Origin: a virus | Lineage: Duplodnaviria > Caudoviricetes | Reading direction: 5' to 3' (one strand) | Virus record (IMG/VR): IMGVR_UViG_3300021399_000009 | Span: 44,607 to 108,606 of that record | DNA length: 64,000 nt | In this document: positions 1 through 64,000 of the stretch, in pieces | How the letters are laid out: the number at the start of each line of letters is the position of its first letter | How positions within the stretch are numbered: the stretch's first letter is position 1 | Made by a program: the position numbers and the translations under genes | The notes under the pieces: model-generated | Told to the model about the DNA's origin: nothing | What the model saw: only the letters and a program-made list of their open reading frames with translations | The model's database searches: none

Positions 1-890
1 CAATCAATTGGTTTGCTCGTAATGCTGACCGCATATACACCACAACCATTGAGCACAAAGCGGTGTTGAGAAACGCCAACAACTTCATACCTGTAGATAA
101 TACAGGCAGAGTTGATTTAGATATATTCCGAGAGCAATGTCCGAGATACGGCAACGTGATAGTAGGTTGGGTTAATAATGAGATAGGTGTTATTCAGCCT
201 GTAAAAGAAATAGTTGACATATGTCACAAGAAGCATAGCAGTATCTTGATTGACGCAACACAAGCCATAGGGCATATCCCAATAGATGTACATGAACTTG
301 GTGTTGACTTTCTCGTAGGCTCTTTTGGCAAGCTTGGTGGTCTTACAGGTAGTGGTTTCCTCTATATGAGAAGGGGTATGCATATTGAGCCGATGATAAA
401 AGGTGGCGGTCAGGAACACGGCATGAGAGCTTCAACCGAAAACATAATTGGCATTTTGGCAGGAGCGAAAGCTATTGAAATTGCAACAAAGCACATCGTC
501 CCAAACACCATACGTCGAGATTATATTATTGAAAGTTTGCTCAATATCCCTAAAAGTTATTTGAATGGTTCTTGGTCTAAGAGAGTTGACAACAATATAA
601 ATGTGGCTTTTGAGGGCATAGAAGCCGAGAGTTTAGTTTTACAACTGGATTTAAAAGGCATTGCCGTGAGTGCCGGTTCGGCTTGCAACTCCACAAACAT
701 TGAACCATCACACGTATTAAAGGCAATAGGATTAAGTGATGAGATAGCAAAGGCTTCAATCCGCATAACAATAGACGAAAATATTACAGACGAGCAGATT
801 GAATACCTTGTAAATACCATTAAAGACTGTGTGGCAAAGATGAGACAGTCATCGTCATTATGGAAGAAGATTGAGAACGAGGATAATTGA
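1..890 (+). CDS. iscS: Cysteine desulfurase, IscS/NifS family (5'-truncated by window edge)
   Basis: Frame is open from the window start (TTTIEHKAV); motifs NNEIGVIQP, DATQAIGH, PLP Lys in SFGK, catalytic Cys in SAGSAC, SHVL. Confidence 0.9.
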   Translation, partial: INWFARNADRIYTTTIEHKAVLRNANNFIPVDNTGRVDLDIFREQCPRYGNVIVGWVNNEIGVIQPVKEIVDICHKKHSSILIDATQAIGHIPIDVHELGVDFLVGSFGKLGGLTGSGFLYMRRGMHIEPMIKGGGQEHGMRASTENIIGILAGAKAIEIATKHIVPNTIRRDYIIESLLNIPKSYLNGSWSKRVDNNINVAFEGIEAESLVLQLDLKGIAVSAGSACNSTNIEPSHVLKAIGLSDEIAKASIRITIDENITDEQIEYLVNTIKDCVAKMRQSSSLWKKIENEDN

Positions 891-944
891 AGATTATTTT
901 CAGGATGCAGAAAATAAAAATCTCTCGAATTTTTTAAAAAATAC

Positions 945-973
945 TTGACAAAGTACAAATCGTGTGGTATAAT
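945..973 (+). promoter_or_regulatory. Sigma-A promoter with repeated operator motif filling the spacer
   Basis: TTGACA(945-950)-17 bp-TATAAT(968-973), TG extended -10; spacer AAGTACAAATCGTGTGG. Confidence 0.9.
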
Positions 974-1004
974 ATGAATATAAGGTTTTTAAAAAATGTA
1001 TACA

Positions 1005-1061
1005 AAGTACAAATCGTATACAGCCTTATATTCATATTTTTATAATGTACAAATCATATAG
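1005..1061 (+). promoter_or_regulatory. Two further copies of the 17-bp operator-like motif
   Basis: AAGTACAAATCGTATAC (1005-1021), ATGTACAAATCATATAG (1045-1061). Confidence 0.75.
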
Positions 1062-1079
1062 GAAGGTAAGGTGATAGCG

Positions 1080-1784
1080 ATGAAATTTACTTCATCATTC
1101 ATCCGAGGCTTTATAGCCTCAACAGCATTTATTATTTTACTTGGTGTTTGCTTAGTAGGAATTGGCAAACGTGCAAGCACAGACACGACAAACACGCAGA
1201 GTATAATTCCTACAATGGCAGAATCAACTTGTTTGACTACAGTTTTCACAACCACCACAACTACCACAACTGAGTCCACAACAACTACTACAACAAGCAC
1301 ATCCACAAGTACTTCAACATCAACAAGTACTTCAACAAGCACAACAACTACTACCACCACAACAGCAATTGAACTGACAACAGAAGTTCAGATTCAGACA
1401 ACAGAGTGTATACAAACAGAGCGTGTAGAAACCTATGATGTTACTGATACTTGTTCATTTTTATCAGAGCAAGATTGGATTTTAATTAGCAATGTTATAT
1501 CACACGAAGCAGGTAGTTTACATATATCAACCTACGAACGTTCCTGTATTGTAGCAGCTATTATGAATAGGGTATATGATAGTAGATTCCCAAATACAGT
1601 TGACGAAGTTGTACATCAGGCAGGACAGATGTTCGATGTACCATATTATAGAGTTGACTACTCAGGCATAGGATATGAACCTATTGACGAAGCAATAAGA
1701 ATGTATCTCGCTAATCCAGATGGCTATGGTAATATCAATAGTTGGAGTGGTGACGGTTATCATAATTATTTTAGTCGTAAGTAA
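1080..1784 (+). CDS. Membrane-anchored/secreted SleB/CwlJ-like cell wall hydrolase with Thr-rich linker
   Basis: N-terminal hydrophobic helix, poly-Thr/Ser linker, C-terminal ISHEAG...AAIMNRV.DSRFPNTV..VV.Q.GQ Hydrolase_2-like motif. Confidence 0.8.
   Translation: MKFTSSFIRGFIASTAFIILLGVCLVGIGKRASTDTTNTQSIIPTMAESTCLTTVFTTTTTTTTESTTTTTTSTSTSTSTSTSTSTSTTTTTTTTAIELTTEVQIQTTECIQTERVETYDVTDTCSFLSEQDWILISNVISHEAGSLHISTYERSCIVAAIMNRVYDSRFPNTVDEVVHQAGQMFDVPYYRVDYSGIGYEPIDEAIRMYLANPDGYGNINSWSGDGYHNYFSRK
1246..1362 (+). repeat. Low-complexity ACN/TCN codon repeat encoding a Thr/Ser linker
   Basis: acaagtacttcaac repeated; long ACN runs. Confidence 0.85.
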
Positions 1785-1791
1785 AGGAGAC

Positions 1792-2019
1792 ATGATGCGA
1801 GACAAGTATAGGTTATTTAAGTTCTACGAAGAACTTAGAGAAATACATATGAAGTATTTCCCCGATTGGCGTTTTGGACAGATGATAAGCAACGTATTAG
1901 TTGATTGGCGTTTTAAAACAGGGAGAGATATTTTCTTTCCAGAGGAAGATGAAATGATACAAATTTTTAAAGATTATATAAAGGAGAACGGATATGATAA
2001 AAAAGACAATCCTTCTTGA
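1792..2019 (+). CDS. Small conserved-looking phage protein (MRD...PDWRFGQ)
   Basis: AAGGAG RBS before ATG 1792. Confidence 0.7.
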   Translation: MMRDKYRLFKFYEELREIHMKYFPDWRFGQMISNVLVDWRFKTGRDIFFPEEDEMIQIFKDYIKENGYDKKDNPS

Positions 2020-2224
2020 TGATGTAAAGAAGGTATCAAACTTTGTAAATGAAACTTTTAAGTTCAAGGGAGACATCACTGTTAAACATGGTAAGTATAT
2101 AGTCAATGGTCGTTCACTTCTTGGGCTTATGTCATTAGATTTATCTAAGCCTCTTACTTGTGAAATTGAAGAAAGAGAAGAACAAATTTGGAATGTAAAC
2201 TGCAAGAGATTCGAGGTACAGTAA
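1994..2224 (+). CDS. HPr-like phosphocarrier-fold protein lacking His15
   Basis: VNGRSLLGLMSL matches the HPr Ser46 loop; no GxH motif at the N-terminus. Confidence 0.75.
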   Translation: MIKKTILLDDVKKVSNFVNETFKFKGDITVKHGKYIVNGRSLLGLMSLDLSKPLTCEIEEREEQIWNVNCKRFEVQ

Positions 2225-2928
2225 TGAACGTTGAGCTTATTTCTTGGACGAAAGACCCACTTATGACTTGTGCAAAAGCAGCAAGTGTTTGCTATGATTC
2301 TGAGCCAAGTTTAAAAATAATTAAGGGTTGTATTAAATCAAGGCATCTTTCTGTACTTGAACCCGCAAGTTTTATATTTAAGATAAGCGGTATATCTCGT
2401 AGCTGTTCACATCAGCTTGTTCGTCACAGAATAGCTTCATACTCTCAGCAGAGTCAGAGGTATGTAAAATTAGATAATCCAACTTGGGTATTACCTACTA
2501 ACTATATGCCCTATGATGACGAAACAGAACGACTTGAAAAGGTTATGCTTGCAAGCTGTGAAAAATCCCTTGAAGCATATGAAGAAATTTTAGAGCTTGA
2601 TAACGAAAATAATAATGATACTGCTCGTTGTGTTCTTCCAAATGCAACACCTACTACAATTGTTGTTACAATGAATATCAGAACACTTATGAATTTCTTT
2701 AATGAAAGATTGTGTAGTAGAGCTTCGAGAGAAATCAGACAAGTTGCTATTAAAATGAAGAAGGCTATTTTAAACTGTCCTGATATAACAGCAGAAGAAG
2801 CTGATATTCTTGATAACATATTTGTTCCTAAATGCGAAAGATATGACATTCCATTCTGCCCTGAGATACAGTGTTGCGGTAGACATAAGAGACTTAAAGA
2901 AATAGTAAAGGAGGAGTACATCAAATGA
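2224..2928 (+). CDS. thyX: Flavin-dependent thymidylate synthase
   Basis: QLVRHRIASYSQQSQRY signature; H.SVLE; ARCVLP; ERLC.RA.REIR. Confidence 0.95.
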   Translation: MNVELISWTKDPLMTCAKAASVCYDSEPSLKIIKGCIKSRHLSVLEPASFIFKISGISRSCSHQLVRHRIASYSQQSQRYVKLDNPTWVLPTNYMPYDDETERLEKVMLASCEKSLEAYEEILELDNENNNDTARCVLPNATPTTIVVTMNIRTLMNFFNERLCSRASREIRQVAIKMKKAILNCPDITAEEADILDNIFVPKCERYDIPFCPEIQCCGRHKRLKEIVKEEYIK

Positions 2929-3473
2929 AGCCATTAATAGCATTAATAGGAACAAGTGGTTCTGGGAAAACAACGCTTGCAAACAAGCTTCAAAGAAAAT
3001 ATGGATATACTTCTGTAAAATCCTATACCACGAGAGCAATAAGGAATGACCCAGAAGATGCTTTAAGTCATACATTTATTTCACCTGACCGAGTAGCAGA
3101 TTACAAAAAAGATATTGTTGCTGATAATTGGTACAACGGTAATTATTATTTTTGCACAAAGCAGCAACTTGATACGTCAGACATATACGTTACGGACAGA
3201 GAGGGTTTAATAAAAATATACAATAATTATATTGGTAAAGACATTATTGCAATCTATCTTGATGTTCCTCCTGAGATTGTTGCCAAACGTATGGAGCAAC
3301 GTGGAGATAGTAACGAATCTATTTTATCAAGGTTGCAGTATGATTCAAAAGCATTTGAAGGAGCAAAGGAACTGTGTGATTTCGTTTGTTTAAATTGCAC
3401 TCAGGAACAGCAAGGAGATATTTGTGAATTTATAAATATGCTTTTTAAATACAGAGGTGGTACTAATGATTAA
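2925..3473 (+). CDS. Guanylate kinase-like nucleoside monophosphate kinase
   Basis: P-loop GTSGSGKTT; SYTTR; Y.GNYY; RM..RGD. Confidence 0.85.
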   Translation: MKPLIALIGTSGSGKTTLANKLQRKYGYTSVKSYTTRAIRNDPEDALSHTFISPDRVADYKKDIVADNWYNGNYYFCTKQQLDTSDIYVTDREGLIKIYNNYIGKDIIAIYLDVPPEIVAKRMEQRGDSNESILSRLQYDSKAFEGAKELCDFVCLNCTQEQQGDICEFINMLFKYRGGTND

Positions 3474-3672
3474 AGTTCACGTAAGTACAATTTTCAATAG
3501 TGCAACAATAGAACTCTTAAATTTCTTGGACGAAAGAGATATTTCATACGAGGTCGAAAGGGTTAGTACCGAGTGGGTAGGGAGTCACAAAGTGAAGTCC
3601 TTGCCTGTAGTCGAGGTAGATGGAGAAATACTTTCAATGAAGAAGATAATGAAACGATTGAAAAAGAGGTGA
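3466..3672 (+). CDS. Glutaredoxin/NrdH-like paralog lacking CxxC
   Basis: SLPVVEVDGE aligns with neighbour HLPVLEVDGT; no Cys. Confidence 0.65.
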   Translation: MIKVHVSTIFNSATIELLNFLDERDISYEVERVSTEWVGSHKVKSLPVVEVDGEILSMKKIMKRLKKR

Positions 3673-3676
3673 CAAT

Positions 3677-3892
3677 ATGACCATAACTTTATTTACAATA
3701 GATTGTCCTAATTGTAAGAGGCTTGAAGAAAAGCTTATTTCATTTGGCTTTCAGTTTTCGATTTGTAAAGATAAGAATATAATGGCAGAACGAGGAATGA
3801 CCCATTTGCCTGTACTTGAAGTAGATGGAACAAGCATGAGTTTTAAAGAAGCAATAAAATGGATTAACGACCAAAGAAAGGGGACGATGTAA
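3677..3892 (+). CDS. Glutaredoxin/NrdH-like redoxin
   Basis: CPNC active site, LPVLEVDG cis-Pro loop, directly upstream of nrdD. Confidence 0.85.
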   Translation: MTITLFTIDCPNCKRLEEKLISFGFQFSICKDKNIMAERGMTHLPVLEVDGTSMSFKEAIKWINDQRKGTM

Positions 3893-5746
3893 ATGTACGC
3901 AGAAAAATACGAAAAGTATCGTAATAAGATTGATTTTATAAACAGTTATAGAAAAGCAAAGAACGCAGCAACAGGTTCTAAGTATGATAGCAACGCAAAC
4001 GTAGAACATAAAAATATTTGTACTTGTGCAGGAGAGCTTGTAAAAGGAGATAAGATAGGTGTTAACCGTCTGCTTATGATAAATAAGATAACAGAAATGT
4101 GGGGCAAAGAACTTGCAGATGAATATATCAGACAGCTTGAATCTCACGAAATTTACAAACACGATGAAACAAATATATCACCGTACTGCGTTGCTATAAC
4201 AATGTACCCTTTTCTTCTTAATGGTTTAAGAGAGCTTGGTGGTGTTTCAAAAGCTCCTAAACATATTGAATCCTTTTGCGGTGAGTTTATTAATCTTGTT
4301 TATGCCATAGCCGCTCAATTTGCTGGTGCGGTGGCTACTCCCGAAGTTCTTCTTTACATGGACTATTTTATAAGAAAAGATTACGGAGATGATTACATAA
4401 ATCATCTTGACGAATATGTTACCCCACCTTTTGCGAAAAATCCTAAGACACTTAAACAGTTAATTGAAGGATATTTCCAGCAGATAGTTCATAGTATTAA
4501 TCAGCCAGCAGCAGCAAGAGATTACCAGTCTTGTTTCTGGAATGTTTCTTATTTTGATAAGCCTTATTTTGAAGGTATGTTTGGAGAGTTCCTTTTTCCT
4601 GATGAAACAGAACCTATATGGGAAACATTTAACTGGTTACAGAAACACTTTATGATTTGGGTTAATACCGAAAGATTACACTATGACCTTTCTTTCCCTG
4701 TCGAAACAGTTAATCTTCTTAATGATGGTAAAGAAGATTTTGTTGACGAAGATTGGGGCGATTTTCAAGCAGAAATGTACTCGAAGGGTGCTTGGTTCTT
4801 CACATATTCAAGCAATACAGTTGATAGTCTCAGCTCGTGTTGTCGCCTGAGAAATGAGGTAAGTGAAAACACATTTAGTTTTACCCTTGGTGCAGGAGGT
4901 GTGTCAACAGGTTCTAAGGGAGTAATGACTATTAACATAAATAGGCTCGTGCAAAACGCTGTACGTGATGGCAAGGACATCTCCGAAGCTGTCAGAGAAC
5001 AGGTTAAAAAAGTTCATAAATACCTTGCAGCTTATAATGAAATAGTGTGGGACAACTTCAAGGCAAATATGCTTACTGTTTACAAGGCTGGATTTATTGA
5101 CCTCGACAAGCAGTACCTCACTATTGGAATCAATGGATTTGTTGAAGGTGCGGAGTTTCTTGGTATTGAAATTTCACCCAATGATGCTTATTTTGAATAC
5201 GGTGAAAAGGTATTAAAGCCTATTTACGAAGAAAATAAAAAAGCAAAAACGGAACACTTAATGTTTAACACAGAGTTCGTTCCTGCTGAGAATCTGGGAG
5301 TAAAGAACGCCAAATGGGACAAGGAAGATGGATATGTAGTTCCAAGAGATTGTTACAATTCTTACTTCTATATTGTTGAAGATGAAACAACAGATATACT
5401 TTCTAAGTTTGAACTTCACGGTAAGAAGCTCACTAAGTATCTCGATGGTGGTAGTGCGTTACATAATAACCTTGCAGAACATCTCACAAAGGAACAGTAC
5501 GCAATACTTAATAAAAAGGCTATCAAGGAAGGCTGCTCATACTATACACACAATGTAAAAAATACAGTATGTAATAAGTGCGATTATCGTTCTAAGCATA
5601 CACTTGATATTTGTCCTCGTTGCGGAAGTCGTGACCTTGATTACATAACAAGAATTATAGGTTATACAAAAAGGACATCTTCTTTTGCAGAACCAAGACA
5701 AAAAGAAGAAGGCAGAAGATTTTATGGGAAGTATGCAAAGGCTTAA
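3893..5746 (+). CDS. nrdD: Anaerobic (class III) ribonucleoside-triphosphate reductase, no ATP cone
   Basis: IYKHD, PYC, SSCCRL finger loop, PAEN, CxxC-CxxC, glycyl-radical TRIIGY. Confidence 0.95.
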   Translation: MYAEKYEKYRNKIDFINSYRKAKNAATGSKYDSNANVEHKNICTCAGELVKGDKIGVNRLLMINKITEMWGKELADEYIRQLESHEIYKHDETNISPYCVAITMYPFLLNGLRELGGVSKAPKHIESFCGEFINLVYAIAAQFAGAVATPEVLLYMDYFIRKDYGDDYINHLDEYVTPPFAKNPKTLKQLIEGYFQQIVHSINQPAAARDYQSCFWNVSYFDKPYFEGMFGEFLFPDETEPIWETFNWLQKHFMIWVNTERLHYDLSFPVETVNLLNDGKEDFVDEDWGDFQAEMYSKGAWFFTYSSNTVDSLSSCCRLRNEVSENTFSFTLGAGGVSTGSKGVMTININRLVQNAVRDGKDISEAVREQVKKVHKYLAAYNEIVWDNFKANMLTVYKAGFIDLDKQYLTIGINGFVEGAEFLGIEISPNDAYFEYGEKVLKPIYEENKKAKTEHLMFNTEFVPAENLGVKNAKWDKEDGYVVPRDCYNSYFYIVEDETTDILSKFELHGKKLTKYLDGGSALHNNLAEHLTKEQYAILNKKAIKEGCSYYTHNVKNTVCNKCDYRSKHTLDICPRCGSRDLDYITRIIGYTKRTSSFAEPRQKEEGRRFYGKYAKA

Positions 5747-6221
5747 ATATCTTGGTCGCTCCATAGTTTTTCAAGAAGTACCAAATGAAATAAGTCTTGC
5801 TATAAACGTTAGTGGTTGCCCTTACAAATGTAAGGGTTGCCACAGCTCTTATTTGTGGGATTACAAGGGTAGATACGTCAGTGATGATATTAAAGCATTA
5901 ATAGATATGCACGATGGCATTACTTGTGTTTGTTTTATGGGTGGCGACCAAAACCCACAAGAGCTTAATAAGCTAATAGATTATATCCATTCAAGGGGAC
6001 TAAAAGTTTGTTTATATACTGGAACAGACAACATTCCAAAAGATATATTTCATTTGGATTATCTTAAAATAGGTCATTACTCAGAAGAGCTTGGAGGGCT
6101 TGACAAACCAACAACAAATCAAAAATTTTATGTTGTACATGATGACAAAGAATACTTTGATATGACTATTATGTTTAGAAAGGAAATGCAAAATGTCATT
6201 AAAGATAATAAAGAATCCTGA
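5733..6221 (+). CDS. nrdG: Class III RNR activase (radical SAM)
   Basis: SGCPYKCKGCHS, MGGD, LYTG, TNQKFY. Confidence 0.92.
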   Translation: MQRLKYLGRSIVFQEVPNEISLAINVSGCPYKCKGCHSSYLWDYKGRYVSDDIKALIDMHDGITCVCFMGGDQNPQELNKLIDYIHSRGLKVCLYTGTDNIPKDIFHLDYLKIGHYSEELGGLDKPTTNQKFYVVHDDKEYFDMTIMFRKEMQNVIKDNKES

Positions 6222-6390
6222 CGAGAATATTTACAATGAAGTTACAGAAGCAGTAATGTCAAATGGGCGTTACTGTCCGTGTCGCCTCGAAAAAACTCCT
6301 GATACTCTTTGTCCTTGTAAAGAATTTAGAGAGCAAACTGAAATAGGAGAGTGCCATTGTGGTCGCTTCTGTAAAATAGAGGAGAACTAA
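6193..6390 (+). CDS. Ferredoxin-thioredoxin reductase catalytic-subunit-like protein
   Basis: CPCR...CPC...CHC [4Fe-4S]/disulfide pattern. Confidence 0.85.
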   Translation: MSLKIIKNPDENIYNEVTEAVMSNGRYCPCRLEKTPDTLCPCKEFREQTEIGECHCGRFCKIEEN

Positions 6391-6391
6391 T

Positions 6392-6640
6392 ATGTGCGAA
6401 GAGTGTAGACACAACCCTTGTGTTCCAGCTTGTCCAAATTACGAACCACCTATAGCATATGAATGTGATAATTGCGGTGGTGCTATTTACGCAGGAGACA
6501 CAGTTTACGTACTCAATAATAATCATTATTGTGAATACTGCTGTTACAAGACCGAAGCAGAAATACCAGAGCCAGATGATGATGATTTGATGTACGAACG
6601 TTGGCGTGATAGAAAGTGGGAGCAAGAACACGATGTTTGA
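6392..6640 (+). CDS. Cys-rich zinc-finger hypothetical protein
   Basis: CxxC..C...CP; CxxC...CxxC; GGAG RBS. Confidence 0.75.
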   Translation: MCEECRHNPCVPACPNYEPPIAYECDNCGGAIYAGDTVYVLNNNHYCEYCCYKTEAEIPEPDDDDLMYERWRDRKWEQEHDV

Positions 6641-6833
6641 TGAAACAGTTTGTAGTGAATTTACAATTGATAAGAATTATTTCTTATGGTTAACATACAC
6701 TACCGAAAGCGGCAAAGTATGGTATATCACATCTAATAAGCAACGGACTGAATATCAGCTCTGGAAGGAAAACAAGAAAACAAAATACAAAAGTGACAAT
6801 CCAACTGACCTTTATAAGTATATTAAAGAATAA
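6633..6833 (+). CDS. Hypothetical protein
   Basis: Fills operon gap, overlaps upstream stop. Confidence 0.6.
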   Translation: MFDETVCSEFTIDKNYFLWLTYTTESGKVWYITSNKQRTEYQLWKENKKTKYKSDNPTDLYKYIKE

Positions 6834-6847
6834 TGGAGGAATAAAAA

Positions 6848-7117
6848 ATGAATAACGAAAAGATTATGGGATTTGACCACGCACTTGCTGATATTGACAA
6901 ACAGATTGAAGGACTGTATGCAAAGAGAGCAGAAATCGAAAACAGAATGGAACAGGTAAGAAAGGAGGCAGAAGAAAAGCACAAGGCAGAACGAACGGAG
7001 GCGTATCAGACAATCGAGGAATTGATTGATAACTACAATGAAAAGTATCACGGTAGTCTTGTGTTAATGGAGCGTTTTGATGTCAATAAATTGCTTTCTC
7101 GATACGGACTTATATGA
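6848..7117 (+). CDS. Coiled-coil hypothetical protein
   Basis: GGAGG RBS; heptad-rich. Confidence 0.7.
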   Translation: MNNEKIMGFDHALADIDKQIEGLYAKRAEIENRMEQVRKEAEEKHKAERTEAYQTIEELIDNYNEKYHGSLVLMERFDVNKLLSRYGLI

Positions 7118-7120
7118 GGT

Positions 7121-7708
7121 ATGAAAATGAAGATTGGTATAGATATAGATTGTGTTTGTGTTAATACAACAGAGTGTCTTGTTAATTATATTAATGAACG
7201 TTTACCAGTTAATCTTAACCTCAATGATATAACTACATATTCCATCGAAGCTGCTCTCCCAGAGCAGTATCGATGGATTGTAGATGCTGGATTCAGAGAT
7301 TCAAAAATGTGGAAGAAGATTGAAATGATACCATACTGTGCCGAAACAATCGAACAGTTATACAAAGATGGTTTTGAAATCTATTTTGTAACAAGTTCAC
7401 TTCCTGAGAATCTAAGAAAGAAAATTAATCATCTGACAAGAAATATGCCGTTCTTTCCAAAGGACTTTGTATGGCGACATACAATCAATATACAAGACAA
7501 GAGCTTACTTGACTTAGACATCCTAATTGATGATTGCTTGGGACACCTTTTAAATGAACGTAGACATTACAAGTCTATCGCTCTTGACTATCCTTGGAAT
7601 CAGCTTGATGAATCTAATGAACCAAATGATTTTTATAGATGCAAGAACTGGCGAGAGATATACTATTTAATCAAAGACATCGAAGACATCGAAAGGAACT
7701 GCTTCTAA
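7121..7708 (+). CDS. HAD-family 5'(3')-deoxyribonucleotidase (NT5C-like)
   Basis: IGIDIDCV motif I, FVTS, K.LL.LDILIDD, YPWN. Confidence 0.85.
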   Translation: MKMKIGIDIDCVCVNTTECLVNYINERLPVNLNLNDITTYSIEAALPEQYRWIVDAGFRDSKMWKKIEMIPYCAETIEQLYKDGFEIYFVTSSLPENLRKKINHLTRNMPFFPKDFVWRHTINIQDKSLLDLDILIDDCLGHLLNERRHYKSIALDYPWNQLDESNEPNDFYRCKNWREIYYLIKDIEDIERNCF

Positions 7709-7764
7709 AAGAGCATAACGGATATAGTTGGTGACATAATATACATATATAAGGAGAGATAATA

Positions 7765-8199
7765 ATGGAAGTTAATATTACTAAATTAAACACAAATGCA
7801 ACAATTCCCACAAGAGGTAGCTCTCAGGCTGCTGGATATGACCTTTATGCTTGCATTGATGAGCCTGTTGTGATTTATCCACACTCTACCGTTAAGATTG
7901 GCACGGGTCTTGCTATTGAAATTCCCGAAGGATATTTCGGTGCTATATTTGCAAGAAGCGGACTTGCAACAAAGAAAGGTCTTAGACCATCAAATTGCGT
8001 GGGTGTGGTGGACAGTGACTACAGAGGCGAATGTATAGTTGCACTTCACAATGATACAGATGTGTATATGTCAATTGAACCGCATGAACGAATGGCACAG
8101 CTTGTGATACAGCCTTATCTTTCGGTTGAATTTACTGAGGTTGATGAATTATCAAATACAGAACGTGGCTCTGGTGGTTTTGGTTCTTCGGGCAAGTAA
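7765..8199 (+). CDS. dut: Trimeric dUTPase
   Basis: AAGYDL, RSGLA, GVVDSDYRGE, AQL, RGSGGFGSSG. Confidence 0.97.
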   Translation: MEVNITKLNTNATIPTRGSSQAAGYDLYACIDEPVVIYPHSTVKIGTGLAIEIPEGYFGAIFARSGLATKKGLRPSNCVGVVDSDYRGECIVALHNDTDVYMSIEPHERMAQLVIQPYLSVEFTEVDELSNTERGSGGFGSSGK

Positions 8200-8225
8200 A
8201 CTAAATTCACGTTGGGAGGAAGTAT

Positions 8226-8324
8226 ATGAACGAACAAGACTGGTTGCAAGCTATAGTTTCAATACTTATACTTCGCAACGTAATCACAAAAGAAGAAGGA
8301 GAAAAAATTAAGGGGAGCAAATAA
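8226..8324 (+). CDS. 32-aa SHOCT-like peptide, candidate recombination directionality factor
   Basis: GGGAGG RBS; MNEQDWLQAIVSILILRNVITKEEGEKIKGSK; last gene of the operon, converging on the integrase; absent from the ORF track. Confidence 0.55.
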   Translation: MNEQDWLQAIVSILILRNVITKEEGEKIKGSK

Positions 8325-8338
8325 GCTCCCCTTAATTT
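8305..8338. terminator. Bidirectional terminator hairpin
   Basis: AAATTAAGGGGAGC-6-GCTCCCCTTAATTT between convergent genes. Confidence 0.85.
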
Positions 8339-10062
8339 ATTATTATAGATATATTAACGTGATATGTAAATATAACATTGTTCTTTCCGAATATTCTAAT
8401 AACATTTAATTGTTGTTCTGGTATCATTTTACAGAAGATGACCCCAGAACTACGATTAAACGAGCAATGAGATTCGCCAAAATTCATTATAATATTAAGC
8501 TCCATGTTTTTCTTATCAACTGATGTTACCTCTATACGTTCTAAAAACATACCTACAAGAATGTCAACTTCTTTTTGTGTCAACTTTCCATTGAGTATAT
8601 CATTAATAGTTTTTCTTACTTGAACTAATCTTTTTTCAATGTCTTTATATGAGGATTGATTATCTACTAACGATTTACGTTTATGTTCAAGTTCATCAAG
8701 TTCGGTACTTAAACTATCATTTCGTTTTTTAAAATCTACTTTGTTTATATCTCCGCTCATATATAAATCTAATAGCATTTCTTTCTTGTGTTCTATATTA
8801 TTCTGTTGTGCAACAATCTTGTCGATTGATTCCTTTGAGTTATTGTCGCTTAAAGCAGCTTTACATAATGACATAAATTTGTCAGTGTAATCACTTAGAT
8901 TCTTTAAGTTTGTAACAAAACATTTTGAAAGAATATCATATATTTCTGTTTCATAAATAGCAAATGTAGGACAAGTAGCCGAACCCTTGCTTCTCTTTTC
9001 TCTACATATATATTGATAGATATTTTGACCTTTGTGTAGCCTGTGACTATAACTTGTTCGCCAGAATGGGGCTTGACAATGTGTACAAAACAGTTTGCCC
9101 GAAAGAACGGAAGTCGTTTTCTGTCCTCGACCTCTACTCTTTACTTCTTCACTTCTTGCTTTAAATAAACAATTTGCCTTATTCCAAAGTTCTTCGCTTA
9201 CAATGGCAGGAACAATTTCACCTGTTTCGTCTTTGTAGACTATCCAATCACTCTCAGGCAAAAACACTTGTTCCTTGGTTCGATAATCAGCTATCTTTAC
9301 CTTGTTACCACAGTAGTACCCCTTGTACTTAGGATTGTTTAAAATACCAGATATGGTATTGTGACTAATTGGAGTACCGTTTCTTGAAGTAATCCCTTTT
9401 GCGGTAAGCTGACGTTGAATTTCTCGTAAAGCATATATTCCTGTCGCATACTGTTCAAATATAAACCTTACTATTTCAGCTTCTTTTTCATTGATAATCA
9501 ATCTACCATTGAACTTATCATATCCATAGATACGACTATTACCCATAACAACGCCCTTCTGAATAGATTGCTTGTGTCCAAACTTAACTCTTTCAGATAA
9601 CTTACGCACTTCATCTTGTGCAATAGAAGCCATTATGGTTAAACGAAACTCAGCATCACTATCTACTGTATTTATATTGTCGTTTTGAAAGAATACACCC
9701 ACACCATTTCGCAACAGCTCTCTTGTATAAGTCAAGCTATCAATTGTATTTCTTGCAAAACGAGATACCTCTTTTGTAAGAATTAAATCAAATTTGCCAT
9801 TCTTACCATCCTCAATCATACGCATAAAGTTCTCACGATTGGCTGCTGATTCACCACGAACTCTATCAACATATCCTTCAATATATGTCCAGTTAGGATG
9901 CTCTTTTATCATTTTATCAAAGTGCTCTATCTGATGTTCAACAGAACTATCCTGTTCTTCTTTGAGTGTTGACACTCTAACATAATAAGTAACTTTTATA
10001 TCAAGGTCAAAGATTGTTTTATGGTTCTGCCTCATATAATTAACAGTACTATAAATGTCCAT
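8332..10062 (-). CDS. Large serine recombinase (integrase)
   Basis: YVRVST catalytic Ser, SRFARN, recombinase domain (YGY...LNNPKYKG), Zn ribbon CTHC...C...C, coiled coil. Confidence 0.95.
   Translation of the reverse strand: MDIYSTVNYMRQNHKTIFDLDIKVTYYVRVSTLKEEQDSSVEHQIEHFDKMIKEHPNWTYIEGYVDRVRGESAANRENFMRMIEDGKNGKFDLILTKEVSRFARNTIDSLTYTRELLRNGVGVFFQNDNINTVDSDAEFRLTIMASIAQDEVRKLSERVKFGHKQSIQKGVVMGNSRIYGYDKFNGRLIINEKEAEIVRFIFEQYATGIYALREIQRQLTAKGITSRNGTPISHNTISGILNNPKYKGYYCGNKVKIADYRTKEQVFLPESDWIVYKDETGEIVPAIVSEELWNKANCLFKARSEEVKSRGRGQKTTSVLSGKLFCTHCQAPFWRTSYSHRLHKGQNIYQYICREKRSKGSATCPTFAIYETEIYDILSKCFVTNLKNLSDYTDKFMSLCKAALSDNNSKESIDKIVAQQNNIEHKKEMLLDLYMSGDINKVDFKKRNDSLSTELDELEHKRKSLVDNQSSYKDIEKRLVQVRKTINDILNGKLTQKEVDILVGMFLERIEVTSVDKKNMELNIIMNFGESHCSFNRSSGVIFCKMIPEQQLNVIRIFGKNNVIFTYHVNISIIIN
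8405..8460. other. Candidate attP site inside the integrase 3' coding region
   Basis: 26-bp arms 8405-8430 and 8435-8460 are inverted repeats (21/26) around ACAG. Confidence 0.65.
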
Positions 10063-10084
10063 AACATCGCCCCCCCTTAATATA

Positions 10085-10114
10085 ATTATACCATAGAAAA
10101 TATAGATAAATCAA
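10085..10114 (-). promoter_or_regulatory. Integrase promoter
   Basis: TTGATT-18-TATAAT with TG extended -10. Confidence 0.7.
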
Positions 10115-10121
10115 GAAAAAA

Positions 10122-10162
10122 ATAGGGGATAACAAGTTTTATTTTTACTTGTTATCCCCTAT
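10122..10162 (-). terminator. Late-operon terminator
   Basis: Perfect 16-bp IR ATAGGGGATAACAAGT followed by a T-tract on the minus strand. Confidence 0.88.
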
Positions 10163-10165
10163 AAA

Positions 10166-10288
10166 TTATCCAAAAAGAAGCTCCTTAATTTTCTGCCAAA
10201 TAGACTTCTGTTCTGTTTTTGGTAACGTTTTTGTACCAGATTTTTTTCTCCAATATTTTTTCTTTTTAACTGTAATCTTCTGTCCCAT
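10166..10288 (-). CDS. Small basic peptide (40 aa)
   Basis: GAGGTG RBS; MGQKITVKKKKYWRKK...IWQKIKELLFG. Confidence 0.45.
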   Translation of the reverse strand: MGQKITVKKKKYWRKKSGTKTLPKTEQKSIWQKIKELLFG

Positions 10289-10565
10289 ATACACCCACCT
10301 CGTTTCCATATCCGACAACTGCCGTATTTATTCCATCCGAGTCTTGACTAATCTCAACCTCAGTTTCTTCTACATATTCAAATTCATTAATAAACCTTTG
10401 AGTTTTAATAAGTAGACAAGCTGTTATCAATAAGCAGATAACTAATATAGTAAATGCAATAACAAGTCCAATTGTCATCTTGGTCATATATTTATCAAAT
10501 CTTTGTTGTGCCAAAATATAATTATCTTTCCATTTTTTATTCTCACACGCTTTGCAATCAGACAT
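10266..10565 (-). CDS. Single-TM membrane protein in the lysis cassette
   Basis: Hydrophobic helix IGLVIAFTILVICLLITACLLI. Confidence 0.7.
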   Translation of the reverse strand: MSDCKACENKKWKDNYILAQQRFDKYMTKMTIGLVIAFTILVICLLITACLLIKTQRFINEFEYVEETEVEISQDSDGINTAVVGYGNEVGVYGTEDYS

Positions 10566-10578
10566 AATTATCACCTCT

Positions 10579-10833
10579 TTACTGCTTCAAAATCAAATTC
10601 ATAATAGCCATAACAATAGCTCCTCCAGCAGTACCTAAAGTTGCATATACACCCTTTATGAGCATTGACATCTGAGAAGTTAATTTAGTCAATGTTATTT
10701 TTAACTCAGCCAGTTCTGTGGCTGAATCGGCATGACGTTCATTACAATCATCTTTACGAACAAATATTTCATTAGCTATTTCTGAACGCATATATATATC
10801 GTCAAGTTTAGCTAAATCTTCTGGACTAAGCAT
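10579..10833 (-). CDS. XhlA-like coiled-coil protein with C-terminal TM (lysis accessory)
   Basis: Architecture and position after the endolysin. Confidence 0.6.
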   Translation of the reverse strand: MLSPEDLAKLDDIYMRSEIANEIFVRKDDCNERHADSATELAELKITLTKLTSQMSMLIKGVYATLGTAGGAIVMAIMNLILKQ

Positions 10834-10841
10834 AATACCCC

Positions 10842-11639
10842 TCACTTTCTTATTAATACATTCCAATCGCCACCGCCTAAATAACCAACTCCTAAACCAT
10901 TATCTTCCTGCCACTTGTATATGGCACTCATAGTTTTATTGCCAGCTATTCCGTCAGCTTCGCCAGAATTATATCCAAGCTGATTAAGTCTGTCCTGTAC
11001 CCATTTAATAAGATTTCCTTTATCACCATTTTCAACCGTATACTTTCTTACGGCAGTAAGTGTCTTGTTTCCAGCGATACCATCCACGACAAGATTCGCT
11101 CCACCATTATTTAACGTCTGTTGCAAGGACGCTATATCTGCACCAGTCTCAATGTTTGAAGGCGATACCGTATTCTCTCCTGCAAATACAGTACCTCTCT
11201 GAAATGTTTTAATCCAATCATTCTTAGGCGTATTGCCATAAGTATATTCATTGCCAAACCAATGATTAACTACAATGCCATTAATAGTGTATTTTTCACA
11301 ATCACGGGTATCAACGTGACAACTATTTGGTAACATTAAACCTATACCACCGAAGCCAAGTCTTTCAGCTACTTCTGCAATGTCCCAAGAGGTATACCAA
11401 GAACCATCTTTCTTCTGCACTTTTATATCAGCAGCTATACCTCTACGGTGAGCATCAGTTTTACTTCCCCACGGATTGTTCTCACAACGATAACCTGAGT
11501 TGACGAATATAGCTTTCGCATCCATAATAGTAAACATCTTTTCAAGCCTGTTTATAAGAAGTTTAGACATAGCGTGTGAATGTCCGCAACACTCACAGTT
11601 AAATTCGCTCTGCGAAAAATGAGTTGATAAATCTCCCAT
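10842..11639 (-). CDS. Endolysin: peptidase M15-type domain plus two PG-binding repeats
   Basis: SGYRC...H..G.AAD...HVD.R; LQ..LN....VDGIAG.KT twice. Confidence 0.9.
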   Translation of the reverse strand: MGDLSTHFSQSEFNCECCGHSHAMSKLLINRLEKMFTIMDAKAIFVNSGYRCENNPWGSKTDAHRRGIAADIKVQKKDGSWYTSWDIAEVAERLGFGGIGLMLPNSCHVDTRDCEKYTINGIVVNHWFGNEYTYGNTPKNDWIKTFQRGTVFAGENTVSPSNIETGADIASLQQTLNNGGANLVVDGIAGNKTLTAVRKYTVENGDKGNLIKWVQDRLNQLGYNSGEADGIAGNKTMSAIYKWQEDNGLGVGYLGGGDWNVLIRK

Positions 11640-11641
11640 AC

Positions 11642-11839
11642 TTATTCTCCTTTCTCATTATTCTTTTTGTTGTTCTGATAATTAAAGAAAAAATTGTAAC
11701 ACATAGTTACTAAAATCAAAAATTCTTTTGACTCTATCTTACCCTCTGCGAATCCCCAACAGAGGAATATTGTAAGAAGTAGTGTAAGAATTGATTTAAG
11801 GTCTATGAGTTTACAGATTTTTGCAAATAAATTTTTCAT
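11642..11839 (-). CDS. Holin
   Basis: 65 aa, two TM helices, charged C-tail, upstream of the endolysin. Confidence 0.75.
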   Translation of the reverse strand: MKNLFAKICKLIDLKSILTLLLTIFLCWGFAEGKIESKEFLILVTMCYNFFFNYQNNKKNNEKGE

Positions 11840-11858
11840 AACACCACCTCGTTATAAT

Positions 11859-11886
11859 AAAAGAGGGTAGAATAAACTACCCTCTT
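11859..11886 (-). terminator. Terminator after tail fibre genes
   Basis: AAGAGGGTAG/CTACCCTCTT hairpin. Confidence 0.7.
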
Positions 11887-11947
11887 GTTGTTTAATATTG
11901 TTGTGATTGATTTTATCTTCCTGTGTAGTCACGGAGTTTGTAGAATA

Positions 11948-12850
11948 TTAGACCTTACTTGAATATGATGCATTTATTCTTATCTCGTTATATTCTTCCT
12001 TTGTATAATATGGAAATAAATTTCCGCTTGGAGTTATCAAAGCAAAGGAAGGTTCTTCTACACCATTTAATATATTTCTATATATACAAGGCAGTATATA
12101 ACCTATTGAAGATGTTCCGCCGTTTGGAATATTTGCTACTGCATTTTCTTTTACAAGATGGTTTCCAGATGGAACACAAAAACTTGCACAAATTGTTACT
12201 ATACCTCCAACAATTCTTGACTTATTATAATATATTGTCGAATTATTTAGAGATTTAAGTGATATTGGCTTAGCAAATTCACTTAACACATCATCAATAG
12301 CGTTTATAAAATCAGTAGGCATAGCAACTTGCTTAGCTTTGATAATATAGTTGACACCTACGGCTTTGACTTCGGTAGTTTCACCATGACGACCAATGAC
12401 AATTTCTCCAATAGTACCTACTCCTGATTGTCCATCGTCTGTCACAGGTACTATATGTATATCTCCACTTTGGTGATACGTGTTAGTCAAATGTGTTCTA
12501 TGCATATGGTTTTGCACTCTATCCTCAACAAACTCGCCAAGAGAAACACCATCTGCATCATAGTGAACACTACTTTTTCCGCTTAAACCTACACCCTTTG
12601 TTGTAGCTTCTCGTAAATCTGGAATATTAAATGTTGTGCTTCCATCACCTGTACCAAATGCTGTTCCAATGGCTTTAAATAAGTCTGCATACTCAGTTCT
12701 ACTTACTGCTTGTCCTTGACACAAAAGCCAACCTGACGGAGCAGTAGTGCCACCATATGCTTGAATTGAACCTATCGGAGCATCTGCATATAATGTTCCA
12801 CCAGCAATTCTTTGTAAAGAACCGTCTTCTTTAACTACGTTTACACTCAT
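11948..12850 (-). CDS. Tail fibre protein with tail-collar domain
   Basis: PIGSI..Y.G...PSGWLLCQGQAVSRTEYADLF.AIGT.FG.GDGSTTFNIPDLR; VNYIIKA. Confidence 0.9.
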   Translation of the reverse strand: MSVNVVKEDGSLQRIAGGTLYADAPIGSIQAYGGTTAPSGWLLCQGQAVSRTEYADLFKAIGTAFGTGDGSTTFNIPDLREATTKGVGLSGKSSVHYDADGVSLGEFVEDRVQNHMHRTHLTNTYHQSGDIHIVPVTDDGQSGVGTIGEIVIGRHGETTEVKAVGVNYIIKAKQVAMPTDFINAIDDVLSEFAKPISLKSLNNSTIYYNKSRIVGGIVTICASFCVPSGNHLVKENAVANIPNGGTSSIGYILPCIYRNILNGVEEPSFALITPSGNLFPYYTKEEYNEIRINASYSSKV

Positions 12851-12868
12851 ATTGTTTTACCTCCTTAA

Positions 12869-14692
12869 TTATACAGTATACGCTCCATATACTGTACCTG
12901 TAATATAAGAATTAACGGGGAATTGGTCACTACCCCAAGTACCTGTACTTCCATCTGTTTGATACATTCTTGCAGGTGTCCAAAATTGATTTGTAGCCGA
13001 AGCCATAGCACCAAAGCCCATATTATCAATAAAAACAGCACCAGTTGGTGTAAAAAATATCAAATTAGAATTGTTGCTTATTGGAGTTATATATGGTATA
13101 TCTGGTAGTAAAGTCTTTAATAAATCTCTATTTAAACCCCAATTAAAAGTAGATGTCATAGTATTCGTATTTATTCTGGCTGAAAATTTTATTTCAGCTA
13201 TTCCATTTTTTAAAGTGATTGACACACGACCGTACCCTGTAATTTCACCTGCACTACTATTGATTATAAAGCCAGAACCCTCATAAGTTCGAGATTGTAC
13301 CTTTTGAAATTCATCATATACCGCATTACTTGTAACAGGGTGCATATCGCCATTAGTAACAGCATCCACTACAACATTTGGGTCACTCTCATCATCAGTA
13401 ATGTTTACTTGTTTATAAGTAAGTTTTTCTTCGGTGGTGAGTGCATCCCATTCTGCCTGAGTTCCAGTAAATTCCTTCGGTATATCTGAATATGTAGCCA
13501 TACGTTCGGTAGTCTGATTTGCCTCATCTCCGGCATAATATACCGTACTGGGAAAATAAGAAGAAGAAAACAGTAAAGGAGGAGTGGCTGATATACTGGT
13601 ATTTGTACTTGAAGTACCCGATTCACTTGAATCCCAATTAAGTTCATTTCTTACTGTATCTACATACATTAAAGCTAAAGTTTTTTCAGGAACAGAATAA
13701 TGATTTGTCCAAGTCTCTCTATCCATATATAAATCAGGATATGTTTCTATATCTATACGGTTATTAGCTTGGTCTGGATGTACTGTAAAATATTGTGAAA
13801 GATATGCAACTTTTTCATCAAAAGACATTCCAGATGAAAAGTTTACTTCTATTGTACCAGCTTTGCCAGTAACAACCTCTTTAGTTCTATAAAATGTGTT
13901 TTTTACATCTGCGGTTGGAAGTTCATTAACATCTATAATGGCTTCTGAATCGCCGCCTGTTTTAAGTTGAATTAATGTCTGTGTTTTAGAATTTCCAACA
14001 TAATACAGCTGATTAATTACTCCTTTTCTACAAGGCTTTTCAATATTATTAAACACAGAAACGCTACCGCCTACATAGATTATACCAACATTACCAGCTC
14101 TGGGAGCTATAGCTTTTATTTCTATCCATTGATTATCCTCATACAAGTAAAGCATAGAGGTTGGAATAGCAAATAAGTATTCTAAATAACCCGACTCAGC
14201 AGGAGATAACCATTCGTGAGGTATAGAAGGTTCGGCATTGAGAAAATCCTCAATTGATTGTTTGGTTTCATTTACAGTAGTTCCCCTAATACAAAATGTT
14301 GTATCAACATAAGTTATTTCATCTTTAATTACATATATTAAATCCTTAATGTTTCCAGCGGTGGGTAATTCTTCCACGTATTCCACAGCAGTATTAGGAC
14401 TTACTTCTAATTGATTCCAGTTATACGTACCATTACTTTGTACACACTCATAGAAATAGCCTTTAGTATAAGTTCCACTCTCACCAGTATACTGATAAAT
14501 ATTTCCTAATTCGTCAGCACTTGCAAGAGGAAGTTCTTCTTTCTGAATACTCTGTCCGTCAAATGTTTTTTCACTCAGTCTTGTTCCGTCTGCAAACCAT
14601 ACATCTTCTGCATAAGCAACAGGGAATGTTCCTAAATGTTCACTATCTACATAGTTATTAGGTCTTGCTGTATCTGCTAATTTAACTGCCAT
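12869..14692 (-). CDS. Tail fibre/receptor-binding protein
   Basis: ELPxA repeats, FTGTQAEWDAL and PVTSNAVY fibre motifs. Confidence 0.75.
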   Translation of the reverse strand: MAVKLADTARPNNYVDSEHLGTFPVAYAEDVWFADGTRLSEKTFDGQSIQKEELPLASADELGNIYQYTGESGTYTKGYFYECVQSNGTYNWNQLEVSPNTAVEYVEELPTAGNIKDLIYVIKDEITYVDTTFCIRGTTVNETKQSIEDFLNAEPSIPHEWLSPAESGYLEYLFAIPTSMLYLYEDNQWIEIKAIAPRAGNVGIIYVGGSVSVFNNIEKPCRKGVINQLYYVGNSKTQTLIQLKTGGDSEAIIDVNELPTADVKNTFYRTKEVVTGKAGTIEVNFSSGMSFDEKVAYLSQYFTVHPDQANNRIDIETYPDLYMDRETWTNHYSVPEKTLALMYVDTVRNELNWDSSESGTSSTNTSISATPPLLFSSSYFPSTVYYAGDEANQTTERMATYSDIPKEFTGTQAEWDALTTEEKLTYKQVNITDDESDPNVVVDAVTNGDMHPVTSNAVYDEFQKVQSRTYEGSGFIINSSAGEITGYGRVSITLKNGIAEIKFSARINTNTMTSTFNWGLNRDLLKTLLPDIPYITPISNNSNLIFFTPTGAVFIDNMGFGAMASATNQFWTPARMYQTDGSTGTWGSDQFPVNSYITGTVYGAYTV

Positions 14693-14711
14693 TTATTTCT
14701 CACCTCTCTTA

Positions 14712-16280
14712 TTAACTTACAACAGCAGTCAGTGTTCCCAAACTTGGCTGATGAAGTCTTACTATCTTATAGGTTGTTGTATATCCACTTGCATTTGTAA
14801 ATGAACGTGAAGCAACAACGGTATCAAGGTCTGTATCAAATCCATTTACCTTTACGCTTATAGACATTCCAGTAGGAATAGCCCAATAACAATACTGTCC
14901 TGTTCCTGCGGTAAAGTTATATGAACCCTTTGCGTTTGTAGCTAACTTGTTTCCACTAAGTCCAAGAATCCACGCATCTGTATAATTGTCTTGGTCTGCA
15001 CTTACACCCCAATAAACCTTGTTCATAAACTGGAATGAAATAGATTTTGTTGCTGTCTTTTCACCATCACCACAAGTAAGAGTAAATGTCTTATTAGCAG
15101 AAATGTCATTAGCATAAGTAGCTGTTCTTACTGTCTCGTCAGCAAGTGTACAATCTGTAAGTGTCTGACTTGTCATATCCTTATTGTAAGTCCAGTTGAA
15201 TACAACACCACCTGTGATAACCGCACCATTTTCATACTGTAATGTAGAAGGTGTAGATGTGAAAGAAGAAATCTGAGGGTCAATGTAATACAGCTTTACA
15301 AAGATAGCATCAAGTGCAAGGTCTACGTTGGTATAAGTAGGGAAGTCCGCATTTGTATAGCTTACATTCTCTGCACTACCACCAAGAGTAGATAAGGGAG
15401 CGAGTGTTATATCTCCGTTTTCATCTGTGATAACTGCTTTATTCGCATTGGTTGAACCCTGTGACGTACTTACCTTACCATTTATTTCTGTTTCAATAAG
15501 TGTCTGTAATGCTTTCATAGCGGCAATATCAGGTACTTTGTTTGTAACAACTTCTTCACCAGTATATGTGCTTACTACATCAGTAGTCTTTGAAACATAT
15601 TCATCAAATGAAATTGAGCCTGCACTAACGATAGTTGTCCATTCTCCATCAATAAGAATAGACTGCATAAGTTTGTCGCTATCCTCATAATAGAACCATA
15701 TAGAACCAGCATCAATTGTGTGGCTTACTCCACCCTTGACATAAGTAATCTTATCTGTTGTGCTGTCATAAGTAGGCATAGCATCACACTTAATTGCTTC
15801 ATCTACATTAAGCAAAGCTATCTGTTCGTCAGTATAAGTATTTGCATCAGAAACTCCCTGTGCTACTTTACTATCAACAGAGCCAGTAACAGTTGAATCG
15901 CTATTAAGAGTTGCTATATCTTCTTTATTCTGTTGTACCTGTGCTTTTTCTGTATCATCATAATCATTAGTCGAAAGACCTTTACCAGTTTCCTTTTCAA
16001 CATACTGCTCTAAGAAAGCATTAATTTCTGACTTAGTATAATAATTCAAAAGGTCAGCAGAACCGCCACTTAATACTCTCCACTTACCTGTTTCGTCATC
16101 AATTGTGTTTGCCTTGTTAAAAAGATAAGGCAATCCAGTTTCAACACACGTTGCTATAAAAAGACTTGGTAAATAATTCTCATTATATTCTCGCATATCA
16201 GCGAGAGTTTCAAACATATCTCTCTTGACATTAGGAGAAGATTTTCTAATGTCAAAGTTATCTAACATACTAACAGCCAT
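14712..16280 (-). CDS. Tail fibre/minor tail protein
   Basis: YYTKSEI, GKGLSTNDY motifs; C-terminal domain paralogous to 16295-17317. Confidence 0.75.
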   Translation of the reverse strand: MAVSMLDNFDIRKSSPNVKRDMFETLADMREYNENYLPSLFIATCVETGLPYLFNKANTIDDETGKWRVLSGGSADLLNYYTKSEINAFLEQYVEKETGKGLSTNDYDDTEKAQVQQNKEDIATLNSDSTVTGSVDSKVAQGVSDANTYTDEQIALLNVDEAIKCDAMPTYDSTTDKITYVKGGVSHTIDAGSIWFYYEDSDKLMQSILIDGEWTTIVSAGSISFDEYVSKTTDVVSTYTGEEVVTNKVPDIAAMKALQTLIETEINGKVSTSQGSTNANKAVITDENGDITLAPLSTLGGSAENVSYTNADFPTYTNVDLALDAIFVKLYYIDPQISSFTSTPSTLQYENGAVITGGVVFNWTYNKDMTSQTLTDCTLADETVRTATYANDISANKTFTLTCGDGEKTATKSISFQFMNKVYWGVSADQDNYTDAWILGLSGNKLATNAKGSYNFTAGTGQYCYWAIPTGMSISVKVNGFDTDLDTVVASRSFTNASGYTTTYKIVRLHQPSLGTLTAVVS

Positions 16281-16294
16281 TTATAAATCCCTCC

Positions 16295-17317
16295 TTACTT
16301 AAATGTTATCTGATTATCTTCCGCTGCTGTTGGTTCGATTAATGTATAACAATAATAATCTATACCATCAACTGATACTTCGCTTCTCTGGAATGAATCC
16401 CAGTAGTTGATATTGTTGATTTCATCCTTGATACTTGTTAAAGCACCAAATGACTTAGGATAAGCATAGAATACTTTACCCCAATTGGTAGTAATTCCAC
16501 TATAAGTATAAGCCTTTGTATCTTTCAGCACACTTGAACCACTCTTAATAACAGTCTCGTCAGGGTCACTTACACTTGCATCACAAATACCGTAATAAGA
16601 TTTGCCAACAAATTTGATTGTCACAGTAGAACTTGTTGACTGCTGTCCGTCAGTTGTCATTGCCTTAAATGTAACATCTGATTTAATAGGTGTAGTAGGT
16701 GTATACTGATACTGAAAATTACCACCATCAGCAACACCAGTTGTGACCTCATTAAGTAAAGTATCGCCTACATAGAACGATACCTTTGTGACAGGCTTGC
16801 TCTTTTTAGTTACAGCACCTTTAAGAAGAATAGTAGATATACTATCGTTCACAATATCATACAACTTTGTAGCAGGCGTTGTTGAAAGCACAACCGTAGG
16901 TGGCTGATACTTTACAAGCATATCTTTTACCACTTTCCAAACAGGAGTGTTTACAGAAATAGTCTGACCAGAATTAATACTTCCTTGACTCTCTGTAGTA
17001 ACAAAAGATTCAGGGAACTTGTCTGTAACAGTTATTGCACCAGCATCAATAGTTGAACCGTCAGAGAATGTAAATATTAAATGATTGTTCGCATTTATAG
17101 AAGCGTTTGTAATAGAAATACCCTGTTCACCATCTTTGACAAGCATTTGAGTTGTCTGTACAGTACCAGAATCGCCAGTCCAACGAAAGGTTACAAGATG
17201 TCCATTATCTACATCTGTGATAGACTGAATTGTACAAGGCTTTCCTCTAACTGCACCAAGTCCCTCTGCTGTTTTACGAACATAAGCTTGACATAATGCG
17301 TATGTTACAATATCCAT
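16295..17317 (-). CDS. Minor tail protein
   Basis: INANNHLIFTFSDGSTIDAG repeat type; tail context. Confidence 0.7.
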   Translation of the reverse strand: MDIVTYALCQAYVRKTAEGLGAVRGKPCTIQSITDVDNGHLVTFRWTGDSGTVQTTQMLVKDGEQGISITNASINANNHLIFTFSDGSTIDAGAITVTDKFPESFVTTESQGSINSGQTISVNTPVWKVVKDMLVKYQPPTVVLSTTPATKLYDIVNDSISTILLKGAVTKKSKPVTKVSFYVGDTLLNEVTTGVADGGNFQYQYTPTTPIKSDVTFKAMTTDGQQSTSSTVTIKFVGKSYYGICDASVSDPDETVIKSGSSVLKDTKAYTYSGITTNWGKVFYAYPKSFGALTSIKDEINNINYWDSFQRSEVSVDGIDYYCYTLIEPTAAEDNQITFK

Positions 17318-17333
17318 TCAATCACTTCCTTTC

Positions 17334-17528
17334 TTACTGCTCAATCCAAGTCTGAGCTTCTGCATTATAAAAAAACACAGTGCCAGTATCTATCTCTAAA
17401 AAAGCACTACCAGTTAGTATGGGATAGCCTTCATAAAAATCAATTGGTTTAATATCGCTTGATAATCCACGAAATTCAAGTACGGGAGCATTGGTATGCT
17501 CTCCTATTTTTGTCATTGTAATTGCCAT
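17334..17528 (-). CDS. Small tail-associated protein
   Basis: GLSSDIKP...GSAFLEIDTG.VFFY; AAAGGAG RBS. Confidence 0.7.
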   Translation of the reverse strand: MAITMTKIGEHTNAPVLEFRGLSSDIKPIDFYEGYPILTGSAFLEIDTGTVFFYNAEAQTWIEQ

Positions 17529-17544
17529 AATAACTCTCCTTTCT

Positions 17545-18762
17545 TTAATCTGGATAAAATTTAATCCTGCACCCTTCTGGAAACGATGTAGGATAATACT
17601 CGCAATCGCTTGCAATAACTACTAATTTTAATTTAGTTTTTGAAAATGCATAACGTCCTATTTTCTTACAACTTCTGGGAATAACAACTTCCGAAAGATT
17701 AATGGCATTAGCAAAAGCTCCAACTAAAACTTTTTCTGGCATGAAGTTATTAGTTAAACCTTTATATTCGCTGATATACCATTGTGCTAAAGGTCTACCT
17801 TCTTTGTGTTGTAATTCTGGTATTAATTCCGATGTTATATTTCCGTCATGCTCTACCCTAAAGTATGATTTCGGATAAGGTTTAGTCATCTCAGAATTAG
17901 CAGTAGTATAGAAATTATTACAAGTTAATTCATTATCTTTTATGTGCCATATATAATCTGTTTCATAACTTATATCGGAATATAATAGTTCTATCTGTAC
18001 GTTATCTGTTATGTAACCCATGTCAATAACCAGATAGGCTAATCCAGAATAGTCCGCAGTAATAGTTATGCTATAATCTCTTAACACGCTACTGGCTTCT
18101 GATGATACAGCAGTTCTGCTTAAAATCTGATAGTCAGTTATCTGTCCACTACCAGAGGGTTCATTTTTTGTTATAGCGATATAATCTTTATTATCACCAT
18201 ACTGGCAAGTAAAACCAGTAGGACTACAGAATTTCAATGAAAAACTTAGGGATAAGCCTTGTGTAACAGTTACAGGAAAGTATATTCTCTCACAACCACC
18301 CCCACCTGTAAATGTTAAGGTGTTTAAACCATCAGAATAAACGTTATCAAACTGTGTAAAACCAGCAGAGTTTTTTATCCAGTTATCAATATCTTTTATT
18401 CCAGTATCAGATTCTACGATTTCCGCATTACAACTTACAATATCTGACGGAGTTATATTAGTCCCATCGGATTTGCTCAAAACTACACGAAAGTATTTTG
18501 CAGTTGGGTAATTAGTAATGTCAATACTCTCCCCATTGTCAACCCAACCAGAATCCCACAAAGCTCGATTAGTCGTAGAATCTGCGTATAACATAACATT
18601 TGTTTTTATGTTACTATTACTTTCTGCGGTAATTTTTATTTGTTGACCAAAATTTACCGTATATCTTCCAGCAGACCTCACTCTGTTGGAAGAACTTTGA
18701 TTGCCATAATCATCAATTGTTCCTTGCTCTATGTCTGTTATATCTATTAACCTTGTCGACAT
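17545..18762 (-). CDS. Tail protein with beta-rich (CBM-like) domains and C-terminal BspA-type LRR
   Basis: GAFANAINLSEVVIPRSCKKIGRYAF. Confidence 0.65.
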   Translation of the reverse strand: MSTRLIDITDIEQGTIDDYGNQSSSNRVRSAGRYTVNFGQQIKITAESNSNIKTNVMLYADSTTNRALWDSGWVDNGESIDITNYPTAKYFRVVLSKSDGTNITPSDIVSCNAEIVESDTGIKDIDNWIKNSAGFTQFDNVYSDGLNTLTFTGGGGCERIYFPVTVTQGLSLSFSLKFCSPTGFTCQYGDNKDYIAITKNEPSGSGQITDYQILSRTAVSSEASSVLRDYSITITADYSGLAYLVIDMGYITDNVQIELLYSDISYETDYIWHIKDNELTCNNFYTTANSEMTKPYPKSYFRVEHDGNITSELIPELQHKEGRPLAQWYISEYKGLTNNFMPEKVLVGAFANAINLSEVVIPRSCKKIGRYAFSKTKLKLVVIASDCEYYPTSFPEGCRIKFYPD

Positions 18763-18763
18763 A

Positions 18764-19720
18764 TTAATCACCTACTGGAAATCCGACACTTCTCAAATAA
18801 GAAGCGTCTTGCAATTGTAATGTGGTAACACCTGTCATTCCAACATAAGTTGTTCCAGTCGGAAGTTTATCTGTATTAATTATATACGGATTATGACTAT
18901 GACCATTATCATAATTAAACCTTGCATTTTGATACTCGGTGACATCCATATCAATGACATTGGTAGTGGAACTACCATCCGAGGGAAACAGAGGATAGTC
19001 CGAATTGGCTACACCTTTCAACGTTCCAGTTATTTTACAATTAAGTATCTTATTACCATAAGTACTTCCAAATAACTGGCTCGGTAAACCATAAAAATCA
19101 AATAGACAAAATTGATAATACTTATTACTATCATTTAATGCATTTTCTATGAAAGATGCGGAAGTACCAAAAGTGATGCTAAACGTTGTAGATTTAAAAG
19201 CTGGGCTACCATTTACTCCGCAAAAAGTCCCACGAGTAATAAAACCACTGAATTGTACATTGTCTGTTAATAAGCGGTCACTACCACTATTAGGAGTAAT
19301 AACCCCGTAGTAATCAGTGCTTTCTGAATAAAAGTTTAAAAAATTTATATTTTTTATGGTAGAATTTCCCGCAAATCTTAACCCACACGTATCATTAGGC
19401 ACATAACAATTTATTATGGATGCACCATTCCCATTTAAAGTAACACCATTAAAATTTAATCTAATACCCATAGGAGCATAAGCATTTGCATCAAGTATAA
19501 ATCCATTTTCATAATAATCACTTAGCTCAGATTCAACAGGAGATTGTATTCGATTACCCTGAGAATCAAAATACAATTTTCCGTTCATTATATGTTCGTC
19601 TTTAGTTTTTATTGGTACTATAGGCAACTCCACATAAGCTCCTGATGTGCCTATAGCCGTAACAAAGTCATCCCACGTATTAGGAATAAAAGGGTCATTC
19701 TGAATTCCTGTTCCCGTCAT
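18764..19720 (-). CDS. Beta-helix-like tail/adsorption protein
   Basis: GTG...DPF.P N-terminus, LNGNGASIIN pattern. Confidence 0.55.
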   Translation of the reverse strand: MTGTGIQNDPFIPNTWDDFVTAIGTSGAYVELPIVPIKTKDEHIMNGKLYFDSQGNRIQSPVESELSDYYENGFILDANAYAPMGIRLNFNGVTLNGNGASIINCYVPNDTCGLRFAGNSTIKNINFLNFYSESTDYYGVITPNSGSDRLLTDNVQFSGFITRGTFCGVNGSPAFKSTTFSITFGTSASFIENALNDSNKYYQFCLFDFYGLPSQLFGSTYGNKILNCKITGTLKGVANSDYPLFPSDGSSTTNVIDMDVTEYQNARFNYDNGHSHNPYIINTDKLPTGTTYVGMTGVTTLQLQDASYLRSVGFPVGD

Positions 19721-19735
19721 TTATTCGCACCTCCA

Positions 19736-20566
19736 TTATTCAATTTCTTCTATTCCCTCTGGTATATACACTGATTCGATAGTGCTATAATTAAAACCAG
19801 TAGAATATATTTTATTAATTTCTGTATTTTGTATTATCTGTGGAATTTGAGGATTCGTGCTGTTTCCTATGTAATAAATAATTGAATTGTTATTAGCATC
19901 AATAATATAATCATCATCTGTCGTAGGGTCAAATATAACTGTTTCTTCGATATTAAACCCATAAACAAAACATTCAAAATCTAAAAGAGTCACCATACCC
20001 TTGACATTTAATTGAATTTTATATTTTTGATTCGCTTCAAATTTTAAAGGAAACGAAACTGAAACGATTTCCTTTTCATCCTCGTTTATATTCTTATATA
20101 TCGTCTTATAGATTTCTCCATTAATTAATATTTGTAGTCCAAATTCTGTTTGCACCAGTCCTTGTACGTTCATATTAACATTCAATAGTGAAGGCGAATC
20201 AGCAAAACTTAACACCTTACAGTTTGCTAAAGGCATAAAGTCAATTGTTGGTAAATCACCAACGATATTAAAATTAATACACTGAGCTATTGTACTTCCC
20301 GAACCTTGTCTATTTAACGCAGCTCCTATAAAACAGTTCCTTTGGTTGAAACTGCCTTTGTAGAAAACTTGACATAAATCTCCCTTTTCGAGAGCACTTC
20401 CGCTTAAATTAGGCAATACATAAATACAGTCATTAGACAGCATCTTGACCGAAAAATTATTCGAGTCAACTTGGTCTAAAATAATGCAAGGTGTAGTATT
20501 AATAACGTTGCTTTCGACTATTGCTTTTTTTACCCTTTGGTCTATTACTTGTAAAAAATTATCCAT
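19736..20566 (-). CDS. Tail tip protein with short C-terminal LRR-like remnant
   Basis: SVYIPEGIEEIE at the C-terminus; tail context. Confidence 0.6.
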   Translation of the reverse strand: MDNFLQVIDQRVKKAIVESNVINTTPCIILDQVDSNNFSVKMLSNDCIYVLPNLSGSALEKGDLCQVFYKGSFNQRNCFIGAALNRQGSGSTIAQCINFNIVGDLPTIDFMPLANCKVLSFADSPSLLNVNMNVQGLVQTEFGLQILINGEIYKTIYKNINEDEKEIVSVSFPLKFEANQKYKIQLNVKGMVTLLDFECFVYGFNIEETVIFDPTTDDDYIIDANNNSIIYYIGNSTNPQIPQIIQNTEINKIYSTGFNYSTIESVYIPEGIEEIE

Positions 20567-20577
20567 ACTACACCTCC

Positions 20578-21777
20578 TTATTCAGTATATAAAAAGTCTA
20601 CCTGTGTGGCATCTACACTCATTTCACTACCGTCCAACGGCATAGACAAAGAAGATATGATGAATTTGTTGTCATTAAGATTATTTAATTTGTCAACAAT
20701 TGTAACAGCTTTTCCTACGTCCATATGCGGCATTAAAACTGAATTAAAGTTTGCCTTTAGTCCGTTGAAAGTCTCTTGTATAAGCAAATATTCTGCATAT
20801 TCTTTACAACGCTGCGTCATCCTTTTTACGTTTTCCTCAACATATGGGATTTCAACAGAATCCATTCTTCTAATTCCTACCAAGCTTACTCGTATAGGAC
20901 TGCATGGATTGTCATTATATGCCGTATAGCTAACATTCTCAAACTCAGACGAGTTAGTGTAAACTGTTACTGTATTTTTAGCGGAGTATTCATAAGATAA
21001 ACTTAAATCATTATACAGTCCTTCACTATCTATAAACTCCCATTCTATCGGTGCGTAAGAATATTTATTTGTAGAATCATCAGGTAAGCTTTTTTTAAAA
21101 ACCAATCTACCTGCTGCATCATAATAAACATCTGCACCATATCCGTCTGCAAGACTTTTAATCAAGTCTCCAATAGGAGCATTGCTATCCAGAGAAATTT
21201 CAGCCTCGGTGTAAATGCTCTTATAATAATAATCAATCAAAGGAGATATTGTATCTACATTGGACTGAACTCCGTTGGGTAAATTAAAACTTAAAGCCAT
21301 AGAGTCAGATATTACTTTATATATATTAGATTGAGGTTCTACAATATATTGTGTTTCGATAATGTTTGTGTTCAAGCTACCATCAATCGCTCCACCCTTA
21401 TCGATACCATTTACAGTAAATACCCCGTCTTGATTTTCAACACCCGTAGCGAGATATACACCCTGTTCAAACCAATAAGTATTAGCGTCATCACTTATTC
21501 CAATATATAATTTAAATTTCTTACTCATCCAAAACGGATTATCTTCATTTATAATATACTTTCCGTCCTGATTAAAGAAAGAAACATTGCAAGTACGTCT
21601 GGTCAATTGTTCTAAGTTGATAGTAATTTGTCCTGAAACATCTTTTAATATCTCCCCTTTAATTGAATCAAATGGTTTTTCAAAAATGTTAAGAAGTTCA
21701 ACTTTTACAAGATATTTTGGGTTGGATGCATAAAGCATCCTTTTGTATTCGTCATTAACGAGATTCAAATATTCCAT
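20578..21777 (-). CDS. Baseplate hub/Tal-like tail protein
   Basis: RRTC.VSF, KLYIGI...WF.QGVY, YYD..GRLVF. Confidence 0.65.
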   Translation of the reverse strand: MEYLNLVNDEYKRMLYASNPKYLVKVELLNIFEKPFDSIKGEILKDVSGQITINLEQLTRRTCNVSFFNQDGKYIINEDNPFWMSKKFKLYIGISDDANTYWFEQGVYLATGVENQDGVFTVNGIDKGGAIDGSLNTNIIETQYIVEPQSNIYKVISDSMALSFNLPNGVQSNVDTISPLIDYYYKSIYTEAEISLDSNAPIGDLIKSLADGYGADVYYDAAGRLVFKKSLPDDSTNKYSYAPIEWEFIDSEGLYNDLSLSYEYSAKNTVTVYTNSSEFENVSYTAYNDNPCSPIRVSLVGIRRMDSVEIPYVEENVKRMTQRCKEYAEYLLIQETFNGLKANFNSVLMPHMDVGKAVTIVDKLNNLNDNKFIISSLSMPLDGSEMSVDATQVDFLYTE

Positions 21778-21790
21778 GCAATCACCTCGC

Positions 21791-23611
21791 CTAATTTCTT
21801 ATCCATACATTTTTGACGCTTTCACATTCAATCCAGTCAAAAGAAACCTCTAAAGGTAACGGAGATATGTTTTCTGTAGTGTTTATTTCACTGTTTAATA
21901 TCTTAACAATATAAACTCCACCCTTTGCCGTTTTAAGAAGATATAATTCATATTTTTTGACGAACTCTCTCCATTTGTTCATCATATAAGCGTCATCTTT
22001 ATATTCCCCAATCCCACTTCGACAATCTGGATAACCCAGCATGGCAGTTAAATTACCAGTAAGATAATCATTCTGACTGTCAACAACTTTAGGGAACTGA
22101 GAATATCCTATGTGTGTTTCACGATTAATGTTTTGAGTTTCAGTAGTGTCCTGAATATCACCAACAAACTTCCACTGTTCTCCTACACCATAAATTTTCT
22201 TTTTTGTCTTTTTTGTCTCTGGATAGTCTTTTGTTTCTGAAATTAATCCACTTATTGTATATCCATCCATATTAACATTTATAGACTTTTTAGCAATACC
22301 TTTTTGGCTAATATAAGTTCCTCCTGCGTCCAGATAAGGAACTAACATATATTCAACATTGCATCGGTTAGGTACTGTGTAATCAAAATAACTACCATTA
22401 GCCATTAATTGATAATCTAAAAATTCCCAATTTTCCGTACCGACATATCTGCGATAGAGTTCACAATATATAACTCTGTTGTCTGAATCTTCGTAGAACC
22501 AAAGCAAACTTACAAATTGTTTTCCTTCCCATCCAGTGCTTATATAGCTTGGAGCAACGACATTATCATGTTGTTCTAAGTCAAAAGAATCAAGCGTTGG
22601 GTCGTATTCGTTATCTACTGCATTTCTTACATTATCTCCCACCGTAATGGTTTGCCCACTTGCACTGGTTATTTCATATTCAACGTAGGTGTCGCTGTAT
22701 AAAGACAGCATATCATCAAAAGCAAAAAAATCATAAAAGGCAAATCCTATATCCTGTGAATAAATATCGCCAGATTCGGCAATTAAAGTTTTTATGGTAG
22801 TATCGTTTGGATATGTCAAATATAAACGAACGTTATACTTGTTAACCAAATCACCTTGCTGTTGAGTATATGTGCCAGTAGTATCGAAAGACAAATGATA
22901 TATGCCTGTAGTTAAGTCTCGGCTTAAATTTCTACCCATAGTATCAACTTCAAAACTTGGAGTTGTTTTGAGTCCGAAACTATATTGTGGGGTAATTAAA
23001 TAATTCTTATAAATCCTGTACTGCATATTAGCGGTCAAATTAAAACTAAAAGGCTCGTCCACAACTACCTTGCCTGTTGTTGGATTATAAGAACTTATTA
23101 AGTGTCTCTCAGTATTTATTTCTATCATCATGCCAGACACAACTTTTTGTCCGATTACTTGTGATTGTAAATTAACCTTGTCAACAATTAAAGGCTTTCT
23201 TTCGCCATTTACTTCATTCCATTCGTAAATATTCTTTATATTATTCTCGATATAAAACTCTTGATTTGTCATTGATGCATTTGGTTGAAGCTCTCCGCTT
23301 AATGCGTACATATCGTATATCTCAGTGTCGACAGTTCCTTGCATTAGCATGACTTGGGCGATATAGTCTCGCCCGTATGGTGTTTCCCATGGTATCTCGT
23401 GCTGTGCCGTTTCGCCATTATAACGTATGTGTTGGTTGACTTGTACATTAACAGGCGGTGACGAAACAATAAATTGCCCAGATTCCAAGTCCCATATTTT
23501 TACCCATGTACACAGTAACAAATCTCCATTGAAAGTGAAGGTAATATCTCTGTCTACATGATGGTCTACTGCAATATTTTGTGGTTTAAAATTTGTTGGG
23601 TATTGAAGCAT
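21791..23611 (-). CDS. Distal tail/baseplate protein
   Basis: Directly after the tape measure; C-terminal LLKT.KG...VSFDWIE. Confidence 0.6.
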   Translation of the reverse strand: MLQYPTNFKPQNIAVDHHVDRDITFTFNGDLLLCTWVKIWDLESGQFIVSSPPVNVQVNQHIRYNGETAQHEIPWETPYGRDYIAQVMLMQGTVDTEIYDMYALSGELQPNASMTNQEFYIENNIKNIYEWNEVNGERKPLIVDKVNLQSQVIGQKVVSGMMIEINTERHLISSYNPTTGKVVVDEPFSFNLTANMQYRIYKNYLITPQYSFGLKTTPSFEVDTMGRNLSRDLTTGIYHLSFDTTGTYTQQQGDLVNKYNVRLYLTYPNDTTIKTLIAESGDIYSQDIGFAFYDFFAFDDMLSLYSDTYVEYEITSASGQTITVGDNVRNAVDNEYDPTLDSFDLEQHDNVVAPSYISTGWEGKQFVSLLWFYEDSDNRVIYCELYRRYVGTENWEFLDYQLMANGSYFDYTVPNRCNVEYMLVPYLDAGGTYISQKGIAKKSINVNMDGYTISGLISETKDYPETKKTKKKIYGVGEQWKFVGDIQDTTETQNINRETHIGYSQFPKVVDSQNDYLTGNLTAMLGYPDCRSGIGEYKDDAYMMNKWREFVKKYELYLLKTAKGGVYIVKILNSEINTTENISPLPLEVSFDWIECESVKNVWIRN

Positions 23612-23636
23612 AATTCACCTTTCCTTTCGATGATAA

Positions 23637-23658
23637 AGCCCCACAAAAGCGTGGGGCT
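23637..23658 (-). terminator. Hairpin after the tape measure gene
   Basis: AGCCCCAC/GTGGGGCT followed by TT on the minus strand. Confidence 0.55.
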
Positions 23659-23664
23659 AATCTA

Positions 23665-26600
23665 TCATTTTACATAACTCTCATTTAGTTTCAAATCCAT
23701 ATATGTATGAATTTCTTTTATAAACTGACTATGGAACTGTTGCGGATTATCTGCCTTTATAGTCATATTGTTGATATTTACCGCTGTGGAATTAGATGTT
23801 GGGGCAGAAGGTTTAAACGCTCTATTAAGTCCTTGCATAACTCTATTTTCGATTTGTGTAGCGAACTTACCTGTCCTAACCAAATCGTAAAGTTCCTTAG
23901 ACTGACTTGCATTAAAGACTGTCTCTGAGTGATTCGGTGTACCATGAACCATTGTCATACCAGTAAAGTCAACAGAGCCACCGTCTTTATATCCTTTTAA
24001 TCGCCTTATAATGTCAGCAGCTTTTCCTCTATAAGATTCTCCATTAATGACAGCAAGAGCAGAATCCGCAAAAGTAGAACCTATAGCATCTAATGCCAGA
24101 GCAATAGTCTCAATTGATGATGTTAAATAATCTATCAAGCCATCCATAGCAGGAGCACCATCGTTTGAAAGTTCTGCTATTTGATTTGTTAAAGCCTCTA
24201 TTTTATTTGTCGTATCATCAATTAATTTGCTTTTATCACTTATAGCGTTCATATAAGCTATATAGTGATTCTTAAAGGCGTTTAAGTTATTGTCTCTCGC
24301 CTTTAAGTCTGATGCCTCATTGATAGTTACTTGGTCTAATATTTTCATATAATCTTCGTTTGCGTTTTTAGCGGCTGTTGCTGCGTCTTGCACAGATTTC
24401 TTATATTTATTCCAAGCGTCTATCGTCTTTTGCTTTGCTTTAATCTCAGCATCAACAGATTCAATAGATTTTTTAAGTGTTGCAATTTCGCCATTAACAA
24501 GCTTAGAGAGTTGATTGTTGTAGGAACGATATTCATTCTTAAACTTGCTAAGAAGTTTGATGTCTTTATTTCTAATCTTTTCACGCCACTCAGAGCCAAG
24601 CAATTCGTCAGCAAGTCTCTCTTTTTCCTCTCTGTCAAGCAAATCTTTTATTCCAGACCACTCATCGGCATAAGCTTCAAATCCCTTTATTTGGTCATCA
24701 TAAGCCTTAATTCGCTTGTCTCTTTCCTTTTCAAGCTCTTTAATAGCTTTATCATCATCCGCTTGTTTTAGTGCTTCTTGTGCATTGGCAATTGCATCTC
24801 TGTCAACAGCATATCCCCAGCCCGTAGCAGCACCATAAACTCTAACTTTATTCTTCTTTGCGTTTTCAAGGGCAGCAAGTTTTTCTGCATAATCTAATGC
24901 GTCTTTTCTTTCAGAGTTTTCATCTTTAAGTTTATCAATAAGGTCATTATAATATTTTTCAACCTCGTCTTGATTTTTCTTAATTTCGTCAACTTGGTCT
25001 TTAACCGTAGCACTAATAACATCTGCCACATTATCATAGTTTTTAATAATATCTTCTATTTGCTGTTTTTGCTGTTCAAGAGCGTCAAGCTGTTCTTCTA
25101 ATATTTTTTTATTTTCTTCTAATGCGTCTTTTTCATCTTGAAACTTATCAATAATTTGGTCAATCTTATATTCCTGTGCTTTTAAAAGATTGTCGGCAGA
25201 CTTGTTTAAATTATCAAGTTCTGTTTTTAATTTTTCCTGAGATTTTTTTAAAGCATCTATCTGAGCTTGTAGCATATTCTGAGTATTAGCAAGATTTCCC
25301 AAGTGTGCATTATATTCACGAATGAGTGTTGTGTCTCTCTGAATTTCATCACCGTAAGCTTTTGAACTTGCTTTTAACTGAGTGATAGATTTACTAAGGT
25401 CGCTCTGCGTAGCAACAAGTTCTTGTGAGGGTCTTGAATTGCCTTGTGCTGTTCTTGCTATTTGAGAATTAATTCTTGCATATTCACGTTCGTATATTTG
25501 AATCTTCTTATCTACATTCTGTTTTGCAATGCGTGATTCTTCCAAATCTTGTTGAATAAGAATTTTATTTTTTTCAATTATATCATCTTTAAGAGAAATT
25601 AAATTTTCAAGTTCAATATGATAATTTCCAGAGCCATCTATACTTGGTACACCCAATAAGTTATTTGTATCTAAATTAAGTATATCCCATGCGGAACTGT
25701 GATTTAATCCTTCTCCTTTAACAGCAGACACCATAGCTGATTCAATCTTACTAATATTATCTAAAGCATCTTTGTGAACAGACTTTAACTGTTCCTTAAA
25801 TCTTTCATATACTACTTCTTCATTGCCAACTACTCCCTCCATTGATAATCCCATATTCTTCAATGCAGAATCAGCATATTGAGATAATACTGGGTATTTA
25901 TCAATAAGAGATTTTATTACATCTTCCTGCTCGTATAAATTTTGTAAAGCTCCATACTGTTGTGCTGGTGTTTTTGTTGAATCGTTAACCACACGATTAA
26001 GTTCTGCCATACTCTTGATTGTCGATTCATAAGTAGCTAAATCTTCACTTGATAATAAGTTTTCAAGAGACTCAGAATTAGAAAGCATTTGTTGTTTAGT
26101 CTGAATCGTGTCATAATAGTCAGAAACTTGTTTTAAAACACCTAAAACGTGGTCTTGTCTATCTCCCTCTAAATCAAAATAATCTGCTACAGAACCTTTT
26201 TGCTCTATTAATTGTTTGTAAGCATCAACGTAAGCGTCTATAGCTCGTTTTGTTTGTTCTGCATCCAGCCCCTCTTTAAGAGAAATATTATACCTTAAAT
26301 CTTTTACAGCTTGATTGCCAATCTGCCTTTCGATTATATCTTCATTATATGTAAACAAATCCGATACATTTTGTTCTTCTAAGGCATCTTTTAAAGATTT
26401 ATAAAATATATTAGCCTCGGTAACAGCCGCTTTTTTAACGGCATCACTTTTCTCCGTAAGAGTGTCTATTTTAAATGTAGACAAAGAAAGACTCTGCCCG
26501 AAGAAATCCTCGGCATCTTTAATTGTTTGTCTATTATCTGTAAGCCAATTTTCATTTCTCTGCTTTTCTTGTTCAAGCAGTAAACCGATATTATCTTCAA

Positions 26601-29600
26601 GTTTGCCATTAACTAAATCAATTGCATCAGCTTCAAGTCCATACTTTTCGATAATCTGTTCCTGTATATTAATAAGACTATCTTTTACATCGGAAAGATT
26701 TTCCGTGGATGATACAAGTTGTATGTACTGACCAGTTAGGTCTTGTATGTTTTTACTTTCTTGTTCATAAAGCTTTGCACTTTCTATGGTTGCCTTACGT
26801 CTTTCTTCCATTTCTTGACGTAACTGTTCTGCTTGTTCTGCTGCTTCTTTCTCCTTGTTAACCCATTTTGAAACGGCATTTACCGCCCAACTAACGGCAA
26901 GAGACAAGCCAAATGACACAAGGGTATTTAAAGCAGCAACGCCAGCTTGTGCAGCAATAGACTTAATTCTCACCCCATCAAGTGCAACACCTATTTTGGC
27001 AATACCACTTGCATCTGTTTTTTTCAAATCAGATTTTACATCAGACCATTTTTTACCAAATATTGTTAATTGTCTTGTTGCTTCTTTGGCATTTTCTTCA
27101 ACACCGAATATACCTACACCTTTTGTTATACTAAGAGTTGCACCCAATCCTGCCATTAAAGTTGGGAATGTACCAAGTTTATCAATTGTCTTAGTAATAA
27201 TTTCCAAGAAATTCTGAGCCACTCCAAACATTTTTTTTGTAGACTCATTGTTAATAACAGTGTTTGCAAATTCTTGATATGCAGCTTTCAGAGTATCAAG
27301 TGAGTACTGAATTGACTTTGAGTACTCCTCCTGTTCTTGCATCGCAGAACCTTCGGATTTGATAGATGTCTGTAATACATCGTCAAGTTTTTCGTAATTT
27401 CTCAAAGCACTTGCTACAACGTTAGCCTGTCTCTTTCCTGCAATTGCTTCAAGAATCTGTGCTTGCTCAATATCTTTAAGGTTGCCCCATACCGCACCAA
27501 GTTCTTTGATTATATCATAGGTAGATTTGAATGTATCTTTATCTACCATGATGTCTACACCAGTCATGCTTTTTATCATTGCTTGGAGCTTTGCAGTTGA
27601 TTCTACCATTCCTTCGGTATCTTCGCCAGCATCTTCGAGTTCTGCTTTCGCAGCTCTAATTCTCATTGAAACGGTACGCCATGCTTGTGCAACTGCAACG
27701 GGGTCTTGAACAATTTCATTAGCAACGGTAGTTAACGCAATTGTTTGGTCAAGTGTATTATTAGCACTTGCCATTGCTGATGAAACTCGTTTTAATGCCT
27801 CTCCAAGTCCACCAGAATCTACAGCAAACGTATTACTTACCTTGTTGATACGGTCTATAATACGCTCTGAATCTTTAGCTTCTAAATTAAACGCTTTCAT
27901 AATACTGATAATAGATTCAGCAGCACTATCTATAGTTATCCCGTCACCAACATTTTTGTATAGCGTTGCAACCCTACCAAGTTCTTCGGCATCTGGTAAG
28001 CTAAATCCAGCTCTACTAAATACACTTGTAGCATTAATGACATCACTAACACTTGCACCTAATGTTTTTGCGGTTGAAGCAGCGGACTTCTGAAATGCTT
28101 CAAATTCCTCATCACTTGCCTCTGTAACTTTCCGCAATTCTACCATTGCATTGTCAAGATTAACTACTTCATTCATCAATGACCTTATAGTACGAATAGC
28201 TCCTTGCAAAGAAATCCATTGCATAATGACTTGACTAAGCTGAGTTCTCATATCTCTAAAGAAAGCACTCATGGTTAAATTAGCAGCAGTAGCTTCTTTC
28301 TTTAGCACAACAAACTCTTGATTAATCTCTTTAAGTCCGTTTTCATCCAAATTCTCCGATTTGAGTCTTGTAATAAGTTCCTGCCATTTTTGAGCAAATG
28401 TTGTGACACCATCAGACATTAGCTTATTAGAGTTAATTACTTTTTTATTCTGTTGTGCATAGGAGTTCATGGATGCACTCAGCCCCTTAATGCCGTTAGC
28501 AAGTTTTGTTTGAGCTGCATTGTCATTCAAGGATGCAATTAACCGTTTTGTAGAATCGTTAACAGTATTTAATTTTGGCTTCAAGTTATCTAATTCGTTT
28601 TGAATAGCAACTAATGCTTCTGGCGTAGTTGCTGTTTGCAACTCGGAAGATAGCTTTTGATACTCGCTAATTAAAGACTGAATCTCAGCTATTTGGTTCT
28701 GTACATCAATATTGTTAGCATTTTTGCGGAACGTTATATTTGTGGTTTTAGAGCTAAGACCACTTATATTTGTACTAATTCTATCGTTTAAACTTGTTTT
28801 TGTAGAATTAAAATTTCTCGTTATTCTATCAAGTTCCTCATAGTATTTCTTCATATCTTTAAGAACTTGATTTTCAGCAGTCATTGCTTTTATTCTTTCA
28901 TCAAATTGTCCTTGCCAATATTTATGTTGTGCAGATTCTCGTATCTCTTTTTCTTGCTTTGCTAAATCAACTATTCGTTCTTCATCACGAATTTTTGATT
29001 TCATATATTGATTTTCGGCTTTTATAGCAGATATATCAGAATTTAAAACAGATAACTTATCAAGAAATTTATTCATACCATTGGTATCATTTACAGATGC
29101 CAATTCAGTTTTTAGTTCGTTTATTCTGTTAGCAAATGTCGTAGAATATAATTCAGCAGTTTTTAACTGACTAATAATTTTTTCTAAATCTGAAAAACGT
29201 TTCTCTTTTTGAACGTCAACACCTTCGTGCCTAAAGGTTGTAGCGTTGGTAGCCTCACGAATCGTTTTGCCAAGATACTCATACACTCTCGCTTCTTTGT
29301 TTAAACTATAAGTAAGAGTCTCTATTGCACCATTTTCTTTTTCTACTTGAACCACAAATGATTGTAACGACTGAGTAGCATCTTCATTGGCTCTACGAAC
29401 TCTTGAAGCAACATCACCAGTTCCATCAAGAAATGTATTAACGGTATTTTTAGCAACTTCCAATGTTTTATCGGTATTGCCAGTATAAGGAATCTTGGGG
29501 TAATAGCCTTTTGACATTCGAGCTTTATTAAGAGCTATAGCATTTTCAGTGGCGTTTTTAACTTCTTTATTATATTCTTTTATTTGTTTAACCTGAGATT

Positions 29601-29838
29601 GTGAAATAACATCGGCACTTGAAGAATTTGATATGTTTCCAACATTGATTTTAATATCTTTAAGCTGATTCTTAATCTCATTTATGCTATCTTTGTCAAT
29701 AGTACATTTTATTTGCAAAGCCTTTGAATTATTAATTCTGTCTCTAATTATAGGTATATCTGTATCTACGATTTGCCTAACTGATTTATCTTCATCGAGT
29801 TTTGCAATCAGTTCTATTATATTATCATTGACAGCCAT
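23665..29838 (-). CDS. Tail tape measure protein (2057 aa)
   Basis: Coiled coil; TP901-type core (LDNAMVELRKVT...IAGKRQAN); C-terminal GY..GG...VHGT....E.V. Confidence 0.93.
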   Translation of the reverse strand: MAVNDNIIELIAKLDEDKSVRQIVDTDIPIIRDRINNSKALQIKCTIDKDSINEIKNQLKDIKINVGNISNSSSADVISQSQVKQIKEYNKEVKNATENAIALNKARMSKGYYPKIPYTGNTDKTLEVAKNTVNTFLDGTGDVASRVRRANEDATQSLQSFVVQVEKENGAIETLTYSLNKEARVYEYLGKTIREATNATTFRHEGVDVQKEKRFSDLEKIISQLKTAELYSTTFANRINELKTELASVNDTNGMNKFLDKLSVLNSDISAIKAENQYMKSKIRDEERIVDLAKQEKEIRESAQHKYWQGQFDERIKAMTAENQVLKDMKKYYEELDRITRNFNSTKTSLNDRISTNISGLSSKTTNITFRKNANNIDVQNQIAEIQSLISEYQKLSSELQTATTPEALVAIQNELDNLKPKLNTVNDSTKRLIASLNDNAAQTKLANGIKGLSASMNSYAQQNKKVINSNKLMSDGVTTFAQKWQELITRLKSENLDENGLKEINQEFVVLKKEATAANLTMSAFFRDMRTQLSQVIMQWISLQGAIRTIRSLMNEVVNLDNAMVELRKVTEASDEEFEAFQKSAASTAKTLGASVSDVINATSVFSRAGFSLPDAEELGRVATLYKNVGDGITIDSAAESIISIMKAFNLEAKDSERIIDRINKVSNTFAVDSGGLGEALKRVSSAMASANNTLDQTIALTTVANEIVQDPVAVAQAWRTVSMRIRAAKAELEDAGEDTEGMVESTAKLQAMIKSMTGVDIMVDKDTFKSTYDIIKELGAVWGNLKDIEQAQILEAIAGKRQANVVASALRNYEKLDDVLQTSIKSEGSAMQEQEEYSKSIQYSLDTLKAAYQEFANTVINNESTKKMFGVAQNFLEIITKTIDKLGTFPTLMAGLGATLSITKGVGIFGVEENAKEATRQLTIFGKKWSDVKSDLKKTDASGIAKIGVALDGVRIKSIAAQAGVAALNTLVSFGLSLAVSWAVNAVSKWVNKEKEAAEQAEQLRQEMEERRKATIESAKLYEQESKNIQDLTGQYIQLVSSTENLSDVKDSLINIQEQIIEKYGLEADAIDLVNGKLEDNIGLLLEQEKQRNENWLTDNRQTIKDAEDFFGQSLSLSTFKIDTLTEKSDAVKKAAVTEANIFYKSLKDALEEQNVSDLFTYNEDIIERQIGNQAVKDLRYNISLKEGLDAEQTKRAIDAYVDAYKQLIEQKGSVADYFDLEGDRQDHVLGVLKQVSDYYDTIQTKQQMLSNSESLENLLSSEDLATYESTIKSMAELNRVVNDSTKTPAQQYGALQNLYEQEDVIKSLIDKYPVLSQYADSALKNMGLSMEGVVGNEEVVYERFKEQLKSVHKDALDNISKIESAMVSAVKGEGLNHSSAWDILNLDTNNLLGVPSIDGSGNYHIELENLISLKDDIIEKNKILIQQDLEESRIAKQNVDKKIQIYEREYARINSQIARTAQGNSRPSQELVATQSDLSKSITQLKASSKAYGDEIQRDTTLIREYNAHLGNLANTQNMLQAQIDALKKSQEKLKTELDNLNKSADNLLKAQEYKIDQIIDKFQDEKDALEENKKILEEQLDALEQQKQQIEDIIKNYDNVADVISATVKDQVDEIKKNQDEVEKYYNDLIDKLKDENSERKDALDYAEKLAALENAKKNKVRVYGAATGWGYAVDRDAIANAQEALKQADDDKAIKELEKERDKRIKAYDDQIKGFEAYADEWSGIKDLLDREEKERLADELLGSEWREKIRNKDIKLLSKFKNEYRSYNNQLSKLVNGEIATLKKSIESVDAEIKAKQKTIDAWNKYKKSVQDAATAAKNANEDYMKILDQVTINEASDLKARDNNLNAFKNHYIAYMNAISDKSKLIDDTTNKIEALTNQIAELSNDGAPAMDGLIDYLTSSIETIALALDAIGSTFADSALAVINGESYRGKAADIIRRLKGYKDGGSVDFTGMTMVHGTPNHSETVFNASQSKELYDLVRTGKFATQIENRVMQGLNRAFKPSAPTSNSTAVNINNMTIKADNPQQFHSQFIKEIHTYMDLKLNESYVK

Positions 29839-29854
29839 TCAATCACCCCTTTCT

Positions 29855-30415
29855 TTAATCCTTCCAATAGTTATGTAAAATCAATCTATCGTTTATTTTA
29901 ATCTTTCCATACATATTGGGATGCTCTCTATAAAAATCCCATATACCACGTTGAATTGCGTGTATGCCATCGAAGTGAGTGAAGTTTTCTATTCTTTTGT
30001 GAAAACGTGCTTCTAATTTTCTTGCTGTCCACCCGTATTCCATGAGGGATGGTGTGTAAGATTCGTGCGTAGCCCAAGGCGTATAACTTGTAGTTTCTCT
30101 AAGGTCATTAGTAAATGTCCACTTGGACAAACTGGTATGCCAAGACAATTCATCATTAAAGCGAACAGCAATTCTTATTGTGTCACCAACAACTCTTATG
30201 TCAGCTATGTCCTCTGCATATAATGCACCTTGATAACGATATGTTCTTTTATACACAATAGGGTCGTAAGTGTTATACCATTTATCAATATAATACTGTA
30301 TATGGTTATACAAACTTTTGGCTAAACGTGCCATAGTTTCATCTAATGTTTCACCATTGGACAGCTTTACTTTTTTGAGAGCTATTCTTGCAAGTTGTTC
30401 TTTAATGCTTGCCAT
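29855..30415 (-). CDS. Tail-module hypothetical protein
   Basis: Y..YDPIVYKRTY motif; upstream of the tape measure. Confidence 0.7.
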   Translation of the reverse strand: MASIKEQLARIALKKVKLSNGETLDETMARLAKSLYNHIQYYIDKWYNTYDPIVYKRTYRYQGALYAEDIADIRVVGDTIRIAVRFNDELSWHTSLSKWTFTNDLRETTSYTPWATHESYTPSLMEYGWTARKLEARFHKRIENFTHFDGIHAIQRGIWDFYREHPNMYGKIKINDRLILHNYWKD

Positions 30416-30953
30416 TAGGCTCACCGCCCTTGGCGTTGTCAATTACAGCTTTAACAAACTTTCTTTTGTCAACTCTGTTAAGTTTGTTAAGAATATCCGA
30501 AGCGTTCTTCAACTGGTCACTCATATCTGTCTTTGCCATATTTACGAGTTCATCACATAACACATCAAACGAAGTTTTTCGAGAACTAAGTCTACTCTGA
30601 ATTACTTCATCTACCGCATTTTCAATATAATAATGAATCTGTGTTGATGCAATATGCTTCATAAGTTCGTTCCACCACTCTGCCTGAGATGCTTTGAACA
30701 ATTCTTCAATTGACATACCATCAAGACTAATGTTGGTAAAGAACTTTACATACGCCCAACGTTTTGCAACTTCTCTATACTCAGGCTTATATTCTCCTTT
30801 ATTATTAAAACAACTGTCAGCAATTGAGTATACACAAGAAGCAAAGCCATCAAGTGTAAGACTATTCTGTACCTCAACACTAACTTTGTTTATCTTTATA
30901 GTTTCGACATCCTTGTTTCGTGAGTTCTTTAAAATATCAAAAATATTAGCCAT
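30402..30953 (-). CDS. Probable tail assembly chaperone
   Basis: Position; AAAGGAG RBS. Confidence 0.55.
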   Translation of the reverse strand: MANIFDILKNSRNKDVETIKINKVSVEVQNSLTLDGFASCVYSIADSCFNNKGEYKPEYREVAKRWAYVKFFTNISLDGMSIEELFKASQAEWWNELMKHIASTQIHYYIENAVDEVIQSRLSSRKTSFDVLCDELVNMAKTDMSDQLKNASDILNKLNRVDKRKFVKAVIDNAKGGEPNGKH

Positions 30954-30968
30954 TATAATTCTCCTTTT

Positions 30969-31469
30969 TTATTTATAAAGATTGATACCTTCGTATTTAT
31001 TCACAGCCCAACAGCCTATATTAATACTATCAGCTATGTCATCATCTTTTTTATTGTCATTAATTTTTAAGTCAATACCAAATATTTTTTCAGCCAATGC
31101 TATGCTTTGCCTTTTTTGCTCTGGTCGCTTACCTTTTATCTTAGCAAAAGATTTCCAAGTAACAGGAGCTACAATATCAAATTGAAAACCTTCTTCGGTA
31201 AATCTTTCCATAGTCATACCACGCAAGCAAGATAGCATACCAAATGTTTTTATATTTCCGCTTGAATAAGCATCCTCCAAAATAACTATATCAGGTTTGT
31301 ATTTATTAACTCTTTCCATAATTAGGTCAACCATTTGTAAAGAACGCCTGTAATCTTTAATTGTTTTATCAGCAGTTATTTTTTCATAGGTTGTGAGTTT
31401 ACCATCAACCCAAACTGATAGGGCTGTGTTTATCGTAGCTTGGTCAACCGAAATTATAATCATTGTCAC
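30969..31469 (-). CDS. RuvC-like Holliday junction resolvase
   Basis: ISVDQAT, VILED, P.TWK, DDDIADSI acidic residues. Confidence 0.85.
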   Translation of the reverse strand: MTMIIISVDQATINTALSVWVDGKLTTYEKITADKTIKDYRRSLQMVDLIMERVNKYKPDIVILEDAYSSGNIKTFGMLSCLRGMTMERFTEEGFQFDIVAPVTWKSFAKIKGKRPEQKRQSIALAEKIFGIDLKINDNKKDDDIADSINIGCWAVNKYEGINLYK

Positions 31470-31531
31470 ACTCCTCCTTTATAAAAAAATAAGGGATAAG
31501 CCAATCGTAATTAACTTACCCCTCTTTCATA

Positions 31532-31840
31532 TTATTCTTCCTCAGAACTTTCTTCTGACTTCTTTTTTACAACCCTTTTAGGTGTTCCTTCGGCTATAAT
31601 ACTTTTAATTCTTGATGCGACTTCGCTTAAACAATCAAGTTCTGTATCTGCCGTTATTCCTATATTTGCAAACATCATTGTTGCTTCTTTTGCGTTAATG
31701 ATTCCCTCACGATACTCTCTTATAATAGTAAGAATTTGGTAATGTCCATGTGAACACGCCACCGCCTTCCAACTACCACGTTCATGACAAGGAGCACAAA
31801 AATCATATTCATTACCACAAATCCAACATTTACGTTTCAA
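31532..31840 (-). CDS. Zinc-finger protein following the major tail gene
   Basis: CWICG...CAPC...CS..H; TTG start. Confidence 0.75.
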   Translation of the reverse strand: MKRKCWICGNEYDFCAPCHERGSWKAVACSHGHYQILTIIREYREGIINAKEATMMFANIGITADTELDCLSEVASRIKSIIAEGTPKRVVKKKSEESSEEE

Positions 31841-31857
31841 TCAAACCACCCCGTCAA

Positions 31858-32694
31858 TTAAACAGTAGGAAGTGTAGGAAATACGATTCTAAAGAGCTGC
31901 TTATTACCATCGCAATAATCCTGCTGTGCAGAGAATGAGAATGGGAATGTATCAGTTCTACCAAAATTATCTGTAACAGAAGCGGAAAGCTGTGCTTTGG
32001 GGAATATGGCGTAACCAGCAATAGCCATATTTGTATCACAAATAGGGTGACAAAGAATTTCAACTACCATTTCCATGTTCTTAGGGAACTTGTCAGCAGA
32101 GTCGAAGATTGCTACACAATCCTCAGAGTTATAGTCATACTGTACAAAAAGCTTATCTCCCTCTGCAATATCTCCCTCTGCAAAAGTAATCTTATGAGTA
32201 GCTGATGTATATGTAAATACTCCTGCTGCTGCCTCTGCACCAAGTTTGAATGTCTTATTTCTTGCACCGTCCTTACCAAGTGTACATACAGTAATTCTGT
32301 ACTCAGGATTTGCAGTTGTACCTTTATTGGCAGCAGAGTATTTAAGCGTATATTCGGTAAAAGTATCACCAGCAGCATACTTCTTTTCCTCGGTAAGAGG
32401 TACGATTACACCATTTCCAGTTGTACCAGTTGTCTTTTCCTCTCCATTAAGCTGCTGAGAGAAAAGGTCAAGATTCCAGAAAGTCTCTGCACCACTGAAC
32501 GAAGCTGTCTTTGCGTTCATCCACTTAGCAATAGGAGTACCCTCTGCATCATTCTTAATTACTTCCTGTGCATCGCACTGGAGAGATGGGTCGTTAACCT
32601 GTCCTGTAATAAAAAGCGGTTCTGCGGTTACGATGTCACGACCCGTAACTCTAATAACCTTATCAACAATAAGCTGAGAAGTTGTAATTGCCAT
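31858..32694 (-). CDS. Major tail tube protein
   Basis: Highly expressed codon style, size, position; strong RBS. Confidence 0.75.
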   Translation of the reverse strand: MAITTSQLIVDKVIRVTGRDIVTAEPLFITGQVNDPSLQCDAQEVIKNDAEGTPIAKWMNAKTASFSGAETFWNLDLFSQQLNGEEKTTGTTGNGVIVPLTEEKKYAAGDTFTEYTLKYSAANKGTTANPEYRITVCTLGKDGARNKTFKLGAEAAAGVFTYTSATHKITFAEGDIAEGDKLFVQYDYNSEDCVAIFDSADKFPKNMEMVVEILCHPICDTNMAIAGYAIFPKAQLSASVTDNFGRTDTFPFSFSAQQDYCDGNKQLFRIVFPTLPTV

Positions 32695-32712
32695 ATTATT
32701 ACCTTCCTTTCT

Positions 32713-33426
32713 TTAGGCTTCTCTAAGCCAATTAAATTCTTTTTTATTTATTTTACTCGTATCAATATTTCCTGAGTACGCACCAATACTTAAATGGTTT
32801 GAATTTTCAATTATATTAATACTTTTAAGAGCGTCATAAAATGCATAGACACTCATATCCCATACTTCATCTAATTTGTATTTAAAATAAGGATGATTAG
32901 TCGCCCTTGAAACAAGAGTTTTAAGTATTGACTTGGGCTTTCTTCTTTTGGCGAGTTCCATTTCTGAATATGCAAGTTCAATCATTTTTTGCTTCGTATA
33001 TTCATTAGCAACTCGTGTATACTGCGGTGGAGAAAGTGCATTTATTATACGAACGCCATCTACTATTTCTTTGTATATTTTCTCATTTATGACAGTATCA
33101 TAAAATCTAAGCTCAAACTTGCCATTATTCTCTATTAACCTAAATTTTGAAAAATCTAAATCACCAAATAATAGCTTCGTTTCTTTAACATCTAATAATT
33201 TATAAAAGACACAAAACAATTGAAAAGATGTAATTTTAGTAAAGTCAATATTAAGCTTGTCCAATTCAGCTATCATATCAAAAGGAGAACTAACTAAAAT
33301 CGCTAACATTCCAGAATATTTTTCTTCACCTAATTCTTCGATTTCACTAAGTTTGGGCTGACGTAAAATAATACCTTTGGCAATTTCGCAATCCCTTCCC
33401 CTTAATGTATGTAAGTTTTCAATCAC
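32713..33426 (-). CDS. Tail assembly/neck-region protein
   Basis: SPbeta-like synteny; GTG start after AAGGAG. Confidence 0.6.
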   Translation of the reverse strand: MIENLHTLRGRDCEIAKGIILRQPKLSEIEELGEEKYSGMLAILVSSPFDMIAELDKLNIDFTKITSFQLFCVFYKLLDVKETKLLFGDLDFSKFRLIENNGKFELRFYDTVINEKIYKEIVDGVRIINALSPPQYTRVANEYTKQKMIELAYSEMELAKRRKPKSILKTLVSRATNHPYFKYKLDEVWDMSVYAFYDALKSINIIENSNHLSIGAYSGNIDTSKINKKEFNWLREA

Positions 33427-33922
33427 TATCACACATCTCCTTATTGAAATCCAGAATCTCAAACTTTACTTCACGACAACGGTATACATCACTCAAATTC
33501 ACTGGTAAATCTGTTATTCTTTGTATTGTACCAATTCCAGCTATATATTTACCATTGAATTTTTGACTAAGAAGCTCTGTTATATGGTCTGTACGAACAG
33601 CAGAATGTCCAGCAGTTTCCATACGTATTACTGATTGATGTGAAACTACATACATATACATCTCGCATACATCATAAACAACTTCATTCTTATATGCATT
33701 AAATCTGTCACACACCGCTTTGATAGCACCTTCAATAAATATATATGTTTTAGCTTCTTCTTGGGTAGGCTCAATAAAATAATAGGGGAATAGTCTAACA
33801 TAAGACAAATCTTCTTCATCTTCGTCTTTATTAATCGCTAATGCGTTTATAATCTGCTTGTCGTTTTGAATCTGTTCTATTAACTTATTTTTTAATGTAG
33901 TGATAATTGAGTCGTTAGCCAT
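33419..33922 (-). CDS. Probable tail terminator/completion protein
   Basis: Position and size. Confidence 0.55.
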   Translation of the reverse strand: MANDSIITTLKNKLIEQIQNDKQIINALAINKDEDEEDLSYVRLFPYYFIEPTQEEAKTYIFIEGAIKAVCDRFNAYKNEVVYDVCEMYMYVVSHQSVIRMETAGHSAVRTDHITELLSQKFNGKYIAGIGTIQRITDLPVNLSDVYRCREVKFEILDFNKEMCDSD

Positions 33923-33924
33923 AA

Positions 33925-34962
33925 TTAAATTCCACCTTTCACACTTATTAGAAGTTCACTTGATTGACTTCCATTGTTGGCGACAAGCTTAAAATTACTG
34001 CCAACGATATTAACATTGCTCTTAACACTAATCTTGCAAGTTTTACTGTCAACTACCATCAGTTCAATATAATCTTGGCATTGTTCTGAAACCAATAAGC
34101 TAAATGTTATACTATCTTCTGTATCAACAGTAAATGTTTTAGTTCTACCTATTCTAATTTCGGGTTTACCAACATATGATATTTCAATTGGACTTGTTGG
34201 CTGTGGTATATTTTCAATATAATCACATAGCATTAAATCAATCCTATCGGTCTGAGGATTAAATTCATGTTCTGTAAATGTAATACGCATGATTCGCATT
34301 TCATTGTACGAATAAGGTACTTTAGACATTGACGTAATTATATATACGTCTGGATGTTTCTTTGAGAAATCTATAAACATTCTTTTGTCACGTTGTAATT
34401 CAACGGTTATATCATCAAGTGACAACCAACTCATTAGCTGAATATATCCAGTCTGAATCCTTTCTCTTGCTGATTCAACACCAGTATTATACTGAGTGGC
34501 ATCCGCAGTATAAGATGGATAGTAATATATTATTCCAGTTTCAGTATCTTGCCATTTTAATGTATAATTACATTCGTGAGCTACAACTTTTGTATATATG
34601 CCATTATTATCAGGCATTGCCATAATGACATATATTTGCCAATTATTTTTGGTGTCCTTAATTTTGATATACTTATAGTCAGCCACCATATCACTAATTC
34701 GTGTTAATAATTGTCTTTTCCAACCCTGTGTATAAGCGTCAAAAGTTTTGTTCTGCACAACAGCTTGTGTTTCAAATTCTGTTTCAAACAATCCTGTTTC
34801 ACCATTAAACTGACCCCTACAAAATATAACTTCTTCTCCAAGCCGAGTTTCAGTTAGGGCTTCGTCAAAACTATCACTAACCCAATTGTCCCATTCTTCA
34901 TTTTCTAAGCCATTATTAATTGTTGGTTGTGGATTAATAAGATACCAATTCTGAGAATCCAT
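33925..34962 (-). CDS. Head closure/neck protein with C-terminal Ig-like domain
   Basis: CNYTLKW motif; beta-rich C-terminus. Confidence 0.55.
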   Translation of the reverse strand: MDSQNWYLINPQPTINNGLENEEWDNWVSDSFDEALTETRLGEEVIFCRGQFNGETGLFETEFETQAVVQNKTFDAYTQGWKRQLLTRISDMVADYKYIKIKDTKNNWQIYVIMAMPDNNGIYTKVVAHECNYTLKWQDTETGIIYYYPSYTADATQYNTGVESARERIQTGYIQLMSWLSLDDITVELQRDKRMFIDFSKKHPDVYIITSMSKVPYSYNEMRIMRITFTEHEFNPQTDRIDLMLCDYIENIPQPTSPIEISYVGKPEIRIGRTKTFTVDTEDSITFSLLVSEQCQDYIELMVVDSKTCKISVKSNVNIVGSNFKLVANNGSQSSELLISVKGGI

Positions 34963-34976
34963 ATTAATCACCCCAA

Positions 34977-35375
34977 TCAATTATTAAATGCGTGAGTTTT
35001 CTGTTTATGAAGGAACTCTTGAACTCGTTGCTGCTGTAATACCAAATCCTTATAAGTTACATTTTTAGAAGCATCGCTACCAGTTAATTGAATATCCTTA
35101 CCTCGAAATCCATTTATCTTTTCTGCTTTTGACAACTCTCTCGTAAGATACTCTTGATACATAAGAAGTCCTAATGTATACACAACAAAGGGTTCGAGCT
35201 TTGAAGCAAACTTAGAACTGTCTACATCATAGCCAAGTTTATCAATGTCAAGTTCATATTGACCCAAAGCAGAGTCAAACCATTCGTCCTCTAAACCCTC
35301 TGGCAAGACCTGTTTTGCCATTGGGAGAGAACGAAATTTTTGGATAACATCAGCTTTTGTCGTTACGTCACCCAA
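34977..35375 (-). CDS. Head-tail adaptor
   Basis: Helical 132 aa, downstream of the capsid gene. Confidence 0.55.
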   Translation of the reverse strand: MGDVTTKADVIQKFRSLPMAKQVLPEGLEDEWFDSALGQYELDIDKLGYDVDSSKFASKLEPFVVYTLGLLMYQEYLTRELSKAEKINGFRGKDIQLTGSDASKNVTYKDLVLQQQRVQEFLHKQKTHAFNN

Positions 35376-35389
35376 CGCAAATCACCACC

Positions 35390-35860
35390 TTAATCTTCGC
35401 TATCGTTAATTGCCATTCCAGTATACTTTTCAACAAATTTAATTTTCTTATAATCGTTAATTTCAAGCTTTTTAATAGACTCAACAAGAAGTTTCTTTTC
35501 AGAAAAGGTTACAGCAAGCTCTGCAATCGCCTGTTCAAACGCCTTGTTTGTTTTGCAAGCAAACGCAGCCTTTATTTTATCTTCACTAATAATAGACTGA
35601 GGCTGTTCTTCTGTTTCAAGACCAACATAAATTCTTGTTTCTTTATCATCTATGTAGATGTATGGATGTGAAGCGTTATAATTTTCTCCACAGAACTGAA
35701 TGTTACCAGACTGAACCTGAGAAATTACTTCTGCTCTATCACAAAGAATTGTAGTTGACGGAGGGAGGTTAATTTCTCCCTGTCCATTAATCCTTCTAAA
35801 TCCAACAGGAAAGCTGGTAATATTTTTAATCTTAATGTTTTCACTCATATCAAGCGACAT
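35390..35860 (-). CDS. Head-associated hypothetical protein
   Basis: AAAGGAGG RBS, follows the MCP. Confidence 0.7.
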   Translation of the reverse strand: MSLDMSENIKIKNITSFPVGFRRINGQGEINLPPSTTILCDRAEVISQVQSGNIQFCGENYNASHPYIYIDDKETRIYVGLETEEQPQSIISEDKIKAAFACKTNKAFEQAIAELAVTFSEKKLLVESIKKLEINDYKKIKFVEKYTGMAINDSED

Positions 35861-35885
35861 TTATTAGTTCCTCCTTTAAATTAAT

Positions 35886-35905
35886 GGGGCGAAATTAATC
35901 GCCCC
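35886..35905 (-). terminator. Hairpin after the major capsid gene
   Basis: GGGGCGA/TCGCCCC. Confidence 0.55.
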
Positions 35906-35925
35906 GTAAATTACACTTTTAAATA

Positions 35926-37014
35926 TTAGCCTGCTGTATCAATAATACCAATCTTGTATTCCTCGCCCTTTGCAACATCAGCAGCAACTTCAAGGTCATA
36001 TCTTGTAAGGAGCTTACCAGTTGTTACATCTGTGCCAGTCATAGAAGTAAGACCACCACGAGTCCAGAGCTGAATAGGAGAATTATTACCTGTAGGAACA
36101 GCAAAGATATATCTATCAGATACAAGCTTCTCAAACCAAGTACCAGCAGCATTAAGCTTGCTAAGGTCATATGCATTATCAAGACCTACAACAGAAGCAC
36201 CCATAATAGAAGAAATATATGCGTTCTTTCTAATTTCCTCCATAGCCTCCTGAGAAATATTAAGATAAGGAGTAGCCTGACCATCAGAATATGTAGCAAT
36301 GTCATTAAGTTTAATAACAGCAGATGTATCACCAAGGAAGCTTACCTTACCAAAAGGACGAGCCTTATTAAGAATACCCTGTACGTTTGTTCTTGTTACG
36401 CCAGAAGCGAAGTTCTTTACATTTGCATTAGTGATAGCTGATATAACTGTGTCAAATGCGTAAGCAGCAGCCTTATTAAGTATATCTGTCTTAATATTCT
36501 CAATAAGAATATTCTCGGCAGACATATCGCCGAACTGTGCCTTACGGTAATCTACTTCATAACCAGCAGCAAGAGAAGTTGTAGGCACAGTGTACTTATC
36601 AGCATAATTGAAGCTGAAAGGAACATCGCCATTAAGAGCCTGTCCTCTTGTATTAACATTCTGTTTGATTATCTTACGCTCAACAGTTTCATCCTGACCA
36701 AGCTGCTCGTAACCTCCAAAGAAACCAAAGAGCTTGATGCTTTCAAGAATATCAGGGTTTACAACAAAAGCTCTGATAGCATTAAGCTCGGAGATAGCTG
36801 TAAGGTCGCCAGACTCGGCACGAGCATTAAGCTCTTTGATTTTGTTTGCACAATCATCACCAACTGCAATACCCTTGCTGTCCTTGATACTACCAACTGA
36901 CTCTCCTTTTACAAGAGCAGAATATGCAGCCACAATAGGTGACTTAGAATTAAGTTCATTGTGAATAGTGTCCTTACGGCAACCATTCATTTCATTAATC
37001 TCATATGTTCTCAT
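35926..37014 (-). CDS. Major capsid protein
   Basis: 362 aa, high-expression codon bias, position after protease/decoration genes. Confidence 0.8.
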   Translation of the reverse strand: MRTYEINEMNGCRKDTIHNELNSKSPIVAAYSALVKGESVGSIKDSKGIAVGDDCANKIKELNARAESGDLTAISELNAIRAFVVNPDILESIKLFGFFGGYEQLGQDETVERKIIKQNVNTRGQALNGDVPFSFNYADKYTVPTTSLAAGYEVDYRKAQFGDMSAENILIENIKTDILNKAAAYAFDTVISAITNANVKNFASGVTRTNVQGILNKARPFGKVSFLGDTSAVIKLNDIATYSDGQATPYLNISQEAMEEIRKNAYISSIMGASVVGLDNAYDLSKLNAAGTWFEKLVSDRYIFAVPTGNNSPIQLWTRGGLTSMTGTDVTTGKLLTRYDLEVAADVAKGEEYKIGIIDTAG

Positions 37015-37042
37015 ATTATTTTACCTTCCTTTCTATTCAAAA

Positions 37043-37492
37043 TTACTCAGCAATCTGTACAAGTACTCTTATACCAGTTGTTGTAAGTGCTGTTACCTTA
37101 AAGCAAACATCACCAGCAGTTGCGGTGTCCTCCTTGAACTTAAAGGTTGTAGCATCAAATGTAAGTGTATCGCCAACGGCTATGTTAGCAAATGTTCCTG
37201 TAACATTCTCCTTTGTAACGTCAAGCTCCATACCTTCCCACTTAGAAAGCTTAAAGAGATTTACATACTCTCCCTGTTTGATAGGATATGTAAGAGCGTA
37301 TACATTATCGCCCTCCTGAGTATTAAGAACAATGTAAAGTTCCTCGCCAGTAGCAGGAGCTTTAGTTACCTTTGAAGCACCTGTATATGTAAGACCAACA
37401 AGAGCACCATTAATCATATCTGCGTGTGCTGTAACATTAGGGTAGCTATCACCGAAATGTTCAATCATCTTCATAGTATGTACCTTTACCAT
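37043..37492 (-). CDS. Capsid decoration/stabilising protein
   Basis: 149 aa beta-rich, between scaffold and MCP. Confidence 0.6.
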   Translation of the reverse strand: MVKVHTMKMIEHFGDSYPNVTAHADMINGALVGLTYTGASKVTKAPATGEELYIVLNTQEGDNVYALTYPIKQGEYVNLFKLSKWEGMELDVTKENVTGTFANIAVGDTLTFDATTFKFKEDTATAGDVCFKVTALTTTGIRVLVQIAE

Positions 37493-37515
37493 AATAAAAC
37501 CTTCCTTTCTTTTAA

Positions 37516-38700
37516 TTAATAAATAGAACCTTTTTCTGTGTTGCCAATTGTAGACTTAGGCTGAAATACTTCGCCGTAAATATCAGCAGCAGAATTAATC
37601 TCTACAACAGGCTCGTCCTTCTTTTCAATGGACTGCTTACCAATACCACGATAGATGGCATCAATTACAGTATTGATTTCAACATTTACGGGGTCAGCAT
37701 TAAACTTTTCAATCTCGTCCTTTGCATATCCCTTCTGTTCCTCTGTGAATCCTGCAATAGCAGAATTAAGTTCGCCAAGTCTCTCCTTTGCCTTTGCTTC
37801 GCCAAGTGCAACTTCTAATGCTCTCTTTTCCTCCCAAGCAGCATCGAGTTCATTTGACTTCTGCTCAATCTCAGCTCTAACTGCATTAAGAGCTGACTGA
37901 ACCTCCTCTACAGAAGCATTAAGCTCTGCAATCTTTGCATCCTTATCTGCGATAGTCTGGTTAAGTTCTGAAATCTTAGCTTCATATTCTGAATTTTTAG
38001 AATTTGTTTCTGATACTGCAACCTTTACGGAATCAGTAATCATAGCAAGTGTCTCTTTATCCATTTTATAAACCTCACTTTCTTTATTATTGCTTGTATT
38101 TAAAGAAGCTGCTTCTAATACAATTGCATTTTTGTCAGCCTCTTTTACACTTAAAATAGCCGTTCCCGAATAGGAATAAACCATAGGCGTTCGATGTTCT
38201 TCTGTGACTTCACCATCGTAAACAATCTGATTATTATTTTCTTCTGTACCCATAAGCTCAATAGATGATTTGACTGTATTGGTTTTTATACTTTCTTTGA
38301 GCCATTTAACAAAATTAGGATAACGTTGGTCAAATAAATACCCTTCTCCTACAAGACATTCACTATCTACACCATCAACATTTACTGTTTCAATCTGTGC
38401 CTTTTCAATTGTTCCAACTACTTCTGAATTTCGGAAGATAGGAATAGGATTTCCATTTTCATCTTCAATTTCATCTGTATAGCCGTGTCCAAGTGGAATT
38501 GTTTTATCTTCATCTGCAAACTCTACACATATTGGCATATTAACAGCGGTAGAAATATTATTTAAAACATATTTCTTTTCCCAATGAAGTCCATTATCTT
38601 GAACATCTTCTGCATTTTCATGAATAGAATGAAGTGCCATCTTAATATATCTTCTACCGCCCTTGGTTCTTTTGCTACCCATTTCAATCACTGTGTTCAT
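37516..38700 (-). CDS. Prohead protease-scaffold fusion
   Basis: PLGHG, SSIE motifs; C-terminal coiled coil. Confidence 0.75.
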   Translation of the reverse strand: MNTVIEMGSKRTKGGRRYIKMALHSIHENAEDVQDNGLHWEKKYVLNNISTAVNMPICVEFADEDKTIPLGHGYTDEIEDENGNPIPIFRNSEVVGTIEKAQIETVNVDGVDSECLVGEGYLFDQRYPNFVKWLKESIKTNTVKSSIELMGTEENNNQIVYDGEVTEEHRTPMVYSYSGTAILSVKEADKNAIVLEAASLNTSNNKESEVYKMDKETLAMITDSVKVAVSETNSKNSEYEAKISELNQTIADKDAKIAELNASVEEVQSALNAVRAEIEQKSNELDAAWEEKRALEVALGEAKAKERLGELNSAIAGFTEEQKGYAKDEIEKFNADPVNVEINTVIDAIYRGIGKQSIEKKDEPVVEINSAADIYGEVFQPKSTIGNTEKGSIY

Positions 38701-38721
38701 TTATTCACCACCTTTCCCCTA

Positions 38722-38750
38722 AAAATAAAAAGAACCACTATATGAGTGGT
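38722..38750 (-). terminator. Terminator after the portal gene
   Basis: ACCACT/AGTGGT plus T-tract. Confidence 0.5.
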
Positions 38751-38755
38751 CTATC

Positions 38756-40378
38756 TCAACTATTAGGTTTGGGCTGTTTGTTTGAGTTGTTAGTTTTGCT
38801 TCTAATGGTATTCTCATTTGTGGGATTATTATTAGTTGGTCTACCGCCCTTGTTCTGACTATCCTTGTTCTGATTGTCAACATCGCTGTTGTTACCAGAT
38901 GTATTAAATGACGTAGCATTAACAGGGTACTTGTCCAAAACACCTTCTTCAAGTTGTTCATCAAGCATAGCAAAATAAACTTCTTTGGATAGACCAGCAC
39001 AGTTTGCAAGATAAGCAAGTGAACCTCTGCCTATTGTAAACAAATCTTTTGCAGTTTCAAAATACTTATCTCTATTTAAGTGCGTTATAGGAAGATAATT
39101 AACTTCTACATCTATATATGACAAACCAAGTATGTTGTAATTAATAACCTTATTTAGCTCTGCTACAATACTTTCAATCCATTCAAATATTTGAGATGTT
39201 ACAAGTTCAAGGTTCGTTTGCTGAGAACTAAATGAAGTCGTACCACTTGCATTAAGAAGCGAAGCGGCAAATCCTAAATCAGTACCAACCTTAGTGTCAA
39301 GATTTGATTCATAATCATTATCGAACAAATCAGTCTTAACATCTATGCTACCTATCTTTGTTCCTGCTGCAACAGAAAAGAACGTAGTGCCATTAACTCC
39401 TTGCTTATTCTGAACCGCACCTTTGACAGCATCGTGTTGTTCTTTTTGCTGTTGTTTGCTTAATGCAGAAGTACCAGCAGTCTTTCCCTCTGGGAATGTT
39501 TGATATATGATTTTATTATTAACATTATCAAGCAAATTCCTTTTTGTGTTTCTAAAATAATCAGAGTAAAGAATATCTTGAATAGCGGCAAGAACTAAGG
39601 GTCTACCCCAAGGCTCGTCCAAGTTAGAAGAAACCTTGTGAACAATAGTTTTGGTATTATCTAAAACATACATCTGATTATTGCTCTTGTCATTTATCCA
39701 CTTATTATAAGCTACCGTGAACTCAGCAGGATATTTTCTCAACTTGTCCTGTGGTGATTCTATTCCGCTTTCAAAATAACTTAAATCAAATGCTACAACA
39801 TAGGAATTGTTTCTTGTTCCTGTTATACGACAATAATCTATTGGCAGCGATTTTATAGCGGCGTTAATCTTTGCCAGTTTTGGTTTTAGTGCATTTACCT
39901 CACTTATGGATTGTGCCTTGAATTTGCTAATAAACTTTTGATTATCAACCTTTGTTTCAGTTGTATCAAGGTAATAAATAGCAATACCATCAATACAACC
40001 TTTGAGAATTGCATCTCGTATAAATTGTTTGTGTTTTATTTTTCGCATCACATAACGTACAATTTCTTTATTAACCTTCGATTTGTTGTCATTTACATAG
40101 CTTGTAATTATATAATCTAAAGAAGGAAGTGCTGATATGTAATCGAGAGTATTTCTTGTAATACCATCACTTGAATACAATCTTCTTGAAATTGTTCTTA
40201 ACTGCTGATTATTTGAATCAAGCATTGGTTCTTGAATCATTTTAATGAGCTGTTCAATATGATAATCGCACAAAATGTTAATATAGTTATTGGTAGTAAC
40301 ATCACTTCTAAACCAATAACTATTCACTTCGTAATTTGACATATCTTTATGTTTGGTTAGTTTATGTATTTTTGCCAT
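38756..40378 (-). CDS. Portal protein
   Basis: 540 aa after the terminase; LR.ISR.LY, SLP.DYC.I, C-terminal GGRP. Confidence 0.85.
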   Translation of the reverse strand: MAKIHKLTKHKDMSNYEVNSYWFRSDVTTNNYINILCDYHIEQLIKMIQEPMLDSNNQQLRTISRRLYSSDGITRNTLDYISALPSLDYIITSYVNDNKSKVNKEIVRYVMRKIKHKQFIRDAILKGCIDGIAIYYLDTTETKVDNQKFISKFKAQSISEVNALKPKLAKINAAIKSLPIDYCRITGTRNNSYVVAFDLSYFESGIESPQDKLRKYPAEFTVAYNKWINDKSNNQMYVLDNTKTIVHKVSSNLDEPWGRPLVLAAIQDILYSDYFRNTKRNLLDNVNNKIIYQTFPEGKTAGTSALSKQQQKEQHDAVKGAVQNKQGVNGTTFFSVAAGTKIGSIDVKTDLFDNDYESNLDTKVGTDLGFAASLLNASGTTSFSSQQTNLELVTSQIFEWIESIVAELNKVINYNILGLSYIDVEVNYLPITHLNRDKYFETAKDLFTIGRGSLAYLANCAGLSKEVYFAMLDEQLEEGVLDKYPVNATSFNTSGNNSDVDNQNKDSQNKGGRPTNNNPTNENTIRSKTNNSNKQPKPNS

Positions 40379-40395
40379 TTGCCCCCTCCTTTCTT

Positions 40396-42045
40396 TTAGT
40401 TTACAAATACAGAGCTTGCATATTCTTCATCAATTGATAAGTCTTTAGCAAATTTGTCAATATACCAAAGCATATATATTAAAGCAGACACCCTATCCTT
40501 ATCAACCTTTCTTGCAACTCTTTCAATTGTTATTCCACCATTAGACAGATGCTTCATTTTTAGATTTGCAGCTTCTTCAATGAAAGCATCCGTTTCAATA
40601 TAAGGTCTAATTAAATTTTCAGAATCGTCCCATTCGCTTTCAGTAAACTCTGTATCTATTTTTCTTTCCAATAGTTTTAATTTGCCACTTTCAACATAAT
40701 CAATAAAAGTAGTAACTATTTCATTTTGACATGACTGTGCTTTAAGGTTATATAGTATCTTAGGCGAATTTGGAATCTCAGGTTCATTATTATCATTAAT
40801 TGTGTCCCAGCACCCTAAACTTTCGCCCGTGACTGGGTCAATAGTTTCAGTTAGTAAAGCATCAATTAATCCAGCACCCAAACCGTTACCATCGCAAACA
40901 ACTATTTTTGCATTGTACTGTTTCTGGACTTGTTTTACTTTTATTGCTTGCTTGGTAAAATTATATATATTTGGCACATTAACAATATCCACTATCTCAA
41001 CTGCAATTATTCTTGAAGCATCAGAATTTCTTATTACCTTGCCAACTACAATTGAAGATTGATTGTTAGAAGTCTTTTGGCTTCGTGCAACATCGACACC
41101 CATAAAGATTTCGTCATCATCTGCGACCTTTACTGGTTTTAATAGAACTCTACAATTAAGCAATTTATTAATATTTACCAATGCCCCCTCAGAAGCTCCA
41201 ACCCATTCTTGCTCATAGTTCTGTGCGAAAGCTACCAATGACATATTCTTTTTCTTATTAAGTATCTGGCTCTTACTTGAACCACGACCATACCAACAAG
41301 GCAACATCCAATTAGAACCAAGAACAATTTTTCCTTTGAGTTGTTCCATTTCATCAACCATACTTACCAATCTAAGATATTCGTCACTACCTTTGAATCC
41401 AGCAGTTGTAAAGAAATGAATTTGTTGATTAAGTTCGCAAGGGTCAGGTATACCAAGTTTTCCTACTGTCAAACGAGGAACTTCAACAACAGGTGCAAGT
41501 GCATCCTCGAACAACGCATTATTAAGCAATGCAGATTCTTCTATTTTTAATCGAGTACGTCTTTGTCCCTTTGTGCTTTGTGCATTAGCAATTGCATCAA
41601 TCTCAGAACCATTTTTAAATTTAATATAAGCAATACCTCTTGAAAATTTAGGCTTGTCCTCTATCTCATTTAACAAAAGCGGATAGTGTTTTGTTATTTC
41701 GTTCCATTTAGCAGCCAAAAGGTCAGCGGCATTTTCTTTTGTTTGTGCTGAAATAGCAACAGTTATATTGGGATATAACATTGCAGCACAAACGCAGTCC
41801 AATACCTCATCATATGTTTTGGCATAGCCTCTTGAAAAATCTCCATACATACTAAAAAATCTCAAATCACACCTGAGAAAAATTCTTTGGTCAAGATGAA
41901 GATTGATGCCTCCCTTTGGAGGTTTAAGCATATCCAACATTAAATCAGGATAGAAACGAAAGAAGCTTATTAAATCATAATAATTCTCAATTCTTTTGCC
42001 AAAAGGAGTATCATCTACAAGAGCTTTAATTCTATCATTCGCCAT
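40396..42045 (-). CDS. Terminase large subunit
   Basis: Walker A SRGYAKT, Walker B KIEES, nuclease GVDVAR and KDRVSA. Confidence 0.92.
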   Translation of the reverse strand: MANDRIKALVDDTPFGKRIENYYDLISFFRFYPDLMLDMLKPPKGGINLHLDQRIFLRCDLRFFSMYGDFSRGYAKTYDEVLDCVCAAMLYPNITVAISAQTKENAADLLAAKWNEITKHYPLLLNEIEDKPKFSRGIAYIKFKNGSEIDAIANAQSTKGQRRTRLKIEESALLNNALFEDALAPVVEVPRLTVGKLGIPDPCELNQQIHFFTTAGFKGSDEYLRLVSMVDEMEQLKGKIVLGSNWMLPCWYGRGSSKSQILNKKKNMSLVAFAQNYEQEWVGASEGALVNINKLLNCRVLLKPVKVADDDEIFMGVDVARSQKTSNNQSSIVVGKVIRNSDASRIIAVEIVDIVNVPNIYNFTKQAIKVKQVQKQYNAKIVVCDGNGLGAGLIDALLTETIDPVTGESLGCWDTINDNNEPEIPNSPKILYNLKAQSCQNEIVTTFIDYVESGKLKLLERKIDTEFTESEWDDSENLIRPYIETDAFIEEAANLKMKHLSNGGITIERVARKVDKDRVSALIYMLWYIDKFAKDLSIDEEYASSVFVN

Positions 42046-43159
42046 CGGTATCACTTCCTACATTGTAGTCTTTCGGCAATTGAATAAATTTTTTTACAGC
42101 TTCTCGGTTTTTTTCAGAAGTATCATCTGTAAAGATACCATATGGGTCGCCATACTGTGCAATATATTCTTCTTTCTTTCTATCATAGAATTTATAAACT
42201 TCTTCATAATCAACTTCTGGTAAGCCTTTTAATTTACGGCAGAAATTAATATAGCACCAAATTATAAAATCTGGTGCATCGTTAGGAGCGTATTTGAATC
42301 TTGGTAATATCTCTATAATATCAGCAGCTTCTTCAACTGCTTTAGATATTTCGCTAATAGTAGTTATACCACCTTGTAAGTCAGCCTGTGTCAATTGTTT
42401 TGGGGTAAGCTTAGCTTTTTCAGCGGCATCCTGTGCCGCTTTATTCCATTTGTTTGCACTCTCCACATCTCCATTTGCTGTCGCTTCTTCTTCTCTTACT
42501 TTAAATCTAACATATGTTGCAAGAGCTTCTTCGTGAAGATTTGTTGTTAACTGATAGTTCTGCTTTAGCTTGTCATACTTTTTTTGCATTTTAGCATATT
42601 GACTTTTGGTATATCCTTCACCAAATCTATCAACAATATCTTCGGTTAAGTCAAAATCAATATTTTCATTAATAAAGACCGCTTCTTCTTTTCCTCTATT
42701 AGTTCTTTCTACAACAGAATAACGTACTGAATTTGAATTAGTTGGTTTATCTTCCTTGTAGTTTTCACCATCGGCAAATGTCATTTTAGAGTATGGGATT
42801 AAACTTGATATGTTTTTCATATATAGTCCAACCACATCTGTTCTAACAGCATTATCACTACAAGTTTTTTCTGATTCTTTTATCGCTATATCTAATATCC
42901 TTGGAACGAAAGGACGGTCAATCAGCATAAGCATATTTTTGAACGCATCAGCATTTATTGTTCCATCAGGATTTGTGGAGCAAATTTTGATGCAGTCTTT
43001 GCAAACATTAACTCTCTTGCCATCACTTGAAGTGAATGGATTTGAAGCAACATAGAAGCTACTCAACGGTAATTCTCTATTGCAATTAGTACAAGTCTTT
43101 CTTACAGTTGTCGTATTTTTTTTTGACTTTGAGCCTTTAGGTCTACCACGACCAGCCAT
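42035..43159 (-). CDS. Zn-finger protein upstream of TerL (YonG-like; terminase small subunit candidate)
   Basis: GRGRP AT-hook, CTNC...CKDC; overlaps the TerL start. Confidence 0.65.
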   Translation of the reverse strand: MAGRGRPKGSKSKKNTTTVRKTCTNCNRELPLSSFYVASNPFTSSDGKRVNVCKDCIKICSTNPDGTINADAFKNMLMLIDRPFVPRILDIAIKESEKTCSDNAVRTDVVGLYMKNISSLIPYSKMTFADGENYKEDKPTNSNSVRYSVVERTNRGKEEAVFINENIDFDLTEDIVDRFGEGYTKSQYAKMQKKYDKLKQNYQLTTNLHEEALATYVRFKVREEEATANGDVESANKWNKAAQDAAEKAKLTPKQLTQADLQGGITTISEISKAVEEAADIIEILPRFKYAPNDAPDFIIWCYINFCRKLKGLPEVDYEEVYKFYDRKKEEYIAQYGDPYGIFTDDTSEKNREAVKKFIQLPKDYNVGSDTDGE

Positions 43160-43171
43160 TTTTATTCCTCC

Positions 43172-43363
43172 TTATGTAGAGTGTTTCCCATAAAATCCAG
43201 TACATTTTACAACATAATTACCGTTACAATAATTTGTTGTCATGTCCCTGTTTGCATCCGTTTTGCATATAGGGCATTGTTCGTGCGGATTATATTCGCT
43301 AATCTTTTTCTCTACAGAAAATTTGTTGTCACAATTTGGACAAATATAATTATACTCAGGCAT
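43172..43363 (-). CDS. FmdB-family zinc-ribbon protein
   Basis: MPEYNYICPNC...CPIC...GFY. Confidence 0.8.
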   Translation of the reverse strand: MPEYNYICPNCDNKFSVEKKISEYNPHEQCPICKTDANRDMTTNYCNGNYVVKCTGFYGKHST

Positions 43364-43585
43364 TATTTCTCTCCTTCTATTTTTATGGTGCAACTTTTCA
43401 TATCTTTGCAATGATTAGTTACTAATAGGGGAGGTGAACTCCCCATAGGAGGAAATAAGTATTATGATGATGTCAGTAAATATAACTTGTGGCTTTGCAG
43501 GACTTGTCCCGAATACCTACTACTGCAAGTACAGCGGAGAGGCGGTTTTCATCTCTCGTAGAATCCTAAAATCCTACCCTCTATT

Positions 43586-43660
43586 TGGTGACGATTGCGA
43601 GAATTGAACTCAGCATTGCATCCTTGAAAGGGATGTGTCCTACCTTTAGACGAAACCGCC
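43586..43660 (-). tRNA. tRNA-Glu(UUC), CCA encoded
   Basis: Cloverleaf; loop CTTTCAA; U11:A24, U13.G22, 4-nt variable loop; one bulge in the T-stem. Confidence 0.88.
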
Positions 43661-43769
43661 ACATAGCTCTTTTTACACCGATTTACCATAAAGGTGGCTA
43701 AGCAACGTATTATCGGGAACGTTTACTCTAAAATAGAGCCTCGCACAGCGAGTAGAGCATAATGCTCGT

Positions 43770-43845
43770 TGGTCACGGAGACAGGATTTGAACCTGCGAG
43801 TGCCAGAATGAAAATCTGGTGAGTTAGCCACTTCTCCACTCCGTG
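43770..43845 (-). tRNA. Atypical tRNA with UUC (Glu) anticodon and His-like body
   Basis: CACGGAG/CTCCGTG acceptor, CCAGA-TTTTCAT-TCTGG, GCAGG-TTCAAAT-CCTGT, A73-CCA. Confidence 0.85.
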
Positions 43846-44095
43846 ATAATGCACTGGTTTGCTACTTGTCCGTAACCTACCAATGTGCAGGTTTGCCTTT
43901 CCACATTAGGTTGTGGCAACCATAAAAGTCCTTGCGTAGTCAGCTTGTAGGCATAACAGAGGCTTGCAAGGCTCATTGATTATTGATTATCAAAGCAAGC
44001 CTTGACAACCTTTCAACATCATAAAGTGCTCGTAAAGAGCTGTGTCTTAAAAGACCTACCGTGGTACGCTTGCAACAGAGGCGTGGTAGGTACGT

Positions 44096-44171
44096 TGGCG
44101 GTCACAGTAGGACTTGAACCTACGACAACTCGGTTAACAGCCGAGTGCTCTACCGACTGAGCTATATGACC
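44096..44171 (-). tRNA. tRNA-Asn(GUU), CCA encoded
   Basis: Canonical cloverleaf, CTCGG-CTGTTAA-CCGAG, G73. Confidence 0.95.
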
Positions 44172-44258
44172 ATCACCCCTTTCGGGGTGTACAGATATAT
44201 TTCACTTCCCTCTCTTTTGGGAAGAACTTTATTTTAGTCGACTATTGCCGACTTAAAG

Positions 44259-44693
44259 TCAAAATACATTCTCAAAAATCTGAGTTTTAATTTTAAACGG
44301 CACAACCTTTGCGTGTAAAGGTAAAACAAAATCCTTTGCACTATATTCCACAAAATACACACCGTCATCCACATACGCAGACTCGTCACTTAAAGCCTTT
44401 TCGCAAATCATTTCTCCGTCATCAAACAAGGTAATCAGCATATTGCCATCATACTGTTTGACTTCTTCAATTTCTTCATACGCTTCGTCCGCAAACTCAC
44501 GCTTCATAACAACACTTTTGCCATTAATGGTAAAAGTATTAAGCAACTGACACACGCCAAGTGCATCCTGCCAATTCACTATAAGAAAAACAGAACCGTT
44601 TTCCATTGCAGAACGTACAAATTCAGATATAAGTTCATTATACTCATTGTACTCTTTGCACATAGATTCTGATATGGTCATATCAATCACCAC
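44259..44693 (-). CDS. Acidic hypothetical protein
   Basis: Fills operon; follows the upstream stop. Confidence 0.7.
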   Translation of the reverse strand: MVIDMTISESMCKEYNEYNELISEFVRSAMENGSVFLIVNWQDALGVCQLLNTFTINGKSVVMKREFADEAYEEIEEVKQYDGNMLITLFDDGEMICEKALSDESAYVDDGVYFVEYSAKDFVLPLHAKVVPFKIKTQIFENVF

Positions 44694-44694
44694 C

Positions 44695-45891
44695 CTAATT
44701 TAATATTATTTTATAAGACTCTGTATGACCATAAAGTTCATCAAAGCCATAAATCTTTACAGCTCCTTTTGAACCAGTAAATAAACTATCCGAGTATGGG
44801 TCAGAACCAATAAACGATGGAGCTATTAAAACCTCGTAATCATGTGTAACCCCTTCTCCAACTGTAGTCTCTTTACCACCGTGATAATGCCCCATGAGAA
44901 CAGCATCAACATTTGAATTAATAAGGGTATTCAAATTACTAATTACACCCTCTGGGTTCTTTATTTGATGTCCGTGCAAAGCATAAACGTCAAACCCAAA
45001 TACATCTTCGATTTTTATATACTGTTTACCGTTGTCAGCAAGATTAACAGTTACTCTTGGATTGCTTGTAAGTATATCTTTAATATAGTTACCAATAACA
45101 TATTCCAAATCCTCAGTAGCTATTTCGCTCGCCTTGCTGTTTAAAGGTCTAATCTGAGTATGATTAGCAGTAGGAACGTGATAATAAGATATATCAGCAT
45201 ATTGAGAAAGCTCATTTAGAAACTGAGCAATTAATCTGCTATAATCAACAACCGCTTTAACAACAGCAGTATCGTTTATTGCAAGGTCAGACATTCTGAG
45301 AATACCCTGTAGGCTGTCCCCCAGAGAAGTTACAACCAGCTTGTTCACCCTTTTGTTTGTGATAAATGAAATTAATTTACCAGTTAAATATTCAAGTCTT
45401 TCCTTAAAAATATCTGGCGAATATGCATTTCGTTCACTTTCAAATGTAGCTCCATAATGCTGGTCGCTTATCGCAACCACATAGGTTATACCATTCTTTG
45501 TGTCACCACAATAGGGAACGAACTCTGGTACAGGCAAAGTCTGGCACAAAGAACCTATCTGCTCATAATAAAGTTCCTGTCTTGCTTCATTTCGGTCAAG
45601 ACGATTTCGCTCTAAGTTTGCAGTCTGTAACTTCATTCGTTCTTTGCGAAGCTCACGACTCTTAATTTCCAATTCCTTACAAGCATCATTGCTTGATGTG
45701 AATATATCCTTACAAGCAGAATACATTCTGTCGAAATATTGCCACGCCTTTCTAAAACAGCTCTCAGAATATTCAGTTCCGAAACGCTTATTAAGTATAT
45801 CAGCTACTTCGTTCCAATCTTTATAAAATTCTTTTTTAGAACAAACTTCATAGATAGCTCGAAGTTGCTCTTTAGTAAACTTGTCTTTTAT
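44695..45891 (-). CDS. Calcineurin-like metallophosphoesterase (YonJ-like), probable ATA start
   Basis: SDQH, LGD, ANH, HGH, GHYH motifs; frame open 55 codons upstream of ATG 45726 to GGAGG-7nt-ATA. Confidence 0.85.
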   Translation of the reverse strand: MKDKFTKEQLRAIYEVCSKKEFYKDWNEVADILNKRFGTEYSESCFRKAWQYFDRMYSACKDIFTSSNDACKELEIKSRELRKERMKLQTANLERNRLDRNEARQELYYEQIGSLCQTLPVPEFVPYCGDTKNGITYVVAISDQHYGATFESERNAYSPDIFKERLEYLTGKLISFITNKRVNKLVVTSLGDSLQGILRMSDLAINDTAVVKAVVDYSRLIAQFLNELSQYADISYYHVPTANHTQIRPLNSKASEIATEDLEYVIGNYIKDILTSNPRVTVNLADNGKQYIKIEDVFGFDVYALHGHQIKNPEGVISNLNTLINSNVDAVLMGHYHGGKETTVGEGVTHDYEVLIAPSFIGSDPYSDSLFTGSKGAVKIYGFDELYGHTESYKIILN

Positions 45892-45906
45892 AAAAATTCC
45901 TCCCCA

Positions 45907-46086
45907 TTATCTCTCTACAGTATTTGAAACACTGATTGTTACATCAGCACCATCAAAATGACTGAGAATAGATGCAAGTTCAACTGCCTGTCCATCTTCA
46001 AGTTCAACAACAATTATATTGTCATTAATACCAAGTATACCCTTTATGGTTATTGCGTTCTTTTCTACGATACTTGATTTCGCCAT
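45907..46086 (-). CDS. YonK-like small protein
   Basis: ITIKGIL...L..IL..FDG..VTISV pattern; upstream of the phosphoesterase as in SPbeta. Confidence 0.7.
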   Translation of the reverse strand: MAKSSIVEKNAITIKGILGINDNIIVVELEDGQAVELASILSHFDGADVTISVSNTVER

Positions 46087-46123
46087 ATTTATTTCTCTCC
46101 TTTTCCACATAATCGCATTTTTT

Positions 46124-47548
46124 TTAAAAACTTATCTTATCGCCCATTACTGGCGTGTGAACCTTTGCACTCCTATCTGCCTTACTTAAATTGTCACGAA
46201 GCATTTTTGCAAATTCCTGTTTGCCATTGCCCTCAGAATGAACAAGGTAAATTTTGTTATACTGTGCATTGGTATATCTCTGTAATAATTCACTTCTGCA
46301 AGCATGACTTGAAAATGATGTAAGCTGCATTATATTAGCTCTGCTTCTCACACGCTCACCATCTATTGTCACCCATTTTTTACTATGCTGAATTTGGTAG
46401 GCAACGCTATCTTCATCACCAGCGTAACCGCACAGCATCACACGAGCGTTCTCATTTGGCAATATAGATTTAAGCCAAGAAACTACTCGTCCGTTCTTTA
46501 AAAAATTTGATGTACTAATAATTACCTGAGAAGTTTTTAGCTTTTGCCACTCCTGAGATTCTTCGTAAGTATTAACCCACACGATGTTCTTCCATGCCGA
46601 CACTTTCTTCCACAGGTCATAATCTTTCTCTATAATCCCATCCCATAAGGCAGATATTTTCATACCAAGTGGTGCGTCAATTATTATGGGCGTTGCAAAC
46701 GTTTCATCATCGCCATATATCTTATACAGTGTTGTTAGAATATCCTGTAATCTATTGAGTGAGAACGAGCCAAATAAAACCTTTTGAGTGTCGTGTTGAC
46801 AGCACTGGTCGACCACACACTTTATTTTTTCAAGGTCTTTGTCTCTGTCTTTCTGCTTATGTGTCTTGTGACTACCACCATAAGTACACTCAGCCAGTAA
46901 TACATCACAGTAGGGGAGTCGTTCATACGGTAAGAGATAATCCTTTTTAATATCCGAACCTATATCGCCTGTAAACCCAAGTGTTTTAATTGTCTCTCCC
47001 AACCTAAATGTTAAATGCACTTGTGCTGCATTTATTATATGGCTTGCGTGGTAATACTTTATAGCAAGGTCATCAAATAAAAAAGTGGTCTTGCCAAATG
47101 GTAATTCAACTAAATGTTCAAGAGCAATTTCAATATCTTTCTGTGTGTATAATGGAGCTGTGTTGATTCCATATCGCCTTTCAAGTTTTATACAATCGCT
47201 CTCAAATATTTTAAGGCTATCTTCCCACATAACACGAGCAAGTGGTTTATTGCCTTTAGGAACATAAACACTACCACGATAACCACGAGCAAACAAGTAG
47301 GGGATAAGCCCACAATGGTCTGTATGAAAATGACTGATAACCACAGCATTAAGATTAGAAAAAGGAACTTTGTAATTTCTATGATTGACCTTGTACTGTT
47401 TGAGAATATCATCTCCACTTGTTTGATACAAGCCAGCATCTAATAAGATTTGTTTGTCGTTAAAAGTAATATAATACATTGAACCAGTTACACCATCTGC
47501 TGATTTGCCAACCATTTCAATTTTTACTTTATCGTTTTTCTTTGTCAT
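46124..47548 (-). CDS. Metallo-beta-lactamase/beta-CASP nuclease
   Basis: VTGS, LLDAG, SHFHTDH, SHI, FTGD, ECTYG, FSSHA, LVH. Confidence 0.9.
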   Translation of the reverse strand: MTKKNDKVKIEMVGKSADGVTGSMYYITFNDKQILLDAGLYQTSGDDILKQYKVNHRNYKVPFSNLNAVVISHFHTDHCGLIPYLFARGYRGSVYVPKGNKPLARVMWEDSLKIFESDCIKLERRYGINTAPLYTQKDIEIALEHLVELPFGKTTFLFDDLAIKYYHASHIINAAQVHLTFRLGETIKTLGFTGDIGSDIKKDYLLPYERLPYCDVLLAECTYGGSHKTHKQKDRDKDLEKIKCVVDQCCQHDTQKVLFGSFSLNRLQDILTTLYKIYGDDETFATPIIIDAPLGMKISALWDGIIEKDYDLWKKVSAWKNIVWVNTYEESQEWQKLKTSQVIISTSNFLKNGRVVSWLKSILPNENARVMLCGYAGDEDSVAYQIQHSKKWVTIDGERVRSRANIMQLTSFSSHACRSELLQRYTNAQYNKIYLVHSEGNGKQEFAKMLRDNLSKADRSAKVHTPVMGDKISF

Positions 47549-48282
47549 ACTTGTTCCTCACAGCCACAATTACATTCACCATCACTAATAAATGAAAAAA
47601 TAGTTTCAAGGTCAATATCCTTGCCTATAATACTATCAACCATGTTCATTTCAACAAGGTCATCTGCAAAGAACCAAGTGTCATGTGGCATTATCTCCGT
47701 AAGTTCCTTTACTGTAAACTTTGTTCTGGATGCAATTGCTTTATTATATCTCTCAGTAAGGCGAGGCGAGAATTTAGCCCAATCCTGTGCCTTAGTTGCA
47801 GTTGTCCACGGACAAAACTCATATCCATCATGAACCATAAATACAGCATCAGGAACAGACATTCTTTTATGACAAACTGCATAAATTCCAAACGCCATTG
47901 AAGCACAAAGCCCAAGACATACACCAGTAACGGGAGTAGTAGAGTTCTGAATAGTATTGACAAGTGCCATTCCAATCATCGTATTGCCACCGCAACAATT
48001 AACAATAAGAGTTATAGGTTTCCTTTTGTTAGTTGGTTTTCCGTAATCTTCTCCATTTATCTTGCATATTTGCATAATAATTGTACGAAGAATATCATCA
48101 TTAACCTCGCCATCAAGATAAAGAACTCTATCGTGCATATCTTCAATTTGAAGCCGTTCTGCAAGACCTATACTCATAACGGTTTGCATATCATATCCAG
48201 TATTCGGCTCACCATTGGCTGCTTCGAGTTCGTTACTTGTTTCTTCTATTTTTGTTTCTGGCTTCTTCTTTGCCATAGCCAT
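47545..48282 (-). CDS. clpP: ClpP-like protease
   Basis: RVLYL.G, GG, CASMA (Ser), MVHDG (His), DTWF (Asp). Confidence 0.82.
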   Translation of the reverse strand: MAMAKKKPETKIEETSNELEAANGEPNTGYDMQTVMSIGLAERLQIEDMHDRVLYLDGEVNDDILRTIIMQICKINGEDYGKPTNKRKPITLIVNCCGGNTMIGMALVNTIQNSTTPVTGVCLGLCASMAFGIYAVCHKRMSVPDAVFMVHDGYEFCPWTTATKAQDWAKFSPRLTERYNKAIASRTKFTVKELTEIMPHDTWFFADDLVEMNMVDSIIGKDIDLETIFSFISDGECNCGCEEQV

Positions 48283-48337
48283 TTCCACCTTTATAATTTG
48301 ATACGGTTATCCAACCGCCCTTTGAAAACAAAGGATA

Positions 48338-48541
48338 TTAACCAATTGTGCCGTAAGTTTCTTTTACAACTAAATTAGAATTAAACTCATTTATAAGTTC
48401 AATTATACTGGTATCTTCACAGGCGTAATAATTATGTCTTTTTGATTTCTGAGACATTGTTCGAGCAACAGGAAGTTCTACTCTGTTATCATTAAGTTTT
48501 TTTCTTATGTACTCAGCCTGTGCTTTGGTAACTTTAATCAT
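48338..48541 (-). CDS. Small basic protein, first gene of the late region
   Basis: MIKVTKAQAEYIRK...KRHNYY. Confidence 0.65.
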   Translation of the reverse strand: MIKVTKAQAEYIRKKLNDNRVELPVARTMSQKSKRHNYYACEDTSIIELINEFNSNLVVKETYGTIG

Positions 48542-48580
48542 TTTTTTATTCACTACTTTCAAAATTATTTACCACATCTA

Positions 48581-48609
48581 TTGACTTTACAACTACTATG
48601 TGATATGAT
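48581..48609 (+). promoter_or_regulatory. Sigma-A-like promoter facing the RNAP gene 3' end
   Basis: TTGACT-17-TATGAT with TG extended -10. Confidence 0.55.
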
Positions 48610-48840
48610 ATAAAGGGGGGAGTGTATCTCTTTTTTGTATTCTGTAAAAAAGAGAACAAGAGGGGATTAACCCCTCTCGCCAGAGATAAAACTATATCTC
48701 TGATTATACCCGTAACAGATTTTATTCTCTCTGTCATAGGTAGGTTTTTCTTTTTGAAAACAAATAACGTATTATAGCCAAATTCTTAATGTTGCAATGT
48801 AAAAATCGTATAACGTTTTCAAAAAATTCCTGTCCACAAC

Positions 48841-51681
48841 TTACTTTCTATATTCTGATTGTTTTAAAGTCTTGAATTGTCTACGATATTTCTTATAACA
48901 ACAATCGCAAAGTTCACGCTTGGATTTTGAACCAACACTAAATTCAGCTCCACAGTTTACACATATTCTTGTAGGTGTATATTTCACAGGAATGTATTTC
49001 TCTCTCATATCATTTCTATTGGTAATAAGAGTATATCTTTCCTGACATTCCTTACATCTGCAAGTATTAGTTCCTTTACGAACTATTATTTCTTCACCAC
49101 AATCAATGCAATAGCTTATATCTATTTCACTATCAAAATCTTTCATTAAGTGCTGATACATTGTATTGCCAAACATCTCCCAGAACATTTTCTTTTTACC
49201 AGTTGGATTTCGATTAAATATTTCTTCAACAATGTTATCGACTATATCATGCCAATTGGTTATGCCTATCTCTTTACAACGAGAATAGATTTTATTCCTT
49301 GCACCATTAATCACGAATCGGTAATCTTTTACAACTTCGTCCTGTTTCTTGTCAAAACGTGAAGAATTGATAACGTCCTTGTAAATACCAACCACCTTTG
49401 AATTGAATCTGCTATCAGTCATAGGACTGCTAAGAAATTTTGTATAATCAAACTGTGTTTCAAAGTCATATTTGCCGTATTGTATTCTTGGTATCTTAAT
49501 AACTTTAGCAATATTATTTGCAGGAGTGTCTGTTAATGTATCTGTCTTTTCTTCTTCATAGTTCTTTGCGTACTCAAAGAAACGTGGTACTTTAACATTG
49601 AGATACTTGCTTATAATATAATTGATATTGTCTGGTCGAGTTGGCATATACATTGTCTTAAAATAGTCAATTTGAAAATTGTTCTCTCCTACAAGAAGTT
49701 TTATTACTTTTACCTGTTCATCAGTTAAACTCCAATCGTTGTTTCTTCCTATGTTCCAAATCTTAGTAATTGCATTGCTATAATAGCCTATGCTTTTACT
49801 ATTGAAAGCCATTTCCATACATCTGAAAAGTGAATCGTTATTAACTGGTGTACTATCAGCTTTTTTCATTTCATAATACAAGGGACATATATTTAGTTTT
49901 TTAATGACTTTCTTTGCAGCTTTAATTATTATATCATTGTTACACACAAACAGATGGTCGCCATCCCAATCGAGTGCCATTATGCGTGACATAAAATCGT
50001 GAGAGTTCGTATAGATAGCATTGGTAGTAAACCACTCCTGTATATTATTTGTTTCTATGCAATGCTCACAATAAAGATGCGGACTACGCAAACAATCAAG
50101 GTCGATGCCGTTATCAAATAACCTACAGCTTACTTCGCCAGCTTTTAATAAACCGTTGGGGTTTTCAATTCCCATAATCAGATGTTCACAGAAAGCATAT
50201 AGGTCTGGAACAGCAAACGTATAGTTTCCTTCTACCAAAAACTTTGCTGAATATAAATCCCTTACCAGACTTTCTTTTTTTGATTTAAGCTGCTCTTTTA
50301 TGTATTTGTCTTGCAACATCTCAGGATATTCATAAAGGCATTTTTGAAAAGGCGATTTGTTTTTATTGCTTTCTACTGCACCAAAGATTTCAAGTATATG
50401 TTCTTTGTCAACTTTTTTATTCTTGGTAGATACGCCAAGGTTTAATATTTCATCAAGATTTGGCTGAGACAGATTTAAGATTTCATCATCGGTTAAACAA
50501 CGCAAGGTTTGAATCATTTGATAGTTTATGTTTCTCACGTTGTCAAATTCTTCATCTTCTTCATTACCGATACACGCTTCACAATTATATTTTTTAAAGC
50601 GTTCTTTGTAGTCATTCCAATCTTTGTAATACTTCCACATCTTAAATTGGGATTTTGTAAATATGACTTGTATATCTTCCTCGATGATATTATGTTTCAC
50701 ACCATAAATATCCTTGACCACAGGAGAACAATCATTGACCTCAATAAATTTTCTAAAGTCAAATACTCCCAACAGTCCTTTAAACCACGGCAGTCTGATA
50801 ACAAAATCCTTTGAGCTAATACTCGGTAACATCATTCCGCATCCATCGTTCTGCTCCATTGGTAGTGTTCTAACTCCGTGTGTTATCTCATAAGTGTCGT
50901 AGTCTATATAATCTACCTCACCAGTTACCTCGTTCTGAAAATCATCTACGACAATAGACTTATCAATATCAAAACCTTTCCAAGTTTTAGACATAGAGCT
51001 ACACAAAGAAACATAAGCAAGATACTTAGCTGTATTACAACCACCGCAATCATTAATCTCCTTGATGCTTAATCCAGCCATAATCTTATTCCAATGTTTC
51101 TCTTTTAAATCTTTGCGTATAGCTACAAATTTTTTGTCCTTGGTTTGTCCTGCTGATGCTGTAAAAAATTCATATTCATATCCATCGTACATAAATCCAT
51201 TCTTAATCAAAGATTCCATAATACCAGTATAATAAACACGAATAATACAAATCTCAGGATTAAACTTATTTTTATTAAGACCAAGAGTTCTTGTTAACGC
51301 ACTATCGCTTATAGTGACCTTCTTGCCACTACTAATGCCATAACCATTTCTTTTTGCTATTTTTTCATATATCAATGTTCGCTTGGTATCTTTATTAGCA
51401 ACAATGGCATCTCTGAATTGATTCTTCAACTCGCTAAGAGTTTTTTTAATTTCTTGTATGCGAGGTTTATTTTCTTCTTCCCAATCTGAAATTTCATCAC
51501 TGTTTATCTGAGTTTTTATTCCATTAACCTTTTTATATTTCTTTTTTGGACATTCCTTTTCAAGAAGATACTTTTCAAGCTGTAAGCTTTCAATCTTATT
51601 CCATAATTCTTTTTCGCCATTATCTTCAAGAACAAAGTCTTGTGTATCAACTCCAAGCACATAATACAGTTTGCTATTCAA
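48841..51681 (-). CDS. yonO: YonO-like single-subunit DNA-dependent RNA polymerase with C-terminal Zn ribbons
   Basis: TASAGQ, DGCGMMLP, IRLPWFKG, IFTKSQFKMWKYY, RSPH, catalytic DWDGD; TTG start after GGGAGG; upstream of the late genes. Confidence 0.9.
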   Translation of the reverse strand: MNSKLYYVLGVDTQDFVLEDNGEKELWNKIESLQLEKYLLEKECPKKKYKKVNGIKTQINSDEISDWEEENKPRIQEIKKTLSELKNQFRDAIVANKDTKRTLIYEKIAKRNGYGISSGKKVTISDSALTRTLGLNKNKFNPEICIIRVYYTGIMESLIKNGFMYDGYEYEFFTASAGQTKDKKFVAIRKDLKEKHWNKIMAGLSIKEINDCGGCNTAKYLAYVSLCSSMSKTWKGFDIDKSIVVDDFQNEVTGEVDYIDYDTYEITHGVRTLPMEQNDGCGMMLPSISSKDFVIRLPWFKGLLGVFDFRKFIEVNDCSPVVKDIYGVKHNIIEEDIQVIFTKSQFKMWKYYKDWNDYKERFKKYNCEACIGNEEDEEFDNVRNINYQMIQTLRCLTDDEILNLSQPNLDEILNLGVSTKNKKVDKEHILEIFGAVESNKNKSPFQKCLYEYPEMLQDKYIKEQLKSKKESLVRDLYSAKFLVEGNYTFAVPDLYAFCEHLIMGIENPNGLLKAGEVSCRLFDNGIDLDCLRSPHLYCEHCIETNNIQEWFTTNAIYTNSHDFMSRIMALDWDGDHLFVCNNDIIIKAAKKVIKKLNICPLYYEMKKADSTPVNNDSLFRCMEMAFNSKSIGYYSNAITKIWNIGRNNDWSLTDEQVKVIKLLVGENNFQIDYFKTMYMPTRPDNINYIISKYLNVKVPRFFEYAKNYEEEKTDTLTDTPANNIAKVIKIPRIQYGKYDFETQFDYTKFLSSPMTDSRFNSKVVGIYKDVINSSRFDKKQDEVVKDYRFVINGARNKIYSRCKEIGITNWHDIVDNIVEEIFNRNPTGKKKMFWEMFGNTMYQHLMKDFDSEIDISYCIDCGEEIIVRKGTNTCRCKECQERYTLITNRNDMREKYIPVKYTPTRICVNCGAEFSVGSKSKRELCDCCYKKYRRQFKTLKQSEYRK

Positions 51682-51885
51682 TTTATTTAATTCCTCCCAT
51701 ATCACAAAATCATAGTGAATATTAATGTGAAATCCACATTATACCTAATAAACCAAGTGATAATGATATTGACATTACAAGTGCTAACGTAGCAAGATAA
51801 GATAAAACAAGGTCGTGTTCTTTTAATGCAAATTTTAATGCTTTGAATATTACTCCTTGAAACCCTGTTATTATTCCCCAAATTA

Positions 51886-52074
51886 TTAGCATCCGCATAC
51901 CATTGTTCCTCTATCCTTAAATACTTCTTTTCTTTCAATCCATCTGTCTGCCATAGTATCGCTGATAGGTGATAAGTCATAATCCTCACAGCCATAATAT
52001 TCCGCAAGTTCTTTTAAGGCAGAACCATTAGGAGTACCCATTGCAAGTATTTCAAGCATTTTGTGTATTGTCAT
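51886..52074 (-). CDS. Hypothetical protein
   Basis: AAGGAAGTG RBS. Confidence 0.55.
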   Translation of the reverse strand: MTIHKMLEILAMGTPNGSALKELAEYYGCEDYDLSPISDTMADRWIERKEVFKDRGTMVCGC

Positions 52075-52194
52075 TTTTCTTCACTTCCTTTTTTATTTCT
52101 TCAAGAGTTAATGTCCTACAGTCCTTATCGGTTCGTACAACTGATAGAGGACAGCTCAGACAATGTATCTGTTGGCTACATATCTGTTCTCGTG

Positions 52195-52434
52195 TCATTT
52201 ATGTAATCTCCTTTCATAGAAAGCATAGGCATCGTGCATACACTGTGTAGTCAATTCCCATTTGTCATCTATCCAAACATGATATACAGGTGTAGTCCAA
52301 TTATAACAAGGTACGCCATTGCCTATTCTTGTCTTGGTCATATACAACCCCGTTGTATCGTTGCTGCTTTCGAGCTGATATAAACATCGAGTTTTATTGT
52401 CGAAAGTAGAAGCCCATCTGCTTAGATTTGTCAT
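52195..52434 (-). CDS. Hypothetical protein
   Basis: GAGGAG RBS. Confidence 0.65.
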   Translation of the reverse strand: MTNLSRWASTFDNKTRCLYQLESSNDTTGLYMTKTRIGNGVPCYNWTTPVYHVWIDDKWELTTQCMHDAYAFYERRLHK

Positions 52435-52474
52435 TTCTATCTCTCCTCAGCTATATGATTTATACATTGATAGA

Positions 52475-52606
52475 TTAGCACCAATCATCTACATACTGCT
52501 TGTAGTCCGGATGACCATAGAACTCGTCTGAGCTTTCTTGATTGTCTATGACAGTAGAATCTGTATAATCTGTAGTCTGGATGTAGTTTATGTAATCCTT
52601 AGTCAT
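52475..52606 (-). CDS. Small acidic peptide (43 aa)
   Basis: GGAGGTG RBS overlapping the upstream gene end. Confidence 0.45.
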   Translation of the reverse strand: MTKDYINYIQTTDYTDSTVIDNQESSDEFYGHPDYKQYVDDWC

Positions 52607-53552
52607 TATCGTTCACCTCCTTAATAAGAAATATATCTTCGATTCCGGTTGCCTGTGCTATCTTTTCCTTATTAGCATATATACTATACAGTGCAGGATT
52701 AACACACAGGTATTCTTTGATAACATCGTTCTTGGCTGCTCTGACTGCGACCAACACCCCTCGGTTATCTCCGTTCTTATCTGGGTACTGAATCTTTAAT
52801 AACTGATTGACAAATCGCTTCGAGTGAGAGATATTCAATCCAAGTTTAGCACATAGCGTATCAACCGACATCTTTGTAATTTTTGCTTTATCAGTTTCCC
52901 AAGGGTTTTCGCAAAGCACATTATAGGTCAAATTAACATAAGGGAGTATCATATACATATAAGCTAACGTTTTATGAGAATCAATCGTGGCGTGTTCATA
53001 CAAGAAACGAGTTGAGTATATAAACAACTTGGCTGCTCTTTGGTCTTTGGCTTTCTGTAATTTACCTTTGCCAAATATATTAGAGTTAATTTGAAATCCT
53101 TGTTCATCTTCTATAAGGTAATTGTATCTCTTGGCTTCTCTAAGGAATGACTTAAAAGAAGTGTCTCCAAGTTTTAATAACGATTGCAATTGTCCCCTTG
53201 ATAGAAGTTGTCCATTGTCATAAGCTATGTAATTGTCCTTATTGACGTAGGTTGCCAAATAAACCAATCTGCTTATAGTTGGGTTGTTCAGATTATCAAA
53301 CGAACGCTCGGATGGTATAAAGTAATGCCACACATAACTCCCTCCTTCACTTATACTATTGTCATAATCGCTCTCGTCTTGTTGCTTAATGGCATAATGT
53401 TTTCGTCCATAGTTCTTGCGGCTGTTGTATTCTTCTTCCGAAAAACAAGTAACAACGCTATTCTCAGGAGGTTCTTTAACTTCGCCTTTGTCATTAATAA
53501 TCGCTTTGACACGTTCCATTGCATCATTCCTTTCAATTTTGGTTTTCGCCAT
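52599..53552 (-). CDS. Tandem winged-helix DNA-binding protein, probable replication initiator (RepL-like)
   Basis: Two wHTH-like halves ending QINSNIF and LCVNPALY; direct repeats over its start; next to the large non-coding region. Confidence 0.6.
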   Translation of the reverse strand: MAKTKIERNDAMERVKAIINDKGEVKEPPENSVVTCFSEEEYNSRKNYGRKHYAIKQQDESDYDNSISEGGSYVWHYFIPSERSFDNLNNPTISRLVYLATYVNKDNYIAYDNGQLLSRGQLQSLLKLGDTSFKSFLREAKRYNYLIEDEQGFQINSNIFGKGKLQKAKDQRAAKLFIYSTRFLYEHATIDSHKTLAYMYMILPYVNLTYNVLCENPWETDKAKITKMSVDTLCAKLGLNISHSKRFVNQLLKIQYPDKNGDNRGVLVAVRAAKNDVIKEYLCVNPALYSIYANKEKIAQATGIEDIFLIKEVNDND

Positions 53553-53594
53553 TTTGCGACCTTTTTGGGGGTGTTTTTCGCCATTTTGCGACCT
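53543..53594. repeat. 20-bp direct repeat (iteron-like) over the initiator start codon
   Basis: TTTTCGCCATTTTGCGACCT at 53543-53562 and 53575-53594. Confidence 0.85.
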
Positions 53595-53707
53595 CACCCA
53601 ATTTGCAGTTTTTCCCGAAAAATCGGGCTAAACTGGCGTTTTTTGAAAAATCCGTTCTTTTAGATTTAGTAAACCCCATACGCTTGCCAAGGGTACAGAC
53701 ACTTGAA

Positions 53708-53742
53708 CTATATGATTTATTCAATCTATATGATTTATACAA
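53708..53742 (-). promoter_or_regulatory. Tandem operator-like motifs
   Basis: TTGTATAAATCATATAG and TTGAATAAATCATATAG, 18-bp period. Confidence 0.75.
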
Positions 53743-53781
53743 TGAACAAATATAAAAATAGCTCACCTGTGTACTAATCCT

Positions 53782-53810
53782 ATTATATCATAATATTTAT
53801 ACTTTGTCAA
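53782..53810 (-). promoter_or_regulatory. Sigma-A promoter of the leftward rep-RNAP operon
   Basis: TTGACA-17-TATAAT, TG extended -10. Confidence 0.88.
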
Positions 53811-53834
53811 GAGAAAAAATAAAAAAATAAAAAT

Positions 53835-53992
53835 TCCCCCTCTGGGGGACGAACGAGCGTAGCGAGTGAGATAGGGGGATATATTATAGAGTTATAGAAT
53901 TATAATTTAATATTTACTATTTAATATTTACTATATTGGGGACAGGGACGGTAAACTTCGCTACGCTCAGTTGACCTTTGCCCTTTCCCCAA
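53835..53992. other. Stem-loops carrying inverted GAGCGTAGCGA motifs (primosome/ssi-like)
   Basis: GAGCGTAGCGA 53855-53865 and TCGCTACGCTC 53958-53968, the latter in the loop of a G/C-rich stem. Confidence 0.55.
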
Positions 53993-55102
53993 ACCCCTTT
54001 TCCTAATTTAATTATCTTATATATCTGTTATTAGAGTGTATATTATTTTTCTGATTTATTAGCGTATTATTGGGATTTATTAAGGATTTGAAAATTTGGT
54101 ATGATTATTTATGCGATATTTTAATAATTAGTTTATGGCTATATATAGAGAAGTGAATGATAATTAATATGGGAAGATGTGGGGATAATGGAGTGGAATG
54201 AGTTAGCGTGAACTGGTGTGAATGGAGTAGAACACCTTACCCAGTATTCCGGCAGCGAAATTTGATTTAAAATGTAAACATACCCCGTATATAATTTTTA
54301 CAAAGTGCCGTATTTGCCTATTTACCGCCGTTTAATTTCCGTTTTGTTCATTTTAAGTAATTAAGATATTTAATAAAAAGAACGACTGTTCTATTTGATG
54401 GTAATCATTTAAGTGAAAAATTAATTAAACATTGGTTATTTAAGCACTTAATTTAAGAGCTTAAACGCAGCTTAATTAAGTTATTATGTGATTAAACAAT
54501 TGAGATTAATTTATCTGATAGTTTAATTAAATTTATACTTAAAAGATTAACTCCCTTTAATTATTTTGTTGCAATTGCAACACATAACAATAATAAACAT
54601 GAATATTCATATACAAAACGCTCAATAAATCCCTATAAATAGCCAAAAATCAATATACATATAACAAATATTCATAAAAATGCAAAAATATTCACTATTA
54701 ATTAAATAATAAAACATAAAAAACTGCTCAAAATCAGACTTGAAAAAAACGCTCAAAAAATGTTTATTTTTTCCCTATATATAGCCATTTATGGCACTTC
54801 AAAAAAAGTCAAAAAATAGCCGTTTTTCTCAGCTCAGACAGCCAATTGTTGAAAACTCATTAAAAACTGCACAAAAATATTTACTTCTCATTGTATAATA
54901 TGCACAACACGTCTCTTTTATATTATAATAGTATACTACTCATACTATGACGAACAGTATAAAACAAATATAATATTACAAACTGTATTCACACAAACAC
55001 TTTAATACACTAAAATCTTATTGCTTATTGCACAATTATTCAATTTAACACACTAAAGTTTTTTGTGCAACCATCCAAAACTAAAAAACTTTTCAAAAAT
55101 CG

Positions 55103-55131
55103 TTGACAAAGTAAAAATCATGTAGTATAAT
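55103..55131 (+). promoter_or_regulatory. Sigma-A early promoter with operator motif in the spacer
   Basis: TTGACA-AAGTAAAAATCATGTAG-TATAAT; A-tract UP region. Confidence 0.9.
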
Positions 55132-55139
55132 AGCATTGT

Positions 55140-55685
55140 AAACAAAACACGGAGCAACAAAAAGCTCCAACGTCCCGACTTGATACGGGACGCTAAAAGA
55201 ATTCAGTTAACGCCGCAAATTTTGTGGTATTACGGTATATCATAGGGGCGTACACCGTTAGTTATAATGCAAGTGTACGGGGCGTGTGCCAACGTGCCTA
55301 ATAACATGGCAGGCAGCTATTGCCAAAGTATAGCAGCCGAAAATAAACAATTTTCCGCTATAAGCGACTTGAAAAAGTTTCAACGCTTATACCGTGGAGC
55401 AGTCCACGCAAAATAAACAGTGCCGTAACAGTGCAATATCTCTTCTGTATAATCTGTACAGCGTGACAAAGTTGATGTTGTCAATAGGTACTATGTTCTT
55501 ACTGTACAATAACACTAATTTTGTGCGGTATTACCTTAAAACATAGGCGGTGAAATAAAATAGCTAATACCGAAAAATAGCTGAATAAAGGGACTTTTTG
55601 AAAAATTTTTAGGTAGTCCCGACTCTGTAAAGAGGCGTTAAGGCGTGAGCCGTATTGCGGTAAAAAATTTGTACGGACTACTAAT
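55140..55685 (+). ncRNA. Candidate large structured ncRNA / leader
   Basis: No ORF of 60 codons or more in the track; more than 12 helices including long-range ones; G-U wobbles and GNRA loops on the + strand. Confidence 0.7.
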
Positions 55686-55705
55686 TACAATAATTCTATG
55701 CTATA

Positions 55706-55734
55706 ATTATACTCAAATTATAGCATTTTGTCAA
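55706..55734 (-). promoter_or_regulatory. Antisense sigma-A promoter embedded in a hairpin
   Basis: TTGACA-17-TATAAT on the minus strand. Confidence 0.6.
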
Positions 55735-55833
55735 GCGGTATTGGAGTTAATTCTAATACCGCTATATATGTACAATTTAGCGTAAATCCGCTGAAAAGTA
55801 CAACCATAATTCTAATTTTAGGAGGTCATTATT

Positions 55834-56142
55834 ATGACAAAATTTATACTTTTTTTAGGACTGTTCGATAAAGACAGCAAAGCACAAGAGATAAGCACTC
55901 TCAATGCGTTCAAAATAGCCTCAAATCTGGTTACTGATATTGTAGGCTATGGCACTATAACTGAGGCTATGGGTATCTATACTCATGATGATGGTACTAT
56001 CGTTAATGAGCCTACACTCCGTATTGAAATAACTGGAAGTGAACTCGAAAAAATCAAGAGGCTTGCTATAGTCTTAAAACAGGCATTTAATCAAGAATCA
56101 GTCGCTCTTGAAAAGGTCAATTCAGACTTTAATTTTGTATAA
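55834..56142 (+). CDS. SAM lyase-like (T3 SAMase/DUF3574-like) protein
   Basis: G.Y....G....E.T.R.......RLA.......QESV resembles T3 SAMase GCY...EEKTVRV...RLA....EQDCV; first early gene. Confidence 0.65.
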   Translation: MTKFILFLGLFDKDSKAQEISTLNAFKIASNLVTDIVGYGTITEAMGIYTHDDGTIVNEPTLRIEITGSELEKIKRLAIVLKQAFNQESVALEKVNSDFNFV

Positions 56143-56157
56143 TCACAAAGTACAAAT

Positions 56158-56244
56158 CATATAGCTAATAATGCAGAGTAGGGGTGTATTATACGCCCTT
56201 AATGCAGCCAGTCAGACGGTTACAAGCCCGTGACTAACTGTATA
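56158..56244 (+). ncRNA. Twister ribozyme, P5-type permutation
   Basis: AAUGCAGAG-[P1 hairpin AGGG.../CCCU]-UAAUGCAGC...ACGGUUACAAGCCCGU; predicted cleavage 56200/56201. Confidence 0.88.
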
Positions 56245-56269
56245 AATCTAATTTTAGGAGGCTAATATT

Positions 56270-56530
56270 ATGTTAGTAAATGGCAATATTGTTGAACTGC
56301 GTCCAACAGATTCTCATAAAAGTTTTTACGGTAAAGCCCGTGTTGTTATGGCTGAAAATGGGGATAAAACTCTAATCAGCTATACAACTCCCGTTCTCCG
56401 TCTTACTTCTGACGGTAAACTGGAAAAGTTGTGGGATGGATATTCTGCCACAACTATGAGACATATAAATTCATTTTGTGACACTTTCGGTATCAACGGA
56501 GGCGGTAAAAGGTGGTGGGAAACTTTATGA
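56270..56530 (+). CDS. Conserved-looking early phage protein
   Basis: AGGAGG RBS; KSFYGKA...SY.T.V...W.GYS.TT.RHI. Confidence 0.8.
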   Translation: MLVNGNIVELRPTDSHKSFYGKARVVMAENGDKTLISYTTPVLRLTSDGKLEKLWDGYSATTMRHINSFCDTFGINGGGKRWWETL

Positions 56531-56814
56531 CACACAAATACTCTTTGCGGTATTGGATAGGTGAAACGTGGTTCAATCTAAGGGAAAATTTACCTTTCTT
56601 TGCACTCTTTTTACCACCATACCATTACAACGTCAAGGAAAATGTAAGCTGTTTAAGTTGGAATTTTGCAAATAATGTGCAATACTATTCAAGACCGCCT
56701 ACATTTTCAAAAAAGCATAACGCTGATGGAGGCTTGTGGAATTTTCTGCAAGCCTTAAAGCTACTCTGTCATATCCAAAGTAGACAGGTGCTTAATATCT
56801 TTTTGGGAGGCTAA
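56527..56814 (+). CDS. Hypothetical protein
   Basis: ATGA overlap. Confidence 0.55.
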   Translation: MTHKYSLRYWIGETWFNLRENLPFFALFLPPYHYNVKENVSCLSWNFANNVQYYSRPPTFSKKHNADGGLWNFLQALKLLCHIQSRQVLNIFLGG

Positions 56815-56818
56815 TACT

Positions 56819-57178
56819 ATGACTAAAACTGGATATTTAAGAGGCTTTAAACGTCTTACAACTGAGGAAATTTCTGAGGAAAAAGAACGCCTTAGAGCTG
56901 CTGGAATTAGACTTGATGTTGAAACTGGAAAACTCTACAACTCTAAAAATATCCCTTTGGGAATAGTTAGCGGAGTTACAACACCTACTGGAAAACAGTA
57001 CAAGATAGGCTCTCAGAATGGAAATTCTGACGTATGGTACAATGACAGATTTCTTGGTGATAACTATGCCGTATTTGTGAAAGTGGAAAAGTGCGGATTT
57101 TGGCAGCAGATAACACCATGGTATTGTCGTATTGGAAATGCTGTAAAACGTATGACAAAAATTTCACAGGAGGGCTGA
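56819..57178 (+). CDS. Hypothetical protein
   Basis: GGGAGG RBS. Confidence 0.75.
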   Translation: MTKTGYLRGFKRLTTEEISEEKERLRAAGIRLDVETGKLYNSKNIPLGIVSGVTTPTGKQYKIGSQNGNSDVWYNDRFLGDNYAVFVKVEKCGFWQQITPWYCRIGNAVKRMTKISQEG

Positions 57179-57181
57179 ACT

Positions 57182-57394
57182 ATGAAAATAACAATCGGAA
57201 ATTTTCTCGATAAAGGTTTGGAAAATGGTACTATCAAGCCTAATCAGATAGTAGCATACTATGACCATAACAATAACTTAAAATGGCTTGGAAAAGCTGA
57301 ATTTGCACCTATTTTCTTGGATTGGGCTGCACTCGACCACTATGAATATGTGGAAAATGAACTGAGAATATGGGAGGAAAAACGTCCATGTTAA
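57182..57394 (+). CDS. Hypothetical protein
   Basis: AGGAGG RBS. Confidence 0.75.
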   Translation: MKITIGNFLDKGLENGTIKPNQIVAYYDHNNNLKWLGKAEFAPIFLDWAALDHYEYVENELRIWEEKRPC

Positions 57395-57582
57395 TCAAAG
57401 ACCTAAAAATAGGGGAATATTTTACCCTTAAACCGATAGAAAATCCAACGGAAAAACAAGTCTTTATCCGTGGAGAATATGACCGCACTGAAAAGAAATT
57501 TGAGTGCGGTCGTTTTGATGATATAAGCTATACACGTTATCTCAGCGGAAAAACTGAGGTATACACTGACTTTACATTCTGA
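57388..57582 (+). CDS. Hypothetical protein (SH3-like small beta protein)
   Basis: GGGAGG RBS; IKDLKIGEYFTL. Confidence 0.75.
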   Translation: MLIKDLKIGEYFTLKPIENPTEKQVFIRGEYDRTEKKFECGRFDDISYTRYLSGKTEVYTDFTF

Positions 57583-57595
57583 GGAGGATATAACT

Positions 57596-57727
57596 ATGGG
57601 AAAAATCTACACTGTTAAATGCGTTGACTATGGCTGGACTGTCAAAATTCGTACACGGAAAAACTATGCCATTGGTGACTTATGTATCGTCAATGGCTGT
57701 ATCTGTTCAATCATTAAGGAGGGATAA
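57596..57727 (+). CDS. Small protein (43 aa)
   Basis: GAGGAGG RBS; absent from the ORF track. Confidence 0.6.
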   Translation: MGKIYTVKCVDYGWTVKIRTRKNYAIGDLCIVNGCICSIIKEG

Positions 57728-57730
57728 ACT

Positions 57731-57964
57731 ATGCCAACTAAAAAGGAAATTTGCACAAATAATAAGTCCATAGCTTATTGGAGTGGCTGCAACGGACTGG
57801 AAATTAAGCACATAGAGTACGGCATAGATGATTATGTGTACTTTGTCGCTGGAGCTTGGAACGGAAAACCCACATACCATAAGGCTAAAGTTCATTACGG
57901 AGAACGTGCGTATTTTAGATACCACGGATATACCGTCTATCTCGATGAATGTATCAGAATGTGA
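57731..57964 (+). CDS. Hypothetical protein
   Basis: AAGGAGG RBS. Confidence 0.75.
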   Translation: MPTKKEICTNNKSIAYWSGCNGLEIKHIEYGIDDYVYFVAGAWNGKPTYHKAKVHYGERAYFRYHGYTVYLDECIRM

Positions 57965-57974
57965 GGAAAAAGCT

Positions 57975-58226
57975 ATGTATAGAAATTTTCATATATTCAA
58001 CACTGGAAATTCCTTTGTGGTCAAAGCTGATAGCAAGCGTTTTGGAAAACAGGCTATTGTTTATGAGGACTATGACCTTAAAAAATGCGTATCGTGGATA
58101 TATTCACATTACCGTAATAATAATGGAAAAATTATAACAAACAGAAGGTGGACTGACCGTATATATGCAATTGCTATGTCAACCTGTAATTGTGCGGATA
58201 ATCCTTGGTTTAAGGGAGGAAAATAA
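57975..58226 (+). CDS. Hypothetical protein
   Basis: GAGG RBS; VKADSKRFG. Confidence 0.7.
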   Translation: MYRNFHIFNTGNSFVVKADSKRFGKQAIVYEDYDLKKCVSWIYSHYRNNNGKIITNRRWTDRIYAIAMSTCNCADNPWFKGGK

Positions 58227-58228
58227 CT

Positions 58229-58438
58229 ATGAATAAACGTCAGAAGAAAATGAAATGGAACAAAATTCACTGGAATAGATATATGCGTTTTTGTGATTTG
58301 GCTATGCGTGTATCCGTACAGGCTGATATTATACAGCGTATGAGTAATTCCTCCGAAAATGATAAAATAAGAATATATCTTAATGAAATCAAAAAAGAAA
58401 TGGAAAATATACGATATGATATGACAGGAGGAAAATAA
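58229..58438 (+). CDS. Hypothetical protein
   Basis: GGGAGG RBS. Confidence 0.7.
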   Translation: MNKRQKKMKWNKIHWNRYMRFCDLAMRVSVQADIIQRMSNSSENDKIRIYLNEIKKEMENIRYDMTGGK

Positions 58439-58439
58439 T

Positions 58440-58811
58440 ATGTTACACATTAATTCAAAACCAATCACGGAAAAAGCTCAGATAGGCTGTCTGAACTATA
58501 GCTCTATCTTTTCGGAACTTATTCACGCTGCAATTGTATGTGAATACTATGCAAGCGATGTATTCATAGACTTAAAGCGGATAGAGTGTGCTATCACGGG
58601 TGCGGAAAATAAAGTGTTCTATCTCGGTTATCGTGATAATGGTGTTGATGGAAAAACTTTTGTCAAGTCACGACTTTCGGAAAATAGATACTATGAATAT
58701 ATCCGTTTGTACAGACTGGAAATATCTTCTGACGGAGAATATATTACAGTGGAACTCAAACGTATATCAAGCTATGATGCACATAAGGAACTTTGCGAGG
58801 AGGAAAAGTAA
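58440..58811 (+). CDS. Hypothetical protein
   Basis: AGGAGG RBS; YASDV.ID...G.RDNGVD. Confidence 0.75.
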   Translation: MLHINSKPITEKAQIGCLNYSSIFSELIHAAIVCEYYASDVFIDLKRIECAITGAENKVFYLGYRDNGVDGKTFVKSRLSENRYYEYIRLYRLEISSDGEYITVELKRISSYDAHKELCEEEK

Positions 58812-59360
58812 ATGAAAAATATTATATTCTCAAACTATTATGACAGTGACAGGGAAAAAGCAACAAGAGAGTTCTTGCTGGAAGATAGAGGCGAGGACAA
58901 CGGCTGGGAAACTATTGACGATATTCCAGACAGTGAAGTGTGGGATGAAATGTCATTCAATGAACAGATGGACTGGGAAAGTGTTACAAGCGAACTGGAA
59001 AACTTCTTTGAGGGTAAGGAAATTCTTGTCATCGGAACTGTAGGCAGATGGAATGGCACATACTCTGCTGGAAAAGTTATATCATATAACGAACTTCATA
59101 AGTGCTGGTCTGACTGCGACTATGTGGAAATCTATGACGAGGACGGTCATATGCACATCAATGCAAGTCACCATGACGGAAATAATCACTTTGAAGTCAA
59201 GATTCTTACGGGAAAAGGCAGAAACTACTATTCACGTTGGAATGAGAATTGGAGTGATTCACGGTCAGAACAGGAAATTCACACAAAACTTGTGGAAAGT
59301 TCACGCTATACCCACATACCACACTTTGCAAGGAAAGTTTACGGCTGTAAAACACGATAG
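58812..59360 (+). CDS. Acidic hypothetical protein
   Basis: GAGGAGG RBS; GRWNG, HHDG motifs. Confidence 0.8.
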   Translation: MKNIIFSNYYDSDREKATREFLLEDRGEDNGWETIDDIPDSEVWDEMSFNEQMDWESVTSELENFFEGKEILVIGTVGRWNGTYSAGKVISYNELHKCWSDCDYVEIYDEDGHMHINASHHDGNNHFEVKILTGKGRNYYSRWNENWSDSRSEQEIHTKLVESSRYTHIPHFARKVYGCKTR

Positions 59361-59433
59361 GAAAAAGTATAATGGGCACTTGCAAGTCCCATTACCATAT
59401 ACGATAAGGAAATTTTTAAAGGAGGAAATTACT

Positions 59434-59850
59434 ATGGTAAACAAATTAAGTAAAATATTCCCTAATGGCTGTACATCAAGACAGAGGGATAATCTTATCG
59501 AGGAAATATGCAGTCAGTACGGAAATGTAGGCAATTGGAAAAAATGGTCTGATTCTGCTAAACAACTTTATGAGGAAATGAGTGCATTAAATATGCTTGA
59601 AAGTTGCTTTGCGTATGGTGGAATATCTACATTCTATGACCAGCATAAAGCTTGGGAATATTGTGGAGAGGGCAGTCATTATGACCATTACTTAGCGGAC
59701 TATATTGAAGTCGGTGGAAATAAGAAAGAATTTGATAAAATGATAGAAATTCAGACTAAATATCTCACGGAAAAATGTGAAGTAGTATACGCTGGAACTG
59801 ATGGCGAGGGACTTTCGTACAATGGAATAAGGGAGGTATCAGCAATATGA
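59434..59850 (+). CDS. Hypothetical protein
   Basis: AAGGAGG RBS; TDGEGLSYN. Confidence 0.75.
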   Translation: MVNKLSKIFPNGCTSRQRDNLIEEICSQYGNVGNWKKWSDSAKQLYEEMSALNMLESCFAYGGISTFYDQHKAWEYCGEGSHYDHYLADYIEVGGNKKEFDKMIEIQTKYLTEKCEVVYAGTDGEGLSYNGIREVSAI

Positions 59851-60032
59851 GAATAACAGTATATTTTAGCAATGGAGCTATTAAGGAATATTCTGATGTT
59901 AAAGATACTCGGAAAGTTTGGAGGGATGTATCAAAACTCTGTAAGGCTTATGGAAAATTTAGAAGTCACTTCATAAACATTTGCGGAACGGAATGGAAAG
60001 TAAGAGTAATAAAGGTTGTCAAGGAGGATTGA
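59847..60032 (+). CDS. Hypothetical protein
   Basis: GGGAGG RBS, ATGA overlap. Confidence 0.7.
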   Translation: MRITVYFSNGAIKEYSDVKDTRKVWRDVSKLCKAYGKFRSHFINICGTEWKVRVIKVVKED

Positions 60033-60035
60033 GCT

Positions 60036-60200
60036 ATGACGGTATTGGAAATATTAAAAAAGCGTAGAGAAATCTACACAAAGGAACTGGAAAATAAGTA
60101 TATTGGACAAAAACGAAAAGCTGATACTGAAAGTAGATTATCAGAAGTGGAAAACTTAATATTCATTATCACTACAAACAATATTGATATAGTCAAGTAA
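60036..60200 (+). CDS. Small protein (54 aa)
   Basis: AAGGAGG RBS; absent from the ORF track. Confidence 0.6.
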   Translation: MTVLEILKKRREIYTKELENKYIGQKRKADTESRLSEVENLIFIITTNNIDIVK

Positions 60201-60213
60201 GGAGGAAATTATT

Positions 60214-60903
60214 ATGTTAAAAGGAATGATTAAGGAATACACAGAGCTTATGACTTCTCTCAATGAGAGTAAGGAAAAAGCCGATGCCATGAATAAGAAA
60301 ATGTTTAAGACGGACATCAAAGACAGGCTTGCCGATAAAGACGGTTGGAAAAAGCAGCTTGATGAATACGCTCATATGGAGAATACAATAAAGCATAAAC
60401 AGGAATATCTGTACATTCTCCAATACAATATGTTCAATGCTTTTATAGTTGAGAATATGGAAACGATAAGGGAAATTATAAACAAGTACGCTAATAAGCC
60501 TATCGGGGAAAAGCGTAGAGGAAATTTGTATGATGAAATTCACGCCCTTATTCCGAAAGAAGTTATGTATATTTTCAGCATAAGCATTAACTACGGAACT
60601 TTCGGAGGAATAGAAATATACCTCAACTACAAGAATAACCGCCATTGGGTATGGATAATTGATAGCAGAGAGGGTAACACATATTCAGAACTGACAGAGG
60701 AAAAAGTCTCTGACATAATCAATAACGCAAAGGGAAAAATCGTCAATGATATTGACAAATACATTGCTGATACCTATGAAAAAATAGCTGTCCTCAATGG
60801 GAAAATAGAGGAAGTTGAAAAGCTGTATTCAGAAGTTAGGGATGCAGCCGATGAAATGAATATATGGTCATATGACACGACTGTAAAGAAGTATAGAATA
60901 TAA
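60214..60903 (+). CDS. Coiled-coil hypothetical protein
   Basis: AAGGAGG RBS. Confidence 0.8.
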   Translation: MLKGMIKEYTELMTSLNESKEKADAMNKKMFKTDIKDRLADKDGWKKQLDEYAHMENTIKHKQEYLYILQYNMFNAFIVENMETIREIINKYANKPIGEKRRGNLYDEIHALIPKEVMYIFSISINYGTFGGIEIYLNYKNNRHWVWIIDSREGNTYSELTEEKVSDIINNAKGKIVNDIDKYIADTYEKIAVLNGKIEEVEKLYSEVRDAADEMNIWSYDTTVKKYRI

Positions 60904-60958
60904 AGCTATTGGAAAAAAGTAACAAATAAATATTACATTATTTGTACAATGTAACCTA

Positions 60959-60987
60959 TTGACAAAGTACAAATAGTGTAGTATAAT
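60959..60987 (+). promoter_or_regulatory. Sigma-A promoter with operator motif in the spacer
   Basis: TTGACA-AAGTACAAATAGTGTAG-TATAAT; second degenerate copy at 60998-61014. Confidence 0.9.
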
Positions 60988-61031
60988 ACAATTACCGAAG
61001 AACAAATCGTAAAGTGATTAAGGAGGAAAAC

Positions 61032-61355
61032 ATGGCAAAGGAAAAATACTTTTACAAAAAATACTTTTACATTGTTGAATATCAGGGCGGTGCTGAATAT
61101 GAACCTGCGGAGGGCGGATATTATGTACCGGTGACGGAAGTTTCCGCAGTATCTACAAAGCGTTATAAGGAAAAACACGCAAGGCGAGAATTAAAAAAGG
61201 CTATTAAAGAAGCATCCGAATATTATGGCGAACCTACTTATGTGGGAAGATATAATGCCGTATGGTCTACCGGAAAATATGTAGGCGATACATTTGAAAT
61301 TCGCATGACTGGCTGTCCTGCGTTACATGAACAGCACTATTATGGATATTGTTAA
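61032..61355 (+). CDS. Hypothetical protein (YEPAEGGYY motif)
   Basis: AAGGAGG RBS. Confidence 0.8.
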   Translation: MAKEKYFYKKYFYIVEYQGGAEYEPAEGGYYVPVTEVSAVSTKRYKEKHARRELKKAIKEASEYYGEPTYVGRYNAVWSTGKYVGDTFEIRMTGCPALHEQHYYGYC

Positions 61356-61371
61356 TTAAGGAGGAAATGTT

Positions 61372-62268
61372 ATGAATACACCATTATCAAATCTGTTAAA
61401 GGAAAATAGCAAAGCGTTACAGGGACTTCACGCTATTGCTGATATGGACTTTCAGAAGCCATTTACCATAATAGAGTGTACTGGAAACTTTACATACAAC
61501 TCTATTCTTAATGTGTTCGGAAAACCTGACCTTGATGAAGTCAATATATTTGTAATGTACAAGTCATCTAAGAGCTGGGATGCAAACTATAATTATCTCG
61601 TTCACCTTATCAAGGGAGGAAAATTTGAGAGTCAGAGAGGGGAAATTGAAGGCTATGAGTCAGTTAGTGGCTGGCGTTGGTTCGATACTGCAATAGGTAA
61701 AGGAACTTTTGAGAAAATAAGAAAAGACAAGAATTGCCACTACTGGATAATTGCACAGGAACGGAAATATGCTGTACAGTCTGAGCTTAAAGTTGTGGAT
61801 TATTCCGTAAGATACAGAACAAAAATAGACTATGGAAATTATTATGCGATACCGTATCACAAAAATGGTGATTGGTATTATGACAATGTATGTGATTCAT
61901 TATCAAAGTATAACTTTGATAAATCAGGCTATACGTCACTCGTCAATAATTATGATAACAGAGTACGGAAACTTAAAGCAGAACGCTCCGCTGCCGAGGC
62001 TGCAAAGTTTGACAATACGGAAAAGCTTAGAGAGTTCACTGAGCGTATTAATCATTGCAACGAGGCATTGCAGATTATTCTCGCAGGAAATTATTTGGAT
62101 ATTGACTATGAGAAAATCTCAGATGCCATACGTTGTCTGCGATTTGGAAAACATTTTTATAAACAACTTAAAGCAAACAACTTTACTTCCATGAGAGATA
62201 TTAATTATACTTTGGAAAGATTGGAAGATGAAGTTGGAAGTGCTGAAAAGCATTTGAAGGGAGAGTAA
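61372..62268 (+). CDS. Hypothetical protein
   Basis: AAGGAGG RBS; DKSGY motif. Confidence 0.8.
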   Translation: MNTPLSNLLKENSKALQGLHAIADMDFQKPFTIIECTGNFTYNSILNVFGKPDLDEVNIFVMYKSSKSWDANYNYLVHLIKGGKFESQRGEIEGYESVSGWRWFDTAIGKGTFEKIRKDKNCHYWIIAQERKYAVQSELKVVDYSVRYRTKIDYGNYYAIPYHKNGDWYYDNVCDSLSKYNFDKSGYTSLVNNYDNRVRKLKAERSAAEAAKFDNTEKLREFTERINHCNEALQIILAGNYLDIDYEKISDAIRCLRFGKHFYKQLKANNFTSMRDINYTLERLEDEVGSAEKHLKGE

Positions 62269-62269
62269 A

Positions 62270-62527
62270 ATGAAAAATAAAAAAATGGAAAATATAATTA
62301 ATAAACTGCTTGATTCCGCATTGAATGATGCGGAGTCTGCTCTCAAAAATAAAAAGGGACTTAATAATGACCTTGTATGCAAAAACTATTATCACTCTAT
62401 GGGGGTATATCATGGAATTTGTTCGGTCTTGGAAAAGATTTCAATAGACAAGTATATAAAACGCTTTGAAAATGACAGACTCCGTATGTATGATATACTC
62501 CAAAAAGCTGATACTCTAAACTTATAA
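62270..62527 (+). CDS. Hypothetical protein
   Basis: GGGAG RBS. Confidence 0.7.
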   Translation: MKNKKMENIINKLLDSALNDAESALKNKKGLNNDLVCKNYYHSMGVYHGICSVLEKISIDKYIKRFENDRLRMYDILQKADTLNL

Positions 62528-62553
62528 ATAAAGAAAAAAACAGGAGACAACAA

Positions 62554-62745
62554 ATGAAGCACTATCGCTTAAAGGAAAATATTAAACAGGGAATATTCCT
62601 GATAGCATTAGGTTGCATCTGTCATAAGGTAGGAGCGGACGGAGCAGCAATTATAATGTGGTTTCTGGGAACAATAATATTCCTTGGAAAAAAAGAGGAG
62701 GAAGTCAATGACTCAGAAGCAGAGAGAAAATTGTCTCAAAGTTAA
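62554..62745 (+). CDS. Small two-TM membrane protein
   Basis: AGGAG RBS; two hydrophobic segments. Confidence 0.65.
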   Translation: MKHYRLKENIKQGIFLIALGCICHKVGADGAAIIMWFLGTIIFLGKKEEEVNDSEAERKLSQS

Positions 62746-62950
62746 ATCTGCTTTGATTGACATTTTCGACAACGGAAGATTAACAAAGTATCTTCCTACA
62801 AGTTATCTCGCATTTGAATTGGCGAGAACATACAATCATATAATTAAAAATGAACCTGTGGAAACTATCAATAAAGAGCTTAAAGACTTCTACGAAAAGA
62901 ATGGGTTCACAATCAAAAACAAAGGTATAGGCTGGACAATCAGCTTATAA
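62708..62950 (+). CDS. Hypothetical protein
   Basis: GAGGAGG RBS. Confidence 0.65.
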   Translation: MTQKQRENCLKVKSALIDIFDNGRLTKYLPTSYLAFELARTYNHIIKNEPVETINKELKDFYEKNGFTIKNKGIGWTISL

Positions 62951-62980
62951 TAAATATTGAATTTTTAGGAGGAAAATATT

Positions 62981-63991
62981 ATGACAAAGGCAAACATTTC
63001 TTGGAACATTAATCAGATAGTAAAGGGTATGAACAATGGAACTATCCGCTTTGACAATGCTATTCAGAGAGGGTATGTGTGGGACAAAAAGAGAGCATCA
63101 CTTCTTATTGATAGCGTACTCAGGGAATATCCTGTACCGCCTATTTTCACAATCAAGACAGAGGAAAAAATCAAGGTTAAGAGTAAGGAAGTTTCTGTCT
63201 ATGACTGCATAGACGGAAAGCAGAGGTCAACTACATTCAAGTTGTTTATGGAAAATGCTTTTAAACTGGAAGGACTTGAACCAATTATTCAGTCAGACGG
63301 TTCGGAAATTGATATAAATGGACTGACCTTTGAAGAACTTGACGAGGAAATGCAGGATGCTATTAAATCATATACGTTGACAGTTTATTACTTCTCAGAC
63401 ATTACCGATGATGAAGTTGCGGAAATGATGTCAAGACTGAATAATGGTAAGGTACTGACTGGAACGGAAAATGCACGTATCAAAGCAAAGCAGCTTGACA
63501 CTATTAAGGAACTTGCAAGTCATAATCTGCTGACAAACTACCTTACGGAAAAAGCCATTAAGGGATATGTCAATGAGGACATCGTAATCAAGTTCGCACT
63601 TCTTCTTAGCGAACAGACGGAACTTTCAAATAAGAATGTTCGTGAAGCATATGAAACTTATAGTTTTGGAGAAACCATTTGTAAGAGTATCAATGATACT
63701 ATGGACTTTGTTCTTGAAGCTATCGAGGATAGCACTGATGACAGGAAGATTATCAAGCGTATGACTTCAAAGGCAAATCTGATAACTATTCTGTATGTGG
63801 CTCACGAATATCTTATCAATGGAAATTCTGATGTGAGTGAGTTCGCTGATAGACTGGCTGAGTTCTTCAATGGAACTGAGGGAGCTACTATTTCGGAAGA
63901 TTATAACGATGCTTGCACCAATGGAACAATGCGTAGTGCAAATGTACTTACAAGGAATGACGAGTTCTACAAGTATGTAATAGGAGAATAA
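62981..63991 (+). CDS. Stand-alone DUF262 (ParB-like, GmrSD N-terminal type) protein
   Basis: QRGYVW, LIDSVL..YPVP, IDGKQR, RLNNG..LT. Confidence 0.88.
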   Translation: MTKANISWNINQIVKGMNNGTIRFDNAIQRGYVWDKKRASLLIDSVLREYPVPPIFTIKTEEKIKVKSKEVSVYDCIDGKQRSTTFKLFMENAFKLEGLEPIIQSDGSEIDINGLTFEELDEEMQDAIKSYTLTVYYFSDITDDEVAEMMSRLNNGKVLTGTENARIKAKQLDTIKELASHNLLTNYLTEKAIKGYVNEDIVIKFALLLSEQTELSNKNVREAYETYSFGETICKSINDTMDFVLEAIEDSTDDRKIIKRMTSKANLITILYVAHEYLINGNSDVSEFADRLAEFFNGTEGATISEDYNDACTNGTMRSANVLTRNDEFYKYVIGE

Positions 63992-64000
63992 TATAACATT

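Follow-up and report, generated by a model that had tools for sequence, protein, structure and literature searches.

What becomes of a phage integrase when the site at which its genome recombines with that of the host appears to lie within its own coding sequence? This question is raised by a stretch of phage DNA of 64,000 nucleotides (referred to here as the window), in which the gene for a large serine recombinase contains a long imperfect palindrome shortly before its stop codon. The answer that we favour, with a probability of roughly 80%, is that the palindrome is the phage attachment site (attP) situated in the phage's own integrase gene, that the phage inserts antisense into a host gene for a small acid-soluble spore protein (SASP), and that the C-terminal tail of the integrase is cut off when it does so.

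The window derives from a 108-kb phage whose putative hosts are ruminant-gut Clostridia. The source record (108,606 bp) has direct terminal repeats and is rated complete, and the window sequence therefore represents the unintegrated form of the phage. The integrase gene is the final gene in a long minus-strand block that also encodes a tail-collar protein, an M15 endolysin with peptidoglycan-binding domains, and two small proteins, and this block is convergent with plus-strand genes for nucleotide metabolism (NrdD, an NT5C-type nucleotidase, and a dUTPase). Megablast comparison of the region with GenBank phages gave no match. The features of the locus are listed in the table.

The integrase (P0001) has the domain organization of a large serine recombinase: a resolvase catalytic domain (Pfam Resolvase PF00239, residues 26-171, E 9e-28) with the catalytic Ser31 within an R-V-S-T motif, a Recombinase domain (PF07508, residues 192-300), a zinc ribbon (Zn_ribbon_recom PF13408, residues 320-377), and an inserted coiled coil, modelled as long helices between residues 371 and 490. 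R29 and S31 are invariant in alignments of 24 and of 40 sequences. An AlphaFold model made from the 40-sequence alignment (mean pLDDT 78) has its best Foldseek matches in 9dxd, 9dxh and 9y66 (E 6e-22 for 9dxd_A), which are serine-integrase complexes on attL and on attP/attB; we take these to be the SPbeta integrase, the structure titles naming no phage. The next matches are the phiC31 and Bxb1 integrases and the LI integrase (4kis). That P0001 would catalyze recombination between attP and its bacterial partner attB is suggested indirectly, by the prophage junctions of its relatives.

The palindrome consists of two 26-nt arms (8405-8430 and 8435-8460) that are complementary at 21 of 26 positions (81%) and flank the 4-nt spacer ACAG; an independent repeat search recovered exactly the structure given in a preliminary description of this DNA. 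Within the window it is the sole inverted repeat matching at 21/26 or better at spacers of 0-8 nt, and no such repeat at a spacer of 4 arose in 20 first-order Markov simulations of the window. Its form is that expected of an attP, being an imperfect palindrome (56 bp, against about 50 bp for such sites) with a non-palindromic central dinucleotide, CA/TG. The two core bases lie where the GTTCTGG and CCAGAAC motifs have their centre of symmetry, and are homologous to the AA or TT common to attL and attR in the three lysogens described below. The centre lies exactly 33 codons (C544-N576) ahead of the integrase stop, the preliminary estimate having been about 33, and the repeat encodes a peptide that reads roughly F-N-R-S-S-G-V-I-F-C-K-M-I-P-E-Q-Q-L-N. 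The proposal that the site lies downstream of all catalytic and DNA-binding domains holds for the three Pfam domains, but the modelled C-terminal beta unit spans the site.

Table. Features of the integrase locus (coordinates are those of the window).
Feature	Coordinates	Strand	Basis
Bidirectional terminator hairpin	8305..8338	.	Repeat search; overlaps the stop codon of the integrase
Large serine recombinase (integrase) gene, 576 aa, P0001	8332..10062	-	ORF and translation, Pfam, AlphaFold model
Phage-form tail C544-N576, 33 codons	8335..8433	-	Would be split from the integrase body by integration; predicted beta-hairpin 550-572
Very probable attP, imperfect palindrome with 26-nt arms	8405..8460	.	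Inverted repeat; same codon in free-phage relatives; relatives' junctions map to its centre
Outer half-site motif GTTCTGG, tail-side arm	8415..8421	+	10 nt from core
Predicted crossover dinucleotide	8432..8433	.	CA on +, TG on integrase strand; bases 1-2 of the C544 codon
Predicted new SASP 3' end, Q-K-M-T-P-E-L-R-L-N-E-Q-stop	8432..8470	+	Sequence read directly; insertion predicted
Outer half-site motif CCAGAAC, integrase-body-side arm	8444..8450	+	10 nt from core
Predicted promoter-like site TTGATT-18-TATAAT with TG	10085..10114	-	Consensus scan alone; just upstream of the integrase start

Comparison with relatives gives the palindrome its meaning. The best 120 homologues of P0001 all have the sequence ...S-G-x-I-x-x-K-M and diverge into tail classes exactly at that point, the abrupt divergence that had been anticipated for prophage homologues. 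Phage-form tails of about 33 residues (of P-E-Q-Q... type) are present in 61 of these 120, the query included, and short tails (K-K-M-I-E/D-A/S-Y-E/K...) in 51; four have L-T-I tails, and a few others are odd. The long-tail homologues lie on contigs of 110-150 kb, which is the size of phage genomes, and the short-tail homologues on contigs of up to 419 kb, with Ruminococcus albus isolates among them. At 46 of 63 viral-contig loci the palindrome is found 32-37 codons before the stop, mostly at exactly 33, and free-phage relatives with 38-71% identity have GTTCTG-N11-core-N11-CAGAAC at the same place.

The origin of the short tail was traced by searching for its DNA pattern in 151 genomes from one family, with the reversed pattern as a control. 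The pattern is present once in 68 of the genomes and twice in one more, and the control gave no matches. Twenty-five of the 30 loci inspected are plain intact SASP genes and not integrases; their 66-aa products end in ...A-G-S-V-G-G-Q-M-V-K-K-M-I-E-A-Y-E-N-G-M-K and are small acid-soluble spore proteins of the alpha/beta type (PF00269, E 5e-29). The apparent integrase tail is therefore the 3' end of a host SASP gene. We also considered that K-K-M-I... could be the native end of these integrases, with attL located past the stop, and rejected this both because the intact SASP genes carry that 3' end and because SASP 5' parts are present at the far ends of the elements. In a second family a SASP match is present in 88 of 121 genomes, all but one of which have exactly one, so that the gene edited by the element appears to be the sole one of its kind. 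The L-T-I tail is the antisense of the SASP 5' part (TT-A ACC ATC TGA), and at five loci (L009, L053, L057, L273 and L278) the strand opposite the integrase end encodes M-...-G-D-L-T-S-R-E-A-G-S-I-G-G-Q-M-V.

A set of 80 integrase loci in bacterial genomes, with 42-56% identity to P0001, has a common arrangement, in which a terminator and, beyond it, unrelated host genes lie downstream of the integrase. The integrase ends in frame with a sense SASP tail at 69 of these loci and abuts an antisense SASP 5' part at three, giving 72 of 80 with a SASP-gene junction at the homologous codon; two have a contig end at the junction, and six are others. The phage-form tail is found at none of the 80. Some relatives have different ends: two distant ones (L101 and L102, 40% identity) read straight into the coding DNA of sigK region 2, and in three (L011, L075 and L080) the tail is not of SASP origin.

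The SASP gene is split by an element in five relatives (G001, G002, G005, G223 and G308), and three of these lysogens are resolved at both ends, two with the element in the sense orientation and one antisense. In G002 (contig C8) the SASP 5' part (78,556-78,708) reads in frame into a phage-form tail of 33 codons, and the integrase, about 22.5 kb further on at the other end of the sense-oriented element, ends with the SASP 3' end. G001 (contig C35) has the same layout, with an element of about 27.7 kb in the sense orientation and an orphan tail of 29 codons. In G308 (contig C2, longer than 1 Mb) an element of about 39 kb is antisense; at its second junction an orphan tail of exactly 33 codons lies on the opposite strand, ahead of the SASP 3' remnant K-K-M-I-D-S-Y-K-T-Q-G-N-H. 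All three thus have an orphan phage-form tail at the element's far end. When the halves are swapped back, attB is an intact SASP frame and attP is palindromic in each case, and the rebuilt sites of G002 and G001 have the design seen in the window, with AA as the only possible centre. A tblastn comparison of this phage with the G001 and G002 elements found no common genes except the integrase.

These junctions bear directly on the central proposal of the preliminary description, that attP lies in the integrase gene and that integration replaces the C-terminus of the enzyme. The boundaries of the integrated relatives fall at the homologous codon rather than elsewhere, and there the C-terminus switches to SASP sequence rather than being kept; the proposal is thus supported, through relatives, for this phage as well. 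We regard it as very probable that the palindrome is attP, a case that draws on homologues with 38-71% identity and on two further integrases known as proteins (P0020 and P0021).

The design of the site is conserved. In 22 distinct attP sites GTTCTG occupies positions 12-17 from the core in both arms, with about 96% complementarity, and the inner positions 5-7 stay complementary through several pair types. The two arms encode different peptides and yet covary, which points to a constraint acting at the level of DNA. This weighs against the view that the inverted repeat has no part in recombination at all and exists instead as a hairpin of the mRNA or as a side effect of the peptide that it encodes. 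As RNA the palindrome does fold well (-20.9 kcal/mol, z -4.2), but the prophage boundaries of relatives lie exactly at the repeat centre and the real terminator is 70 nt downstream, and we consider this explanation highly improbable. An RNA hairpin is possible as an additional role of the palindrome, and would leave the junction data unexplained.

The core of these attP sites is AA, CA, TG or TT, and in every case it occupies the first two positions of a codon. TT/AA and TG/CA are complementary pairs, and both sense and antisense lysogens are found, so that on a site with nearly symmetric arms it is the core dinucleotide that sets polarity and determines the orientation of insertion. Relatives with an AA or CA core would enter in the same direction as the SASP gene, with an in-frame exchange of tails between it and the integrase gene; for relatives with a TT or TG core, insertion would be antisense to the SASP gene.

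The attP of this phage has TG on the integrase strand, and antisense insertion is therefore predicted, into a SASP gene with CAG at the core codon. When 401 genomes were searched with ATGGTNCARAARATGAT, ten matches were obtained against one in the control, and three of the ten are SASP genes. Such Q-type SASP genes (L254, L255 and L256) are present in 3 of 401 genomes, and in all of them the CAG core codon is preceded by GTT. They share with the attP a 10-nt run, CAGAAGATGA, at and next to the core. In the 12 nt of each arm nearest the core, the attP and the Q-type attB sites have 5-6 and 7-9 identities, which is in the range of verified attP/attB pairs (6-8 and 6-7).

The two nearest integrated relatives, available as protein sequence, agree with such a target. 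One (P0021, 69% identity) ends in ...L-I-L-Q-K-M-I-N-S-Y-K-M-Q, and L255 ends in Q-K-M-I-N-S-Y-K-M-Q, an exact match to that tail. The other (P0020, 70% identity) ends in ...C-I-F; the GTT before CAG in L254, L255 and L256 reads TGA in antisense, in agreement with this end, which could alternatively reflect a contig break. Another register, in which a TG core would cross over at an ATG codon of the ordinary K-type SASP genes, was set aside, since the Q-type genes explain both P0020 and P0021. We think it probable that the target of this phage is a Q-type SASP gene, entered in the antisense orientation.

The proposed sequence of events is as follows. The integrase made from the circular genome would bind the two arms through GTTCTGG and CCAGAAC and recombine attP with an attB in the one alpha/beta-type SASP gene of the host, at the codon following ...G-G-x-M-V, where the predicted target reads ...ATG GTT CAG AAG ATG AT.... 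With crossover at CA/TG, one predicted junction joins the SASP 5' sequence (...ATG GTT CA) to window position 8434 onward, and the other joins the window up to 8431 to CA-GAAGATGAT.... GTT-CA is TG-AAC on the antisense strand, and a TG-core integrase therefore reads TTC-TGA and stops; the prophage integrase would end after F543, at 543 aa, with no host tail, and would lose the 33-aa beta-hairpin tail together with the terminator, the hairpin remaining with the orphan tail. On the strand antisense to the integrase, the last ten or so residues of the SASP would be replaced to give ...M-V-Q-K-M-T-P-E-L-R-L-N-E-Q. Excision would restore both genes. For this phage, whose integration and tail loss we infer from its relatives, truncation of the integrase is thus likely, and not a tail swap. 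The earlier suggestion that a prophage integrase loses its tail and gains a host-derived one describes the sense relatives well, but the second half of it does not carry over to this phage, for which TTC-TGA predicts a truncated product.

Direct junctions of this phage were sought in several ways. No attL or attR of this phage, or of a relative above 70% identity, was found in the contigs and genomes searched, and the exact junction pattern (SASP side, CA, and window 8434 onward) was absent from metagenome and viral contigs; a degenerate version of it gave two matches, both by chance, in unrelated high-GC genes. A search for short proteins with the phage tail on a host 5' part returned integrase fragments only. 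The bacterial genomes searched contained no full-length integrase with more than 56% identity to P0001, apart from which there is a frameshifted copy (L036) with 64% identity over 399 residues; the best integrase in 401 genomes of one family has 55% identity, and viral contigs searched with P0001 and P0021 gave a group at 71% as the best match. The absence of a direct junction from the contigs searched favours a rival reading, in which the palindrome is attP and the tail is removed, but the target is something other than a Q-type SASP gene. It might be some other CA/TG-core gene, or a K-type SASP gene used in a different register, and the orientation could then differ as well. The rarity of Q-type genes and the relatives that lie in sigK or have non-SASP tails point the same way. 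This reading is nevertheless unlikely, as the SASP site is used at 72 of the 80 bacterial loci of the clade, P0020 and P0021 fit one Q-type attB in its two orientations, and the 10-nt run is common to the attP and the Q-type genes.

A further view is that the lineage has ceased to integrate, its attP being either still functional or a relic, and that it leads a lytic or extrachromosomal life with no tail switch in nature. In the Logan contigs of four metagenome runs from four studies, position 8432 is bridged in all four runs and no loose end at 8431-8434 is among the loose ends listed, so that the unintegrated form alone is seen, and no lysogen of this phage is present in about 400 related genomes. 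However, such contigs drop minority forms and are uninformative on rare integrated ones, and each species has a single representative among the genomes searched. In the phage itself the integrase reading frame is unbroken, and palindrome and core are both preserved. A loss of integration is accordingly quite improbable.

Large serine recombinases are known to move prophages and other elements into the sporulation genes spsM, sigK, gerE and kamA; examples are SPbeta in spsM (SprA, with the recombination directionality factor SprB) and skin in sigK (SpoIVCA) in B. subtilis, and gin in gerE (GirC/GirX) in B. cereus, in each of which insertion occurs inside a sporulation ORF and excision rebuilds the gene (PMC4191935, PMC5499854, PMC5595907, PMC6957869). 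The relatives in this clade likewise insert within the ORF of a sporulation gene, as is predicted for this phage, and the distant members L101 and L102 sit in sigK, as skin does. Unlike SPbeta, skin and gin, the target here is an alpha/beta SASP gene and both insertion orientations are used; moreover, attP is inside the recombinase ORF, and the recombinase itself is therefore changed by integration.

In this last respect the system resembles the archaeal SSV-type tyrosine integrases, in which attP lies within the ORF and is translated, and integration splits the gene into inactive halves (PMC7253208, PMC8371274). As in these 'suicidal' integrases, the attP of P0001 is inside the integrase ORF and translated as part of the enzyme. 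However, P0001 has the domains and fold of a serine recombinase rather than of a tyrosine integrase, and instead of two inactive pseudogenes only residues 544-576 are removed, leaving the Pfam domains and coiled coil on one piece. Since just the last 33 of 576 residues are lost, past all of these, the prophage copy should still be able to excise. A full-text literature search found no report of SASP genes as a serine-recombinase target, or of a serine integrase with attP in its own ORF.

The preliminary description had been reminded of mycobacteriophages, in which, as Broussard and colleagues reportedly described in 2013, attP is inside the repressor gene and immunity depends on integration. 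The logic is common to both, in that a phage regulator or enzyme has its C-terminus altered according to whether the genome is integrated, but the parallel stops there: in the mycobacteriophage switch the integrase is a tyrosine recombinase and a C-terminal degradation tag is the working part, whereas here the site is in the integrase gene rather than the repressor gene and the enzyme belongs to the serine family. The clostridial large serine recombinases TnpX (Tn4451/Tn4453) and TndX (Tn5397) also depend for their expression on whether the element is circular or integrated; in those elements a promoter arises at the circular joint, and the protein stays the same. The Pfam domain DUF4368 is typical of the TnpX/TndX group and, in contrast, was not among the matches of P0001 at E <= 0.01; strands 507-526 of the model may be a distant counterpart of this domain.

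The 33-codon tail appears to be a real structural element and not read-through. In the AlphaFold model a small C-terminal beta unit extends across the site, with strands at 507-514, 519-526, 550-558 and 561-572; the att-encoded linker (530-545) has a pLDDT below 50, and the hairpin strands 550-558 and 561-572 are at about 80. R556, which is outside the DNA site, is conserved in at least 90% of 40 phage-form sequences, and the length of the tail is conserved across relatives at 38-53% identity. Whether loss of the tail carries regulatory meaning is doubtful, although we hold it as a tentative idea. Still more speculative is the suggestion that the tail is a built-in switch of integration state, conserved across a large clade of gut-Clostridia phages. 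If so, the full-length integrase, made from the circular genome alone, would be the integration form, and the prophage form, whether truncated or tail-swapped, would have a different stability, autoinhibition or dependence on a directionality factor, so that the enzyme would in effect 'know' which reaction is due. The core flip (AA/TT, CA/TG) would then choose between a long foreign SASP tail and a near-native surrogate, and could link prophage state with spore DNA protection.

Serine integrases are leading tools for the insertion of large DNA, and control of their directionality is under active study; a widespread natural clade of this kind would supply two natural isoforms, the full-length enzyme and one shorter by 33 aa, for comparison of integration, excision or stability. 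The AA/TT and CA/TG cores on a near-symmetric site provide a natural illustration of polarity set by a dinucleotide. For pipelines that predict att sites, the implication is that attP may sit within the ORF of the recombinase, whose gene is a chimera in its prophage copies. Insertion into SASP genes adds to the sporulation genes in which mobile elements lodge, and for spore-formers of the gut it means that a family of phages and islands edits, in either orientation, the single gene for the main protein protecting spore DNA.

The core dinucleotide of the attP palindrome falls in codon 544 of the integrase gene, and this codon varies among the closest homologues of P0001, the large serine recombinase of the window. 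Protein comparison shows that P0003–P0007, integrases that are 87–92% identical to P0001, have glutamine (CAA/CAG) at this position, whereas P0001 has cysteine (TGT). A glutamine codon would give these homologues a CA core on the integrase strand, compared to TG in the window's phage, and this would imply that very close relatives insert in opposite orientations. In the homologue P0002 (99% identical) three residues are duplicated (F-N-R-I-N-R-S-S-G) where the body-side arm reaches its outer limit; this corresponds to a 9-nt length difference immediately beyond the conserved half-site motif.

The genes to the left of attP are mosaic among related phages (sheep, goat, and one unlabelled run), and the integrase side is collinear in these same phages. 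A strong promoter-like match lies within the integrase tail codons, oriented toward the terminator, and may be a chance product of AT-rich DNA.

Coordinates of features near attP and of the L075 region (window positions unless indicated)
Feature	Coordinates	Strand	Detail
Mosaic genes left of attP	6911-8159		
NT5C region	7072-7692		1,611 nt instead in related phage X6
dUTPase region	7776-8159		831 nt instead in related phage X7
Promoter-like match	8342-8370	minus	TTTACA-17-TATAAT, 11/12
Segment compared with P0002 duplication	8440-8465		
L075 region with the hybrid palindromic site (JAZTZC010000407.1)	~9,800-10,300 of locus		

Seven integrated integrases (L039, L041, L049, L060, L064, L077, and L078) contain the arm-encoded motif a second time upstream in their C-termini (e.g. 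...S-R-A-G-H-M-T), followed by 20–30 low-complexity residues and then the junction motif ...T-G-H-T-F-K-K-M-I; the upstream copy resembles a half-site that has been duplicated or persists as a relic. At three other loci (L005, L018, and L011) the contig terminates at the junction codon or no more than 130 nt away, as expected if assemblies break where free and integrated forms coexist.

In L075 a single hybrid palindromic site is the meeting point of two convergent large serine recombinase genes; the first integrase has the C-terminus ...G-H-T-M-K-K-M-S-P-A-R-P..., and directly past its end the opposite strand codes for the C-terminal part of another, related recombinase. The configuration may represent either a tandem or an att x att hybrid. 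The IMG/VR contigs L101 and L102 are skin-like elements, clade members at 40% identity, in which the 3' end of the integrase ORF continues straight into sigK region-2 coding DNA, with the sigK reading (...E-D-L-I-S-I-G-T-I-G-L-I-K) in a different frame from the integrase ORF. The arrangement of an ORF running across the junction is therefore older than the targeting of small acid-soluble spore protein (SASP) genes, or the target has switched.

What the first reader, a model, noticed from the sequence alone, without database searches (positions are those of the whole stretch)
55103..56270. Synthesis: candidate RNA-centred entry module (ornate RNA + SAM lyase + ribozyme)
Inference from the separate observations: one operator-controlled promoter next to the putative genome end makes a transcript that the twister cuts at ~56200. 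This would give a discrete ~1,060-nt RNA (large structured domain plus SAM-lyase-like ORF) and a 5'-OH polycistron of small early genes on GGAAA-rich DNA. I know of no described system with this combination; it is my best candidate for a new system in the window.
Basis: inference. Interest (0 to 1): 0.82.

Follow-up and report, generated by a model that had tools for sequence, protein, structure and literature searches.

The report
Phage early operon: leader RNA, SAM lyase, twister
Related phages swap them independently, so they are neighbouring modules rather than one new RNA-centred system.

Summary
The window is part of a 108.6-kb circularly assembled phage genome of rumen/gut type.

**Confirmed elements**
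- A perfect sigma-70 promoter lies at 55103-55131.
- A non-coding leader of about 630 nt follows. It folds far better than shuffled sequence, and substitutions keep pairing on the + strand only.
- The 102-aa ORF is a true SAM-lyase-fold protein. Its top PDB fold match is Svi3-3, and all ligand-binding residues are conserved.
- A type-P5 twister lies at 56172-56231, above the Rfam gathering score, with a covarying P1 stem. Predicted cleavage is at 56200|56201, so the roughly 1,060-nt arithmetic holds.

- Among 27 related loci, many with an identical SAM lyase, only 7 carry this leader. Those 7 come from about four contigs.
- The other loci carry at least four unrelated leader cassettes.
- The twister is present in most close relatives (27 of 31). 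It is absent in four of them and in all more distant relatives checked.
- A genome end next to the promoter is not shown. The record's 127-bp terminal repeat looks like an assembly overlap.

**What is new**
- A hypervariable locus of long structured leader RNAs with no Rfam match. Cassette B shows 21 compensated pairs.
- A perfect converging antisense promoter.
- A small covarying hairpin in front of the first ORF after the leader, which is the SAM-lyase gene in all but two loci.

The scan earlier found a parallel case on other DNA: a hammerhead ribozyme beside a phage SAM lyase.

The parts
55103..55131 (+). Early promoter P(+): TTGACA, 17-nt spacer, TATAAT. Predicted transcript start is about 55138.
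   Evidence: 12/12 consensus match. It is one of at least 6 near-identical promoters in the genome.
55138..55768 (+). Type-A structured non-coding leader RNA. It has two 5' hairpins, a long-range helix enclosing a multi-hairpin domain, and no Rfam match.
   Evidence: z = -6.4 and -5.3. Against L062, 12 of 14 substituted pairs stay paired on the + strand, compared with 2 of 6 on the minus strand. No Rfam hit at E <= 10.
55212..55335 (+). Hypervariable block inside the leader. It cannot be aligned between the window and L062, while the flanks are 95-100% identical.
   Evidence: Alignment A1. No second copy in the genome.
55471..55660 (.). The only piece of 54400-57400 found in RNA libraries.
   Evidence: Three metatranscriptome runs from two studies each hold one 154-176-nt contig here at over 99% identity. 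Two contigs end at 55646. Strand unknown.
55706..55734 (-). Perfect converging antisense promoter P(-).
   Evidence: 12/12 consensus match. An equivalent minus-strand promoter abuts the conserved 5'UTR in cassette types A, B and C, and in L050 and L008.
55150..55198 (-). Two terminator-like hairpins on the minus strand. They are the same two hairpins that cap the 5' end of the + leader.
   Evidence: They would end a P(-) transcript after about 540 nt.
55769..55802 (+). Small conserved two-helix hairpin with an invariant UAAAUY loop, about 30 nt before the first ORF after the leader.
   Evidence: 95.7% of cells paired, 4 pairs changed on both sides, 0 of 500 shuffles reach the score, and slid controls collapse. 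One copy per locus in 36 loci.
55834..56142 (+). 102-aa SAM lyase (possibly a SAM-AMP lyase).
   Evidence: AF2 pLDDT 94.5. Foldseek top hit 6zm9 Svi3-3, E = 5.7e-7, TM 0.73. All Svi3-3 ligand residues are aligned and invariant. Pfam PF23780 scores 22.2 bits, below its cut-off of 28.
56146..56157 (+). Stand-alone copy of the promoter-spacer motif CAAAGTACAAAT, between the lyase stop codon and the twister.
   Evidence: 5 copies in the window against 0.11 expected. The same 20-mer sits at another gene junction in L062.
56172..56231 (+). Type-P5 twister ribozyme. Predicted cleavage is between 56200 and 56201.
   Evidence: Rfam RF02684 at 45.8 bits against a gathering score of 37.6. 40.5-55.5 bits in relatives. 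The core is invariant and the P1 stem is fully compensated.
56270..56530 (+). First gene of the 3' cleavage product: an 86-aa DUF8033 / phrog_4264 protein of unknown function.

Best explanation
This is the head of the early operon of a mosaic phage of about 108 kb. It is built from independently exchangeable modules, not one co-adapted system.

A host sigma-A-type promoter starts a transcript with a structured leader of about 630 nt. This 'type A' leader is one of at least five unrelated leader cassettes found at this hypervariable locus in the clade. The two 5'-terminal hairpins and the compact fold most likely stabilise the transcript. The leader is also the overlap zone for a perfect converging antisense promoter, whose RNA of about 540 nt stops at those same hairpins. 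This sense/antisense collision probably tunes or times early expression.

The first protein made is a SAM lyase. It removes the cofactor of SAM-dependent defences (type I/III R-M, BREX), or the SAM-AMP signal of type III CRISPR.

The twister then cuts the polycistronic RNA at 56200|56201 without any host factor. The lyase mRNA ends in the P1 hairpin with a 2',3'-cyclic phosphate. The DUF8033 mRNA begins with a 5'-OH. The stability of the two halves is thereby uncoupled, as RNase III sites do in T7/T3 early RNA.

Shown here: the sequence elements, the fold, the conserved residues, the covariation and the mosaicism. Inferred: co-transcription, cleavage in vivo, and the stability and timing effects.
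For: - Promoters and terminators.
- Leader structure and its strand.
- Cassette replacement despite an identical lyase.
- Other cassettes have the same architecture: a + promoter 450-730 nt upstream, a long non-coding stretch, and a minus promoter abutting the conserved 5'UTR. Cassette B shows 21 compensated pairs.
- SAM lyase.
- Twister. It is the only Rfam ribozyme in the whole genome.
- Published view that phage ribozymes process polycistronic RNA, with the hammerhead-ardA precedent.
Against: - No transcript ends were mapped. The RNA evidence is three low-depth contigs covering only 55471-55660, with strand unknown.
- That a sub-fragment is the only piece recovered from RNA libraries could mean a discrete trans-acting RNA rather than a mere leader.
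- Type A covariation rests on two divergent sequences, and on a structure chosen by RNAalifold from that same alignment.
- In Firmicutes a 5'-OH end can favour RNase J1 decay (glmS; my own knowledge, not checked here), so the direction of the stability effect is uncertain.
Confidence: 0.6

Rival explanations
1. One reading: leader RNA, SAM lyase and twister are one co-evolved RNA-centred entry or anti-defence system, whose product is the discrete RNA of about 1.06 kb.
For: The three are adjacent, co-oriented and without a predicted terminator between them. The arithmetic from 55138 to 56200 is right. The lyase and twister travel together in 27 of 31 close loci.
Against: The leader is exchanged for unrelated cassettes next to identical lyase genes. 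Extra ORFs are inserted on either side of the lyase. The twister is absent in L052/53, L077, L080, L090, L093 and L095.
Confidence: 0.08
2. The type-A RNA, or a sub-fragment of 150-270 nt around 55460-55730, is a free-standing trans-acting ncRNA. It could be a decoy, a sponge or an assembly RNA in the manner of ROOL/GOLLD or phi29 pRNA. The leader cassettes would then be interchangeable RNA 'genes'.
For: Pairing is conserved on the + strand. Cassette B is multi-hairpin with 21 compensated pairs. Only 55471-55660 appears in three RNA libraries from two studies. An internal promoter-like site lies at 55425-55453, a 10/12 match. An AU-rich hairpin followed by UUUU lies at 55697-55730. A sub-module of about 45 nt is shared with the otherwise unrelated L077 leader.
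Against: No RNA ends or strand were determined. There is no Rfam match. The distribution of type A is very narrow. Cassette C and the L077 leader do not fold better than shuffles, at z = -1.3 and -1.9.
Confidence: 0.2
3. The stretch is chiefly a DNA-level control region, such as an origin, a packaging site or an operator array. Its palindromes would be protein-binding sites, not RNA structure.
For: It lies at the divergence point of the two gene arms beside a 1.3-kb AT-rich region with repeated palindromic motifs. The minus strand also folds better than shuffles, z = -3.5. Other cassettes pair an RHH-like gene with palindromic promoter spacers.
Against: Substitutions preserve pairing through G-U only on the + strand, and break it on the minus strand. 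A long-range helix with arms about 200 nt apart is kept. Part of the stretch is found in RNA libraries.
Confidence: 0.1

Closest known systems
T3/T7 early region: host-RNAP promoters A1-A3, a long leader, gene 0.3 (SAM lyase in T3) as first gene, and RNase III sites between early genes
   Same: Strong host-type promoter, a leader of several hundred nt, an anti-restriction SAM lyase as the first protein, and endonucleolytic cutting of the polycistronic early RNA into separate mRNAs. The role of SAM lyase comes from PMC7877911 and PMC8406200. The T7 layout is from my own knowledge.
   Different: The cut is made by a self-cleaving twister, not host RNase III. The lyase is a 102-aa Svi3-3-like form, not a T3 homologue. 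The genome is about 108 kb with an unrelated gene set. A converging antisense promoter is present.
Hammerhead ribozymes flanking genes in prophage operons, including ardA in Agrobacterium (Perreault et al. 2011, PMC3088659)
   Same: A small self-cleaving ribozyme in an intergenic spacer of a phage polycistron, directly beside an anti-restriction gene. The proposed role is mRNA processing.
   Different: The ribozyme class differs: type-P5 twister. There is a single copy in the whole genome, not ribozymes flanking the gene on both sides.
Twister-P5 (Rfam RF02684), and the reported association of twister and hammerhead with phage genes (Harris 2015 PMC4604425; review PMC6765202)
   Same: Passes the family threshold. 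The core is invariant and P1 covaries. The phage gene context matches the published association.
   Different: The specific neighbours (SAM lyase upstream, DUF8033 downstream) appeared in none of the papers I read. The association does not extend to 20 other DUF8033 loci.
Large 'ornate' phage-associated RNAs (ROOL, GOLLD) and phi29 pRNA
   Same: Several hundred nt, multi-branched, phage-borne, from rumen/gut Firmicutes-type phages, function unknown. Like pRNA, it shows conserved architecture with little sequence identity, and it is transcribed from an early promoter (my own knowledge).
   Different: No Rfam match at E <= 10. It is fused to an mRNA as a leader and is exchangeable as a cassette. 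No evidence of multimerisation.
Face-to-face promoter switches, such as coliphage 186 pR/pL and pCF10 prgQ/prgX
   Same: Two strong converging promoters with an overlapping transcribed zone. In sister cassettes a small RHH-like regulator gene and a palindromic operator in the + promoter are also present.
   Different: The overlap is about 560 nt, far longer. In the window's cassette no regulator gene is present and the antisense RNA is non-coding.

Membership tests
Twister ribozyme, type P5 (RF02684) | Score at or above the Rfam gathering threshold over the full model | tested here: met
   45.8 bits against 37.6, model positions 1-58 of 58. Relatives score 40.5-55.5 bits.
Twister ribozyme, type P5 (RF02684) | Invariant core nucleotides with helices supported by covariation | tested here: met
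   The core, including the cleavage-site UAAUGC, is identical in 8 variants. The P1 stem is replaced by a fully complementary different sequence in L008 and L054.
Twister ribozyme, type P5 (RF02684) | Self-cleavage giving a 2',3'-cyclic phosphate and a 5'-OH | not testable with these tools
   RNA contigs do not cover 56172-56231.
SAM lyase (Pfam PF23780; Svi3-3 type) | Pfam gathering score | tested here: not met
   22.2 bits against a cut-off of 28, E = 1.5e-4. The profile against the 6zm9 sequence gives E = 0.48.
SAM lyase (Pfam PF23780; Svi3-3 type) | PII-like ferredoxin fold closest to solved SAM lyases | tested here: met
   pLDDT 94.5. Top PDB hits are 6zm9 and 6znb, then the SAM-AMP and SAM lyases 9gab and 9lqd, ahead of CutA and PII proteins.
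SAM lyase (Pfam PF23780; Svi3-3 type) | Ligand-binding and catalytic residues Gly56, Tyr58, Glu69, Gln104-Glu105-Ser106 and Gly18-Leu19 of Svi3-3 | tested here: met
   They align to G47, Y49, E59, Q87-E88-S89 and G9-L10. All are invariant or nearly so in 23 homologues. The residue list is from PMC7877911.
SAM lyase (Pfam PF23780; Svi3-3 type) | Trimer, and lyase activity on SAM rather than SAM-AMP | not tested
   No complex job was run. Substrate choice needs an assay (PMC12255297).
Known large structured RNAs in Rfam (ROOL, GOLLD, HEARO, OLE, raiA, riboswitches, T-box) | Any covariance-model match | tested here: not met
   In 54500-57000 at E <= 10, only the twister and two chance-level hits were found. 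Nothing in the cassette B, C or L077 leaders at gathering score.
   Leader A is in 7 of 27 loci and the twister in 27 of 31 close loci. Neither is present in L090, L093 or L095.

The most novel reading that the evidence does not exclude
The head of the early operon in this clade of 100-115-kb rumen phages is a hypervariable locus. It holds interchangeable, unrelated, large structured RNAs: type A here, type B with 21 compensated pairs, and others. These would act as RNA-level host-takeover or anti-defence effectors, the RNA counterpart of an anti-defence gene island. Each would be opposed by a conserved antisense promoter. Type A, with its internal hypervariable domain and its stable fragment of about 180 nt seen in metatranscriptomes, would be one member of a new class of phage RNAs.
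Probability: 0.13. Interest if true: 0.75.

Novelty: new variant of a known kind. Interest (0 to 1): 0.42.

Why it matters
The biological role of bacterial and phage self-cleaving ribozymes is still open (PMC6765202). This locus offers a clean natural case. A single twister sits exactly between an identifiable anti-defence gene and the next early gene. Natural variants exist with the twister, without it, and with it displaced, which could be compared directly.

Separately, the clade shows something less expected. It has a recombination hot-spot where leaders of about 0.5-0.7 kb are swapped as cassettes while the flanks stay identical. Two of the cassettes, A and B, show structural constraint and none matches a known RNA family. 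If these RNAs act on their own, they would add to the small set of large phage-borne RNAs of unknown function, such as ROOL and GOLLD.

The short SAM lyase of 102 aa also extends that enzyme family into rumen phages.

Tried and rejected
- BLASTN of 55100-56270 against the phage collection found no match.
- An exact 17-mer from the leader gave 12 hits in IMG/VR. All but the own lineage and L077 were coding-sequence coincidences.
- nhmmer with the type-A leader against all held loci found only type A, the shared 5'UTR, and a marginal motif in L077 at E = 0.02. No sequence homology between cassettes was therefore shown.
- A further fetch of contigs encoding 97-99% identical lyases produced no new type-A variant.
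- The hypervariable block has no second copy or complement in the genome, so a guide or antisense role against the phage itself is not supported.
- A link between twister and DUF8033 was rejected. 20 other DUF8033 loci have no Rfam ribozyme, and L066 has the twister without DUF8033.
- A riboswitch in the lyase leader was rejected for known classes.
- Small ORFs in the leader lack ribosome-binding sites and are not conserved in L062, so type I toxin-antitoxin and leader-peptide readings were dropped.
- Folding 55460-55665 alone gave no clear domain, with z = -2.5 on the + strand and -1.9 on the minus strand.
- RNA contigs do not cover the promoter, the lyase gene or the twister. This says nothing about their expression.
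- One of my shuffle scripts timed out.

Full report
**Context.** The window is bases 44607-108606 of a 108,606-bp IMG/VR virus record. Its 'direct terminal repeat' is a 127-bp identity between the two record ends. That is what a circular assembly gives, so the physical termini are unknown. The finding is not demonstrably near an end.

Genes left of about 53.8 kb run on the minus strand, and genes right of 55.8 kb run on the plus strand. Between them lie about 2.2 kb without credible ORFs. The first 1.3 kb of this gap has 20-30% G+C, and the G+C rises to 35-43% at 55.1-55.7 kb. Relatives come from cattle-rumen and gut metagenome assemblies, as contigs of 99-116 kb.

**The four elements.**

1. 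*Promoter.* The promoter at 55103-55131 matches the sigma-70 consensus 12/12. It belongs to a family of at least six near-identical promoters in this genome. Their shared spacer word CAAAGTAyAAAT occurs 5 times in the window against 0.11 expected. Two of those copies, at 1003 and 56146, are stand-alone. That the word is an operator is only an inference.

2. *Structured stretch.* The stretch 55138-55830 folds at -209.7 kcal/mol, z = -6.4. For 55138-55700 the + strand gives z = -5.3 and the minus strand z = -3.5. Rfam gives no match at E <= 10.

3. *ORF.* The ORF at 55834-56142 scores below the Pfam SAM-lyase threshold, at 22.2 against 28 bits.
   - Its model built from 23 homologues has pLDDT 94.5.
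   - The best solved-structure matches are the Svi3-3 SAM lyase 6zm9 (E = 5.7e-7, TM 0.73), then 6znb, then SAM-AMP and SAM lyases. CutA and PII proteins rank lower.
   - The profile alignment to 6zm9 puts G9-L10, G47-x-Y49, E59 and Q87-E88-S89 on Svi3-3 G18-L19, G56-V57-Y58, E69 and Q104-E105-S106. These are the residues that Guo et al. identify as conserved or ligand-binding (PMC7877911).
   - All of them are invariant or nearly so in the family.
   - I therefore accept it as a SAM lyase. The alternative is a SAM-AMP lyase acting against type III CRISPR signalling (PMC12255297).

4. *Twister.* The Twister-P5 at 56172-56231 passes the Rfam gathering score. In eight variants the core is identical, while the P1 stem is exchanged for a different, fully complementary sequence. 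The conserved U^AAUGC puts the cut between 56200 and 56201. It is the only Rfam ribozyme in the whole genome.

**Synteny test.** I fetched 31 loci encoding relatives of the lyase and tabulated them.

- Among contigs whose lyase is 98-100% identical, the segment from about 54935 (or 54720) to 55763 (or 55704) is replaced by unrelated sequence.
- Type A is present in 7 of 27 loci with enough upstream DNA. These come from about four contigs and give three sequence variants: the window, a 98.9% variant, and L062 at 86%.
- At least four other cassette types exist: B (L057, L061, L063, L056, L079, L080, L087); C (L065, L066, L055); D (L052, L053); and E (L008, L054, L050 in part).
- All cassette types join the same last 70 nt or so before the first ORF.
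- The twister is present in 27 of 31 close loci and truncated by the contig end in L065. It is absent in L052/L053 (lyase directly followed by DUF8033), in L080 (a 97-aa ORF instead) and in L077. It is also absent in L090, L093 and L095, whose lyases are 62-69% identical.
- In L008, L050 and L054 a 92-aa ORF lies between the lyase and the twister. In L062 a 37-aa ORF lies between the leader and the lyase. In L066 the twister is followed by a different gene.
- 20 other DUF8033 loci have no ribozyme.

**The leader RNA is nevertheless real.** Against L062, the flanks of the leader are 95-100% identical, while 55212-55335 cannot be aligned.

- Outside that block, 12 of 14 substituted predicted pairs remain paired on the + strand, mostly through G-U intermediates. 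These include six in a long-range helix joining about 55226-55244 to about 55420-55436.
- On the minus strand only 2 of 6 remain paired, and the covariation term is positive.
- This favours a + strand RNA over DNA palindromes. It rests on few sequences, however, and on a structure chosen from that same alignment.
- Cassette B gives independent support that such leaders are structured. It has z = -4.2 and 21 pairs with compensatory changes across six variants, in at least six hairpins and a closing helix.
- Cassette C and the L077 leader do not exceed shuffles.
- Type A shares a sub-module of about 45 nt with the otherwise unrelated L077 leader, where it occurs in tandem. The sub-module is a CCGUGG...CCACG hairpin followed by an A-rich tract.
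- Three metatranscriptome runs from two studies contain only 55471-55660 out of the 3 kb laid. Each holds a single contig of 154-176 nt at over 99% identity. Each carries the G>A variant at 55547 that is also seen in the 98.9% lineage. Two of the contigs stop at 55646. This is a weak hint of a stable RNA piece. Strand, ends and level are unknown.

**Convergent transcription.** A second perfect promoter at 55734-55706 points leftwards into the leader. The two hairpins that begin the + RNA (55151-55168 and 55171-55192) read as intrinsic terminators on the minus strand. This defines an antisense unit of about 540 nt.

A minus promoter abutting the conserved 5'UTR recurs in cassettes A, B and C, and in L050 and L008. 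Cassette B also has a minus-strand terminator about 60-80 nt inside the + transcript.

The other cassettes carry a 65-72-aa RHH-like gene on the minus strand. Their + promoters have palindromic spacers that differ between cassettes, which looks like a set of alternative regulatory specificities. The window's cassette has neither feature.

**A small conserved RNA.** The one RNA element that is conserved across all cassettes is a 34-nt two-helix hairpin at 55769-55802 with an invariant UAAAUY loop.

- 95.7% of cells are paired, and four pairs changed on both sides.
- 0 of 500 shuffles reach the observed score, and slid controls collapse to 16-47% paired.
- It occurs once per locus in 36 loci, and always ahead of the first ORF after the leader.
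- It overlaps a five-codon ATG...GCG-TAA frame that has no ribosome-binding site.

**Mechanism.** The best reading is a T3/T7-like early operon assembled from modules.

1. A host promoter starts transcription.
2. A stabilising and regulatory leader follows, opposed by antisense transcription.
3. The SAM lyase is the first protein made.
4. The twister cuts the RNA without host factors, where T7 uses RNase III.
5. The lyase mRNA is left with a 3' hairpin and a cyclic phosphate. The DUF8033 mRNA is left with a 5'-OH end.

Published work already proposes polycistron processing for phage ribozymes, and documents hammerheads flanking the anti-restriction gene ardA (PMC3088659; PMC6765202; PMC4604425). 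An earlier follow-up in this scan reached the same view for a hammerhead beside a phage SAM lyase on other DNA.

**Verdict.** The unifying interpretation is not supported. The locus is a new variant of known themes. The one open and interesting item is the swappable structured leaders, which belong to no known RNA family.

Noticed in passing
window 945-973, 55103-55131, 60959-60987 (+); 53810-53782 (-); also G000:C1 6795, 23100, 38082: A family of near-identical consensus promoters, TTGACAAAGTAyAAATnnTrTrGTATAAT. Stand-alone copies of the spacer word lie at 1003 and 56146. The same 20-mer sits at gene junctions in relatives, so it may serve as a recombination boundary for gene shuffling.
   Followed up: partly
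L057:2316-2534, L065:2605-2802, L008:3002-3199 and others (minus strand): The alternative cassettes carry a 65-72-aa RHH-like protein gene diverging from a + promoter. That promoter's 17-nt spacer is a palindrome that differs between cassettes, which looks like alternative repressor/operator specificities. The window's cassette lacks it.
   Followed up: partly
L057:2881-3396 and five variants (alignment A7): The cassette-B leader is a multi-hairpin RNA with 21 compensated base pairs and no Rfam match. It is a candidate new structured RNA in its own right.
   Followed up: partly
window 55769-55802: A conserved covarying hairpin with a UAAAUY loop lies ahead of the first early ORF. It overlaps a conserved five-codon ATG...TAA frame that has no RBS.
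   Followed up: yes
window 53810-55100; L008, L050, L054, L077 upstream regions: An AT-rich stretch of 1.3 kb (20-30% G+C) holds repeated palindrome-like words of the form CTATAAATAGC. The words are also present in the same region of relatives, so they may be protein-binding sites of an origin or partition type.
   Followed up: no
L077:2280-2550 (= L013): Three CCGUGG...CCACG hairpins lie in a G+C-rich leader of about 500 nt in a 57-kb relative. Two are followed by the same A-rich tract as in the window's leader.
   Followed up: partly
window 63874-64000 and G000:C1:1-127: The record's 'direct terminal repeat' is exactly 127 bp. That is consistent with a k-mer overlap from circular assembly rather than true phage termini.
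   Followed up: yes
window 43589-44171 (-) and G000:C1:7728-7800 (+): Four tRNA genes are in the phage genome: three clustered in the window and one in the other part.
   Followed up: no

Follow-up and report, generated by a model that had tools for sequence, protein, structure and literature searches.

What a long, elaborately folded, noncoding stretch of about 550 nt does at the head of the first early transcript of a gut phage is the question raised by this locus. The window, that is, the whole stretch of 64 kb analysed here, forms the right part of a 108.6-kb virus record with a G+C content of 35% and a 127-bp terminal repeat at its end. The phage genome encodes a 954-aa homologue of YonO, the RNA polymerase of SPbeta, with 38% identity to SPbeta-group phages, as well as a large serine recombinase, and the phage was therefore regarded as temperate and SPbeta-like. 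Near-identical phage DNA was found in gut metagenomes, and small shares of the phage's words occurred in sheep, goat and bovine gut runs, while a 20-mer of the leader and the protein of the first gene revealed no relatives of the phage in 185,579 species genomes. The leader is located where two gene arms diverge, alongside 1.3 kb of AT-rich noncoding DNA. Its left neighbour, a 332-aa protein (52599-53597), gave no match in Pfam or PDB, its only relatives being phiCD211-like hypothetical proteins. Outside the window, at 4448-4738 of the genome, a frame of 338 aa that weakly matches tyrosine recombinases adjoins another pair of perfect promoters lying face to face (genome 4146 on the + strand and 4236 on the - strand); this frame may encode an MrpR/YopR-like repressor.

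The features of the locus are collected in Table 1. Transcription from the early promoter P(+) is expected to start at about 55139, some 7 nt past the promoter, whose sequence is identical in the relatives L043 and L042. The word in its -35 and spacer region, TTGACAAAGTAnAAAT..GTATAAT, is present at seven promoters in the genome, several of them with a second copy 40-60 nt downstream, and looks like the putative operator set of a master repressor; we take it to be comparable to the repeated element of SPbeta. At the other end of the leader, P(-) points back towards P(+). From a predicted start at about 55698 it would read over the whole leader, so that, judged from the sequence, the transcripts of the two face-to-face promoters overlap, a layout that recurs in five of the other cassette types described below. 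The 5' hairpins of the leader, when read on the - strand, resemble terminators abutting P(+), albeit weak ones, either with a stem of only 5 bp or with a U tract that is interrupted. The convergent promoter, which the initial annotation had not weighed, is the part of the locus architecture that is conserved best.

Table 1. Features of the leader locus and of related cassettes (window coordinates unless a genome or contig is named).
Feature	Position	Strand	Remarks
Promoters sharing the operator-like word	window 945, 53810 (-), 55103, 60959; genome 6795, 23100, 38082		word as in P(+)
Early promoter P(+), TTGACA-17-TATAAT	55103-55131	+	12/12 consensus; operator word in -35/spacer
Untranslated leader of the early operon	55139-55833	+	no conserved ORF, no ribosome-binding site, z -5.0; structured body 55140-55685
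Two 5'-terminal hairpins, GGAGC/GCTCC and CGTCCCG/CGGGACG	55151-55192	+	terminator-like on the - strand, just before P(+)
Large multi-branch domain	55201-55586	+	closed by ATTCAGTTA/TAGCTGAAT
Replaceable internal module	55208-55338	+	unrelated 167 nt in L042, L044 and X3
Stretch covered by RNA contigs	55471-55660	unreadable from contigs	sole RNA cover in 54000-57500
Domain H, two-helix hairpin	55491-55546	+	CTATGTT/AACATAG and TACTGTACAA/TTGTGCGGTA, 11-nt loop UAACACUAAUU
Nearly invariant 3' domain	55548-55681	+	hairpins 55590-55620, CUCU-GUAA-AGAG 55623-55634, GCGU-UAAG-GCGU 55635-55646 and 55645-55681
11-bp A/U-rich palindrome followed by UUUUGU	55698-55731	+	-9.4 kcal/mol; contains the -10 of P(-)
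Convergent promoter P(-), TTGACA-17-TATAAT	55706-55734	-	12/12 consensus; operator word absent
12-bp hairpin 3' of the palindrome	55734-55763	+	-17.5 kcal/mol
First early gene, 102 aa	55834-56142	+	S-AdoMet lyase match below threshold (22.2 bits, cut-off 28; E 1.5e-4)
Twister-P5 self-cleaving ribozyme	56172-56231	+	45.8 bits (gathering score 37.6)
Ribbon-helix-helix-like genes	L008:3002-3199, L026:510-707, L036:1323-1535	-	cassette types B, C and D

The stretch between these promoters carries no sign of translation. None of the leader ORFs of at least 30 aa is preceded by a ribosome-binding site, and outside the invariant stretch L043 or L042 interrupts every frame. A type I toxin-antitoxin of the bsrG/SR4 kind known from SPbeta, or another small peptide, was considered and rejected, as no conserved hydrophobic ORF with a ribosome-binding site was found. 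The part of the initial annotation that is supported is a noncoding RNA structured on the + strand, and this RNA lies at the start of a transcript from an operator-bearing early promoter.

All of the stem arms named in that annotation, which had given 3' arms by their end coordinate, were recovered from the sequence: GGAGC at 55151 with GCTCC at 55164, CGTCCCG at 55171 with CGGGACG at 55186, ATTCAGTTA at 55201 with TAGCTGAAT at 55578-55586, CGTACAC/GTGTACG, TATAAGCG/CGCTTATA, CGTGGA/TCCACG, and GTAGTCC at 55613 with GGACTAC at 55675-55681. The helix of TTACGGTAT (55230-38) and GTGCCGTAA (55420-28) encloses six or seven hairpins within the multi-branch domain. The word AAAATAAACA does occur twice, at 55340 and 55410, and the mutually exclusive pairings TTAACGCC/GGCGTTAA and GGGACT/AGTCCC are likewise present. 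One proposed stem fared less well: both arms of CGGTATTA/TAATACCG exist, but their pairing is not supported, since it suffers a C-A mismatch in L043 and competes with the helix of TACTGTACAA (55500-55509) and TTGTGCGGTA (55521-55530), whose pairing is maintained by compensatory changes. The consensus fold comprises 188 pairs in 25 helices, and 19 of these pairs are wobbles that read as G-U on the + strand, as had been noted.

Folding of the 551-nt + strand was better than that of dinucleotide shuffles, with -163.6 kcal/mol against -130.5 +/- 6.6 (z -5.0; 0 of 100 shuffles as good), while the - strand of the same 551 nt reached a z of -3.3. The G+C content is 0.41-0.47 in 55120-55440, compared with 0.21-0.30 in the noncoding DNA to the left. 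Local z values, calculated for stretches of 160 nt, are only moderate (-1 to -4.6) and are equalled by some downstream coding stretches, so that the thermodynamic signal by itself is not decisive and the case rests on covariation.

For this purpose the cassette of the window, here called type A, was compared with three diverged relatives showing 99%, 93% and about 85% identity, in alignments of three to five sequences. The full-length relative L043 (93%) and the group of L042, L044 and L037 (about 85%) were found via contigs encoding the neighbouring small proteins. Covariation was present in the form of four compensatory double changes, all in domain H. In L043, 13 transitions in this domain turned G-C into A-U twice, U-A into C-G twice and A-U into G-U once, L042 added two further wobble changes, and no pair was broken. 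When 13 transitions were placed at random in a simulation, at least four double changes without a break arose in about 2 of 10,000 trials (P about 2e-4). Domain H, whose helices had been predicted from the window sequence alone, is the best-supported structure of the leader. A possible extra compensatory pair, 55288/55310, is ambiguous in its register.

Other parts of the leader change little or change in ways that fit the + strand. The stretch 55548-55700 is nearly invariant amid 7-15% divergence elsewhere; across all variants, the 3' domain shows two changes, an unpaired U-to-C at 55614 and a GUAA-to-GAAA exchange in the tetraloop 55627-55630, which remains a GNRA loop on the + strand only. 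A C-to-U change in the 5' hairpins of L042 yields U-G on the + strand and A-C on the - strand, and hairpin 55734-55763 tolerates U-G to U-A and G-U to A-U changes on the + strand only. The inner closing helix 55230/55420 retained its pairing through four one-sided changes in L043, with one break, and in L042, where the alignment was read by eye and the interior is replaced, 7 of 9 pairs were kept, four of them G-U. None of the long-range helices showed a double change among the three to five sequences. For the structure as a whole, 7 of 500 shuffles reached the observed score, a weak statistic at this number of sequences.

Counting substitutions by strand extended this picture to two further cassette types, B and C, which are described below. 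Projected onto a fold predicted from the window only, L043 kept 13 changed pairs (five of them double) and broke five on the + strand, compared with 12 kept and 10 broken on the - strand; for type A by itself this asymmetry is not significant (P = 0.33). The corresponding kept and broken counts were 13 and 5 (+) against 6 and 13 (-) in type C, and 9 and 3 (+) against 4 and 7 (-) in type B, giving pooled values for the three types of 35 and 13 (+) against 22 and 30 (-) (Fisher P = 0.0025). The covariation support is real though thin, with essentially two diverged sequences behind it, and the compensatory, G-U-specific and GNRA-to-GNRA changes are signatures of selection on the + strand RNA. The + strand RNA is a chain of hairpins maintained by selection, and the cassette spans the distance from the + start to the - start.

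Searches for a known family gave a uniform picture. In agreement with the initial annotation, an Rfam cmscan of the whole window at the gathering score placed no family in the leader, with ROOL, GOLLD, raiA, riboswitches and introns all unmatched. Neither were ROOL, GOLLD, OLE, raiA or HEARO among the matches for 54700-56400 at E up to 10, and models of riboswitches, T-boxes, known leaders, antiterminators and self-cleaving ribozymes found nothing in 55140-55833 at the same limit. Only chance-level Rfam matches were obtained in the leader (RsaF with 20.3 of 60 bits, tmRNA with 12.1 of 47 bits), and the sole genuine match nearby was the downstream twister-P5 ribozyme. The leader had no blastn match in 50,697 phage records, and nhmmer detected nothing of the leader region in the YonO-linked loci L010-L019. 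An exact 17-mer search of IMG/VR viral contigs returned the 99% twin and four chance matches inside an unrelated gene, and an exact 20-mer search of JGI metagenome contigs returned nothing. Covariance model R1, built on 55470-55702, found only itself in 22 sources and had no counterpart in other cassettes. Within the databases searched, leader homologues are limited to a few closely related phage contigs, and the literature yielded no account of this leader RNA or of such cassettes. The leader RNA belongs to no catalogued family and is a candidate for a new one.

These results bear on two suggestions of the initial annotation. A protein sponge of the CsrA-like or AUAACA type did not hold, as no repeated motif was found: GGA occurs about five times by eye count where roughly eight are expected, and ATAACA is not enriched. 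The other suggestion, a large RNA in the size class of ROOL and GOLLD, would in its full form be a giant ornate RNA folded into one integrated tertiary structure, and has its appeal in a length of about 550 nt, an origin in a rumen or gut phage, many hairpins, long-range helices, GNRA loops and a z of -5. Like ROOL and GOLLD RNAs (PMC12191101), which fall into the same size class as OLE, the leader combines many helices with a lack of coding capacity and an association with rumen or phage. Those RNAs, in contrast, are broadly distributed and free-standing near tRNAs, whereas this one is narrow in distribution, modular, a 5' leader between convergent promoters and without a covariance-model match, be it to ROOL, GOLLD, OLE, raiA or HEARO. 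Covariation supports local helices only. In addition, the 130 nt at 55208-55338 are swapped for an unrelated 167 nt in the L042 group with the flanks retained, the same swap being present in run X3; this replacement module had no match among the sequences compared in this analysis. The narrow distribution in a few close phages, the exchangeable internal module and the exchangeable whole unit, with differing RNAs in the slot, argue against a giant integrated RNA, which we regard as highly improbable.

Three metatranscriptome runs from two studies and one DNA run were mapped over 54000-57500. Each RNA run contributed one short contig: 55471-55646 (X7), 55495-55660 (X9) and 55493-55646 (X10). Part of the sense/antisense overlap region thus accumulates as RNA, the contigs being strandless. 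They carry A at 55547, where the window has G and the 99% twin L007 also has A. Two of the contigs stop at 55646, the last base of hairpin 55635-55646, and two start at 55493 and 55495, at the foot of domain H; as depth was low (2.7-4), these ends could reflect coverage, and at this depth the lack of RNA cover over 55139-55470 and 55661-55833 is uninformative on expression. The contigs are a hint, not a proof, of a stable RNA species.

Such a species would be at the centre of the main rival explanation, a trans-acting RNA from 55491-55646. Either a processed noncoding RNA of about 155-190 nt (roughly 55491-55646) or the whole leader with gene 1, freed by the twister ribozyme, would act on a target in the host or in a phage. 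Such an RNA might serve as a decoy against defence systems, or it might confer immunity after being cut from a leader, as P4 CI RNA, P1 c4 RNA and N15 CA RNA are. Confinement of the RNA-library cover to 55471-55660, with contig ends at hairpin edges, would suit such an RNA, as would the near invariance of 55548-55700 and the better folding of the core (55488-55648) on the + strand (-37.7 kcal/mol, z -2.25) than on the - strand (-26.8 kcal/mol, z -1.07). It would be expressed first in the early operon, beside a possible SAM lyase, and a hypervariable slot would suit an arms race. The same contigs, however, have a depth at which their ends may mirror coverage, no repeated binding motif was seen, and the RNA is found only in few close relatives, with a covariance model that lacks a counterpart in other cassettes. 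On balance, a trans-acting RNA as the function of the leader seems unlikely to us.

Downstream of the leader, the first early gene possibly encodes a SAM lyase, to judge from its sub-threshold match. A SAM riboswitch ahead of this SAM-lyase-like gene was considered and rejected for want of an Rfam match. A Twister-P5 ribozyme, located 3' of the first gene or genes in 12 of 14 relatives scanned, lies here between the first and second early genes, and its cleavage would separate the leader and gene 1 from the remaining operon. Several further elements were noted in this neighbourhood. An operator-like word, ACAAAGTACAAATCATATAG, is situated just 5' of the twister at about 56146-56165. The element AGCGTAAATYCGCT, which can form a 4-bp hairpin, is found at 55786-55800, just upstream of the ribosome-binding site of the first gene, and is kept across most cassette types, 75-82% relatives included; it stands at the same place in L008, L027 and L031, but is diverged in L028. 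In L042 and L043 (2501-2614 in both contigs), an additional lysine-rich ORF of 37 aa, preceded by a ribosome-binding site, lies between the leader and the first gene. The word GGAAA occurs 106 times on the + strand of 56422-64000, about once per 73 nt, starting 190 nt past the twister and running to the end of the window; it is absent from 50000-56421, hence from the leader and gene 1, and TTTCC is almost absent in 56422-64000. As a word, GGAAA tags the early operon in a strand-specific manner.

The palindrome 55698-55731 is a candidate weak terminator or attenuator on the + strand, which fails the G-C criterion of the terminator scan. It opens the way to an explanation in cis, in which the leader would regulate elongation, either by put-like or EAR-like antitermination or by a factor-responsive switching of this hairpin. 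The leader heads a long operon of many short genes, the -9.4 kcal/mol hairpin with its UUUUGU lies just 5' of gene 1, and two 7-nt segments (55328-55336 and 55356-55364) can pair with either arm of the hairpin. Mutually exclusive pairings and a clear + strand terminator inside the type C leader point in the same direction. Against this stand the searches at E up to 10, in which no family of riboswitches, T-boxes, leaders or antiterminators matched, the loss of the palindrome in type B, and the unrelated cassettes in the slot, which argue against one shared polymerase-binding fold. A riboregulator of elongation is accordingly rated as distinctly unlikely.

What occupies the same slot elsewhere changes the reading of the leader. 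Contigs with an identical 102-aa first gene, or with one that is 75-82% identical, carry different noncoding stretches of 400-800 nt, so that the same first-gene protein is found in phages with other cassettes. Seven cassette types were distinguished (A to F including D'), at least five of which are unrelated to type A, and the other types gave no Rfam family match either. Homology between types A and B resumes at 55704, inside the palindrome and essentially at the start point of P(-); type B does not keep the palindrome 55698-55731. The cassettes of types A, B, C, D, D' and E, six of the seven, are closed by a TTGACA-17-TATAAT promoter on the - strand, with 12/12 consensus positions in five and 11/12 in one, and as their spacers differ, these terminal promoters are not one inherited sequence. 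Phages that are otherwise near-identical thus fill the slot with unrelated cassettes that share one architecture, and the cassettes are analogous, without detectable homology.

The types also differ in what accompanies the leader. In types B, C and D, a - strand gene of 65-72 aa lies left of P(+) and diverges from it; its product is ribbon-helix-helix-like at a Pfam E value of only 0.09. In L008, tandem CATTGTACAAAATG repeats lie between this gene and the early promoter. Type C has, besides the + strand terminator mentioned above, a - strand unit of roughly 200 nt across the leader. Type A has no ribbon-helix-helix-like gene and no repressor gene downstream of P(-).

The stretch could also matter mainly as DNA, being a recombination hot spot, part of a replication origin or a pair of convergent promoters that act by interference, with RNA folding as an incidental property. 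That it lies where the gene arms diverge and next to 1.3 kb of AT-rich noncoding DNA would agree with this, as would cassette boundaries lying in promoter-like words and coding stretches that fold equally well. The compensatory, G-U-specific and GNRA-to-GNRA changes argue in the opposite direction, and RNA contigs exist; a role mainly at the DNA level is consequently considered very unlikely.

The feature that is most conserved is the architecture, in which the early promoter is operator-controlled, the leader is long and folded, and the convergent promoter is constitutive; we therefore favour a sense/antisense control cassette. With a probability of roughly 0.5, the leader is a structured RNA that acts in cis together with an antisense RNA of its own, similar to prgQ/prgX of pCF10, and works as a switch or immunity cassette; the step from promoter layout to actual regulation is one that we infer. 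In a lysogen, a repressor bound to the repeated operator would shut P(+), while the operator-free P(-) would keep firing. Early transcripts with the same cassette, whether leaky or incoming, would then be silenced through collisions between polymerases and through antisense pairing, possibly assisted by the weak terminator-like hairpin 55698-55731. Upon infection or induction, strong firing of P(+) would override the silencing. Since sense and antisense RNA derive from the same DNA, a cassette swap or mutation would create a new specificity, and swapping of this kind would account for the hypervariability of the slot in a manner reminiscent of heteroimmunity. A further probable effect of the 5' hairpins is to make the early mRNA more stable.

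Several observations count against the control cassette. The putative - strand terminators are weak, type A lacks a repressor gene downstream of P(-), unlike prgX and types B to D, and a purely antisense mechanism has no need for selection on the + strand fold, yet the wobble changes keep the + fold and not the - fold. The near invariance of 55548-55700, together with the elaborate folding, might reflect a further role that the RNA has in its own right. A broader proposal, put forward tentatively, is that unrelated structured RNAs of 400-800 nt at the head of the early operon of SPbeta-like rumen phages, each with a constitutive antisense promoter, are interchangeable RNA-only specificity determinants, for heteroimmunity or as anti-defence decoys, with type A freeing a stable core of about 155 nt (55491-55646) that acts in trans.

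Among known systems, the closest parallel is found in plasmid pCF10 of Enterococcus faecalis, where two opposing operons, prgQ and prgX, each use an RNA (Anti-Q, Qs) against the other (PMC3181467). Both are opposing units in a mobile element of Firmicutes, in both a structured leader RNA heads the induced operon, and in both the opposing unit gives an RNA complementary to this leader, in the phage a predicted one; types B, C and D have, like prgX, a small repressor-like gene past the opposing promoter. The present leader differs in belonging to a phage, in containing no peptide and in having, in type A, an antisense unit without a repressor gene. Its overlap is about 560 nt, that of pCF10 about 220 nt. 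Moreover, whole cassettes are swapped among the relatives of this phage, and the regulation proposed for them is predicted from sequence.

The plasmids of the Inc18 and pT181 groups (for instance pIP501 with CopR, RNAII and RNAIII) employ countertranscript-driven attenuation, with antisense RNAs of 85-140 nt that end in a clear terminator. The locus resembles them in its long leader, the convergent antisense promoter inside it, the candidate terminator-like hairpin past the overlap and a specificity that would be given by shared sequence. It differs in that type A has no clear - strand terminator near the RNA-supported region, and the hairpin that might serve it as attenuator is weak and is not kept in type B. 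Temperate phages of several kinds use antisense RNAs, or RNAs derived from leaders, to control the first early or the antirepressor transcript, and heteroimmune relatives differ in these RNAs. Examples are immI of P22, with the ribbon-helix-helix repressors Mnt and Arc and sar RNA, c4 of P1 and P7, the CI RNA of P4, and PRE/OOP of lambda, in which the RNAs are 70-100 nt and the leaders short. The ribbon-helix-helix-like genes of types B to D are divergent from the early promoter just as mnt is. No similarity of sequence or model links these modules to the cassettes described here.

If the sense/antisense reading is true, the cassettes would provide naturally occurring orthogonal sense/antisense switches. 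With its promoter, leader, convergent promoter, possible SAM lyase and twister ribozyme, the locus is compact and suits ordinary reporters. RNA-based immunity, which is represented by a few small coliphage RNAs and by Gram-positive plasmids, would be extended to much larger and more diverse RNAs. In many uncultured SPbeta-like phages of the gut and rumen, the control of lysis-lysogeny and superinfection would then run partly via folded leader RNAs and their antisense partners, and genomes that are identical in other respects would trade these control RNAs as complete cassettes.

Follow-up and report, generated by a model that had tools for sequence, protein, structure and literature searches.

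Why should a single five-base word, GGAAA, crowd onto one strand of the early genes of a phage and be purged from that same strand in the rest of its genome? The question arises from an uncultured SPbeta-like phage from ruminant gut samples, of which a stretch of 64,000 nucleotides (the window) was analyzed. The original prediction had counted 49 copies of GGAAA on the + strand in 56401-59400, about 2 in 2200-5200 and almost no TTTCC, and took them for a polar signal overlaid on coding DNA next to a putative genome end. It named three candidates: a Chi-like site, a translocase or protective-protein loading motif, and GGA sites for an RNA-binding protein.

Extent and setting of the GGAAA field

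Exact counting returns the same 49 copies, with 0 TTTCC, in 56401-59400 and 2 copies, with 3 TTTCC, in 2200-5200; over the whole of 56400-63990 the + strand carries 106 GGAAA vs 1 TTTCC, a pattern stronger than had been noted. Per 2 kb, the word occurs 19-36 times at 56-64 kb and 0-3 times in the remainder of the window, against ~4.5 expected from composition. The dense block, which we call R, comprises ~31 small genes in one orientation, whose AGGAGG ribosome-binding sites are strong (Table 1). Within the window its outermost copies are at 56,422 and 63,821, so that the field does persist to the window end, as was said, and it continues past it. The record is a 108,606-bp contig whose ends overlap exactly by 127 bp; the window end is an assembly junction only, which R crosses to run 3.8 kb further, to a terminator at genome ~3,800. 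In the relative G1 the block lies in mid-contig. In its entirety R holds 137 GGAAA and 1 TTTCC over 11.7 kb (window part plus continuation), a mean interval of ~85 bases on one strand of this ~12-kb block. The density is 13-23 per kb over the first 6 kb and 5-10 per kb thereafter, and R is ~16-fold denser than other parts of the genome.

From the consensus promoter that heads the rightward early transcript to position 56,421, the + strand has zero copies of GGAAA, and there are zero in the first early ORF, which lies 5' of a twister ribozyme. The twister stands directly upstream of the first GGAAA-bearing gene; it matches model positions 1-58 of 58 and exceeds the gathering score of 37.6 bits. 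Relatives carry it at the same place (L004, 55.5 bits; L007, 45.8 bits; L006, 37.2 bits, just below the gathering score). Given a second perfect promoter inside the block, R may be more than one transcript. Downstream, 3' of R, are a repressor-like HTH gene and a homologue of the MrpR-like tyrosine recombinases.

The predicted YonO homologue is 38-39% identical to the yonO product of Bacillus phages in the SPbeta group (phi3T, Goe14 and SPbetaL strains) and 39% identical to that of SPbeta itself (tblastn). It places the phage among the SPbeta-like phages, and the gene order of the phage matches theirs. These phages open and package their genomes from the yonP-yonR gap toward the late genes, and by this synteny the AT-rich region left of R is likely the pac site, or genome opening point. 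The premise of a nearby genome end was therefore wrong for the window end, an assembly junction, but it probably holds in another form: since the promoter-proximal side of R adjoins the gap syntenic with that of SPbeta, R is probably close to a physical end of the DNA and is probably the first part to go into the cell.

Table 1. Features in and around the GGAAA-dense block R (window coordinates unless marked as genome coordinates)
Feature	Position	Strand	Basis or remark
End of block B (replication, nucleotide metabolism; B = genome 4.3-52.3 kb)	1..8200	+	sense GGAAA depleted
Block M (YonO, terminase, portal, tape measure, tail, serine integrase)	8332..53597	-	antisense GGAAA depleted
YonO-type single-subunit RNA polymerase homologue	48841..51705	-	38-39% identity; phrog_8308
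Divergent AT-rich intergenic region, 2 kb, between yonO-side genes and R	53700..55830	.	likely pac by synteny
Promoter with perfect sigma-A-type consensus (TTGACA-17-TATAAT), at the head of the rightward early transcript	55103..55131	+	sequence
First early ORF, 102 aa, 5' of twister	55834..56142	+	weak S-adenosylmethionine-lyase-like match, PF23780, E 1.5e-4, below cut-off
Type-P5 twister self-cleaving ribozyme	56172..56231	+	Rfam RF02684, 45.8 bits
R, window part (GGAAA-dense early genes)	56270..64000	+	GGAAA counts; R = genome 100,876..108,479 plus 1..~3,800
Internal perfect consensus promoter in R	60959..60987	+	sequence
GmrSD_N/DUF262-like gene within R	62981..63991	+	PF03235, E 8.5e-21
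Intrinsic terminator closing R	genome 3783-3808

Selection, spacing and same-strand purge

The extended word is H-GGAAA-W, and it occurs in all three reading frames and in spacers. Coding copies in R fall as nnG GAA Ann (61), GGA AAn (36) and nGG AAA (17), and a further 24 lie wholly or partly in non-coding spacers, where many form GGAGGAAA ribosome-binding sites, in agreement with the earlier remark that the word appears in differing frames, unrelated genes and ribosome-binding-site spacers. The enrichment persists under shuffling that preserves coding: the 114 coding copies compare with 64.2±4.8 when synonymous codons are shuffled within genes, 38.0±5.6 when codons are permuted, and 40.6±4.8 when the genes are recoded with codon usage taken from the remaining + strand genes (block B). 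In an unbiased scan, GGAAA is the top outlier among all 5- and 6-mers (z 37-46), and the maximum of the same scan in SPbeta is z ~9. The enrichment is due to neither codon usage nor chance. Copies also keep their distance from one another, with 0 gaps <12 nt vs 17.9±3.6 expected and 8 gaps <20 nt vs 28.9 expected; typical gaps are 20-90 nt, with a minimum of 12 nt, and the spacing is even in G1 too. Each copy of H-GGAAA-W has roughly 12-30 bp to itself, and the word specifies 5-6 bases, or ~9-10 bits. We take it to be a selected, orientation-specific word and propose, with a little less than even confidence, that it is read as a signal of the DNA strand rather than through the codons.

Outside R the word is depleted, and only on one strand. 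In block B, whose genes run with those of R, sense GGAAA numbers 46 vs 89.3±6.8 expected (z -6.4), the 7th most depleted among 877 5-mers, and antisense GGAAA (TTTCC in the sense strand) shows no depletion (28 vs 28.6). In block M, which is transcribed the other way, it is the antisense GGAAA (TTTCC in the sense strand) that is depleted, with 11 vs 24.8±2.8 expected (z -4.9), and the sense word is not significantly so (72 vs 79). The purge is seen in all three frames and along the full length of both blocks. It therefore tracks the DNA strand and not the transcript: the same strand is affected in the 97 kb outside R regardless of gene direction, and the other strand is untouched. Enrichment is found in R only, and the opposite strand is neither enriched nor purged anywhere. 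The purge is repeated in G1 (39 vs 72; 6 vs 19.6). In the independent clade G4/G5 it is a trend only, with antisense M at z about -2 for the 6-mer, and the antisense M purge is strong only in the G0/G1 lineage (z -1.5 in G2).

Relatives were fetched with the GmrSD_N/DUF262-like gene of R, and the GGAAA pattern was found in 5/5 related IMG/VR loci. Neither loss under coding-preserving shuffles nor absence from relatives, the two outcomes named beforehand as refuting the signal, was observed. At 89% nucleotide identity to the closest relative, in an alignment that covers just half of R, GGAAA sites are conserved at 82% vs 64% for the average 5-mer; in more distant relatives they are conserved no better than the average 5-mer. 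Density is conserved across relatives and positions are not. The idea of a polar signal overlaid on coding DNA is thus sustained by direct observation of enrichment and selection beyond codons and amino acids, strand exclusivity, even spacing, conservation of density with turnover of sites, and same-strand purge elsewhere.

Other clades of YonO phages have 35-45 copies of ACGGAAAA or YGGAAAA in the same orientation and genomic position, and the same core word reaches clades with only ~40% YonO identity. These arrays are largely non-coding, and some of their sites lie upstream of the sole recognisable promoter, directly after a terminator. Still other YonO phages have arrays of different short repeats (TCTAG units, ATCGTTAAC operators) at this place. 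SPbeta itself has no such array, and a scan of its 4- to 6-mers revealed no strand-specific cluster above the gene-orientation background. The nearest genome match, an uncultured Eubacterium MAG contig at 52% identity, is without the array. Among phage proteins near yonO, none co-occurs with the arrays, and our literature search found no description of such a GGAAA array.

A proposed polar signal for a one-way DNA machine

We propose, as the best explanation and one that we favor at slightly under even strength, that the word is a polar DNA-strand signal for a machine travelling one way round the genome, with R as its slowing, stop or loading zone. Such a machine would circle the chromosome in a single direction and recognize the word in a single orientation; it would be slowed, stopped or loaded in R, and copies outside R would act ectopically and hence be selected against. 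The field fills the first module in the rightward direction of this circularly assembled 108.5-kb phage, between the twister ribozyme and the intrinsic terminator. By SPbeta synteny, pac would be just left of R and headful packaging would proceed leftward through M, then B, then R, so that R would enter the capsid last and leave it first. Two forms of this mechanism can be envisaged, and we weigh them as about equal. R may be where a leftward machine is braked or terminated by an ever denser run of words shortly before pac, the machine being the packaging terminase or a rolling-circle replisome that feeds it. Alternatively, R may be a slow-entry or loading zone for whatever pulls the genome into the cell rightward from its leading end. 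The polarity of GGAAA is compatible with pointing either toward or away from the putative pac. The pac position and packaging direction are taken from Bacillus SPbeta-like phages; the type of machine and the effect of a site are inferred as well.

Chi (RecBCD/AddAB) and KOPS/SRS (FtsK/SpoIIIE) are similar in that they are short, gene-overlaid words that function in one orientation, are read by a DNA-tracking machine and have a distribution shaped by selection on a single strand. However, they are spread chromosome-wide, and their skew flips at ori and dif, whereas GGAAA saturates one 12-kb module, is purged from the same strand elsewhere and is anti-clustered; it is also shorter, at 5-6 bases, than the 8-mers KOPS and SRS. 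The lambda cosQ site and the T7 concatemer-junction pause site are orientation-dependent as well, lie just before the packaging cut and are met by their machine from one side, but they are single sites with defined partners, whereas here ~137 weak words make up a 12-kb field whose link to packaging is putative. That a sequence code should brake a headful motor, or DNA on its way into the cell, has no precedent known to us. A translocase or motor signal is the best fit of the three candidates originally put forward. Against a DNA signal stand the limits of R, which match those of the transcript (twister at the 5' side, terminator at the 3' side) as an RNA signal directly predicts, the resemblance of the sites of L088 to a dedicated non-coding RNA, the lack of a phage protein near yonO that co-occurs with the arrays, and the weaker antisense M purge beyond G0/G1.

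Alternative readers and biological meaning

The main rival, live but on balance unlikely, places the signal in RNA: the many copies of GGAAAW along the early transcripts would be bound by a protein that recognizes single-stranded RNA and comes from the host (a CsrA-like GGA reader) or from the phage. The RNA would be a sponge for this protein, or would gain from it a coat, stability or a mark for decay at a set time, and in other clades it would be a dedicated non-coding RNA of ~1.4 kb. Here the suggestion of GGA sites keeps its force, as GGAAA is confined to the sense strand, R starts after the twister and stops at the terminator, and co-oriented genes that are not early avoid the word; judged by the positions of promoter, twister and terminator, all sites in the phage studied would be on the transcript. 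A CsrA dimer bridges two sites at least 10 and at most 63 nt apart, with an optimum >18 nt (PMC7652899), a range that the 12-nt minimum and usual 20-90 nt spacing fit. In L088, a promoter-like site and a strong terminator enclose ~35 of the 45 sites, without an ORF, and the motifs there are mostly unpaired in the consensus fold of a region that is weakly structured as a whole, but the other ~10 precede the sole promoter-like site, directly after a terminator. The sponge RNAs CsrB and RsmZ likewise present many single-stranded GGA sites at CsrA-bridgeable spacings, and the L088 array is similarly a discrete, non-coding-like unit. In contrast to them, the sites of R overlie 31 protein-coding genes, are without hairpin-loop context (GGAAA shows no preference for loops or accessible positions, 0.267 vs 0.299 for composition-matched words) and need AAA after GG, a strict requirement that is no feature of CsrA, whose SELEX consensus is RUACARGGAUGU. 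In Firmicutes no CsrA sponge RNA is known, and the known CsrA antagonist is a protein, FliW (PMC7652899). Neither a sponge nor any other RNA signal explains the antisense purge in the late genes, where the sense strand is left untouched.

Less probable still is a set of sites for an orientation-dependent DNA-binding protein. In the lysogen, or at a late stage of infection, this protein might cover the early module as a stoperator-like silencer or as a polar barrier; alternatively, the sites might be origin iterons or accessory to pac. The even spacing, with its footprint-sized exclusion around each site, would suit such a protein, as would the unit and operator repeats at the same place in other YonO phages and the repressor-like and MrpR-like genes after R. 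But 5-6 specified bases are very few for a binder of duplex DNA, which either orientation could titrate, yet only one orientation is purged; and a 12-kb field of 137 sites over coding DNA is unlike any origin, pac site or operator set known to us. The stoperators of Cluster A mycobacteriophages (L5 gp71) are also many asymmetric sites in one orientation across gene blocks. They are, however, 13-bp sites, ~30 per genome and mostly intergenic, whose orientation follows transcription in both arms, whereas GGAAA sits inside codons at 12 per kb and is purged by DNA strand, and in the late genes its sense copies are neither enriched nor purged.

Classical Chi is unlikely, and of the three proposed readers it fits worst. 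The word would attenuate the host AddAB/RexAB helicase-nuclease at a DNA end near the early region; it is short, purine-rich, strictly polar and gene-overlaid, as are Firmicute Chi sites such as the AGCGG of B. subtilis, and it is concentrated beside the region where SPbeta-like phages make ends, with a density that climbs toward it. Canonical Chi, however, is read from the 3' side, on the 3'-ended strand, and GGAAA is thus ill-oriented for the nearest expected end: an enzyme moving rightward into R from the pac-cut, leading end, in the geometry taken from SPbeta, would read the - strand, which has 1 copy. The orientation would be right only if the enzyme had first crossed ~97 kb of purged DNA, or if it had started at an end beyond the far side of R. 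Moreover, Chi theory predicts neither the purge elsewhere nor the anti-clustering, both of which are observed, and the reach of the core word across distant YonO clades speaks against it, as does SPbeta, where the scan, without an outlying cluster, did not flag AGCGG, which was assessed within that scan only. The slimmest chance goes to a decoy of the 5' tag, 8 nt long, that type III-A CRISPR RNAs carry. The ACGGAAAA of the L088 clade matches 7/8 bases of the S. thermophilus tag, ACGGAAAC (PMC9297841), but the exact tag occurs 1 time in R and 0 times in the array of L088. At the eighth base, 86% of R sites have A or T and no L088 site has C, and in the phage studied nothing beyond the GGAAA core is fixed. 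Type III signalling is known to be blunted by the tag complement in the target RNA (PMC9297841), which is the opposite strand here, and the antisense purge is left unexplained.

Returning to the one-way DNA machine, a broader proposition, which we regard as doubtful though worth stating, is that these arrays represent a new class of cis-signal in phages. A word of 5-6 bases, dense and in one orientation, would fill the early module that is packaged last and ejected first, with the same strand purged of it in other regions; it would govern how fast a one-way DNA transaction runs or where it ends (headful termination near pac, or staged entry). Dialects of the word, HGGAAAW and ACGGAAAA, would exist across several gut and rumen clades of YonO phages. 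Chi and KOPS are cases in which DNA-tracking machines take their direction from short polar words, and all the described cases known to us are chromosome-wide. The GGAAA case is module-specific; it has reshaped codon choice and amino-acid order in ~31 unrelated early genes, and it recurs in several clades of large temperate phages from ruminant gut samples. Any reader of the word, whether a motor for packaging or entry, a part of the replisome or a protein that binds RNA, would expose a step in the control of infection that is not in the textbooks, and the array is a potential sequence signature for early, leading-end modules in the genomes of uncultured phages.

Extent of the GGAAA block and selection on the word

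Exact counting bears out the hand count behind the original prediction: the + strand holds 49 copies of GGAAA and none of TTTCC, its form on the opposite strand, in 56401-59400, and only 2 and 3, respectively, in the co-oriented control 2200-5200. Over 56400-63990 the counts are 106 and 1. Each 2-kb bin between 56 and 64 kb contains 19-36 copies and every other bin of the window <=3, the composition expectation being ~4.5 per bin. An unbiased 8-kb-window scan covering every 4-, 5- and 6-mer ranks GGAAA (z 37) and GGAAAA (z 46) by far the highest. Across 402 sites from three phages, the flanks are constrained only at the preceding base, which is H (not G), and at the following one, which is A or T (W), giving H-GGAAA-W; a longer motif was rejected, the flanks contributing little past H at -1 and W at +6. 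The near-neighbour words GGAAG, GGAAT and GGATA are unchanged in this early block, referred to as R, and AGAAA and GGAGA are depleted inside it.

The IMG/VR record is 108,606 bp long and the window covers its final 64 kb; its "direct terminal repeat" is an exact overlap of 127 bp. In our reading this overlap marks the assembly as circular, in which case the window end would be no physical end. R had been placed beside a putative genome end at this point; instead, it crosses the junction and runs to genome position ~3,800, and in the 113-kb relative G1 it lies mid-contig. In total R spans 11.7 kb with 137 GGAAA and 1 TTTCC, at a density of 13-23 per kb across the first 6 kb and then 5-10 per kb. 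Its ~31 genes are small, point the same way and have strong AGGAGG ribosome-binding sites; almost none belongs to a known family. Cleavage by the twister ribozyme that precedes R would give the entire early polycistron a 5'-OH end; literature searches on twister ribozymes heading phage operons gave nothing relevant.

Features of R, of its surroundings and of related loci (window positions unless stated)
Feature	Position	Strand	Remark
Perfect sigma-A-type promoter	55103-55131		First feature ahead of R
Leader	after this promoter; ~700 nt long
ORF without GGAAA	55834-56142		Between leader and twister
Type-P5 twister ribozyme	56172-56231	+	Directly ahead of GGAAA block
Type-P5 twister in three relatives	L004:2907-2967; L007:2911-2970; L006:1972-2037		Exactly at block start, as here
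Strong terminator	genome 3783-3808		Closes R
Cro/C1-type HTH gene	past R's terminator	leftward
Divergent consensus promoters	past R's terminator
Tyrosine-recombinase-like (MrpR-like) gene	past R's terminator
PolIII-alpha gene	genome 30247-34836 (L009:10247-14836)	+	Outside window; split by intein with LAGLIDADG endonuclease domain
Bidirectional hairpin	8305-8338		14-bp stem; exactly between convergent rightward block and serine integrase gene
GCGTC cluster	~18,400-26,400 (genome ~63,000-71,000)		Blind scan; 11 of 16 genomic copies in one 8-kb window, z 16.8
tRNA genes	43586-44171	-	Two tRNA-Glu(UUC), one tRNA-Asn(GUU)
Beta-CASP metallo-beta-lactamase nuclease gene	46124-47548	-	RMMBL "RNA specificity" domain (RNase J/CPSF-like); two genes downstream of YonO gene
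ClpP-like protease gene	47545-48288		Between nuclease and YonO genes
YonO-type RNA polymerase gene	48841-51705	-	954 aa
11-bp-periodic array, trace	54,160-54,232
11-bp-periodic array, ~300 bp	L088 (flipped) ~16,540-16,760; L089 (flipped) ~17,800-18,130		(A/G)TGGA(G/A)AAAT units
ROOL/tmRNA elements of L075	14925-15523 and 16709-17113

The coding DNA of R contains 114 GGAAA, as opposed to 64.2±4.8 after within-gene synonymous codon shuffling (z 10.6 in a repeat run), 38.0±5.6 after codon permutation, and 40.6±4.8 when the same proteins are recoded with codon usage taken from the remaining rightward genes. The excess thus survives codon- and amino-acid-preserving shuffles, in agreement with the proposal of a signal overlaid on coding DNA, and both synonymous choice and amino-acid order are therefore bent toward GGAAA. 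Relative to the remaining rightward genes, the enrichment is 8- to 13-fold in each of the three frames, and the word also occurs in non-coding spacers, as the original prediction had stated. Selection acts on the word itself, not on proteins or codons. The phage tRNAs decode GAA and AAY, from which the most frequent in-frame forms of the word (nnG GAA Ann) are made.

The copies also avoid each other: gaps <12 nt number 0 vs 17.9±3.6 expected and gaps <20 nt 8 vs 28.9, the corresponding values in G1 being 2 vs 21 and 6 vs 33.6. A pairwise-distance histogram and a Fourier scan gave no convincing helical or other period in R (best power 8.5 at 35.4 nt), and a mod-3 bias from coding is the sole periodic signal among the distances. 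AbrB TGGNA pairs and DnaA boxes were rejected as readings of R, because helical phasing is absent and positions -2 and -3 misfit.

An SPbeta-like phage and the arrays of its relatives

The YonO-type RNA polymerase is 38-39% identical to SPbeta-group yonO (39% to SPbeta itself) and the portal 42% identical to portals of the SPbeta-group phages SPR and SPbetaL2. The SPbeta gene order is matched, with leftward late genes, a divergent gap, small rightward genes, helicase, primase, DHH exonuclease and PolIII-alpha, and a large serine integrase is part of this layout. An anaerobic ribonucleotide reductase gene, together with the listing of the phage in sequencing runs labelled as gut and as bovine, goat and sheep gut metagenomes, points to an anaerobic Firmicute of the ruminant gut as host. 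The only match in a host search is a Eubacterium MAG contig (52% identical) in which the array is absent, and megablast of the phage collection returned no close DNA relative.

Five related IMG/VR loci were compared, whose DUF262-like gene is 62-100% identical where matched (a 56-residue fragment in L007). The GGAAA block recurs in all five, with a sharp onset after the divergent gap followed by decay, and a twister stands at its start in four. Only 6.3 of 11.9 kb can be aligned to the closest relative, in which GGAAA sites are 82% conserved and the average 5-mer 64%; farther relatives conserve these sites no better than average. GGAAA density persists despite turnover of genes and positions. 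Searches of the literature for this word in the early regions of phages gave nothing relevant.

A further 80 loci, fetched by YonO alignment, were scanned blind. Four of them (L083, L088, L096 and L098) carry ~45 copies of ACGGAAAA in ~2 kb, and the array word of L089 is YGGAAAA. These five arrays, mostly non-coding and with gaps of 12-90 nt, share the same orientation and occupy the same position, with the yonO side on one flank and the early genes on the other, where other YonO clades have different repeat arrays (TCTAG units, ATCGTTAAC operators, GCTGG runs). An Rfam search of the L088-type arrays found no ribozyme and no known RNA, and their consensus fold is weakly structured, with sense and antisense energies alike. 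SPbeta has no comparable block and only 4 GGAAA in its yonP-yonR gap, the equivalent of the gap left of R, so the feature is not shared by SPbeta-like phages as a whole. When a reader was sought by co-occurrence, none of 13 yonO-side proteins tracked the arrays. A RecD2-like helicase, an SSB-like protein and four unannotated proteins of the late-gene block are common to all array-bearing genomes and missing from SPbeta, a link that is suggestive at most.

The 11-bp-periodic array adjoins the ACGGAAAA array on the yonO side, its TGTGGA... resembles DnaA boxes, and the yonP-yonR gap of SPbeta has a loose purine-rich version of it; it is a candidate element of an origin or of pac, the point at which the genome is opened. 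In the related YonO phage L075, the region downstream of yonO carries a tmRNA, a ROOL RNA scoring 406 bits and 12 tRNA matches, of which 11 cover the full model.

Depletion of the word on one strand outside R

In the other rightward block (B, replication), sense GGAAA occurs 46 times vs 89.3±6.8 expected, the 7th lowest of 877 5-mers, below which stand only GATC- and CTAG-containing words, homopolymers and similar. In the leftward block with the late genes and YonO (M), it is antisense GGAAA (TTTCC in gene sense) that is scarce, with 11 vs 24.8±2.8 (19th lowest of 882). On the opposite strand, both blocks have normal counts (28 vs 28.6 in B, 72 vs 78.8 in M), and the deficit extends over all three frames and the full length of both blocks. 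G1 repeats this purge (39 vs 72 in B, 6 vs 19.6 in M); it is weak in the relative G2, whose array is half as dense, and only a trend, for the 6-mer, in the independent clade G4/G5. Outside R, GGAAA is thus under-represented on the same DNA strand regardless of gene direction. The + strand of the hairpin between block B and the integrase gene has no good T-run, which leaves room for read-through into the late genes.

Other words are avoided as well. GATC has 1 copy in 108 kb here and 0 in 113 kb of G1 (~20-38 expected per GATC-containing 5-mer per block), and 13 of the 14 copies in G2 fall within one 10-kb stretch; CTAG- and CATG-containing words are likewise strongly avoided, and this scarcity is classic restriction-site avoidance. 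GCTGG/CCAGC, of normal frequency in this phage and G1, is near-absent from both strands of G2 (L017-L022, whole 115 kb), with 6 copies and, in the late genes, 1 vs 23.7 expected. The pattern suggests that a host restriction site is avoided symmetrically, on both strands, whereas the GGAAA purge hits one. TGACC is a second, transcript-oriented word, 2- to 3-fold over-represented in sense orientation in rightward and leftward genes in all blocks of this phage, G1 and G2 (for example, 35 vs 14.4 and 39 vs 16.7 expected).

Candidate readers of the word and genome geometry

A process running one way over the whole chromosome predicts just such a purge, confined to one strand and indifferent to gene direction; the purge therefore favours a DNA-strand signal. 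A reader of RNA would purge sense strands, so the antisense purge disfavours an RNA-binding array read on transcripts, which we regard as possible but unlikely. The limits of R do coincide with transcript limits, GGAAA is sense-only in orientation, the L088-type unit resembles a non-coding RNA, and the spacing is within the range a CsrA dimer could bridge (PMC7652899). However, GGAAA in R has no loop or accessibility preference, AAA strictly follows GG, and in L088 a promoter-like site and a strong terminator enclose ~35 copies, but ~10 lie upstream of that promoter-like site, directly after another terminator. Embedded antisense genes, looked for in R and its counterparts as a means of telling a DNA signal from an RNA signal, occur in no relative. 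An orientation-dependent DNA-binding field is improbable; a binder of duplex DNA is disfavoured because it would purge both orientations. Chi-like sites, a candidate of the original prediction, fit poorly and appear still more doubtful: given the geometry inferred below, an enzyme that enters the leading or pac-cut end would encounter the word on the wrong strand, and such sites explain neither the purge elsewhere nor the even spacing. A decoy for the type III crRNA tag, ACGGAAAC (PMC9297841), is very improbable, as R contains the exact tag only once and the L088 array lacks it. A small part of the probability is assigned to none of these readings. Evasion of type III restriction by uniform orientation was rejected because both orientations of GGAAA occur genome-wide, and a Cas12a or type I PAM because its enrichment would be counter-selected.

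Kohm et al. (bioRxiv 10.1101/2021.11.22.469490) locate the opening point of SPbeta-like phages between yonR and yonP and infer that headful packaging proceeds "counter-clockwise", the coverage of reads declining leftward; we take this direction to mean toward the late genes. By synteny, the pac equivalent here would be the 2-kb AT-rich gap at 53.7-55.8 kb, and packaging would follow the order M, B, R, so that R would be packaged last and presumably ejected first. A leftward machine, either the terminase or a rolling-circle fork feeding it, would cross 97 kb purged of GGAAA and then reach the GGAAA field, with density rising toward pac. Alternatively, a rightward process from the leading end would meet the field first and then a clear road. 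These two forms are about equally likely.

The GGAAA array is real, strongly selected, conserved and direction-sensitive. Based on the above data, we tentatively propose, at somewhat short of an even chance, that it may be a polar signal carried on the DNA strand and addressed to a genome transaction that proceeds in one direction beside pac.
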